Of a DNA stretch of 64,000 nt, positions 1 through 64,000 are shown one piece after another; positions within the stretch are counted from its first letter, which is position 1; every line of letters begins with the position of its first letter. The notes under the pieces were generated by a model. That model was given only the letters and a program-made list of their open reading frames with translations, was not told the DNA's origin and made no database searches. This DNA is from Marsupella aquatica. Lineage: Eukaryota > Plantae > Marchantiophyta. The stretch covers positions 11,803,187 through 11,867,186 of the forward strand of contig OZ316898.1 in NCBI GenBank assembly GCA_973895155.1, in the 5' to 3' direction. The position numbers were made by a program, and so were the translations under genes.

Positions 1-454
1 GAAAAGAAGGGGCTATTTGCTCCAAGTTTTCAGACCACCTCAAGAGGAGGTCCAAGTTTTTGACAAAAATGCTTGCACACATCAGCAAAAAAGGGGACCC
101 ATAAGGGGCCCACCCACAGATGACTAGATTGGGTAATAAATGCTTTTGCTTGATTGTGCCCCCAAGTTCATGTAAAGTAAAGTGTGGCCAGTTTCCACAT
201 ATGAATGACTAGTTTTGCATCTCTCACTTAGAAAAAAAAAAGAATTGCTGCCCCAAGTTCTCTCTAAAGCCACCCTAAGTGAGTCTAGGGAGATATGATG
301 GTCATAAATAAATCTAACAAAATTTCTTAGCATCTTTTCCTTCACAGAAAGTGACACCAGCCACCAGATGTAAATGAAAATTGAACTGGCTCCACCATCC
401 GCCACCATCCCGTGCTGTGCACAAAAGTTGGACCAGGTCCACCTGTTTTGCATT

Positions 455-720
455 TATTTCTTGCTGGGTATGCCCCGTTAGTGGGCACAACCCAAGTACC
501 CAACCGTAGTAGATGACCTGTTTATTAAGATTGCTGGGTATGGGTCAAACAACCCTCATTAATGACCAAAACCCAACAATAGGAGGTGGCATTATTATTA
601 TTATTGCTAGGTGTGGGTCAAACGACCCCCATTGATGGCGAAAACCTAGCAGTTGAGCAGTACAAGGCTAATTTTAATATTAATATTATTGCTGGGTATG
701 GGTCCAACAACCCCATTTCA
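455..720. repeat. ~75-85-bp degenerate tandem repeat (attgctgggtatgggtcaaacaacccc)
   Basis: Motif at ~460, 530, 603, 688. Confidence 0.7.
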
Positions 721-939
721 TGGACAACAGCTTGTGCCTCCAGAGCAGATGGTATAAACGATCTCCCTAAAAGCAAGCCACTATTTTAGCTAAACTTTTT
801 GCCAGAAATCATTCAAAATGAGAGTGGCTTTAACAAGAAGTGGGGGGGGGGGGGGGACTCGTGGCTTCTTCTCACCATACCAAACTGGAGCGTCATTATA
901 GAACATACAATGTTCTTGCTATGAACATAGAAAGCATTA

Positions 940-1190
940 CAAGAAGTGTAGGGACTTGTGATTTCACCTTAGCAAACTGGAGGGCCATTTTTTGTTCTAA
1001 AACATAGACTCCAAACCAAAGCACTACCAGATGTCTTTTGAAATGAACTTCACCAGATGCAAATAGCTAGAATGAGGAGCCTTAGTTTGGAAAGGTTTGG
1101 ACCACCTCAAGAGGTGGTTTAAGATAGTAGACAAAACAAGCACTCCACATCAGTAGTTACTTGGGCCCACTACTAGCCATGTAGGATTGG
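940..1190 (+). repeat. Dispersed repeat family member (also ~52960-53185)
   Basis: Shared blocks tttcacct.agcaaa, atagactcca.accaa, gtttggaccacc and actccacatcagt..acttgggcccact. Confidence 0.6.
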
Positions 1191-1804
1191 GGTACACCGT
1201 TCACAGTGAGTTCACCATAAATCTCCTTTGGTGTGGAGGAGAGAAGCACTCATTTTGGCTCAAGCAAACTGCCTGGCTGGGTATTGTACAGACACCCTCA
1301 CCAGAATTTTTCAAGGGGCAAAAAATTGCCAAATTCCACCTCCTTGAAAAGTCTGTTTTCTAATTTTGGCAACACTAAACCAATTTTCCACTTACCCACA
1401 GACTTGGTTGGCCAGAAGGTAAAGGGTACCTTTTAATATAGGGAGTTCTAAGGGCCAGACATTTAAGGAGGAAAATTAGATAATCAATACTCCTAGAATC
1501 TTACCATGTTACCTACAGAATTGAAGAGAAGAACATTGAGTCTCGAAAAGACCTAATGGAACAAAATGTCAAATACAATTTTACAACAAGAAGACATTCA
1601 CATGAATGTTTGCACATGTGATTATCCTAATTCATAGTTCAGAATGCGCCAAAATGACAGCTTGGCCCAATTTACGATTACCACCGTGCAAGCCATGCAG
1701 CTTGACTGGACACAATCACTATGAAATTGAGCAGGGTTCATTGTTCAAAGTCCTATTATCACTATATACCTAGAAGAACTTTCAGAAGAACATTCTGTGA
1801 GGCT

Positions 1805-2172
1805 CTTTAAGAGGGGGTTGATCAGGCAAGAAAAGTTTTGAGGAGGCTGATGAAGTAAAGTTCATTAAGAGGGGGTTGATCAAGCTTTGAAAAGTTTCAA
1901 GGAGACTGATTGGTAAAGTTCATTAAGGGGGATTCGTCAAGCAAGAGAAGTTTCAAGGGGGTTGATGAGGTAAAGTATTTCAGAAGTTTCAAGGGGGCTG
2001 AAGAGACAAAGTATTTCAGGTAAGGGGTCTATTAAGTACATCTCTGGGGTACTCAGGTACTCGATATTTGGGCTAGATCTTGAGTACAGTGAGGTTTACC
2101 CATCATTGAATGATTTCGCTATTTGAGCTAGATCCTTGAGTAAAGTAAGGTTTGCCCACCATTTAATGATTT
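1805..2172. repeat. Two adjacent degenerate tandem arrays (~58 bp x3-4, then ~55 bp x2)
   Basis: taagagggggttgatca..aaagttcat periodicity; atttg(g/a)gctagatc..tgagta..aatgatt twice. Confidence 0.7.
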
Positions 2173-3247
2173 AATGAATTAATCCCACAGGCCTGCAGAT
2201 CGTCCTGTACGCAATCGTTGTTGACCGTTTCAGAGACCATTTATGACAGTGAATTAATGGATTTTGTCCCTCCGTGTTTTGCTGTTTCACCCGCAGGATG
2301 CGCATGTAATTTCGTACGCGTTCCTTCCGACAGGTCAGGAGATCAGACGAAGAATGGAGGCAAGGTCTCCATTGTAAACAGTTGTTTGACAACATCTGGG
2401 TCAGTGTTCTCACCTGGTTATGGATGACTACAAAACGGCATCCAGCCGAGATTCTTACTAATCACGTCTCATCTGAAACCGTGCAGAGAAAAACTGGACT
2501 TCTCACGGAAAGCGCTTGTTTCCGTTGCCTTCTCTGGAAATAACAGCCATCAGATTGCTCACCACTTGGAAAAAATACTTCAAAAACTTGCTCAGAGGTA
2601 ATAATTATTATGAAGTTCGCATTAGTTTCTTAATCAGAACGCAACGTGACTTGGAATTCAATAAATGCCCACGAATGAGCGGAAATTGAATGTTCCCAAT
2701 CAATGAAAGAATATCAGCACATCGCCTTTCTATCCGTTAGGATTTCCAAATATGCCCTCAAAAGATTTTCTAATTACTCGTGGCTGACAGCTTCCACGTC
2801 TCATTCAAAACGGTTTAGTCTGAAAACTGATGTCTGCAGAGGATAGCTTGATCTCAAAGACAATTGCACTTATATCAGCATAGCAGAGTACACACTCAGG
2901 AATAACTTCACGGCAGTGACTTTGGTGCATCCAAGGAGCATGAGGGAGTTCAGGTATCATCCTGGAAGATCAGCTAAACGTACGTGCAGGATTTTGTTAC
3001 GAAGAGAACATGTATAGAAGAATATATTTACAGGAGCACCCCTCGCTTGCACTGGTATGTGCGGGTAACCCAATGACTTGGGTAATAAATCCTGGCTTCC
3101 CAAATTCGAAGAAACAACGCACAACGCACAACGCACAACAAACCATAACAGTTTTTCACTTTATCCGACTCCCTCGTGCACTATAGGAGCGTATCTGCCT
3201 TTAGCACATACTTTCCAGGTCGCAGTATGAATGGCTCTTGCTGAGGT

Positions 3248-6200
3248 TTAGAGTCCGAAGAGTTGTTGTGGAGCCCCTTCGGAGTCTGCGTAGGTCTTTT
3301 TAGGAATGTGAAGAGAACTTTGCCTGCCGTCCATGACATCCTTGATGGAGTGTGCAACCTTCAGAGTGAGCACATCTGAATTGGACTCGACAGCTGCTGT
3401 GAGAAGTCTGATCCAATGGTCTGAATCGAATTGGAAAGACAAGTCAGTAAAACGACAATAGCAGGACAAACAAAAGAAGTAGATTGACATGCGGAACTGA
3501 CCTCTAGGTCTAATCCTATTCATGTCTCGGGATTTGCAATGAACCCTTCATCCTCAACGGAAAGCTTTACTAAAACCCAAATTTTGTTTTCTTTGAGATA
3601 GACTAAGCATACCTTGAGTAGGAACAATGCTTGCTTCCAAGACACCTTTCAAGCACTCCACGCCATACTGCGTACACGTTAGGCTTCATTAGCTATGTTC
3701 AAGTTCAACCAGCAATGGTTACTCTGGCATTTGATGAATGAGATAGGTTCGTATCAGCTTCCCGCATTATGATTGAAAAAATCTTATTACCTTATGAGCT
3801 GTGACAAAAAGATCAATCCCTCGGTTGTGTACAAACGCCGGATCCAATGTTCCAACATAGAGATAATGCACCATGGCTTTCGCCAAATTGTATGACGTAT
3901 CATGAAGTTCCATTCTGTTCGATTCGAGGAGATTCAGCCTGAAAATCTGCAATGGAGGACAAATGTGCGTTCAGAGTGCCAAGTTTTAGCTGACACAAAC
4001 AAACGGCTTCTTGCCCTTGTATCATGGCATGCAATCTAGCTCGTAGTATACTCCTGCACAAACTGCATTACCGTTGAAGGAAGTGCAACAAGATGCGCTG
4101 CTTGTGTCCAATTTTCTCTAAATAATTTCCTACCACGGGGTAGCTGAAGGAAAGGCATTGTACCTTTGAAGCACCTATCACAAGCAACTTTAGTGCAACG
4201 ATATCCTTGCCTTCAGCAACGAACTCAACAAGATCATGTTTGCCGCTCTTGAAGACAGCATCCCAACTTTGTTGAATAGTGTGAGAAACAGCGTTCGTAT
4301 GATGAGCTGGTGGCTTCAGGCCCTTTGCAGCAAAATGCTGAATGGTTGCGTCCGCCAAAACCTTTATCAACGCATCCCAGTGACGGTATTCCCATCCTAT
4401 AGCAGAAAAATGTTAAAGCATAAGTATATACTGGCTGAAAGGCATAAACTTATCATATTCCATACCAGACAAGGAATCAAACGAGTTGCGGTGAAACAGC
4501 CGGGCAATTAATGCTTATGAAATATGATGGTACACCTTTGACATATAGAGATGATTTGAGCTCCAGAGCAATGAGTAGAGGCGTCTTGTGATCGAAGCTG
4601 ATCTTCCTTGTCTCCTGTGCACTTCCATCGTGACGTTTCGGCTCATGACGGACGATGGAAATTTTGTGAGCTGATGGTGGCGGGGCAGCTTTAATGTTAA
4701 TATCAGCTCCATGTTGTAATAAAGTCGTGACAGCCTCAAGATGACGCTGTTCCTCATATTTATAAACCACCAAATGTAATGCTGTAGCTCCCTGGATCAG
4801 CCAGACAGTAAGTGAGCACTCGAGCACCCACATTTCTTAACCCATCGTCTGGCATTCCATCAGAACGTCGCTGGTCACTAGCTAAAGGTCATGGTATGTT
4901 TGTATTACGCAAACAGCAAGTCTATGTCTCCCCCTCTGTTTGTGCCTCATAACCGCATCGGGCAAGTACCCTTGTAATGGTTGTCTCGGAAGTGACATCA
5001 TGATCTATAATTGGGAACACACACATGACCAGCTTTATAGGAGTATTACATTTTCGCCTAACCTGACCCACACCACCACCAAATTCCGCGTTGTCTTTCT
5101 GAGATAAGCTTGCCAAAAATTTAAAAATCCAAGGAACTAAAAAATCCGAGGAACTCATGCTCCTATGTCGATCCCAGTCTCTTGGATTTTTCGGACCTCT
5201 TACTTCAAAGCCAAAAACTGCGCAGTATACGCTGTATACTGCTCTCAAGAATGCAATTCACGAAAAAAAATCCAGGCAAAATATTGTGGAACGTAGTGTC
5301 CTCGCAATCATGTGGATGTTTCAGTAGTGTTGCGTGGCTGACACCCCCGATATTCGTGCTATCACCATATCTAAGTTGCTGTGTGGCCCCATGTTTTCAT
5401 ACAGTCCTAGCAACATCGTAGCAGTTTTTCTAGGTAAACGGCTTGTGGATGATATCTCGAGGTCATTCGGATCTGCAGCCGTAACAACAGCCCATAATGG
5501 TATGTCCAAACGGGGAATTCCACTTCCGGTGTCGAGTCCACACCCTCACTCTGCCATTCCAATATTTCCTGAAGGATACCAACTTTAGGGTGGTTTCATT
5601 CCAGGTGGGCTCTCCCGTTAAATAAAGTTTCATGCGGTCCAAGATCCCATTGCAACTTAGGAAGGTCCCAAATAACATACTCAAGCATGATCAGGCATGC
5701 TTTGTTACTGCACGAGCTTCAATCACAAGCGTTAGTTCCTCCCTTGCCCAGACACTGCAATTAATTCTGTTAGCATGTTGCAAGCATCCACAGCAGTACA
5801 ACCTGTAGACCTCTCGAGTAAAATTACCGATCGGCGGGAATCGAGCCTTTTCTAATCGGGTACCCTATCTAGATCGAGACAGGTCATTACGCAAGCTTTC
5901 TGAAGACTGTGGGCAATCCCCGCATTTCTTTGCCGGATTGCCCCCTGGAAATGAGTTTTAGGCGAGAAAGAACTGGAAGTGCTTGCAGCGAACAGCCACG
6001 GACTGCTCTGCCCTTGTGGAAACGCCAAACCACAGAGACAAGGAACTGAAAGCAGGTGTGAAGACCCTGACCCAACGTCAACAAAGTGACAACCCCCCGA
6101 CCAGAGACTTTGGATTACGGACTCTAGGCCCTATACAACCTGAAGTTGCCTCAGAATCTTTAAATTCTCCTACACGACCCCAACCTCTCAAGATTTCTTT

Positions 6201-6826
6201 CAGTTTAGCCTTGACGTCGAGAGAAGACCCACCCATCAGTAGACGAGCTTCTTCAGAGCATGCAACACTGTGAAGTAAAAAAAATCATCTCCAGAACGAC
6301 AAATCACGGTGGCAGAGTTCCTTCACATTACTCCACAGTAGACCCCACATATGAACACAATTCAACCGCCGTACCCCTGAGGAAATCATGACCAGCACCA
6401 GTTCTCTATGTTCTGGAAACTAAGGAAACCATGACCAAAGCATCACTGGCAAAAATCTCCAGCACACGTCCATGCCCCTCCTTGGCTGTAGTACGAAACT
6501 AGATTAAGGATCTCAAGCCTCGCCCAAATTAAGGGTGCGGTCCCCACTAAACGAACGATCTAGCTAGTACATAGATGTCCTGCCGCAATCTAGAATCCAA
6601 GACAAAGGCTAAGCACCTCAGAGTTGTACGCATTCACATCGACTTTCCGATTCTTCAGCAGGGCATCGATGACCTTCACATTTCCTTCTTGCACGGCTCG
6701 GAAGAATGACGCCTGATTCAAGTTCCCCGCTTGAACGCCAATCTGCGCTCCCGCATCGTCTCCTAGCCCTACGCTCTGCACACTAGCCTCGATCGAATCC
6801 GTCGCTGTAGTTCCTGCTGACGCCAT
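3248..6826 (-). CDS. Ankyrin-repeat + BTB/POZ domain protein (~360 aa), 6 exons: 6826-6617, 4791-4536, 4396-4164, 3946-3791, 3667-3613, 3420-3248
   Basis: GT-AG introns join ORF pieces in frame. The ankyrin consensus runs across the exon1/2 junction (VDVNAYNSE|GATALHLVV..LLQHGADIN; KTPLLIALE). BTB signature: DLVEFVAEGKDIVALKLLV..MVHYLYVGTL..LFVTAHKYGVECLK. Confidence 0.85.
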
Positions 6827-7444
6827 CCCTGCAAGCCAATATCTTATGCCTGCCTGCCTCCCTGCGCCTACCCCCTAGCTGCTTCACCCAATCTCACCAA
6901 ATCCTTCGCTGCTGCTTCCTTCACCCAATCTTGCTCTCTCCAGTCCCCTGTCGATCTGTTATCCCGTGAACTTCAGGCAAATCTCGAGCAATCCGACCCC
7001 AATCTACTCCACACAACTCAGCTGGAAACCCTCACTTCTTCGTTCCTGATTTGTGAACTCAGGTACGAGAGTGGCCCTCAACAGGAAGTTACTCGATTCT
7101 TCTCTCTCAATTATCTTCAGCGCTCTTCGAATTGCGTTTCTGCTCTGCGTGCCTGACGGATGCTCCTCTCGTACCCATCCTCCCTTCTTTGCGATTCTCG
7201 AGATGCGCTTTGTCACGTCAACCTGACAAGTGTGCATGCCATCATCCCTCCCTTTTGGCCGCCATGTGAACAGTCAGCTCTGCCTGAGTGTGCTGTGCAT
7301 AAGTGCGTTCCGTGGTTAAGTGCAAGGAAAATCAGGATTTTTTTCCTAAAAGGAGATGCGATTTTTAATGCAGTTTTCTGGAGCCTAGGACTTACCCCCT
7401 TGTGTTTGTAAGGCCTGTTTTCGCCAAATGGTGTCTGTTGCAAT

Positions 7445-7545
7445 TCAGAGGGCTCACTCAGGCATTTGTAGGGTGAGGTTCAGAGGGCTCAGGAAATTGT
7501 AGGGGCAAGGATCAGAGGGCTCAGGCATTTGTATGGGCGAGGCGG
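7445..7545. repeat. ~32-bp tandem repeat x3 (cagagggctcaggcatttgta)
   Basis: Directly visible. Confidence 0.7.
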
Positions 7546-9426
7546 GTTAGTTCTAGGGTGTTGTAATGGATTCCTTTGCTAGACCCTCTTATGCAACTCA
7601 CCTTGGATCTTTACCAGGCTCTTCACTTTGCTGAGGAGGTAGGGTTTTAAGGTCTTTTGTTCATGGCTGTTTTAGTGGTGCTCTCCTTGCTTGGTTGCTC
7701 TGGCTTTTTTGTTCTTTGGTTTCTTTCCCTTGATTGCGTCTTTTGCATTTGGGATAGTGTTTCCAGGTTAAGTGCCTTTTGTTCTTTTGTAGTTTGATAT
7801 ACAAGTTTTTCTAAGTGCATGTTGACCATCTTTACATGAAGACATGTATAATAGTCAGCTGTGTCTAACCAATCTGCGCATAACTGCATCCCATGTTTAA
7901 GTGCACCAAAAATAGTTATTCCACAAAGAAATAAGCATTTTCATGACCAGATGCAATTTTCAATGCAGTTTTTTCAGGTGCATGTTCACCAAACAGTACA
8001 AGAAATTCTGTACAGGCAGAACTGTCTAAGTGCACTGTGCGTGGCTGCATCCTGTACACTTCAAGTAAGATAGTCCCTCCATGAGGAAATCAGGATTTCT
8101 AAGAGTATATGTGATTTCTAATGCAGTATTTTGAGGTGCATGTTGACTGGGCCTGTCAAAGTTCATGGAGTTATATGGAAGCCATCCAGGCAACAATCTC
8201 TGACATTAGCTGAGTGCTTGAGCAGCTCCTATAACTTGTCATTGAGATTCAAATGGCATCTGTCCCCCAAGAGACCTTTGAAGTCATTGCCCATCTGGAG
8301 TTGATTGCCATTTTGAAGTGAACACTCTCATGCTTGGTGACCAGCCATACTTCAAATTCTAACCAGTAATTACTCTTTACAGAAGCTGTCAAAACTACCC
8401 ACCCCTGCCCAGAAAAGTGGCCGTGCTTAATGCTTTGAGATGCCCTATTATATCTTAAATTTGCACAGTCGCCATGTTGCATGACTAACTGCATTCAACG
8501 CTTAAGTGCAAAGAAAATCATTCTTTAAAAATATATTATTTAGCATTTCTTTGACTATATGCAATTTTTAATTTTTCATTGAAGTGTTGACAGCAATTAA
8601 TTTTGAAAATTTAATTGTAACATATAAAATTTGGATAAAATTTAGATTATTGATACTGACAGTCTGACCTACTATTTTATTTACGTATAACACATTGGCC
8701 AGCCTGGACTATATAGTTTGAAATGCTCACAACGCATGTCTGAATGATTCCGTGGTGTAAAAATAGAACATTAAATAAAATTTAAAAATGGTCGCACCAT
8801 CAGGAGCTCCAAGGCTGGAGGGAGCATTATTTAAGAAAAACCTACAGAGATAAATTGTAAAAAGCCCAGATACATTTGTGCAACCTTAAACATTGAGAGC
8901 TTGACACTGATGCAACCACTTTGTTATGGGAACAAGTCCCTTTATCCAGTGCCTCTCCCTCTATATGCTCAAATTGTCTCCATTTATATGTTTAAAACCC
9001 AGTTCTAGCAGTCCTTCCAGTCTTGGACCTCCCATGAAGCACCGTCATCAAGCTTGATCCCCTCACCTAAACATGGCTTGGCCAACCTTGACACTATCAC
9101 GGATGCTCAAATAAGCTAACTTTGGTGATCCTTTTCACCTCTAGTGATATTTCCGATACAAAGCGGGATACAAAGTCTCACTTATCCTACCAAGGCTGAT
9201 AGTCATGGACTAAATGCTGGCTTAGCAATGGCTTGCACATACATAAGGATCCCCAAGGTAAATACTCCATCAAATAGCAAGAGACAATTTGGCCATTGTC
9301 TTGTCTCAAGTTCAACAATCATTAGAAATATGGTCAACATATAGAAAGTCCAACATTTACCAGCCTTGCCATACATAATGAAAATGAATAATTGGCATCT
9401 ATGCTGATTTGGAGCAACTCTGTTGG

Positions 9427-9604
9427 GTTGTCGTGACATATAGTATCGTAGCCATAGTGTATCGAAAACATATAAGTCACCGGCAAGGCATATGTGCAAG
9501 CTGCTAGCAACCAAAATGCATAGAAAAAGTCCAATCACATTCACAAGTGCCAAGAAAAAGCAAATGAAGTGATATGTACGTAGTGGAGGTGTAAACCTCT
9601 GTAT
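9427..9604 (-). repeat. Terminal repeat block B2 (3' end of element)
   Basis: Direct repeat of 9965-10142; abuts block A2. Confidence 0.95.
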
Positions 9605-9697
9605 ATAAAAGGTGTAAGAGAAACAATTGTACTGAAATCAAATCAAAAACCGGCAGGATGCCAAGATCGGCCGGGAGCATCTAACGAATCATTGTGT
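9605..9697 (-). repeat. Repeat block A2 (~87-93 bp)
   Basis: Direct repeat of 19138-19230; the 3 core differences are CpG->TpG/CpA in this copy. Confidence 0.95.
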
Positions 9698-9964
9698 GAA
9701 TCCCGTGTATGGAACCGACGAGCACTGTCTGAGCTCTGTCAACAGCGATTCAAGAAGAACTGAAAAAACCCACAAAGAAAGACATGCCCTAAGTAAACAA
9801 AGTCCTGGCGTCACACTAACAAGCGCGTTTGCTTCAAGAACGCCTGGCATTTGCTATAAGAACATGTCGCTAACTCAAGTAGTACACTAGCCCTAACTAC
9901 ATACCTAGCGGGCATGCGAGGGACATGCCGATGTGCATAAGAGGCACTGTCCCTCGGCATGACA

Positions 9965-10142
9965 GTTGTCGTGACATATAGTATCGTAGCCATAGTGTAT
10001 CGAAAACATATAAGTCACCAGCAAGGCATATGTGCAAGCTGCTAGCAACCAACATGCATAGAAAAAGTCCAATCACATTCACAAGTGCCAAGAAAAAGCA
10101 AATGAAGTGGTATGTACGTAGTGGAGGTGTAAACCTCTGTAT
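9965..10142 (-). repeat. Terminal repeat block B1 (178 bp), immediately after the PPT
   Basis: Direct repeat of 9427-9604 with 3 mismatches. Confidence 0.95.
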
Positions 10143-10150
10143 CCCCCCCA
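10143..10150 (-). other. Polypurine tract (TGGGGGGG in element sense)
   Basis: G-run ~30 nt after the Pol stop and directly before block B1. Confidence 0.75.
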
Positions 10151-10181
10151 GACCACAGCCAAAAGGAGGGCTGAAGAAAAT

Positions 10182-10340
10182 TCAGGTAGCACGTGGAGCA
10201 CAGGAAGGGCAAAACCATAACCCTTCTGGCACCTGGGTAAGTTCAGGCCGAAGGCAGAAAAGATGGTACCCTCCATTGCAATTGTCACACAGCAGCATCT
10301 GGTCAGCATCATCAATTCGCAAACACACTTTGCAAGGGTA
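10182..10340 (-). CDS. C-terminal PHD finger of integrase
   Basis: CKVC..DDADQMLLCDNCNGGYHLFCLRPELTQVPEGLWFCPSC is a canonical C4HC3 PHD, followed by the stop codon. Confidence 0.93.
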   Translation of the reverse strand, partial: YPCKVCLRIDDADQMLLCDNCNGGYHLFCLRPELTQVPEGLWFCPSCAPRAT

Positions 10341-10399
10341 GTCCACAGGTGGAATCCAAGTAGAAGTCACAATGGTGGGATCCAGGTTAGGCAGATGAC

Positions 10400-11740
10400 A
10401 AGGGGCGCAGTTCTTGGCATTGTCAACAATTATGCGCCCATCTGCCCCTTGTAACTCTAGCACTCCAGACGGTCGAATAGCTTTAACCCTGAGAATAGTA
10501 TGACTAGTAGAGGTGTCCAGGGTGTCGTTAGCTTGCCGCTGCAAGTACACGAAATCTCCCACATCAAACTTCCTGACCTTGGGCTGAAAAGTGCCCCCTC
10601 GTGTGTGTGCATAACGCAGTGTGTCCCTGTGCTGTGCAATGGCCAAATTCTCCATGGCCATGGGCATAACCCTCCTGAATAGGGCAACCCTCTCAGAGAT
10701 CACATCAGACCAAGTCAGAGCTGAATCCAAGTCCACCACCTGAAGCATGTGAGCAGCAATAGCAAAAGGTGGAACTAGGTGACGACCAAACAACAAGAAG
10801 TAGGGAGAAAAGTTAGACAGTGATGCATGTCTGGACATCCTATACCCCATGGCAATGTAGGGTAAGGCCAGGTCCCAATCCTCCTTGTTTTTGGTGAGGC
10901 AGATCTTTCAGAGGCCCTTCTTGCATGTCTGAACCATGCGCTCTGCCAAGCCATCTGCCTGTGGGTGATCTCGTGATGTCCGGCGATGATCAATGAGGGT
11001 CTGATCAAGCAGCTCCTGGAACTCTCCTCTAAACTCTGAGCCCTGGTCAGTGAGACATTCTGCACAAGCTCCAAAGTGGCTGAGAACTTGTTGCAGGAAT
11101 GCCTGGCTGGTGCTACGGGAGGTCTTATCCGGCAATGCCACAAGTTCTATCCACTTGGAGAAATGCTCTATCATGATCATGATGTAGAGATTACCCCAAG
11201 ACGTGAGGGGTAATTCTCCAGCCAAATCACATGACTAGCGATAAAACATGCCCTGAATAGGGAGTGGATGAAGTGTGGGTTGCCGAGATGTGAAAGAAGT
11301 CCTCACCCTATCACACTGTTCACACCGGGCAATAACATCTCGAACCTGGCCATGCATACCTCTCCAATGATAATGAGGGACCAAAAGGCTGTAAGTCCTC
11401 TTAACGCCAAAATGACCAAGCTCATAATGTACCTTACGGATAAGGCCAACCCTCTCATGAATGGGTGGAACCACCACTTCCCTGTCTGGCAAGCAACGCA
11501 CGAGATGATTTCCCTTCCACAAGTAACGCTTGGACCTTTGCTAAATTCGGTCTCTCTGGGTTGCAGTAACATGTATGGGGTACTCCCCATGCTGCAAAAA
11601 TCTCAGAGTGTCGTTGTCCTCCCATATGTCCACCACAGGTTGGTCAACAACGTAGCATGGCAGCAAAGCAAGATAGGTAGATGCATGAAATGTGGGCAGG
11701 ATGGAAACCTGGTCAAAATCCTGTCGTGCATCTGAGGAAT
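10400..11740 (-). pseudogene. DDE integrase with HHCC zinc finger (stops at 11541, 11235, 10908)
   Basis: HYELGHFG...CEQC; catalytic SCDLAG / LTDQGSEF / GLAERMV; FSPYFLLFGR; FDVGDFVYL. Confidence 0.93.
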
Positions 11741-11759
11741 CATCAGAGGCAACAAAGGG

Positions 11760-13150
11760 CTGCGGGACATAGTGTCAGCATTTTGATGTGTCATACCAGG
11801 CCTATGAATTACCTCAAAATCATACTCCTGGAGTATGAGCGCCCAACGAGCAAGCTTGCCAGTAAGCTTGTCGTTGGTCATCAACCACTTCAAGGGCTGG
11901 TGGTCGGTGTAGAGAACAAACTTGGTCCCATAGAGGTAGGGCTTGTAATGTATGACAGCCCACACAACAGCAAGGCATTCACCCTCATAAGAAGAATAAT
12001 GACTCTCTGCCTGATTGTTGCTCCTGGATGCATAGGCAATGACGTACTCTTTACCTTCCTCATCATGCTGGCCCAGAATGGCACCAATCCCAAGGGCACT
12101 CCAATCTGTGTGGAGCACAAAGACCTTGCTGAAATCAGGTCTTCTCAGCACCGAGTATTCTGAGAGCTTCTCCTTCAAAGTGGCAAATGCTGCCTCAGCA
12201 TCTGTACTCCATGTCCAAGTCACATTCTTTTTCAACAAAGCATACAATGGGTGTGCAATGGTGCTGAAATCTTTGATGTAGATCCGGTAGTAATAATTGC
12301 ACAACCCAATAAAACTCCTCAAAGTGTGAACATCGGTAGGAGTGGGCATTTCCAAGATGGATACCACCTTGGCCCAGTGAGCCATGGTTCCATTTGGAAG
12401 AATGCGGTGCCCAAGGTATACTACTGATCTGACAGCAAATTCACACTTCTTGGGGTGTATCTTTAGGTTCACCTTCTTAAGCCTCATGAATAGCTCCTCG
12501 AGGTCAAGTAGATGCTGGTCAAATCCTTTGCTGTGGACCAACACATCATCAATGTAGCATTTCAGAAACTCAGCACCTTGAAGAACCTGGTCCATGACTC
12601 TTTGAAAGAATATGGGCGCATTCTTCAAGCCAAATGGCATCACCAACCACTCCCATAGTTGGTTACTACCATGGAAAGCTGTTTTCTTGCGGTCCTTTGC
12701 AAGCAGCAAAATCTGGTTAAAGCCTTGCCTTAGATCCACAAGAGTGAAGATGTCTGAGTCTCCAATGCTGTCAAATAGCTCCTCTAGCCGTGGCATGGGA
12801 TACCTGTCCTGGGGTGTAACCAGATTTAGTGGCCTGTAGTCCCCACACATGTGCTTCTCTGTCCACAATCCACTGTAATCCTTCTTTGCTGGCATCACTA
12901 TAGCTGCTGCAAAATCTGATGTAGATGGCTGAATAATACCAGCTTCATATAACTCTTGGCACCTCTCATCCACCAGCTGCCACTCATGCTTACTCAAACG
13001 ATGTCTCCGCCTGAAGATAGGTATTTCATCAGCCAACTCAATGGAGAACTGCATGGTCTTGCACTTACCCAAGTCCTTCATAGAGAAAGCAAACACGTTC
13101 TCATGCTTGAGGAGCAAATTCAGCAGCTGGTCCTTCTGTCTTTTACTCAG
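11760..13150 (-). pseudogene. pol: Gypsy-type reverse transcriptase + RNase H
   Basis: GIIQPSTS, MCGDYRPLN, DLRQGFNQI, KTAF, VMPFGLKNAP, YIDDVLV, KKCEF, YLGH. RNase H: LHTDWSALGIGAILGQ, YASR, ECLAVVWAV, TDHQPL, LARWAL, NADTMSR. Frameshift near 11750 before integrase. Confidence 0.95.
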
Positions 13151-13514
13151 GTGGTTGCCCATGATGAACGTGTAGTTGGCAACACTAGGAATAGGACCTG
13201 ATGTACTCGTGCTTGAAGAGCCAGAAGTGCTAGCCTCTCCACTGTCCAAGCTGCTAGCATGCTGCTGATAAGGTGATGAGGCCTCTCCAAGGCCTGTTGT
13301 ATCTGTTGCTCTGGTCTGATCCACACCATGAAACTCAGAAATAATATCAGCCACGTTACAAGGGACCTCCTCCCCCCCAACACTTGGACTGAAGCGGTGA
13401 GTGTTGAATAGAGGTAAGTGCACTTGGTCTGGATGCCATGTAGTAGCACCATGGAGTGGTAGGGCTGGAACTCCTGATGCTGGATGAATGTACATCTGAA
13501 AAAGGATGCAAGTG

Positions 13515-14460
13515 ACCAGAAGCCAAGTGAGAGCATTAAGATCCATTACCCTGCCAAGTAAAGCATTCCTGGCCAGCTTGGTGATTTTGGTGTGGCATGT
13601 AGTACCGGGTTGGAAGCCCATAGCCCATTCTCTCTCCTCAGGACTAGGTTCATCCCATGTACCGGTAGAATGTCGGTAAACCAGGCCAGGACCATCACCC
13701 TGAAAAGCATGTGCACCTGGAAAGGACACAAATATAGGCCAAGCAGCACGGGGCTGTCCAATGGTATTGGCTGGATACCAAGGTGCTGGCTCTTGCCGTG
13801 TAACTGGTTGGCAAGAACTGTCAAGATCCAAAATCTGGTCCACTGTGAAGTTAGTGTCCCTGGATGTGTGGTGAAGAGCTAACTCCAACAAGGAAGGTGG
13901 TGCAAGGTTAGTCCAAAAGTTACGAAGACGATGTGCATAAGAACCACAGTGCACTGCATCAATGAGAAGGGGTGGTCCCAAGTAGTGCTGGACCACACTG
14001 AAATCCTCTTTGACCTGTGGTCGTTGGTCAAACTGAGATTGAGTATTCTCAATGATATAACCAATAGCAGGATAAAGGGATTGAGCCCAGGTGAGAATCT
14101 GAACCAATGCTGTGAAAAGGCCAGAACGAGAATCATGCAGTCCAGCACCGTGACCAGCAGCTGAAAACCCTTGGCATTCCCAACCAGCTATGATCAAATC
14201 AAGGGAGCCAAGAAGGGTTAAGTGCTGGTGCTAGACAAGCTGGATATCTGGAGGAAAGAAAGAAAATGCAGACTTCCATGCACTGTGTGGAAACTGTTGA
14301 GGAAATCGCTCTAAAAATTCCAGCAGACAGGATTCAGCCACTTGCCTTGCACCTGGATCAATATCCACATAGATGTACTGCTTCACCACCATGTCAGACT
14401 GTAGGAGAGCTTCCAGGCCTGTAGAAATGCCACCAAAAAGCTCAAGCAATGTAAGGCCAT
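13515..14460 (-). pseudogene. DNA (cytosine-5) methyltransferase domain, DNMT3-like, in frame within Pol (one TAG at 14231)
   Basis: Motif I LLELFGGIST, II YVDID, IV DLIIAGWECQGFSAAG..GLHDSRSGLF, VI YIIENT, VII LLIDA, VIII AHRLRNFWTNL, IX PEEREWAMGF..GTT, X RNALLGRVMD, all in linear order. Confidence 0.9.
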
Positions 14461-14689
14461 CCGGAGCAGGAGTCCATGTAACTGGTGCGCTCAAGATTGG
14501 GGCTATTGGCTGTCCATTGTGTTGCCCAAGGTCTTCAAACTTGCGCAATGCAGCCACCAAAGGTCCATGGGCTGCTTGGAGCCGTTGTACCACCTCTGGT
14601 TGATGATCCACGTTGCTGGAAAGTGCTGCTATACGTGTAGCAACATGTGCAGCAGCCACCTCATCGTCATCCTCCTCAATCCAATCTTA

Positions 14690-15200
14690 CAATGGGTGGT
14701 TGACATAGGTAGCTGTGTGCACTGCTTTCAACACACAGTGGTGAGCCATAGGTGTATGGGCACCATGCAAATCAAGTGGAATGTAGCCCAAGTGTGAGCC
14801 ATCAGTATGCCAATCAACTCTGTAGTATGCATGCTCATGCCAGTTGTCAATGGTAAAACCTGGTGGGGACAAAGCCTCCTGGCCAATGAGCACATCATAC
14901 ATAGTGGCATTGGTAACCAAACATCTAACTGGGAAATGCAGTTCCTAATCTGTACCTCCATTAAAAGTAGTGAGTAAAGTAGAATTCTCACCCAGCACAT
15001 CCTCCACAGTGCCACTAGCAATCCGAATGTGCCACTTGGATTGCTGTAAATGATCAGTCAACAGTCCCATCTTCTTGGCAAACTGAATGCCCAATATCAC
15101 TGGTTGAGCACCTATGTCTAGCATGACCACCTGAGGAGTGTGACCCTCCAACTTGACCACTGAATTCCTGTTGTCAACAATGGCAATGGTGGTGGAAATT
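14690..15200 (-). pseudogene. Retropepsin aspartic protease domain of Pol (stop at 14945)
   Basis: VMLDIGAQPVILG (DTG->DIG), IRIASG flap, YDVLIGQEAL C-terminal motif; same frame as MTase/RT. Confidence 0.8.
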
Positions 15201-16073
15201 GAAGTCCTGTCACTAGGCACCACTCTCGGCAAATGATGAGGTACCTTGTGAAGGGAGTTAGTGTCCACGGTCTTTCCACTCAACAACATAGCCAGGAAAG
15301 ATGGAGCAGCATGATCAGAATCAAGTGTAGCTCTGGTCACACAATCAGCAACAATCGGTATTGGGGCAGCCAAACCAGTGGAAACATGTAAAGGAGAAGA
15401 AGAAGGTCCAGTATGTACATGAGATTGGACCTCCAAAACCGGTGTCACAGGGGCTGATGAAGAATGCAGTGAACCCTCTAGCACCCTGAGGACAGCTCTA
15501 GCATCCAGCTGTAAATCATGGCAACTAAAAAGTGGAGTTGTAAGAATCCTTTGTGCCATACCGGAGGTGAAATGCTCAAGAAGCTCAGGAGAAACAACTC
15601 CCTGTGAAATGTCAACAGCACGTGGTGGTGGAATGGATGTAGCTGCAGCTCCCTCCCCCCTCGCCAACAAGGTGCACTCTTCAGCAAGTGTGAGTGGCTG
15701 AAAAGATTGGGGCATGACAGCCCGAGCTCCCCTGGCTCTAGTCATAGGATCGGTAGCAAGACCATCAGCCTGTACAATGCGGCGTGTGGGAGCAATACGG
15801 GAGGCAGCATTGGCCTGCTGGTAAGCAAAATAGGAAGGGCAGAATGAATCTGAAAATTCTGCTGTAAGGCCAGGCGGTGTACCAGAGGACAACACACACT
15901 CACCCATATGAGCATCAAATGGCAAGCCATAGAAAGAGTGGGGTAGAGGTGCTGAACTGTCAGTGGTGCCTGGGCCAGGGATGGGTGGCACGTGACCAGC
16001 CGGTTGAGAAGGACCAGCAGAGGAAGTTGACTTGCCTTTGATGTTGGCAAGTTGGGCACGTAGGGACTCAACC

Positions 16074-17282
16074 TCATGAGTCAGAGATTGGAGTTGAGTT
16101 GTCTGTGCGTTGTGAGCCTCCTTTCTGAGCTGGTTGCTTCTGTTGCTGCTTGGGCGGTTTGTTGGCACTGGGTGCTTTGCCACTGGAAGGAGGAGCAATT
16201 GATGCAGTAGGAGCCCTCCTAGCTAGTGGGGGAGTGGAAGTAGGAGCAGGAGGAGGGGCCTGCTATCGTAGCTGCTTCCTCTCTGGGAATTTGGCAAAAC
16301 AAACTGCCTCCAAGTGGCCCACTTTCCCGCAAAAATCACAAGACAGGTCCTTAGCAACAATATCACATTCATTAGCCTTGTGATTAGGATTGCCACAGTA
16401 GTTGCAAGATGGCAGCATGAAAGCAGCATGTGCTGGTTTGGTCTTGGAAGCATACTGTGGCACACGGGAAGGGGTGGTCATTGTAGGGGCAGCAGCCTGG
16501 TACCTGGATCGTGGTGGACGCGCAATATTGGCCTCATAATGTGCATGTGCCAACTCAAGTTTCTCAGCAGTGTCATAGACATTGAGCAAGGTGTAGCTGT
16601 CTCCAAACTCTGAGAATACTTGCTGCAACACTTGCGAATGGAGAGCTGGTGTGCCCTCCAATGCGCGAAGATAGCGATGAGCAGCTTCCAGGTCAGTGAT
16701 GCTCTGGGTGTCCTCCTTCAGCTTGAGAATCCGGCAATACATCATCTTCAATGTTTCATCGCGTTGCCTCACAAAGGTGGCCAACTGCATGATTTTGTCA
16801 ACACTCTTGATTGGGAATTCCAATTCAAGAACCTGAAAAAACTCAGCCACTGGATCAACAAAGGCAGGAGAATCAATGGTGGGAGAAATGCCTGATGTAG
16901 CCTGTGCCAAGACAATGGGAGTAACTGGCGCCGTGGTAGGAACTGGAGTAGGAGGGGAAGTGGCAGGAGCAGCAGCATGGGCTGCAATGGCATTCTGTAA
17001 GGCCAATTGTGATGCTGCCGCAATTGCACTGGCATAGGCAGGGTTAGGCAATTGTGTGACAGCAAGCAGCCGTTGAGAGTGCTGCTCATACACATCCAAA
17101 GCCTCATGGTGCACATACCTGGCTAGCTGCTTAAATGCAAAAGCATTTGTGAAATTGCTGCCGTACTTCAACTCCAATTTGTAAATGACAGTGTAGAAAG
17201 TGGATTTGAACTCACGTAAAGAGACAGTGCCTGGCCGCCCGCTGAAGCGCTCAATGCGGCCAGATGAGTGGCTGGCGTCCAT
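16074..17282 (-). pseudogene. gag: Gag-like ORF with two zinc knuckles; premature TAG at 16263; true start uncertain
   Basis: IERFSGRPG capsid-like start and RQRDETLKMM major-homology-like motif. CCHC knuckles CNYCGNPNHKANEC and CDFCGKVGHLEAVC. The frame reads on past the TAG to TGA at 16074. Confidence 0.8.
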
Positions 17283-18139
17283 GCTGTATGTCGGTGAAGC
17301 AGGAACAACCACGGATGCAGAAGGGGTAAATGGCAATGAAGGGATAGCAGGCTTTGGAGCAGTGGTGAAGCGACCGCCAAATTGAGCAGAAGGATTGCGT
17401 GGTGTACGTGGGTGCTACTGCTGTCTGCTGGCATCGTCAAAATTGCCGAGACTCCAATGAAATTGGCACCAATGGTCGTGGATCACTCCGCAAGTGGTAC
17501 CTGGGTGTCGGTGGCGATGTGCTGCTACCTCTTGGCTCGTTGGCTGACATGCTGCATGCTCACCTGGGTGCCAATGGGAAAGAAACTGATAAGAAAAAGA
17601 AATGGCAGCCCCAAGGCTAGGAAATAAAACCCACAAAGGAAACAAACGGTGCGAGGCAGAAATGTGTCGAATGTGTAAACACACAGAAAAACCATCGGCA
17701 AAGAAAAGACCCTTAAAAAACTCCAATTGTACTGGTGTTGTGCTTGCTGGATTGACTGTCTGATGAATATGCCGGGCCCTCAGCTTTATGCAGATGACAC
17801 GTGGCGGCAGCAAAGAAATCCGGAAAAATGGGCCCTTAAAAACGTAAACCGGGGCCCCCCTTAAGTGTATACATCGGCCCTTTCAAATGTATAAACATGG
17901 GGCCTGGTTAAGTGTATACATCGGCCCCCATGTGGACCCGGGAAGTAGCAAGCAAGACGGAAAAGAGACCGGGCGCGCGTCGGCAGCAAAATGGTCGTAG
18001 TGGGGACCGGCCGCGGTGCCCTATGTACATGACCTCATGGGAGTCGAAAGACCCTCGCGCAGCGGACAAGCGACCACGGAGGAACGGGGGAAAAGACGGG
18101 ACCCAAGGCGAGGCGAGAGAAAAGAAAAACGACCTTAAT

Positions 18140-18680
18140 TGCTCCAGCCCTGCATAGGGCTTCGTGCCATACGCCCTCCTTATTAGTCCTTATGAGCTCC
18201 CGAAAAGGGAGGCTACGAGCTCCCCCTCAATCCACTCCTTAAATGCTGTCGTGCCTGGCAGAGTGGCAGAAGGACTCCAGGGAAAGGAGTCGAATGTAAC
18301 TCCCCCCCCTTTAATTCTCCATAGGGCCTCGTGCCCTCCTAGCTTGCGCTTCAACTCCCCCCTCCTTGCTGTCGCTTATGCTTGGTTGCCTCTCCCCCTG
18401 CGTTAATGCTACTTAGGGCCTCGTGCCCTCTCCTGGCATCTCGCTCCCCCTTTAATGCTGCTGAAAGTGGGCTCTGTGCCCCGCAGGACGACTCCCGAGA
18501 GAGGGAGTGGAATGTACTCCCTGCACTCGTGCTTTGGCTCCCCCTCCCCCTTTAATGCAGCATAGGGCTTCGCGCCCCCCCTTTCGCTTCCCCCTTCCCT
18601 TGTTAATTCTTCAGAGGCCTCTGTGCCTTCTCCTCTCGGCTCCCGGCTTGTACTCGCTGCCTCGAAAGAGTCATTAAAAC
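18140..18680. repeat. Degenerate tandem repeats in the element 5' leader
   Basis: Recurring catagggc(t/c)tcg(t/c)gcc and ccccctttaat motifs at ~18152, 18320, 18414, 18560. Confidence 0.65.
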
Positions 18681-19124
18681 GTAAGGCGAAAGGTGAAGGG
18701 AAAGAAAATGAGGGGAAGAAACGGGCGTGCGGCCCTATGCACTCGGGAAGTATTCGCGAGGTGGTCGAGGCAGCGAGTAGGTGGTCGCGCTGCGGCCGAG
18801 GCAGGATGGCAGCCGTGGCCGGCAAAAGAAACACCAAAAAAAATGGCCCGAAAAAGGTCGTGGCAGGTGCTGAAGCAGCAGTTGGCAGCGGCTGGAAATG
18901 AAAAACCGTGAAAGCAAAGCGCAAAGGAAAAGAGGGAGGGGGGGGCCTGTTTGACTTAAGTGTATATACTTAAGTGTATACACAAAAGCCATAACTTCCA
19001 CCCCATCGCTCAACATTTTTCCATAGAAATTGCACCGGCATCAGCGGAAAAGCGTCAACTGTCTCGAGCAATTGAGAAGCACAACGTCTCCGATCTTCTT
19101 CCCTTCACCGCTAACCCGGCGACA

Positions 19125-19139
19125 CAGTTCTTCTTGAAT
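19125..19139 (-). other. Putative self-priming primer-binding site
   Basis: Lies directly 3' of A1 with a 2-nt overlap; perfect 15-nt reverse complement of 9748-9762 (attcaagaagaactg); no TGG tRNA-type start. Confidence 0.65.
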
Positions 19140-19227
19140 AAAAGGCGTAAGAGAAACAATTGTACTGAAATCGAATCGAAAACCGGCAGGATGCCAAGAT
19201 CGGCCGGGAGCATCTAACGAATCACTA
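19138..19227 (-). repeat. Repeat block A1 (5' end of element)
   Basis: ataaaaggcgtaagagaaacaattgtactg...catctaacgaatca matches 9605-9691. Confidence 0.95.
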
Positions 19228-19658
19228 TGTTGAGGACGATTAGGTTCGCGATGCAGAATTCGTTAAAATGCAGCTGGTTCCGTATCGGCGAGTTGTACAC
19301 TTGGCATCGACAAAGACTACGTCGCCACATGAAACGGCAACAGCTGACTCTACTGCTGTCATACATCCCCAACTGCGGATCCGCGAATGACGGCAAAGGG
19401 GTTGAAGATGGTTCTCGAGAAGTTTCGTCGAACTTGTCCTCTTCTCCACCCATTATGAACGATTCTTTGTAGACTGTAGTTGTATTGATCATTTCAAATA
19501 GTTCATTTTACAACAAGCCCTGGAGGGATTCCACTACGGAAGAGAACTCCCGAGTCCCGACCTTACGACGCGATCCGATCCGATCCGATTCGGACGACCG
19601 TAAGGATATTCATCCTTCCAAAGTTTCAAACAATTCTGTCCTTCTCTTCCGTGTCCGG

Positions 19659-20032
19659 AGCTCATATGCGGACGGGATTTCTACGAAGCTCGCTTTCCTT
19701 TGATAGACAGCTCAATAATACTTTACAGTAAGTAAGTAAGTAACAGAAGACGCTCTATGGGAAGAAGCTCGCATGCGGACGGGCTTTCGAAGAAGCTCAC
19801 GTTCCTCCGATAGACAGCTCAATACTTTACAGTAAGTAGGAGAAGACTCTCTATCGGAAGAAGTTCGAATGCGGACGGGCTTTCTGCGAAGCTCACTTTT
19901 CGCCGATCGACAGCTCAAATACTTTGGCAGTAAGTTAAGGGAAGACGCTCTAAGAGAAGAAGCTCGATCGCAGAGGGGGCTGTCTGGGAAGCTCACTTTT
20001 CGCTGAGAGACAGCTCAAACCTGTACAGTAAA
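19659..20032. repeat. ~97-107-bp tandem repeat, ~3.7 copies
   Basis: atgcggacggg..gaagctc..gacagctcaa..cagtaagt at 19666, 19773, 19869 and degenerate ~19967. Confidence 0.85.
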
Positions 20033-22399
20033 GTAGTACCTTAACAAAACCTGTAATAATGGGCAGTAGTTATACAGACTTGTACAGTCCGTTCATGATT
20101 CCAGAGTTTTTATGTCATTCCAGGTCACTCTTAGATGGGGTGTGGATGGAGGACTTTATCGATGCACCAAGGCAGTAAGTCCTCAACGGGAGGTCAATTG
20201 TGGGGAATTTTATGCCTTGAAACTTTCAACTTATCACACCACTGTAACTTTACAGCACCAATGAGGAGATCTGGTCGTGGAACTTGAGGCCTCGCTGTGA
20301 AATGCAGTCTCCGTGACGGAGCGGATATTGTCAGACTTTGAACGGTAGATCAACGAGCATGGAGGCAGAAGGAAATCCCGGTCAGAAACGTGTAATGATT
20401 GGCTCATTTTATACCCGCGACCTGTCAGTACTTCTGCCCTGTTCTAGAATTTTCGAAAGGATACACAATGCCTTTAGCAGAATCTGCAGATTTCTCAGAT
20501 CCTTTACAGCAATCAACTCTACTCCAACGGGTGCTTTATCAACCTGAGGGAGGGGAGGAGCGCATACGGACTGGAAACATTTGGGCAAAACTGTTACTTA
20601 GGAAGTTGTGGGATAATGATTGCGTTTCCCATATCGCTCAGGCCCATGTAATTCCTAATTCCTGGCTGTACTTTGACTGTCGAGGCCAGATGAGATTGTC
20701 CATCAAAATGTGACAATGTCATTGCATACCACGATGAAGGCAATGATTTTGTTAACCCACTTACTTTGTTTACTTCAGCTGTGAGTGTGATATCATGGGG
20801 AAACAGATTGTACGTAGCATCAACAATTTTAGAGCTATACTATAGTAGGACAGAGTCATTTAGGGGGAAATGTCACTAAATATGACATATAATAAGGGAT
20901 CTCGTCTTTTTTTGTCTTTCGCCCAAATACAAAAAGGCTTCTAGGCAAGAAAGATCCACAGCCGTTGGATTCGATTAGCTGTTTTCCCTGACCATTGATG
21001 AAGGAAATGGGCACCCCTGGCACATATGTGCTTCCCACTGCCCCATAATGCCCTGGCTCAACTCCCTATGGGCTGGCCTTCCTTGCACCGTGCAATGCGC
21101 AGGCATAGGGCTCATATGACATATTTCCTTCCAAAATAGCAATCAATCTTGGTTTGGTTCCTACATGAACTTGAGGTGAGAGAAGGCATTGTAGAGTAGG
21201 TTTGGATATTGAGGTTCAAGTTCACCATGTCCTCGAGATCCCAATTGAATAGTGTGGAGACGGTTACAAGAGTTGAGACTCTGCTAGTCCCAGCTTTTGG
21301 GACAGGCTTCAAGACAAATTAACTAATTGGGTCATGTAGATCTCCTAGATGCAAGGCATTTAGCCAGTGACAAATAGAATTGGAAAAACTTGGCAACACC
21401 CGGTAGAGGGACTGATCTGAACGAATAGTGAGTGTCAACTAGTCTTGGAACTTGACTACCGTACCACTTAGTTTTGACATCAATGACTCCAACGCCGAGC
21501 TCCTCTATTGTCTAGGCCCTTGGGACGACCATCTGATGGAAACTATGTATTCGAAGACTTGTGGGCAAGGAGACGTTACACTAGCAAGCGCAATGCGTTG
21601 ACCTAGTGGCGCACACTAAAGATTCAGACTGGCGTTAGGAGTTGGTTGGGTCATGGGAAGGGCCAAGCTTAGGGCGGACCGTCCGGACCATTTGATGGGC
21701 TTAGAGTTCTGAGAGCTTGAGTGAGAGCTCGTCTTGGGCCCAAGGCCAAAAACATTTAGTTCATACACAACGGACGTTTGACGCATGAGATTTGGCGGGG
21801 CTTGGGTGTAGCCATCTAGGACCCATGATTGAAGATAAGTTTTGAGGTCCCAACCATGTGCACCGCGTCAGCCCAATCATAGCGGGCTAAGGCACTTCAC
21901 CTATGGACGTGTAACTAGAAAGTTATGGGCTAAACAAGTTAATTTCATGTCCAGTCGATTGGGTTGGAGTCCAGGTAGAGGGCCAAAATAATAGGGAACC
22001 AAAGTGGGTCTGGGGGTGTCAGGTCTCCAGAAGCATATATGAGAGGATTGGTGTCTCCTAGTGGGTCAAGGGCGAGCCCAAGTTGCGAAGCACGACGATT
22101 ACGCTACTAAGGGGAAACGTCGATTGAATGGAAACAACAATATCTCCTAAACGAGAAGTCCATTGGAGTACTTCTTGGGTGCATTGGAAGCCACAACCAA
22201 ATGGCTTCCTTGAGAATTACAAACTGTCTTTTGTTAGATTATGCCCATTTAGATTCAAGCTCTTGTTGAAACCTATCTTAACATCAACCTCTGACTTGAA
22301 AAATCAATCTGACTTGTATTATTGTAGAGGGTGACTTGTCCACTAGCATGGAGTGGATGCGTTGGATATAACTCTATGCAACATACAAAACAAGGATCA

Positions 22400-23400
22400 A
22401 GTCTTTGGAGGCCAGGAGTTGTGGTTGTATTTGCAAGAGATGTTTTTTGACAAGTCTCTCTTGTGAAGGCAAAGGTGAGTTTTCCAAATATTGTGAAATA
22501 GTGTTGAAGAAGTCATATATCCAGACTAGTATACAAATTTACAAGCTAACTAAAAATATGCAAGCAGGGAACTAATGTACCTCATGAACTTGATCATCTA
22601 ACATTTGTAGAGTGGGCTACTACAATTGGGCAACAACAAGCTCCAAAAAGAGGGGGGGGGGGGGCTTCAAATAATCTTATTAAGTGTCTGGAGTCTATGA
22701 TGGCGGAGGGTGATGTGGGATCTTTAGTTCAGGCAATCTACCTATCTCTTGCTAATGTGGACGATAAATTTTTAAGCAAGAGAATTATCTTGGTGCTGAG
22801 AAACGATGAGGCTCCAAAAATTAACAATTGTATCTTACAAGGATTCCCATAGGGAGTCAAAAGAGTTTTTCAGCGTTGATTGTTCGGATCAGCTGAAAGG
22901 GGAGAAATTTACCCTATCGAGTTCTTGATTACACACACCAAGTGATTTGCCGCTTTACAGTTGGTCCTCAACATTAGATGCCCTATGATTTTACTTACTT
23001 AGGAAATATAGATCACTTGCTTGGATTAAGTAAAGGTACTCCACATACTCAATGTGAGAGCCATGAATTGATGTGTCATTGAGGCAGTCACCAGTTCTTG
23101 CAAACAACAGGTTGAAATTGTTATATTATCCAACGGATTCCGTTGACGTCTAATCAATCATTTACTTTTTATTACAAAGGGTCCAATCTCCTATCTGAGT
23201 GGCATGCGCAATGACCATATTAAACAAGGCTCAAAAGCAGACTTTAGAACATGTAGGGTTGCAACTCTCAAATCCAACCTATTTTGGTCAAGGCATTCAT
23301 TATAAATAGCAACATCTCCTACAACAATTGAGGTTTTACTTCCGGATGGAGGGTCATTCAAGGTTGACAAAAAATGTTATATATGATGAGGTTCTTTATT
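22400..23400 (+). pseudogene. Degraded Helitron/PIF1-type helicase C-terminal fragment
   Basis: Frameshifted remnants of RIILVLRNDE..INNCIL (ERAILAPRN), CPMILL-RNID..GLSKGT, SPI*VACAMT-NKAQKQTLEHVGL (FAMTINKAQGQT) and KNVIYDEVL. Confidence 0.75.
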
Positions 23401-23449
23401 GATCATGAATAAAGGTTGCATCACTTTGGTGTAAATCTCTTTGACTTAT

Positions 23450-23610
23450 CCCCTCGACATATTTGCCTTGCCTGAACATCTTTGCCCCGACTTGAAATGG
23501 TTGCCTTGCCTCAACATCTTTGTCCCAAGTTGAAATCTTTGCCCTGACTTGACATCTTTGCCCTGACTTGACATCTTTGCCTAGCCTCAACTTCTTGGCC
23601 TCGCCTCCAC
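23450..23610. repeat. 20-bp minisatellite (gacatctttgccctgactt), ~8 copies
   Basis: Directly visible periodicity. Confidence 0.85.
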
Positions 23611-24694
23611 ATCTTTTTCTTGTATCAACATGTTTTGTGCAATGAAGAGACATCAGACTAGTACAACGAGAACCAGCAAATCAAAAGTAAATCTGACTGA
23701 AAACTCTATGTTTGAAGAACTCTAACCCTCAAAAAAATACGCAACATAAGTGAAGTGGATGCTCGAATGGACCAGATTTTTTTTGACCTAGCAGCGTGGA
23801 AGATCCAAGGGTGTTAGCATAATTAGAACAAAACGATGCCATTTGAGTTAGAAATAACCTTTGAGAATTGCCATCGTCCACCAAGCTGGTTGTTACATCT
23901 GGAGGTCCATCTGTTGTCTAATACATCGACAGAAAAGTCCATTTTGAAACACATAAGATAATTAGTGGTGTAGAGCACGTTCATAATCTGGTCCGTTACC
24001 AGGGGGAGGATTGCTCCACTGTAGTCGAACTTGTAGTCGGTGGCTCATAATTTCAGCACAGAAGATGCAACTCGTTGGAGAAAGGGAAGGAGCCACTTCT
24101 CCAGTAGGAGTACTGTCGTACAACAATCGAGTCAAATCGCAAGATTAAAAGTGCAAGACGGGTGCTGTTGCGGTCAGGAAATATATATTTTTTCCTTTTG
24201 TAGCTTTGACTCCTTTAGTTTGTTCGAAAAGAAACGATAAAGAAACGAGCAAGACGCTCCCAGCACTTTGGCGATGGCGGCAATGATTTTTAGTCGTTCT
24301 TTTTCCTTGTTTGGCGGGACGGGAGGACGAGGGAAGGCGAAAACGCGATACCACCGTTTTGCGGTGGAGAGGAAGACAAGTGACTCACGTTTTGGGGCAA
24401 TTCGTGACGTGCTGTCGGGGATGTAGGTTTGCGCTTTTGCAGCATCCTATGGCTTGGTTTGGATGTTGGTCTATCCGGGCATCTTACAGTTGAACTTACT
24501 TTCGATCGTTAGTAAAGAGTGCTGTACAGTAATCCGAGGTTTGATCAGCAGTAAGTTACAGTACAGAAGGGTCTAGTACTGTGCGCATGTCGAGCTAATT
24601 AACCCGGGTTAAGTTCCGTTACCGGGGGAGGCATGATGCACTGTACTGTAGTCTAGTCGGTCGCTCTTTTATTACAGTGGCGAAGATGCGACGC

Positions 24695-25510
24695 AGGGGA
24701 GGGAGGGAGGGAGTGAGGGAGCGAGGGAGGGAACTAGTGTACAGTGGCGGTCAGTCAGACGAATACGGAGGCAGAATGCAGAGCGAGACGGAGCTCCGAG
24801 CTCGTTGGCGATGGCGGCAGAGGTGTTTGTTGGCGGTCTAGCGGAGTGTAGTAGTGAATGGCTTTCCTACACTTTGCAGTAATGACAATACGAGAGTGTG
24901 ACAAGAGAGACGGAGGGGAGGGGAAGGGACGCAGGGTCTTGTTGTGTGGAGAGACTGGATGAGAGATAGGGAGAAAGACGGAGGGAGGGAGGGTCAGGGT
25001 GGCGTAATAATGATGACAGTAGGGAGTGCCTGACTGGCTTGATTGACTTGGCCTTTGCCTGCATCTGTGTGACTGTGTGTGCCTGTGTGCTGTGCTTGGG
25101 GTCTGTGCAGCTGTGGTTTTTGTTGTTGGAGTGGTGCTGCAGTATGGTGCGGTGGTATGGTGTCTCGTAGTGTGGAGATATTGCTCGAAAGCTCTGCTGG
25201 TCGCAGATCTGGGACGAGAGAAGCGGAGAGGAGAGGAGAGGAGAGAAGACAGAAGGAGGGAGGCCCCTGCTCGGGACGTGTGTGGAAATTTTGTTTGTTC
25301 GGAGAACAGTAGCAGTAGTGTAGGTCGGTCGGACGGGCCAGCGAACGGCCGAAAGGAAGGTGTGGAGGTGTTGGAGGCACTGAAAGGAAAGGGAAGGAAA
25401 GGAAAAGAAAGGAAAGGAAAGGGACAGAAGGAAAAAGTCCTGCGGACTGGCTGGCCGGGCAGAAGGGGCGGGCCGGAGCGGAGCAGGGTGGTGGTGGTGG
25501 TGGTGGTCTG
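24695..25510 (+). promoter_or_regulatory. Probable promoter / long 5' UTR of the NDR kinase with (GGGA)n, (GAGAG)n, (GGAAA)n, (GGT)n microsatellites
   Basis: CpG-retaining, purine-rich simple repeats upstream of ATG 26136. Confidence 0.5.
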
Positions 25511-26135
25511 TATTGCGAAAGGTGGTGAAGGTTTAGGAGGGTGTCGCAAAATGAGCTGGGAGTGTGGTGGGACATGATGTGCCTCGTGAGGTTTAAGAGG
25601 TAGTGACCTGAAGGGCGGCACTTGTTTCTCCTCCTGCTACTTTGTCAATGTTGCATACACTCTTGCTCTGCTCTGCTCGTCTGGTCGCGTCTGGACTGGT
25701 CTGATCTGTTCTGGTCTAATCTGTGCATGATTGTACTCTTGTTTCGATGTTCCCATCTGCACCTGGCTTGGCTTGTATGTGCGTGCGTGCGTGCTTTCTT
25801 GGACGTAGAGTGTGAGCTGCTGCATGGTGTTCATTGAACGACGATGATAGGTGATGGTTCACTGCAATTAGCAGAAGACTGTCTTCTGTTGTTGCTGTCT
25901 ACGTGTAATTGGAGATGCATGAGAGAGCGAAGGTGCTGCGGAACAAGGTTTCTAGAGGGGTAGAGGGAGGGAGGTAGGGAGAGGGAGAGGGTGTTTGGAA
26001 ATGCCAGTTCGGCCGCATGTACCAGACCTGATGCAAAGATCAATTAGGCAGGGGAGAGATCATCAAGGCAGCGTGTTGATGAGGCGGAATAATATATTAC
26101 AGTAGGGATTATTATTGGCAGAGAACGATCAAGAG

Positions 26136-31917
<5,782 letters not shown>

Positions 31918-34900
31918 CAAATCTAGTGATCTACTTTTAAACCACTCGATTACAGCTGTATTTTTCTTGTCCCATGGAAGCCTTTGAGCCAGGGTTCTCA
32001 GCCGGAAGTCTGCATTGAAGCAGGAGAAGAAGGCGAATATCATGGGACATGGAGGATGCCCATTGACTAGATTGTATCACTGGGTACCTAGCGTGCAAGG
32101 CAGGAGTCCGTTCTGCCCATTAAGTTCTGACACTGCCATTAGGGCAGTAGTCTTTTTCAGATGATTGTTTGGGAGGAGATGCCACACACATAGTTACACA
32201 CACAGCACATCCATATGCTTTTTAACTGTTTCCTGGGTGTTACGTTAGTGCTGGCCGGGGTTAAATTGCCGTGGGCAAGTTGAACCGTTTTGGGAGTCAA
32301 TAAATACAAATTTAGGAAAGTGGGTTCTAGTTGGTCAGAGTCCAGCAGCGCAAATCCACGGGCCAGACAAGGAATTCTAGCAGCCGTAGTGTGACAGGTG
32401 CCCTATGGTTTACCGTCACCAACAGTGAGATTGTTTCAGGAAATGATCAATTCCAGGAGTGTACTTCACCCGATTTGAGCTGTCTTTCTATTACACCCCG
32501 AATTGACCTCATGATACTGTGAGGTTCCTTGTATAGAAGCTGACTCTAGCAATGTAGTTATCAGCCAAGAGAGGTGTAAATGGACCTAGTTCCAAATGTA
32601 GCAGAAATAGACAAGGATTTAATTTAGTCATTGGTTTGTGAGGTTCACAGGTGAGCTATTTTACCCGCAGGAAAGTTATGAATCAATCAGTGATGGCAAC
32701 AGATTTTATCACGTATTGGTTTTGTAGGAATTGTCCTTGTACAACAATATCTGGAACCTATCCTTATTTCTGGGTGGTGCATATACTCAGCTTTGATGAA
32801 GCGTCCTTTTTGGACCGGATATTATAGCCTCCACCAGAAGTTCCCTGCGTTACTGGCTGGATAAATTCAAGGTTATAATGACTCGGTGAAGGCTTTGTTA
32901 TGTCTCCTTCGGCGATTACAATCATCGATACTGGTATGCCAAAACCATCCCGAAAGCCGTGAGAGAATTCTCTCATGTACCTAGCTTTTGAGCCCATGAA
33001 TATTGCCCATGATATGCATGTTTTGGAAGTAACTGTTTAAACTCACATTCTTGTTGACAATTCTGGGTTGAACTCATGGCAATGTTAACACGCTGAACTC
33101 GAAAGCCGACTAAGGTGTCTAAAGTGTCTAAACGATTTCAGTCCAACGACTACAGTAGTTAAGGTGTGATCCCCAAACTTGGCAGAATGGTGCTAATTAG
33201 AATTCCCAGAGTTACTGTAGTTGCTTGTCGACGACTCAGAACTGGTTGTGTGGAATTGGATAGCCTCATCTTCACCTCTGGATATAATATCACTTAAAAA
33301 TCCCAACAAATTTAAGGCTCAGCTTTTGATTCTTTGTAATACTTCAATTTGCAGACCTGCAAGCTTGTCCTCTTGTCTTTTAAAATGGGTTGGCTTGTCC
33401 TCTGTCTTGTAAAATGGGTTGGCTGCAGTTAGTGAGGATGCATATGATCCTCCATAGTATGTATCCTTTACCTACCTCCCCATGAGTTCTCTCCAATCCA
33501 TGATTTGAGACAGCAGCTAGCTGAATTTGCAAGCTATCAACTCCCAGGGCTTAGTTATGGGTTGGCAATTTTGGTTCAAATCAAACCTGCCACGGATGAT
33601 TTCCTTTTGCCGGATGGAATTCAAACCTAGGTTTTTCAGAGATCCAAATTACAGACTTGCGCTCTAACAAGATCCCATTTACCTCTAAAGGTTGAAAACC
33701 TTTTAATAACCCTCCTAGTTCTATCTAATGCAAGTGTTTCGTATGCTACTACCCCTTTTAATGACCTTTGAGAATTATTAGGTTGTGTACCTCTTCTGTA
33801 TGCTTTGATGTTTGCAAGGCAGATACTACATGTTCTCTTGTTATGTTCTCTTGTTTGTGTTGCTTTCTTATTTAATACACTGCAAAGCTCGGGGGTCTCA
33901 CTATATGGAGGCCCCTCCATCACCTGTGATATTTTAGGCTAGCCTCGTACCTAAAAGGTACAATTTCAATTGTTTTAAACCCCTTGAAGATTTTAACTAT
34001 TCTTGGAATATTCCAAATCTTTTATTAAAAGTCCCTAAGGTTCTCATAAGTCTCAAAATTGGATTTCAAAACCAAAAAGTTCTGAAATATTCCTATAGAA
34101 GAAATAAAATGACATTATTCTTTTTTGCATGTAATGTGTCATTTTTATGAGAATAAAATATCAAAAAATCATTGTTTACATCAAAATGCTTTGGACATTA
34201 TGAAATATGCATCACAAAATATTTATGAGGTTTCAAACACTCTAAAAAATTTAGTCACTAGAATACAAAACTATAATGATTATTTATAATTGATGAATGT
34301 TTCAATTACTTATTCGACTCCCTCACAAACTACACAAAATAGTGATGAATGTTTCAAGGATCTAGGAGGGAAAATGTGTGGGACTAGAATTCGTCACTAG
34401 AAATTACTCACAAACTACACAAAATAATTACTCACTGTTGGGATTTGGGGTTGACCCAATCATTTTGGTTTTCAGTGTTGGAGGTGGGATGATGCTTTGA
34501 CAATACCAGAAAGGTGCCCAATGGTGTAGAACAATTATTCATACTCTTAGGATAGTATGACACATGAAGACTGAACGATTCATTCCCACCTTTGTGTTTT
34601 CTCCTGTCTGTCCCTCGTTGGATTTTCTAAAGGAATTACACTATAGGAAGTGTATACGTAGCATTAGTGTGTAGCACAATGGTGACGGTCTTAGAGTGGC
34701 ATAGAAAGGTCGAGGAATAGAGCCCTACCATAAGTAATAGTGTTTTAATGATGATGCAAGGGCCTGAAAATGGGCAAAATTTTGAGCTTTGTATGTAAAT
34801 TAGAAATGGGTTATGCAAGGGTCGACATAGAAAGGAAGGAAGGAACGATATATGGGGGAAGAATTAATTTCAAAATGAAAAGAATACCAAAAAAAGCAAC

Positions 34901-35589
34901 CCTCATAAGTCAAAATTAAAATTAAAACTTCGTATATATTAGAATGCTAAAGATGCCTTTGGAGGTACACTCTTGTACTTTGGGAGGCATATAACCCAAA
35001 CTGTGCTATGATTTAAAATGGGTCCATTACAGCAACTTTCGAAGGAGAATTGTTTCTTTTGAGAAGTTTGATTAGTCCTTGCATCAACTTTCGAAGGAGT
35101 GTTTCTTTTGAGAGGCTACCTTAGCGAATCTTTAGTTTCGATGCTCTAGACAAGATTCTGAAAAGAGTGTTCCTTACTTTGCATGGATCCACAGCGTATA
35201 CATGCTGTAGATTGTAGAATGGTGGGATTGAGTAACTCAATGATTGTGCAGTCCTCACAATGATGCGTGTCCCAAAGAAAGAACTGAATAATCCCACACC
35301 TGTCAAACTAAACCGTGGCATGATCATGAAATGCACCCGAATGATACCTACAATATTCTTAGATTTTACTTTACAAAATCCCCCCCGAGTTTCAGTAGCA
35401 GTCTATTCTCACTGTATATCTTTTCTTTAAGCATGGTTTAAAATGATGGCAAAGTACTACAGACACTTAAAAAAGAACAGATGGCAACCCTACTGAATCT
35501 CGTTAGCTGCATAGAATTATCATTTCTTTAAATTTAAATTGTTCGCTTCAAACTCTTTGTCAGTAAATGATCCTGCTGGATCGTACTGA

Positions 35590-35930
35590 TGTATGGCAAT
35601 GATGACTTCATAATCCTCATATCCAGTAAAGAAGCGTGGTTTTATTTTTATTTTTATTTGGGGGGGGGGGGGGAGATCTAGTTAGAATTTTCATTTAGAT
35701 TCAGTTGTTCCATAGTACCTGAGGAACAACTGAAGAAACCACCATTTAAAGAGGACTGATGATGACTTCTTAATCCGCATATCCAGTAAAGAAGGGTGGT
35801 TTTATGCTGAAGGGGGGGAGGGGATCTAGTAAGAATTTTCTTTTTGGGGATACGCTGATACCTCTTCCCTCCAGACCATAGGACCAGAGAAACAAGAAAC
35901 CACTCATTTAAAGAGGAATGATGATGACTA
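35590..35930. repeat. ~160-bp tandem duplication
   Basis: gatgacttc.taatcc.catatccagtaaagaag..gatctagt.agaatttt twice; catttaaagagga twice. Confidence 0.7.
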
Positions 35931-38900
35931 CATTTCAAACTCCTCTCATGATCACAAATATAGATTTGGAGATCTGATCTACGATAAACGAAAGATTTCT
36001 TGAATCAATCATTACGCTTGGCTGAAAAATATTTGAGCAGGACTTTTTCTTCTTTTGCTTGAAATTAAGGATTTGTTGAATAATGATTAGACTGGGCTGT
36101 TAAATACTTCAGTAGGATTCTTTCTTTAATATAGCATGCTAGTCTTGGAAGATGCTTGATATTTTGTCTTGTAGGGATAAAATATGAGAGTAGAACTAGA
36201 ATACATAATAACTAGTAAGTGTGAATGGGATAAAATAATATAAATAGAGTATTTGGAAAGAAAAGCATGTAGTGAGTGACAATTCTATGACACAAAGGTA
36301 GTGAATGACCAATGAAAGTACAGTCAAGTGCTATGACACAAAGGTGATACATGTGTGCACTTATTAATTGAATGTGCCTTATTAATGACACTCAATTCAA
36401 TAAAACCATAAACTTAGGAAAGAAAGCCGTGAGAGGAACTTAAGCCATGATGTGTTCAGGTTATTTAGAATCATTTCTCTCTCTCGTGAGAAGACTTGAA
36501 AACTTTGTTCAAGTGGTAGAATTCAATATAGCAGCTTCTGAATAATCAGATTATGTCCTTGGAAATCAGATTTCCAAGTATGAAAGAGATAGAATATAGA
36601 GAGGGAGTCCCAAGACAGACACTCCCCCTATTTCTTGAATATGAACCCGGGTTCCCACTAGAACCCAAAAGCCTGCCACTAAACTTCCAGAGGGCAAACA
36701 AGAAAAGGGCAAGAGTGAAAATTAACAGAGTTACCAGAATTTTTTAGTGGTTTAATGCTAATTCAACATCAATTAGTCAGAAACTTAGCTTGTATCCTGG
36801 TGGTCAAGAGTTCTGGTTGCAAACCGGCACATCTCAGGGACAAATCATGAGGGGAAACCTCTTGGTTTTGTGCCATGAAAAAGAATTATTTAACCCTTTT
36901 GATGGTAGGAAACTTTGTCGGAAACCCAGGGTCTTGCAAACGATTACATTGATGTAAACTTCAACAGTAATGCACTGAAGGGATGGCAATGTTAGGATCG
37001 CTTCGGGGTTTACATGAACTGAGATTGTATTTCAAGGCTCAACTGGCTAATTAAGAATAATGACTTGAGGGCATTAGGGCTAATGGAAATCATCAAGATG
37101 TCATCACATCACTCAAGAGACCTTCCATCCAGAGCAACTGACAGCTTGATGACCCTGTCGAGTAAGAATGATGCCAAGTCAGGTTTTTGGAAAATGCCCT
37201 TAGTACATACACCTTGACAATTTTCTGAAGCCAACTTAACAACAGAGTGATTACCTAGGTAAACTGTTTGTTTGGCCTTCAGAGGTCATTTTTTAGTACA
37301 AGATGTTCACAGTACTATGCAGACAATTTCAGACGTGTTGGTAGAGTCTTTGGCGGTTTTATCAGTCCATGGGGGCATCATGGACAACCTACCAGTCCAT
37401 CCACGCATACTTTAATTTGACAGACATGCTGTCTTTAATACAGACAAATTGAGTATCACTACTGGACAGTAGCAATTAGCAATGATACGATGCCTTCGAC
37501 AGAATACCCTTAGGGACTTCTCTCCCCACTTTCCAGGCAGACAGAGACAAAGAAAAAGCTCTCTTGAAAGTGATAGAATGATGTTTAAATAGTCAGAATC
37601 ATCAGGTCACTTTAGTAGCACTGCTCGTAGAAAAAGATATACATGCAGCAGTACTTGCAATTTCCTTGGATATAACACTCAATGGAGGAGATATGCCAGA
37701 TAATGAATTGTAGGATTTGCACTCCTGAGACTAGAACTAGAGTTTGCTTGTGGCTCCACTCCTGCCCCAATGACATCATTGGCTAAAGCTCATTCCCAGC
37801 CCAAGGCCAGAACCTGGTGACCCCATGTATCTTTCTTTGGTTGCTCTGGTGATGCTGCAGCTCAAGTTGCTCCATTCCCTTTTGGCCCTTGGGTTTTTGA
37901 ATTTCTTTGTCCTTGACTGGTTTTTGTCGAGGATGGCTTGAAAATACCACTTGTCACCTTCTACTGAAGATTAAAACTATACAACTGAAATCTTTGTACA
38001 TTCTCAGTTGAAAAGGGTTATTTGAGTAAGGTCAGTAGGTGATAAGAGGCCCACACAGAACATGCACTCATGCTCATGGAGGTGTATGACCCATGTCAAA
38101 ACTGGCAATGGAAACCAAAGAAATACTTAACAGGGCCCCTCTTCTTGAATGCATGTGGACTTGATGGGCACCAAAGATGGATGTCAAACCTAACCACACT
38201 CTTTTGAGGGTGAATGGTTGAAAGTAACAAAACTCAGTTACACCTCACACTTGAATGCAGTCAAAGCCAGACCCTTCTCTACTACACAGGGTGCCAGCAC
38301 TTGACTTGGGGAGCACTTATGCAATCTGCAGTATGTTAACTTTTTGGTGAAACTTAATTATTTTAAAACTTTTAAGTACTTTGCCACTAAAGATGTTTAA
38401 GTTTACAATACTGTCATTGTTTTATTTGTATTTACAAATATGCCATACTTTTGGTATATAGTTTCCTTGGTGACCTTGGTGAACTTGTCATCCATATATA
38501 AAACCATGACTTTTGTAAATACATAAAAAAAGCAGTGAGAGTATTGTCAATTAGAATATCTTTAGTGTCAAAGTACTTAAAACTTGATTGTATCAAATGA
38601 CAGAATCTATACATTATTTCAGACACCTTTCTATCACTTGTTTGCAAGCAAGGAATTTTGTTCTTGACGGGGTTCTTGAATGGAATTGACCAATTCCAAA
38701 ACCTGATGGAGTGCAAATTTTATACATTTTTTCATGACAAAATAAAGTGCTATAGTGTAGACAAAAGTGATCTAGTGGCAGAGTTGTCAGAAAAGTCCCA
38801 ACTTTTTTCAGTAAGTAGCTTGAACTTCATAGATTGAAATGTTAAGCATGCAAATCATCAAGAAATATACTTTGCTACACTGTGTTACAATTTGAAAGCC

Positions 38901-41900
38901 CTTGGAGCAACACTAGGACAGCCATGCTAAGAATCCTATTACAGGTAAATACAGGTTTTGGAACATTTTACTTAATATTTGTTCCCCTTGTTTTTCTGTG
39001 TATCATTGCCAAGAGTTGGAGAGGGGAAGAGTTTGACAGTATGAGCCTTTAAAAAAATCACTGGCAACAACAAGTACTACAATAGTCCCATCTTTTGCTT
39101 TTGGAGATAAATAGTCATTATGAAACCACAAAATAATTTCCTGATGTGAATTTAAGATGAAAACACTGACTTTACAATGTATGCATTATTTATATAATTA
39201 GAACATAACAAAAATTAATCCATGGACCCTTACTTTAGAGGCAGTTATCTAGAAACTGAAGCCTAAATGGACCTCCAAGTCTAAAGAAAATAAAGTCAAA
39301 CATGGACAAGTCAATGTTTGACACTTGAAACAGTTGCCAACCTTACCAAGGCAACCACAATTAATATGAATCACACACCAGCTGCAATGTGAACTAATGT
39401 TTAATGTTGGGTAGCTTAATTGCCCACTTCAGCAAAATGGTGCTCGACGGTTTCCTCCACGGTACTGAAGGGATGTCGGATGCACTCAAGTTGCATTGAA
39501 AGTAATCACTTTTCAATTCCTACACACAAAGAGACAAAGAGAGAGAAGTCGTCGGTGTCATCAAATCACTAACTTTGCAGAATTGTTTGAGACAAACCTT
39601 TTCATGGAAACAAATCTCCCATTGTAAAATTCAGAATTGATCAAAAGCTAGAAAAATTTAGAAACTCATGACCACTTTAGTACTTAATAAAATCTCTCAA
39701 TGTCACACTCATTGGGAAGCTAGAGAACATCATAAACTCATAATCTACTCAATACTCAACTAGATCTATCAATATTAAGTCCATTAAAAAGCTAAAGAAA
39801 TTCTAAAACGCATAATCTCCTTAGTACTTGATAAAATCTGTCAATTTTAGGTTCATTCTCATGGAAGGGATCAACATTTTTGAGGGGTTGTGCAACAAAG
39901 ATTTATATTTCTATTCACTTTAAAGATTATGAAATCACGGGTAAAATCTATTTTTCAAATTACTTACTCAATTCTTACAAAATGGTGACAATCCTTAGCT
40001 CATTCGAACCGTCTTAACTAATACGTGGAGGACGTGCGAATGCTCGAAGGGTAGTTTTTATTCATTTTGAACTAATAATTGTAATTATTACCGGTAATAA
40101 GGGAACTTTTAATGGTAAAATAGAAATAACAAGGGGTAAACACGAAAAAGATCCCGATCGTAGGGGGTCCACTTCTTTTACATGCAGTGAGGGCCCAGGG
40201 CATATTATACGTGAGTTTTCATTATGATTTGACTCAACAATGTCAAATTAATAAAAAATTGCCGACAGGAAAATTTTATGGTTTGAATAAAATCAAAATG
40301 TAAATAAAACCGTGTCGTGTGCATACAATCGCTACCACAACATACATCGCTTGTCATATACATCCAGACATAGTCACACTGCCACATCACAAACACAAGA
40401 TAATGGAATACAAGTGGAACTCATGTCCACACATGTCCAAAACCCACAATAATCTCAATAGAATCCGAACAACGATTGACGCAAATAATACGCACTCAAT
40501 CGCGTCCGATCTGATCACACACGTATGTCGAGCCAATGCACCTTGCACTCAAGGAATCCACGCTACATATAGAGAGCTCGCAGTCACCATAGCCACCACA
40601 CAAGCTCCCCTCTCCAAGGATCAACATTGAAAGATAACCTTTCAATGTCTCACAAGAGACAACTACCCTCTCACACAAACCTAACGGAACCTTATCGGCT
40701 CATATAGCACACATACCAAACATATGGATCTAGATAGTATGATACACTCTAACACTACCTAGAATGGTGTGACAACCGTGGGGAAATTTCACCTCAATCT
40801 TTGTTTTTGATTTGCATGTCATTTTTTTTACATTATCTTTTACGGCATGGCATCCCAATTTATACAATAAAGTTGCCACAAACACAAATGCAGAAGTTAA
40901 TTTTATCGCAAAAAAAAGTCTCTTTGTGTTTGCAGCATGCCATGATGATGTGGCACAAATTGCAGCCTGGAATTTTGGAAAGGACCCCTAATGAGGTGTC
41001 CGTAACAAGAGAATGTGTATTAGTTTACTAGCATTCGAGCATACTAAATATCCTTTTGATATTTTCCCTTTGTAATATTCAGGGCATTATGGGAGAAGAA
41101 TGCCCAATGGAGGTTTAGTTCACCCGTGAGTTCACCCACTTTAGATAGGAAGGTTCTCCTCCAGTTTCATAAAAATGATAATATATTAAGCCTTTAAGTG
41201 TATTGAGGTTCTGTTCCTGAATATTTTGGTCTATCTTTGTTTTTTGGGACATTTTCAAGGCATTGTGGAAGAAGTATGCTCAATCAATCAAGATTTGTGT
41301 TTCCTAGTTAGGGAGGTTCTCCTCTAATTTCACTAACATTACTAAAAATAATGTTCTCTTAAGCTTTAAAATGTGTTATTTAAGGTCCTGGCTCACAAGC
41401 TTTAATATGGACATATATTATATCCCACAATGCCCTCTAAGCAGGACATTAGAGGGCATCTTGAACATCTGAGTTTTGCCTCTGGTCATGGTCAAGGTCA
41501 TTTTCGTGGAATTTAAGTGGCACACACCTGAGTTTTGCCTCTGGTCGCGGCCAAGATCATTTTCCCAGAATCAAAGTTTAGGGTTTAGGGTACTTCTGGG
41601 CAAGGTACTGTACAATGCAAGCAAGCAGGAGTTTTGCTAGCAAGGAGAGTGTTGTTAGGGAGACACTAGTGATTTCAAATATGTTTTGCTTTTTGCTGCC
41701 TTTTATGTTTTTTGTGTTGTTTTATCACTCCAAATGGCTAGAGAGTTCCCTAGCAAAAAGAGGAGTCCCCAAAATGGATGTTCTCAACCAGGTTTGTTGT
41801 TAACAAAGCAGTTGGATATAGATAAATTAGGGGTCATATGAGGAAAAAAAATGCTTGCGCAAGGAAGTTTTTTACTGTTGACTCGCACTCTACATTGACC

Positions 41901-43055
41901 CATTTCGGGGCTCTGTTTACTCGCATGCTACAATGACCCCTTTTGGACCACAAAATGTTTTGGCTGCCCTACAAGTCTAGATGCCCTAATACATACAGAA
42001 TTAGGGCTCCACAAAAAATTACAATTCTGGTTGGGCGAGCAAGCTTGGAGTAAAGCTTCTCCTCTCCTCCGAGGTATTTGCTTGATGGGAGCTCAAAATA
42101 AAAAGTTTTATTTGATAGGACCCTGAAGTTTTAGGTAAGTTAATTCACTGTTAATGAAGTTTTAGGTAACCTCAAAATAAAAAGTTTTATTTGATAGGAC
42201 CCTGAAGTTTTAGGTAAGGTAATTCAAGGTCAATCAATCAACTGTCTGGATTACTCAAGGTCCTATCAAAGCCCTTTCAAGTAAATCTTTTCATATTGGA
42301 GTCCCATCAAGCAAATACCCCACTTTTCTTCTGTCCACGACTTTTCCTTGCGGATGTAGAGCTTCTCCGCTTTCCGACTTTGGGTCGTCTTGTTAGAACA
42401 CCGACTACTTGCGTTGATCTGAGCGTGTTCTCACTGAATCGAAGGAAACATTCACACGTCCCCATACGTCCCAAGAAAATTACTGCGTATTCCCTCGAAA
42501 CCTGCCAAGAAAGTTGCTTCGCCGGGCAAGAAGTTTGGAGAATTTGTATGATAAGCTGATACGATTTTCGAAAAGGCTCTACGTGGTTTATCGTCGTTGT
42601 ACGATCCAAAGAACGAAACCTGGCACTCGCCATTGTAGTCGGAAAGGCTTTCGTTGCAAAGGTCCGCAAACTACCGCAATGTCTCGGTCGGAGGAACAAA
42701 ATCGTTCTGCCGATTGCGTTTATTGTTAATCTATTCTGTCGGCTTGTGTAACTTCATAGATTTTCGACTGAGAGAGGAAGCATGATCAAATTTTAATAAG
42801 AGAAATTTGGATGAAAGCAGTACTTGCTGAAAGGTCGTCTTACAATCATACAATCAGGTCCCTACAATCCAAGTAAACAACTGTTAATCATTGCTTTTCT
42901 GATCTGTAAACCTGCATGGCATCAGGTGATGTCGACGCTCTTGTCTTGAAAGATCGAGATTCATGAAGTTGAAGAGAAACAGAACACAGGAATATTACGG
43001 TGGGTGACTGCCGATGTGTTGATTTGAGACAGCGCAGCTGAAAGAAAACTTCAGG

Positions 43056-45156
43056 ATGGTTATCAAAAGGGCAAGAGCGCTGCCGACTTTAACAGTGACG
43101 CTGATTATGCTTTCTTCATTTCAAGCAATTGTGAACGGTGACAAATTCCCGTGGAGTATGGCTCATGCAACAAACTATGGTGGAAGTGATGCGTCCGGTA
43201 CGATGGGTGAGATTTACTTTCTGCCCTGCCACAAATCTTAGGAGCGCGGCACCTCGTTTGTTCGCAATGGAAGGCTCAGGGCTCGGCTCAGGCCTCGGAA
43301 AATCCTTACGTCGATCCTGTCTGATGTTTAGAAGTAGGAAGGCTGTTCTGCTACGCGCATTTCCCACTGTTCTTCCTGGTAGGTATCATACATGGACAAC
43401 AGTAGCGGTCTCGAAGGGCTTGTAATGTCGTCAACACTTGAAGCTCTGAAAGAAACACTTTTTGTCACACAGTCTCGATGTCCAGACGATTCTTACTGGG
43501 CCCACAATCATAATGACAAAGGTGAGGGACCTGTGTCTTCCAGAAATATTCTGTGCATTGCGTTCTAGCAATCTCATACTGTTTCGATAGTTTTTCCATC
43601 GATCGACAAGTATGTCAAGTCTGTCAGTCGATATCCGGAAAGACTGCTCTTCTGTAAAGTTTTACCAGTTTTCTTGCAAGAAGCCCCTGGGGTTTTCATT
43701 GCAGGGAATCTCAGCTCAATTTTCTCACTACTAGTGGAGAGTTATCAGAACGACAGTAAGTTCTGGCTGCATAGTTCTCGTGACATTGTTGCGAAACCCG
43801 AAAGGTGGGTTCTGGTGAGGCCTACCGGATGGATCGTTCAGAATGAAAATATCTGGACCCCGTTAAGTTGTAGATTCCAAGACTTATCATATTTACAGCT
43901 GATACGACTGCCTTGTAATGATTCGAGCAGTACAGTATGGGACGGATAAATGCAGAGCGACGTACTGTCGTGTACTTATCATGTTGTATAAACTGGGGGC
44001 CAAGGCCCAAAGACAGGAATTGGCGAGGTTCTGGAGGTCCGTTTCAGCTTTCCCACAGCAGAATTCTAGGACCATTCCTGCTGTACTTTATAACACTCAC
44101 TCAAAACTCATCTGTCGGTTGGATTCTTTCAGGTGGAGCCTGTGGTTACGGAAACCTTTACAGTCAGGGCTACGGAACCGACACGACAGCCTTGAGCACT
44201 GCTCTCTTCAACAACGGCGCGAAGTGCGGAGCATGTTTTGCCATAGCTTGTTACCGATCTAGGTGGTGCTTGCCTGGAAGTCGTGTAATACATGTCACCG
44301 CTACCAATTTTTGCCCGCCAAATCTTAGCCTTCCGAATGATAACGGCGGATGGTGTAACCCACCACGCCGTCACTTTGATCTGTCGCAGCCTGCGTTCAC
44401 TCGCATTGCTCAATATCGCGGAGGCATTGTCCCCGTTCTCTACAGAAGGTACAGACAGTCCGACGGGTTCTTGGCTTTCTCTTTTGTGGACTATCATGCT
44501 CTCCCGGTCAAATGAAACATCTTATTACTTGACTCTCATTTCAAAAAACACTGGTAATCAGTTTCTAAACTCCTAAAACGTAGATTTGCAACAAGAATCT
44601 CCTTCTCTCATTTGCATCTTTGTCGCAACTATGAAATGTTGCGGAGCAGTCTCCTGTCAGTATTACTTGGCAAACCTCGTCTACTCTGAAATCACAACGC
44701 TGGAATCGACAATATGTAAGACAGACAAGTCGATGGTGGAGTTGTTGCCTCTGGGAACGTCAGCGGTCAAAGGTCTCTGGCATTCTGACAGTGATATAGC
44801 AGTGTTAGAAGAAAGGCTCGTAACCACTTTTTGCTTCCCTATGATGCAGAATACAGTGCAAAAGGAGCGGTGACATTCGATTTACCATCAATGGGCACAA
44901 ATACTTCAACCTGGTCCTCGTCACCAATGTCGGAGGAGTTGGTGATGTGTCGGTGCTGTTGGTGAAGGGGGCGAAAACAAATTACTGGGAAAAAATGCGG
45001 CGAAATTGGGGCCAAAATTGGCAGAGTGACACCATTCTCGTCGGTCAATCCCTCTCTTTCGAAGTATACACAAGCGACGGGGAAAAAGTTACGGTGAATG
45101 ATCTCACTACCTCTAGTTGGCAATTTGGGAAAACATACACTGGCGGACAGTTCTAG
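43056..45156 (+). CDS. EXPA: Alpha-expansin, 3 exons: 43056-43206, 44133-44448, 44850-45156
   Basis: Signal peptide, [61 protein letters not shown]. Confidence 0.96.
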
Positions 45157-45495
45157 CTGTGGGCAGGCGCCCATCAACATCCCAGAGGCCTGCAGAAACT
45201 ACAGTTCAGGATGACCTCCCTTTGTCAGACTGCGATATTACTGTCTTGAATCTCACGAGTTACAATATTCCCGTTCCGTCCTACTGATTTTTTACGGAAT
45301 AGTTCTAAAGCAGCTTCATTTGAATGCCCAAGAGCTAGGAGCACTCTAGGATGTTCCTCGTTTGCTTACAGTCTTGACCTTCTACCCTGGGCTCTAGCTT
45401 TCGATGATGTAATTTCGTCTCTAGATCATATGCAGACTCCAGAATTTATAATTTACAAGAGTTGTTCACCTGCTAACCATGTAAGCGGAGTAATA

Positions 45496-45626
45496 CATAA
45501 ACCGTAACAGAATTGAAGAGCATTGCCCGTTTCAAGTGACTGGAGGAGTTCAAATTGTCTCATAAACCGTAACAGAATTGAAGAGCATTGCCCGTTTCAA
45601 GTGATTGGAGGAGTTCAAATTGTCTC
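45496..45626. repeat. Near-perfect 65-bp tandem duplication in the expansin 3' region
   Basis: One mismatch between copies. Confidence 0.9.
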
Positions 45627-48600
45627 TCCCGAAACAGAAGTCAAATTGGTGCGTTCGATAATGTGGTAAAATGAGGATAACGGGAGGTACCTTCCTAGAC
45701 GCTCCTCTTGTCCAGAAGGCAACGCGCAGATCATCGTCATGAAGTTCCACTAGCTACTGCAGATGGAGCAGTACTAGTCTCCGCACCATTTTCAAATTAA
45801 CTTGAATCTAATGCTCGACATCAGTCAGGTACATGCTGCTACTCGTCTCACTCATAAATTTCATTAGGAGAAAAGTTTGGAACGCCACGGCAGATGATAG
45901 ACGAAAACCTGAATCTCAAACTGCTGCGCGTCACAATTAATTCAATGTATTTTCTAAGTATCCCCTTTTGCCCTTCCTCCGCCACTCCCCGGGTAGAAGC
46001 CAACCATAAAAAACAACTTTTCATCTATGGTTCGGCATTCGCAACGCTACCAGTGCTATTCGAAACGAAACGAAACGACAAATCTCAGTTTTCATTCTCC
46101 ATTTAGCGGCGAAGCTACATCGCTCAGCTGGTTGGAGCCTGTTGGATTTATACAATCTAGAGTCTAGAGTATGACTTAAATCAAATGACGGCGATTAGTG
46201 AGCCAGCGAGCCAACACCATGTAAATCAAACTTAACAGAGTTAATCCACCAAGTCATTAATTGGTGGCAGAAGCTCTCGTTAAATAACTGTGTGGGAGGG
46301 GGGTCAGTCCCAAAATAGCAGCTCTGCCTGGACAGTCATAACGTCACTGGTTGTAGATTATTGATTAAGGGCCCTGCACTCTTGATCCATCGGCACCTGT
46401 CTAATCTAAGGGCTAATTAATTAACTTGCAGATATTAATGCGAAATGATATAACGACGTTCAAACTCGAATAACTTTGCCGAAGAAAACCTCTGCTTATT
46501 AGTTTCGGTCCTACAATTACTGACAAGATTACAAGAAGCCACACTCTTATGAGCAACCAGCCCATTCAGCAAGGTAAAGTGGCAGCCGTCATCAGACTAA
46601 TAATTATCGAGCCAGCTGAACGTAATCTTAGCCTCTCCAGCCGGAGGTGCCATGGAGATATCCAACAGCCTCGCCCGTAAGTTGTGACATCCTAGTGCGC
46701 TCGAATAGAACCTGTTGTCCGTCCTGGTGTTATGGCAGAACTATATAATTTATTATAAGCAACTTGCTGGCTACACGTGCACCAGAGCTCCCTGAGACTC
46801 TGCCTCGCTCCCCAGTAATTATTGGGCTATAACGGCGAGAGTGTGAGAGTAGGCTGGAATCGGGATGCCATTAAGTTTAGTCGCTTCTCACTTTCTCAGC
46901 CTTGCAAGTTCTGGCGTGTAGTCCAAGCCCAAAAGCCAGGGTGCCGACTTTTCTTCACTTTCTTGAATGGAGCACAACGATTGATTGGATGGCTCTTATT
47001 AGAAACTGAATTACAATAATGAACAAAATATCAGGATGCAGTCCAAGCCAACTAGCCAAGAGCCCAGAGCCAGGGTGCCAACTTTTGCTACAGTACTTTG
47101 ATAATGGAGCGCAAGCGCAGTGATTGATGGAATGACTATCACAACTTGAATGAGTAGAAACCGGAAAACATCTGGCCAAGATTCTACTGGTCACTGGTGT
47201 GTCTATTGAGCAAGAACGTCATGAAGCTGAAATGAATCTCAAGGTAAAAAATGAATCATCTTTATTTGGTTCCTTCGCCTCAAATATGTTCTGTAGAATA
47301 TACATGTAGTCTTAGAATGCAGCCCTCTTTTCTGCCTGGAAAAATCCATTTGAATTCCATTCAAAAAGCATTTGTCCATCTTTCACCCAGGTTTGTTCGC
47401 ACTGTCAAATGCGTCGTCACAGACTTGTATTCCATCCCGACCAGTCCTCACCACATCCCGCTGACTTCGCATTGCGATGGGTTATCGGGAAGGTTTTTCT
47501 TCTCTGCTAGCCGATGGCCAAATCCATCAGGTAGCAACGACTGGCAGCTGCTTGAGAAACTGCAGTTCATGATTTAAATTTTTCCAGGATCTACAGTTGC
47601 GTGAAACGACTGAAAGGAAACGCTCACTACTCTATATACAACACCTAGCTAACGGATCAGCCAATTCTTTCTATCAACGCACCTACCTGACTTTCCTCAG
47701 ATCGGGGAGACGAGGAATGTCCGGTATTGTTTTTTGGCCGGGACAAATTCTGACTAAGAAGCCTGTCATTCACGTTGGTCCACAGAAGTACAGAACCTTC
47801 GACCTCTGAAGAAAGAGAAACTGTTTCAAAACAATTTTCTCGGTCCGTAGAGGTCTATACTGCTAAATTGTGTACTCAGCGAAACACTTGGCAGACTTCA
47901 CGCGTGTCCTGATGTTTGTACTACATGTGTGTACTACGTCGGCCAGTATATGATGTCCATCTGGGTCACAATACAGTACTAATCAGCGCGTGGAAAAGCA
48001 ATTTGCCCGTCGCCACTTGATCTTCATAAGAGAATGTGTACTAAGGTATTCCAACATTTACGGAGATCACAGATGAGTCGAACTTCCCCGCCCCTAAGTC
48101 TAGACTGTAAGAAAAATTAGAAAAATTCGATACGGCAAGAATTGTGTCCATCCGAGAGACACAGACAGCGGGCCTAAACCTACTGTTTGCGTCATGGATA
48201 ACTACTCGATTACGTATGTTGTACAGGGAAACGAAGACAGCAATGAAACGCCAAAAAGCCTAACTTGGAAGGTACGAGGTGAGTCCCCAAAGTTTGCAAT
48301 GTGACTGCTGACGCGCTAAATTATGACTCAAAAACGATGTTTGACGTCGACATTTGTCACAACTTGCACAGATCGTACGTCAGGACTCATGGAAAATATC
48401 TAAGGAAACTTTGCTTCGAATCAATTGGGGGGTCTGCTGCTCTGGTCAGTCATGGTAACTGTACCTCGTCTCCATGAGAGTGTAATGAAAGTGTGCCTTA
48501 GAGCCAATTCGAATGGACAAGTTCGTTCGCATGTACGATTTCTTACAAAAAAAAATGTCCGGGATTGAAATAGCCAGAGAAACCAAGCTCGACGTCTGTC

Positions 48601-49709
48601 ATTTTTTATTGCAAGTGTCATAATTATATCTGTCATTAAACATTGTCATAGATGAGGTTGCGCGGTCAGCTGTGAAGCTCGACATCTATCATTTTCCACT
48701 GCAAGTGTCAGTCATTAAACATTTCTTATCCTAGATGAGGTTCGGCGGCGAGTCAGCTATGATAGGGGTGTGGCAAACGTTGAGCACGAAACGGACCCCC
48801 ACCTGAATTACCCGACCTGTACACTTTCCTCAGTCGTCGTCGGTCAGTGAATCTGCAATCAAGTATACACCCGATTAAATTCAAATTGCATGTATGTACA
48901 ATGTGATTTGTACCACCGTATGATGAATTGATTTAAAAGCCATATAATATGTAAGTGTCGTTGACAAAAGCAGGTGGAAAGTACGATCACTTTTGTTCTC
49001 ATAAAATGTGAAGTCATCGAAAATACTTATCGACTTTGATTTGAATTTGATTCTGTACGTACCCGCAATTAGAAAACTAGGTATAGGTATTATTCACATC
49101 CTTCGCATGCTTGACATAATTTGCTTGAACCAAAACCTCACAGGGGACAAAGTAACGAGGAATAATCGTTTGTGCTACGTCGGCAAGTACCCGTCGTGAC
49201 CTGAAACATATTTCCTAAGCAAATATGAGGAATGATAGTTTATACAAACTCGGAAAGCATCCCTCGTGACCTCAAGACAAATTCCATATTTTCTGAGCGA
49301 ACATGAGGAATGATCGTTTGTACTACCTCGGAAAGTATCCCTCGTGACCTCAAGACACAAATTCCAAGACTCAAAGAATGCTCCATTCGCCAATTGAGTC
49401 ACAACATGATCGGTAATTGGAATGATAATTTACAAGGCTTTATTACTAATACAGGCAGAGTTCGAAGCAGCCAAAACTAACTAATCAGATTCTTCGAGAT
49501 CATCCTATTTCTGTCTGATATGAACAGATTGGGATATGTAGGTATCAAAAACCATCTGTATAACGAGCCGTAATCCATACTAAAAAACATGATCCTACGA
49601 CACGGTATCATTTTCCTGTTAGGCATTAAGGCCGACTAATCCGCGGTTGGAGGAGCGATCAAAATTGGAGTGAAACCTTATGGCAATTCACTGTGGCAAT
49701 AAAGCCAGT

Positions 49710-51744
49710 TCAAAACATAGGCTTCGTCCGGAGAATTGGAACTGCCTGGAGAGGGCAAGCCATCTCACACGAAAGCTTCAGCTCTTCGCTCAAGTCGACC
49801 GCAGGAGAGCCAGGTGCTTGTCTCCAGGAGAACTGCTGCAGGAGTCGAGCGAGCCAAAGATGGGATGTCGCCAACCCAAGCGATCGTCCCGGGCACACCC
49901 GCCTCCCAGCTCCAAAAGGTGCGAGCCGCAAGTCTCCTCCTCGCACATCGAACTCAGCTCCAAGCTCCATGAACCTCTGCGGGTAGAATTCGAACGGATT
50001 CTTCCAGATAGCCGGATCATGAGTTATCGCCCACATGTTTACCATCGCAGTGGTGCCACGGGGCACATCATACCCCCCGAGCTTCACGTCTTCCGTCGCC
50101 AGACGTGCCCACGAGAGGAGAGGACCAGGCGGATGATCACGCAGGGTCTCTTTCAAGACGGATTGAAGAAAAGGTAGTTTCTCCATATCAGTGTCTTCCA
50201 CAGCACGAGGACCAACGATAACGTCGAGCTCGTCCTGCACTCTCTTCTGCAGTTCAGGGTGCAGAACCATCTCTGCCAGCGCCCACTCCACCAGAACAGC
50301 AACAGTGTCTGTTCCCCGGAATATCATCTCCTGTAACAATAAAAGCCATACAGGTAAGTGAGACCGGTGGTCCAAACCGTGAGTTGGAACTAAGAGAGTG
50401 CCAGTAAATGAATGTGCTCGGAAGCAGGAAATGACAATTCTAATCACTCACCCATAGCACTGAGATCATATCATCGTCCGACATTTTATCTTCACCCTCG
50501 AGGGCCAACAAGACATCCACGAAGTCTTTCTCCGAGTCCTGACGTTGGCAATCACATACTCGATGCTCGTCAATAATTCGCTGTACAAATGCCTTAACTT
50601 TAGGGACAAGTGTCTTACAGGTGCTCCCCACATGCAGAATATCCAAGTACCGCATGCCTGGGAAGTGATCAGCCCAGTTGAACGCACCCAGGATGTCAAA
50701 ACAACCACGGATCATTCCTTCCAGCTCCTCGGCTTCAGCGCAGGAATCCCCAAATTCGTAACGGCGTCCAAACACAATCCTCATCATGTTGTTGACAGAT
50801 GCACGCTGCAGGAACGACCTCACACGAATTGGCTTCGGAGCGCTCACATCACCTCCTGAGGCAGCTGCGTTGTTGTTAATAGCCTCCAACATGTGATTAG
50901 TCTCCTGCTCACGAACCTCTTTGTGAGCCACAATCTGCTTCGGACAGAAGAGACTAGTGGCTGCAATCCTCCTCAGACCTCGCCAGTAAGGCCCAGGAGC
51001 AGCGAACCCCATTGCCCTGTCAAACAGCAGCTTCTCCGCGGCTTCCTTCAATGGTCTCTCGGCGAAGGCTGATCCAACCAACATTTCCCGAGCTACCATG
51101 GGATCAGATGTCACAACAATACGAGTGCGACCCACACTGAATGCAATTAGCTTCTGCGCACCGAGGGCCCATGCCAACTTCGCAAGCTTCCTGTGGGCGT
51201 TACCTTGCATCTCTTGCGCACATCCAATCACAGGCAATCCTTTGGGACCTGGTGCGATCCGCATTTTCTTTCCATAACTCAGGCGTGGTGCACTCCATGC
51301 ACTTCCGCCGGAGCCACTCCATGTCACCAGAACAGCTGCCACGGATACGAGAATAACCAGGACGAGGGGCATCAGCCATCCGAGGAGCTCCGAACCCTCG
51401 CTCTCGTTGACGAACGTGAGGCCAGGAGCATCTGAGGATTCGCTCACAGCATCACCGGCAGCGGAAGATACGTACCTGAGGAGGTCTCCTCCACGAGGCA
51501 TGACACGCAGAAAAAAGCTACAACCTAGAACGACAGCTCCCATGCTCAGCATTACCCAGAGAAATCTCAGACTGCTGGTGACTGCACTTCCCGTGCTCCA
51601 AGCCAGAATTCCACGCAGGGCCTCGGACACCAATGCGCCAACAGGTCCATACGAGTCCAGACGGCTGCAGAGTCCAAGCAGCGAGGTGTGCGCCACCAGG
51701 AGAACATTTCTTCGAGGCTCATTCCCCATCTTCGCTTGCGGCAT
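49710..51744 (-). CDS. CYP78A: Cytochrome P450 CYP78A (KLUH-like), 2 exons: 51744-50452, 50330-49710; start codon uncertain
   Basis: [39 protein letters not shown], heme motif [16 protein letters not shown]. Confidence 0.93.
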
Positions 51745-52959
51745 GTCCAGTGTCGGGGAAACGTCGAGCAGTCGAGCTGAAATCGGACTGATCTCTACTC
51801 AGCGATATGCCTTGCCACGATTAAATGATGCCCTCAACTGGCAAATTACACCTGAATTAAGCAATGCACCATACCGCCACACATACTGAGACTGGCTTGT
51901 AGGAGAACTCCAGACTAACCGAAATCCCTCGGATCGAGTTGCTGTGCTACTCGACGCAGTCCAGGACTAAGGAACGAGTACTGGAATCTAGAGGGCAAAC
52001 GTTGGGCTCGAAGCTACTCTTTTGATCTGATAACGATATGACGAGAGTTTCAGACCTTGCTACTGATTAGACGGGATGAGATTGACTTGTCACTTCAAAG
52101 ACAGTCGTCGAGAACAGACTCTAAGGCTGGATTTGGTTCGTCCAGACTCACTCTATCAGTCCGACGTTTCGCTCACTCACTACATATAGCGGCTGCGGCA
52201 CCACAAAATTTGACTGATGAACTCGCGCGCCGTCAGAAAGATCCGGAGTGCACTCACTCATCACTCATCGATCTGAAGAGATGGCAATGCTTGAATCTTA
52301 GGCCAAATCCGAATATATAGGGGGCGGTATGAAGCGGGAGTTTTCCTGTTTCCTCCGCTCATCACAAATCATCGCGCAGCAAAGCTCGCAGCACTCACCA
52401 GCACCAGCGCAACAGCAATTCAGCAGTCGGCAGCAGGTCTGCTGCGCTACGAAGAGTAGGGACCCACAAAACACACTGATCCGATGCCAAACGGTTACCG
52501 TACCTGCTGCACAGGAGTCTGACAAGGCGGCGGTCGCAAAACTTCAGGACATTTTCGCGTTTTCAGAGAGCCATACGGGAATTCATGTCTCATCATTCAT
52601 ATCATCACGTACTCTTTCGTCGTTGCCTCCCGTAGACGACTGTATACACCGGTCCCCTCCCCTCCCCTCCCCTCCCCTCCCCTCCCCTCCCCGTGTTCGT
52701 TTCCCAACGCAACTGTGTGAGTGACTGTGGGTGCCAATCGAGCAGCGATGTCGCAGAAGTGTGTCGCGAGTTGTGAATAGTGGGCTCTCTGGCCAACCGA
52801 TGAGATGAGAGCGCCCCACTTCAGAATGAGTAAATCGATGTGTCTGTCTGCGGTTGGTTTGTTTGTTGGAAGGAGGGGGCATTCCCGTACCAGATTTACA
52901 CTTTTAGGATGTGAAAAATTGTGAGGGCTGGAAGGGAGACATGATACCAATTTCCACAT

Positions 52960-53185
52960 CTAGGGTGGCTTTATTAGAAGACTTTGGGACACTTGTGACG
53001 TTTTTTTCACCTAAGCAAAGTGGGGGGCCCCTGTACTTCTAAAGATAGACTCCACACCAAGATCACTTGAACGAAAGAGAATGTTTGGACCACCCGGACC
53101 ACCTATGGAGGCGCGGTCTATAATTTGAGCTAAAACCAGTACTCCACATCAGTGTATACTTGGGCCCACTCCTTTTATGTAGGGG
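52960..53185 (+). repeat. Dispersed repeat family member (also ~940-1190)
   Basis: Same blocks in the same order as at 940-1190. Confidence 0.6.
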
Positions 53186-54092
53186 TGGTAAGAAAACATA
53201 CTTAATGAGCCCCAGCCCCTAGTTGTGAAGCCAACTTCATATGTTTCCACTCAGTCTAAATTGAATCTCACAATGAATAAAAAGGAGTGGGCGCCGTACA
53301 TATTGTAAAAAGTCACCCTTAGTATATGAAATTGTGAATGGCAGTCCAAGCAGGTCTAGTGACCCTCTTAAGTTTTGTTATCTTTGTGTTCGTTTTGGTT
53401 GGAAGAGAAGGTGTGGGCCTCTCAAAATCAAGCAAGGGGACAAAAACATCCAAACACAAAGAATAGACAGGCGACTACTGCTTGGGGGCGAAGAAAACCC
53501 AACAAACAACACGGTTATTCATGCCAGGCTATCCTGATGAGCCACTTGAATGGCTCACGTTATCCACTTTCCAATTGTGCTTAATTCTGCTATGCAGGTT
53601 GCTACCCTGGGTCCCATTACCCCATAAGTTCTGGTGTTGTGTGAGATTATCCAATTTAGATCGCAGCCTACTCTTACTTTCACCAGAGTTCCTACCTGGA
53701 TTCCCAAGACTACGTCTTAGGTCTTTGTTGTAACTCAAAAAACAAAACGTATTGAGAGAAGGTGAAGCCATGGTAACACACAAGAACATTTTATTAAACT
53801 TCTAATTCTGTTGGCCATATCGAGTCTCCACACGCTAAGCTCTCCCTCTCTCTAGATCAATTGGCTCCATACTAATCAGCCAAAGTTCCACTCACTAATG
53901 AAGTTTTTCTACTAAGTGAATGTTAGTGGCACATCTAATTAACCAAGCACTTGATTACAGTTAGGCTAATTGCCATTACATAGTACCTAGAGCTAGACCT
54001 AATAGTAACTGCCTAACACTGGCGGACACATCTGATCTTTTGACTGGTCCTTGGTTGTAAAATCCCTCACTCTTGTTGTTGGGCCATTCAAC

Positions 54093-54713
54093 CATCTTAA
54101 GTTAACATTGACCCAACATTGAGGCATGAAAGTTCATTTCTTATTCCCCTTGTAGATTATTCCCCATGTTGTTGCAGACCCATCGCTATACCCCCTCAGT
54201 CCAAGAAGGGACCTTAAAAACATGACCATGAATAGTTGCGGGTAGCACCCCAGGGTCCTCATTTCTTTTCTTCTGACCCATCACATGCGAAGAAGTTTAC
54301 GGTTTTTTTAGTGGGTTCAATGAAATACTTTTAAATTTTTGTTGAAGAACATTAGGGTTATTTTAATCCAATTATGAGAATTAAAAGAATCATAGGGTTT
54401 TTAAAAATCATATTTTAAATATTCTTGGAATATTCCATTAAATTAGGGGTAAAAGAATTTCTTAAAAAAACTTCATTGACTTAAGTTTTAGGGTGTTTAC
54501 CCAAAACTTTGTGCGTGATATGGGACCCCTTGGATTGAGGCCCCCGAGGGTAGCACTATCATCTTAAGTTAACATTGACCCAACATTGAGGCATGAAAGT
54601 TCATTTCTTGTTCCCCTTTTAACTTAATCCCCATGTTGTTGCAGACCCATCGCTATACCCCCTCAGTCCAAGAAGGGACCTTAAAAAAATGATCATGAAT
54701 GGTTGCGGGTAGC
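54093..54713. repeat. ~154-bp direct repeats (54093-54246, 54560-54713) flanking an AT-rich ~310-bp insert
   Basis: catcttaagttaacattgacccaacattgagg...gttgcgggtagca twice; the insert has imperfect inverted ends. Confidence 0.8.
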
Positions 54714-56391
54714 AATCATGAACTCTCAGTTGACCTGATCACTATGCTATGCGAAGCATCGCTAACAAAGTCAAGGTCCAAAAGTTATGGTCCCAATTAG
54801 ATACAGGGTCACAACCACAAATAGGTCCGGACCAAAACTGGTGTGGGGCTGGCCAGCCCCAAAGGCGTATATGAGGGGAGTGAAAAAAAAATTCACAAGC
54901 ATTGTCAACAATGATAAACAAAACTCTGTCGAGGCTAAAGGACAGAGTAGCACAAGAGCTCTGATAAATTCAAGCAAAGCATAGGGGAGGTTGCTTGGTT
55001 TTTGTCTTGAGGTGAGGTGCAACAGAGGTGCCATCCACAAACAATGGGCCTGTCCACAACTTGATAGCTGTAGGTGATCTCAAAGAACAGCGGATGCATT
55101 GTAGAGTGGACAAGGCTAGTTAGGGAGAAAGTTAGTTGCTGGACCCCAGGTCAGGGTCGGATGCTACACTTGATCCACCACTCAGTTCTCATGACCTAGA
55201 AGTACACTTTGTTAAAGCAAACATGGACTGTGGGAAAAGACCATTTCTTCGTGTCCAGTGTTGCTACATTACTTGTGATAGCAATAGCTCCCCAGTCACC
55301 CAAACACTTTTGTCCAGCATTCAAGTCAAATCTAAGACATTCAATCATTTTCGGTTGCAATATTGAGTCCCTATAATAGATGAAGATAGGAGACCAGCCT
55401 ATTCCTATGTCTCACCACCAGTCTCAATCCATGTTGGAGTCCCTCTGCCATTATTCAGTTGAATGTGCCCAATAGTCTATTAATATGGTCTTTCTCCAAA
55501 ATCTTTCCTCTCCAGCCTTATGGTTGGTCGAGTATTCAGTACTGACAAACACAATTGTAGCTCAATACATCATCTTTATTGTTAGAACAATTGTGTAAAA
55601 TTGAGATCAGTTACAAGAGCTTGTGAATTGCAAATATTTTCAATTCCTCCTAGTAGGTAGCAAGGCACTTAGTCAAACTCTTAGTAGAATATTTTGCCAA
55701 AAACAGTCAAGTGATCAATCCAACATCTAAAATGAGAACAGAATCTCGGGACCACAACAAAACCAACTAAATTAATAGTACCATATCATCAACTTTGACC
55801 CTCGCTTTGACCTTCCTCCTCTTTATGGGCAAGATATTTCCATCTTTTCTGGCATTTGCCTTGCTTGATTGTCCAATGACACCTTTAGCTTTAGTCTCTC
55901 TATTTCTTGTTGCACAACCTGTAGGGAATTTAAAGAGGATCTAGCGCAGTGTGGGGCTTAACGTCGAGAGGCTTGAACATAAGTAAGCCCCCACCAAGCC
56001 TCACACTACGGTCATGTTAGGCATACGTGCCTTCTATTTTGTGCCCTAGGCCCTACCTTATGTAATAAAGGAAAGGAACATATTAATGTGTTTTTAAATC
56101 CATTTTACCATAATCTTTAAAGTTATTTTATAAATTAAGGGTTATCAGAAATGATATTTGTATTATAAATTTCACAAGTCTATTGCATATTTACATTTTT
56201 GCATGTTTTACCTATATTAAGGTATCTAAAAATGTAAAAATTAATTATGATTTCTCATTTTATAAACATATATATTTGGGGGTTTTATCTCTAAAGCATC
56301 TACAGCTGTAGGGTCAAATGCACTTGTAACATCTAAAAGAATATATAGGGGTTGATTTTAGAGGGATGGCTTCCAACCGGTGGCCCCTATC

Positions 56392-56664
56392 CAGTGTTTT
56401 TTTTAGTGGCAAAAATTTGCTAGATTCCACCTCCCCAATTATCCTTGGCCACTTTTGGCAAAAATTTGCTACTATTTTGCTGGCTCATTAGCCAGTGTTT
56501 CACCTAATCCCAGGACTCATTAGCCAAAATCTAACTGTCAGTCTTAAATCTAGGGAGATCTGATGGTCAGGAAAATAATTGAATAGGGAATCTCAGCATC
56601 TTGTCCCTCACACACTTTACATTGGCCACTCTGGCTAAAAAGTGAAATCCTTAAAAATAGGCTG
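56392..56664. mobile_element. hAT-type MITE (273 bp) with 8-bp TSD CCCCTATC
   Basis: cccctatc at 56384-56391 and 56665-56672; termini CAGTGTTTTT...AAAAATAGGCTG (imperfect TIR). Confidence 0.7.
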
Positions 56665-59600
56665 CCCCTATCCCTAAATAAATTGCAGCCAGCCTCCATT
56701 TCACAATCTCTTCCATTTCACAATCTCTGACCTCTACTTTTGGTAGAAATGGCAGCCACGAGAGAGATCTCTAGTCATATCTACATCAAAGATTCCACCA
56801 GATGTCAAAAGATCATGGATATGATTGAGATCTTGTACCTAGGTATGACAACATATCATTATGGAAAGATAGAGGTCAAAGAAAGGGGTGTTGATGACTG
56901 AATTCAATATGAGGGCTTTCCTAATTGTTAGGTGTCCAGGTGATGGGCTACATTGTGAGTTTAGAGGTTATTGACCCCTAAGCCACTGGAGATGCTCTTA
57001 GTGGAGCCCAGGGATTTTGTAGCCAGTCAACTTCAGGAGATGAGTTTCTCCCAGGTTCTCCAAGCACATGTTAAAGATCATCATTGACATATTTACCTCT
57101 CTTCACTTCTAGTCGGAATGCTCTTTCTGAGGGAATTGACAAATGTCTAAGTCTTACTCATTGTGACACCTTCAACACCCTGTAATTTACTTTGTGAAAA
57201 CATGGATTATGCTCAATTCTTTGAAAACTCCACAGCTTGAAAGTGCATGTGCACAATAGCATATACTTGTGTACTATGTTCTTGATGGCCCACAATGGTT
57301 AAAACAAGGGGTCACTTTACCCAGAACTCAAATCAACATTCCAACAAACCAATTTTAGTTCTATTTCTATCACATATGTGTTGTGCAAAATGCCCATTAC
57401 TCATAAGATATCATGTACATTGCAACATCCAAGAACACACAAAGAGTAGACCTAGGAGATAAGTGGTTCACCTCACGTCTACGGGAACACATAATCAAGC
57501 TTTATTGAACTCTAAGCCCGTCAGTCATACGAAGTCTCCATGGAGTAAGCTCTCTCTATCTCTCGAGTGTCTTTGTAAGAAACTAGGTTTCCCTCACTAG
57601 CTAAGTCCTAGTGATGAATATACTAGTAGCACATCTAACCTTGAACCACCACAGGCCATATATAAGGCGAAAGTGTCCAAGATCGTCTACTTTTTCCACG
57701 TCCCTCTCAGTTTCTTCTCTATTGTGCCAATTTGCTCGACAATGTGAGGAAAAAGCTTCCAATGGTAGTTGCAGGTTACCAGTAGGTTTTGAGGGGCAGC
57801 AAACACCTGACTATGGTTAGATTAATCATGGTTGTAAGTTAACTCTAGATCTCAAAGTTGACACATAAAAATATGAAAACATTATTACTGGAGCACTCAA
57901 TACACAGTCATGGGAAAGTACAGCTCGGATGGACCACTTTCATAAACCTTGTAACGTGGATGGACCAGATAACTGTTGACCATAAAAGAATCTTCTACAA
58001 AGAAAATTGCTTATCTCACTACAAAATAGGTTGTTACGAAAGTCCATTTGGGTTGAGTTGGTCCATCCTGGCATTTTATTAAACATTTAAGTCCATGGGG
58101 GCTTCAGTCTCCACGTTTATGGACATCTCTAACCAACATTTTTATTTCTGATTTGGGCCTTTCGACTTCGGACCCTGTCTCCTGGTTGGGCTCCTTTTGT
58201 TTGATTTATACTATATTCAGTATTTTGTCTGTTTGGGGTGTTTTTGCTTTACTTTTGAGAGTAAAGCTACCCAGGTCCTTGGGGGTTGCTGAGTTCACTG
58301 ACATGGTCCATCGGAGCCTCTTCTACCTCGGTCCGAGATATCTGTGGGGGGAATCTGACCGTAGATATTTTCGGTTCTTCATGATGATGATGGCCTGGAT
58401 TCAATGGACGCTCGGGGTGGAATCGCCGGAAAAGTGTCGGCATGTTCGCAGCCGCCGGTTACCAGTGCACTATTCATAGGGAACAGCCCGTTCCGTTCCC
58501 GCCGTTTCTGGAGTGAAACTCGGTACGGCTTCGGTCCGACCGGCCCCCAAACGAGAAAAGAAAACTATTTTCGGTCATGCCAGAACCGTACGTACGGTGT
58601 CTACTCTCTGCTATACGGGAGCACAGTAGGCCCGCTTAAATTTTAATATATTTTTATGATCGCCCTTTTTCGCCAGGGTGGCTGATCTGAGCTTATGTGT
58701 GTGAGAGAGAAGGTGCTACGAATCTTCAGATAATCTACAGAAGATTCAAGGGTAACATGAGATCCGAGTTCATTGGGTTTCTGACTAAGAGTCAAACTGC
58801 CAAACTGGGCTTATTGAAGACAAAAACATTTATCTAATTTAGGCCAATAGAGACGAAGATTTTCAGGTGAGATGGAGCCAATACAAAATTGCTGGTCTTA
58901 GATTACAGTCTCCTCGCTCTCCTCGTCCTGAGTGCCTACACTGTGAGTGCAAACTTAACTATTTACAACGCATGCGGTTCTTCCTTTTCGTCCACTCCCA
59001 GTTTGCACTTTTTTAAAGTGCAATAGGGCTCCACTAATAAGCAACGAACATGTGAGTGGAAAGCTGTCTATAAGGGTCTATGTCCACTTATGGGTAAGAG
59101 TTAAAAAATTGTGTGGAACTCTTATGAAAAGTGCATATAATTTTTGTGTAAAATTTAATGTTGCAGTTAGGAGATACTTGACAGGCAGTTACATATTTAA
59201 TAACATCTTGGTAACAATACATTGTGGGCCACAGCACCCAAAAAATAAGGGCCTTAATACCCTAAAAACAGGGCCTGAAGACCTTAACGGTCTAAGAGAT
59301 TTCTTTGTTACTAAAAGTGGAGGAGAAGTTCAGAATTCCTCTATCCAAATTGGACTGTGGACTAGTTTGCGTAAAGCATCAAAGACTGCAATAAGAAAAA
59401 TGATGAAGGGCATTAAGGATGTATGGTCAAGGGGATTCACACTGGACTGCTTATGGAAGACACTATAGTATTACTTCTACATGAGATGACAACCTCTCTA
59501 ATGTGACACATGGAACAAATGGAAAAAGACTGATTTGCCAAACCAGTTATGTTACTCATCTAGAAATATATAAATGCAAGTCTCAACATCTGCATTCACA

Positions 59601-62600
59601 TAGTGCAAACTACATTTAAGTGCGTCTGTTCGGGAGTGTGCACTTATGAAGAGCTCACTGTACAGTCACGAACGCATATTTGCATGGTTCATGAATGGAT
59701 GATGGTCATGATTAGGTCGTCGAAGCATTCGACCATCGTATGATGAAATGACAATCATGATGAGGATACTCATGATACACTCATGGACGGAAGAGTCTTG
59801 TAATGATGAATTTCCCGTATACAGGTACGGAGCCTTCCGGGCGGTACGCAATGACACTGTCAGGCTGGCAGTCATTTCGACGCGATTAATTTGCAGAGAA
59901 TAATATGATTTCAGTAAATACTAAAAAACTAATAAGATGAGAAAAGACAAAATACTGAACGAGTGTAGTTGTTAACGTGTCATAATTAATTTAATGTTTC
60001 CACGTAAATGGTGTGATAGTCTCTGTATAGGTCAGTGATGTTCCTGCTGAGTTTCTGGCTTGATATTTTATTTCGATTAATTCAACAGCTCCCGAAAGGG
60101 AGTCACAATTTCCTGATGACTGTAAAAAATTGGTTTGTACAGTGGCAATCAATGGCAAAAGTAGACCCCTTCCCGATTTAGTTCCTTCCATCGAGCGGGA
60201 GAATGATGACGACACCAGTTCCTTGTTGGGGCTGTCCCCACCTGAAGTGCGGTAATTATGACTAATCCAGGCGAAAAAAGCAAATGATTATTAATTAATC
60301 AAGTTGCAATCAAGACTCGTTATCTTTCCGAGTCGTCAGGGCGGGCTCACCGGCTCAGCCAGTCGTTTATTTTCTACGCCGCCTCCTGCCGACACTTGAC
60401 AGCAGAGAGAAGAGGTTTTGGAGGTCACTATGAACTATGGAGTATGGACGGTTTTACTTTTTCCTAACCGCAGCTGGCGCTTTTGCTCAAACCACCATCG
60501 TTTATTCGTATCTCATGTTGTAAAGTTACCTACTGCAATTTTGTACCCAAAACCTATGACAAACTAATGAAGCTGACAGTTTATTTTCCAAAAGTGAAAA
60601 GTGCCTTTGAGGGTGCCTTTAAAACGTTGGGAGCACTTTCGTCGGTTTCTTTTGTCTCCAACGTGTGATCAGAGCCACCCATTGAGAACAAGTTGTTGCT
60701 GTGCGATTTAGAGGAGCGTTGGGGTCCATTTACTTCAAACCTTACTTCTACGAGCAAGCGTGCAAAAGTAATGTAGCTCGCAACAACTCAGCCTTGGTTT
60801 TGAGTTTTTTGGAGTCCTACAACTTACTACCACAAGTTTTGTCCTTTTGCAATGTGATAAGAAAGTGCTCGTTACACATATGACATTACTATTTGACACA
60901 GTTTTTTTGTTTTCTTTTATTTATTTATTTTAATTTTTAATTTTATTTGGGGGGGGGGGGGGGGGGTTACTTCAACATCTGCCAAATTTTGACCTATTTT
61001 TATATTGTGTGTGGATGTGCCTTGGAACATCCATGGGAATGGATACAGGTATGTGCTTGATGTGACCCCTGGCAGAACTTGTTTTCATGATGGTCCACCA
61101 TGTGAAAGTATTGTTACCAACTAGGACCCCTACTTGATGTGACCCCTGGGCCCTGGCAGAACTTGTTTCCAGCCACAACTGCATGGTCAGAAACCAACCT
61201 TGGACAGTTGAATGACACAATTGAGGAGAACCAAGGAATAGAGGTAGTTGTAGCCCAAAGTGCAATGTCACTTAAGTGGAGACAATATGGTTAATGTCTT
61301 CCAATTTGAAGTTTTACTGTATTGCAATTTTCATTAAATTTACTTTCATGCAAGCTACCCACAGTCTTTTCACAATGTTTCTGACATTTTTCTTGGTGCC
61401 AATGTCCGCGCGTGTGTAACAAAAGGGAGTTTGCATCCAACAACATGACTAATGTCATACAATTTGGATAGGTGCAATCATTGCTGGTGATGTAGGTCAA
61501 CGGATAGAGTATCCTAGACCCGCATGGCCTTGCCATAAGCTGAAGCTAAGGTCGTCACCTGTTGTCCTAGACAAACCCCTCTATCGGGTGTTTCCCAAGC
61601 TTCCCCATTTTGTGTCTATCACTAGCTTATAGTCCTACCTCCAGGACATGCCCTTGGCCCAAATAGTTTGTTTGTCTCAAAGCTTGTCCCAACTATCAAC
61701 ACCTTGCAATGGGGCTTAACTCTCCACTTCAACTAGCTTCACCACTTATGCCTTTTCTTACTATTGTCCGGGTTCCTAGGACGGGCAAATAGCAAGACAT
61801 GAGGTCTTTTTTTTCCCTAACTCCCTTCTTTCTCATTAACACACCCAACTAGGTAGCTTTATTTACACCATTGGAAAGATAACCTCAAAGGGTCGCTGTC
61901 ACTCCCCTGCCTCCTCGCTGGGAAACACTCACACACCCTCACTCCCAATCTCAACACGGCAAGTGCTCACCCACAAGTTGTCCCCACATACTCCCAATAT
62001 GGTTGTCACCCAAGAGTATCCTCTACTTCCTTCACCAAGGGCTTCAGGACCGCCACTTCCTATCACAACAAGACAAGTGTCTGGTTCTTCCCTCATCCAC
62101 AAGCTTCAAGCTTCACCCCTTTGGTGTTGAGTCACACCTAAGTCTGCATACATGCTCATTGGTTTCACATTTTCACTAGATAGTTGCTTCAGGACTAAGG
62201 CTTATGCATGAGCCTTTACTACATGGAATATACAAGTTCTGATCACAACACCTCCCGACCCTCTCCTTGTTGCCTACCTAGTGGACTAGTTCTCTATCTA
62301 CCCTCTTAGTGCCTTAAGCCAATGTTGCTGCCCTCCAAGTGAAAGCCCCAACCCCCAAGCTCTCAACCTACAAGAGAGTGTATAAGAGGAGGTAGCCCCC
62401 GCTACTCCCCTTTATTCACCACCCCAGGGCTCCAAACCAAACCAAACCAAGCCTAGAATGCTAACTCGGGTTAGTGGTCACATGGAACTTAATCCAAGTG
62501 TAACTACCTTCCCACTAAACCTTAACCCGGGTTATATTTCTACTTTTACCGCAGGTCAACTTAACTAATACCAACACTCTAGTTTCACACAGAACACAAA

Positions 62601-64000
62601 TAGCGGCAACCTCTCGATGACACGAGTAACCAGGGTATCCCATTGGTAACACTTGCAACCACCTTAGTTACAAACTATCCATAAAACAACATTTCTCATG
62701 GAAAACACTCTAAGTTTGGCCTACAACTAAGTGTCGGTATGCCGCTGTTTGCGGGTTACCGCTCAGTCTCGGGTTTTGTCATTGAAACTTGGGTTACCAC
62801 AGAAGTACAGGTCATTCTTCCCTCAGTTGCAGACTTACCCAAAGAATGCTCCCGCTTGAGTTTGTTCCTGGTAGATTGTGTTGAGTATTGCTCTTAGTCT
62901 TGTGACTCTAGAGCTAACCACAGTTAGGCTTACTCTGGTTAGAACTTAGCTGAGGTTAGCAGTGATGCATGTTGTATATAACCAGGGTTGATGCTAGCCC
63001 CTGTTGGAGTCAAGAGAGAAGTAAAGGTCTCTTGCTTTCCCGTGGACGTAGCCTCAGTCATGAGGTGAACCACATACTTGCTGTGTCGACTACTTTGTAT
63101 GGTGTTCACATGTGCATGGTGTCTCGGGATAGGGATTATCCCCAACAGATTGTTGGCATTAGCATTTAGTCTACAACTGCTTGTAAGTGAATCGCTTATC
63201 TACCTAACAATAGCACTATCACCTACTAGCATCCACCAAGTGGCAAGCTTCATAAATAGCCAGGCATTTTATTTCCAAGACCACTTTTAAGGCCTACACA
63301 AAAACTCCTTAACACATTCCATTTGAATTAAAAATTGGTCTCCCATGCTTTCATGAAGTTAGGCACCCTTGTTGGGTCCTCCCTTACTCGCCCTGGCCCC
63401 TCACCCATCCTCAAACTGGCCTCATAAATCAGCAAAGTAGGCCATTTGTTGTCTTCTCTATTGTAAGTGTTTAGATTAGTCAACTTAACCTACTTCTCCT
63501 TAACCTAACCAAGGTCTATCTAACCTCTTTTAGCACTCACTATTCAGTTGTTTTGACCTTCTACTTTCTACTATGCATCATTCATCACTCTATACCTACT
63601 TTTACTCCTAATTGTGGTTACTTCTAACTATGGTTACTCTATTTTTCTCTAGTTCCTATTTATCACCTAAATCGGCATCTGACACCAACCATTGGGAATA
63701 GTCCAATCTTGAATCTCCTAATTGTTTTTATTGGCCTAACTCAATTGCAATCTTGAGAGACAAAGTTGGGACCTCAAAACCCAGGCCTACGCTGCAATGA
63801 CTCCCCAATTTAAGCTCCCATGAGAATTGAACATGGATTGGCTGTTGTTTCAAGAGGTTTGGCAAGTGAGTGAGATAGCTTGGACAACAAATCATGAAGA
63901 CCAAAGTCATCTCAAAGACCTAGATGATATCATGAGGACGTAATTTTCCTTGAGAGCTTTCTAGCGCACCCAAGAAGTCCCCCAACAGACTTCGTGTTGC

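Follow-up and report, generated by a model that had tools for sequence, protein, structure and literature searches.

Gypsy-DNMT3 elements (KnitGypsy-Dnmt3) have been described from Klebsormidium nitens only, a charophyte freshwater alga (de Mendoza 2018, Nat Commun 9:1341; PMC5890265). The DNMT3 domain of the K. nitens element has a Ka/Ks below 0.2, and the element combines the repeat structure of DIRS elements with the domain composition of Gypsy elements (Fig. 4c legend, PMC5890265). The activity assays in that paper were restricted to dinoflagellate enzymes; the SymbioDIRS-Dnmt3 enzyme methylated CG in yeast, and the acquisitions of DNMT3 by Gypsy and by DIRS elements were treated as independent (PMC5890265). 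In later literature the Gypsy-DNMT3 of the 2018 paper is cited as the streptophyte case (a 2026 preprint), and retrotransposon-embedded DNMT3 is mentioned in passing, citing the 2018 work (PMC12344493, 2025). Using a full-text literature search we found just two works in which Gypsy-DNMT3 is discussed, the 2018 paper and the 2026 preprint, and no work that puts this kind of element in land plants.

The window, that is the whole stretch of 64,000 nucleotides analysed here, very probably contains a degraded copy of a Gypsy-DNMT3 retrotransposon of the KnitGypsy-Dnmt3 kind in the genome of a leafy liverwort. A single retroelement spans approximately positions 19230 to 9427 on the minus strand and carries, in this order, gag, protease, C5-methyltransferase, reverse transcriptase (RT), RNase H, integrase and a PHD finger, the coding part extending from approximately 17414 to 10185 (Table 1). 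The supposition that the host is an embryophyte was borne out by the neighbouring CYP78A gene: its large exon shares 79% identity with Calypogeia fissa and 52-53% with Plagiochasma and Marchantia, identifying the host as a leafy liverwort that is a relative of C. fissa and distinct from it. Elsewhere in the window, the region 24001-26000 has a strong local GC skew (0.38 at 52% GC) and includes an ORF without Pfam match (24755-25621), and a direct repeat of 155 nt (95% identical) is found at 54093-54247 and 54560-54714, the two units being 467 nt apart.

Table 1. Features of the retroelement, in element orientation, and of the neighbouring genes in the window.
Feature	Position	Strand	Evidence
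Terminal repeat A1, 5' end of the element	19138-19230	-	95-96.5% identity to 9605-9697
Long leader (~1.7 kb) without convincing ORF, short G-rich motifs many times over	17415-19137	-	No Pfam-bearing ORF
gag with CCHC knuckle, frame different from pol in the window copy	16266-17414	-	zf-CCHC 18.6 bits, under cut-off
pol segment 1, protease core 15157-14996, terminates at stop 14945-14947	14948-16222	-	Asp_protease_2 and gag-asp_proteas, E 0.0033, under cut-off; frame map
pol segment 2, C-terminal protease part to linker, terminates at stop 14687-14689	14690-14944	-	Frame map
DNMT3-type C5 cytosine methyltransferase domain, cut by stop 14231-14233	13490-14524	-	tblastn to P0128; PF00145 25.8 bits; invariant residues; fold and profile
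Ser-rich linker between methyltransferase and RT, stop-free	12845-13489	-	Continuous ORF 14230-11606
Reverse transcriptase	12401-12844	-	RVT_1, E 2.6e-28
RNase H	11822-12136	-	RT_RNaseH, E 3e-38
Integrase, shifted frame, three stops	10185-11774	-	Integrase_H2C2 9e-15, rve 9e-13, PHD 2e-12; frame map
Integrase, zinc domain	11465-11298	-	Pfam
Integrase, rve core	11204-10962	-	Pfam
Integrase, C-terminal PHD finger	10334-10200	-	Pfam
Internal repeat B1	9965-10142	-	98.3% identity to 9427-9604
Spacer between B1 and A2, 267 nt	9698-9964	-	Unique in self-comparison
A2 (9605-9697) with B2 (9427-9604) immediately after it, 3' terminus	9427-9697	-	Self-comparison
Protein-kinase fragment	29147-29560	+	
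Expansin exon	43937-44515	+	DPBB_1
Two-exon CYP78A cytochrome P450	49710-51744	-	

The set of Gypsy Pol domains is present, comprising a weak protease match (E 0.003), RT, RNase H and a DDE integrase in the order PR-RT-RH-IN, with the methyltransferase inserted between protease and RT. Four ORFs that the first-pass annotation had joined do belong to one minus-strand frame (16222-14948, 14944-14690, 14686-14234 and 14230-11606), with exactly one stop codon between neighbours. The methyltransferase ORF is free of introns and in frame with protease and RT, and the reading from methyltransferase to RT is stop-free in the window and in the relatives L001 and L006, with no programmed leaky stop at this junction. 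Among the relatives found, L006 is nearest to the window, with 77% identity over 822 aa and segments collinear with the window at 66-80% identity. Its positions 482-7630 form a gag-to-PHD ORF of 2382 codons interrupted by a single stop; this stop, shortly ahead of motif IX within the methyltransferase, looks like damage. Residues 1-336 of this single polyprotein align collinearly with the gag of the window (69% identity), and residues 1857-2381 with the window integrase (80% identity). Since the near-intact L006 holds everything from gag to PHD in one ORF collinear with the window, a single gag-pol ORF is the design of the family.

The ends of the element were determined by self-comparison of the window, in which no LTR pair was detected and only short split repeats were found. 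Their layout in element orientation is A1...B1-spacer-A2-B2, with A repeats of 93 nt and B repeats of 178 nt. The relative L003 shares the A1...B1-A2-B2 layout with an A repeat of 291 nt and a B repeat of approximately 140-180 nt. Neither a target-site duplication nor TG...CA was found at the inferred element ends. Thus, of the initial description as a Gypsy-type retrotransposon, the Gypsy Pol domains and the DNMT3-like enzyme between protease and RT stand, whereas the ends are DIRS-like split direct repeats and the element is therefore not a standard Ty3/Gypsy element. Just beyond the 5' end, at 19628-19918, there are about three tandem units of approximately 100 nt each that are 64-85% alike.

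The window copy is dead, as it has six in-frame stops and two frame changes. Three of the stops are located in the pol frame (14945-47, 14687-89 and 14231-33) and three in the integrase frame (11541-43, 11235-37 and 10908-10); the stop at the end of gag is at 16263-65, and the frame changes are near 16126-16266 and 11753-11762. Contigs of four public runs were aligned to positions 11603-16198 in order to compare the window with other copies. At the stops 14233 and 14687/14689 every other copy has other letters, at 11752 nearly all covering contigs differ from the window by one letter, and at 16122 about half of them do. Because the other copies have differing letters at these sites, several of the defects are private to the window copy. 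Transitions account for three quarters of all differences between the window and these relatives. Judged from its residues, the methyltransferase domain of the window looks recently functional except for the stop at 14231-14233.

For homology searches of the methyltransferase domain the two pieces on either side of this stop were used separately and unrepaired, and in scripts the broken domain was given an X at the stop. The Pfam model PF00145 matched the piece 14230-13382 at 25.8 bits (cut-off 22), and the N-terminal piece had no Pfam match; outside the surroundings of motif IV the domain has diverged beyond the reach of this model. The C-terminal piece retrieved 217 homologues (best E 3e-131, 69% identity), so the methyltransferase match is far beyond chance. 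The interval 13515-14460, to which the enzyme had originally been assigned, does correspond to the methyltransferase fold: motif I lies at approximately 14458, the catalytic Cys at 14176-14174, the Glu of the ENV motif at 14050-14048 and the Gly of motif X at 13555-13553. The C5-methyltransferase motifs I, II, IV, VI, VIII, IX and X are visible in unpermuted order and collinear with DNMT3A.

The analysis of the fold was performed using P0128, a naturally intact relative of 353 residues, to which the window domain has approximately 67.5-68% identity over 343-345 aa (tblastn and alignment, respectively), and for placement relative to named enzymes solved structures were ranked by their profile and fold matches. 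A phmmer search of the PDB using P0128 as query listed DNMT3A first (2.6e-8), then DNMT3C, DNMT3B, tobacco DRM (5e-3) and M.HhaI (1e-2). A profile of 34 diverse family members matched DNMT3A at 3.8e-24, DNMT3B and DNMT3C at approximately 1e-21, DRM at 9e-13 (tobacco) to 6e-9 and HhaI at 2e-9, and DNMT1 was absent from the matches of this profile. On DNMT3A the family profile aligned in three collinear blocks (motifs I-II, IV-VIII and IX-X), whereas on DRM motifs I-IV alone matched, in the C-terminal part of this permuted protein, in agreement with the earlier statement that the window enzyme has the unpermuted order of DNMT3 and not that of DRM. The AlphaFold model of P0128 (pLDDT 93.5, pTM 0.92) was compared with the PDB using Foldseek, and all 50 of the 50 best matches were catalytic domains of DNMT3A, DNMT3B or DNMT3C (E approximately 1e-17, TM 0.78-0.84 on the target). 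The ESM Atlas returned generic C5-methylase clusters only. HMM, profile and fold all point to DNMT3. No Pfam match to PWWP or ADD was detected in any segment of the element; a PHD finger is present on the integrase instead.

Of the 11 residues that are invariant in the family alignment the window domain retains 10, among them catalytic Cys, ENV Glu and RxR, and of the 26 near-invariant ones it retains 25. Catalytic Cys and ENV Glu, as well as the first Arg of RxR, occur in every one of the 136 polyproteins of known domain order and the second Arg occurs in 135 of them, and near-invariance in both clades described below extends to the motif I glycines and the acidic motif II residue. Motif IV is P-C in C5 methyltransferases almost universally. 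It is E-C in the window and in 100 of the 136 relatives, and P-C in 30 of them. Because all other catalytic positions are conserved, the Glu looks like a tolerated variant, with catalysis not assured.

The distribution of the domain was determined by an exhaustive search using P0128 as query, which identified 2021 representative clusters at E <1e-3 and 703 at E <1e-10, many of them polyproteins of 1000-3400 residues. The close family of the window includes proteins named from Sphagnum, and in the public runs of two related organisms 4779 and 2690 contigs belong to the family at >=85% identity. None of the RNA runs searched contained the element. The relatives L001, L003, L005 and L006 share the order methyltransferase, RT, rve and PHD. 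On L005, positions 3196-16272 contain an intact polyprotein of 2358 residues with the domain order of the window and, after it, another gene, which is at least 2300 residues long; the contig may represent two elements in tandem.

Selection was estimated among four relatives from outside the genome of the window. The dN/dS of the methyltransferase was 0.19-0.36 (L001-L004), and for the pair L001 and L003 the methyltransferase, RT and linker had values of 0.22, 0.24 and 0.34, respectively. Between the relatives and the window dS was saturated and dN was 0.23-0.27. The methyltransferase is thus under purifying selection as strong as that on RT, and the neutral evolution that was looked for was not what these values indicated.

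The positions of domains were located in 150 long polyproteins. In 116 of them RNase H is followed by the methyltransferase and then by the integrase (RT-RH-MT-IN-PHD; represented by P0169, P0174, P0176 and 113 others), whereas in 20, including the relatives of the window, it precedes RT (PR-MT-RT-RH-IN; represented by P0178, P0336 and the window). The two orders split at one branch in the methyltransferase tree (SH-aLRT 99) and in the tree of RT and RNase H (100), the label changing once in each; these were quick trees without outgroup, in which one relocation and two acquisitions are not separable. As the split falls on a single branch in both trees, enzyme and backbone have descended together in two old lineages, the methyltransferase being, by its phylogeny, vertically inherited. 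The clade of the window includes proteins named from Closterium (Zygnematophyceae) and the other clade includes Monoraphidium (a chlorophyte). Within the clade of the window, P0327-P0333 and P0171 (approximately 1330-1775 aa) form a sub-clade; these proteins are long, and the methyltransferase is their only recognised domain.

As to function, the enzyme would be made together with Pol and would travel with the replication complex, where it would methylate cytosines on newly made cDNA or on the new insertion. Such a copy would carry its methylation into chromatin from the start, thereby either passing as host DNA or restraining its own activity, and the PHD finger of the integrase would pick the chromatin site. 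Methylation of cDNA or of the new insertion was also proposed for DIRS-Dnmt3 (PMC5890265). We hold this proposal tentatively as a whole, with the chance that an enzyme accompanying Pol in the replication complex methylates the cDNA or the insertion lying somewhat short of even.

A role in DNA methylation presupposes that the domain is not, as it might be, a module that is selected without writing 5mC on DNA, either a non-catalytic SAM- or DNA-binding module that tethers or oligomerises like DNMT3L or an enzyme acting on RNA or an RNA-DNA hybrid. The motif IV Glu of the window and of most relatives, at a position where Pro is canonical, is the main reason for keeping this reading, and the SymbioLINE DNMT was inactive on DNA in yeast, with RNA proposed as its substrate (PMC5890265). 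Near-invariance of the catalytic residues (Cys, ENV Glu, RxR, the motif I glycines and the acidic motif II residue) would however be unexpected for a dead scaffold, DNMT3L having lost these residues, and thirty relatives still have P-C, so that E-C looks like a variant that is tolerated; we therefore consider a domain that does not write 5mC on DNA quite unlikely. An active enzyme could also serve mainly self-limitation or the benefit of the host, by methylating copies of the element, or DNA next to them, and thereby keeping transposition low and sparing the host, rather than by protecting or disguising the cDNA. Self-limitation is among the options proposed in PMC5890265, and the high share of transitions among the differences between window and relatives is as expected for methylated repeats. 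The thousands of contigs in related hosts are nevertheless a poor fit to a tightly self-limited family, and a mainly restraining role is unlikely, if less so than an enzyme that leaves DNA unmethylated.

The domain might, finally, be a fragment of a host DNMT3 gene, by one-off capture or by assembly chimera, beside an ordinary Gypsy element, for which the general rarity of methyltransferases in Gypsy Pol is the sole point. Against it, the intronless domain is in frame with protease and RT, the layout recurs in the relatives L001, L003, L005 and L006 and in 20 distant polyproteins, the trees of methyltransferase and RT are congruent and selection is purifying. This explanation is refuted and retains practically no probability, and the domain is an inherited part of the element carried by other copies and by distant relatives.

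Cytosine methylation is the main route by which plants silence transposons. A transposon with its own de novo methyltransferase would reverse the usual roles in silencing. The window copy, being dead, contributes little by itself, and it is the high copy number in liverworts, along with the family proteins from Sphagnum, that makes the role of the enzyme testable, since such plants are accessible to methylome analysis, transformation and genetics. The 703 clusters at E <1e-10 and the two stable architectures represent a large and old group, as opposed to the single-species picture in the literature. It could even be that leafy liverworts and peat mosses host very abundant, recently active retroelements whose own working de novo DNMT3 writes a sizeable share of de novo methylation, and that the two sister lineages go back to one early acquisition in green plants, older than the split of chlorophytes and streptophytes; in this full extent the scenario appears rather improbable.

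Compared with the catalytic domains of host DNMT3A, DNMT3B and DNMT3C (PDB 6KDA, 5YX2 and 8TCI), which were the best sequence, profile and fold matches, the family has collinear motifs I-X and shares the G-R of motif X, ENV and RxR. It differs from them in that the window enzyme is without PWWP and ADD and resides in a retroelement polyprotein, in E-C instead of P-C in motif IV, in a region between motifs VIII and IX of approximately 90 residues, and in an identity of only approximately 20% in structure-based alignments. The DRM enzymes of plants (PDB 4ONJ and 7L4C) are likewise DNMT3-related and de novo, but they are circularly permuted and further from the family profile (E 9e-13 to 6e-9 as compared to 4e-24 for DNMT3A). 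Chromoviruses, which are Ty3/Gypsy elements with a chromodomain in the integrase, similarly have a chromatin reader at the C-terminus of the integrase, presumably for the choice of the insertion site; in the window element the reader is a PHD finger, a DNA-modifying enzyme is added and LTRs are missing. SymbioDIRS-Dnmt3 of dinoflagellates (PMC5890265) also has a DNMT3-type domain within the Pol of a retroelement, on a DIRS backbone with a tyrosine recombinase, unlike the DDE integrase (rve) and PHD finger of the window element.

The closest described system is KnitGypsy-Dnmt3, with which the window element shares an intronless, unpermuted DNMT3-type domain in the Pol ORF, Gypsy domains and DIRS-like repeats in place of LTRs. 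Purifying selection is common to both, with a Ka/Ks <0.2 in the alga and a dN/dS of 0.19-0.36 among the relatives of the window. The tie is drawn from the shared architecture, the repeat structure and the published description, the nearest named algal relatives being those from Closterium; none of the searches returned a K. nitens sequence. Unlike KnitGypsy-Dnmt3, the window element has a land plant, a leafy liverwort, as host, and its family is very abundant in related hosts. The kind of element itself is therefore known, and what is new here are the land-plant hosts and the two old sister lineages that differ in the position of the enzyme.
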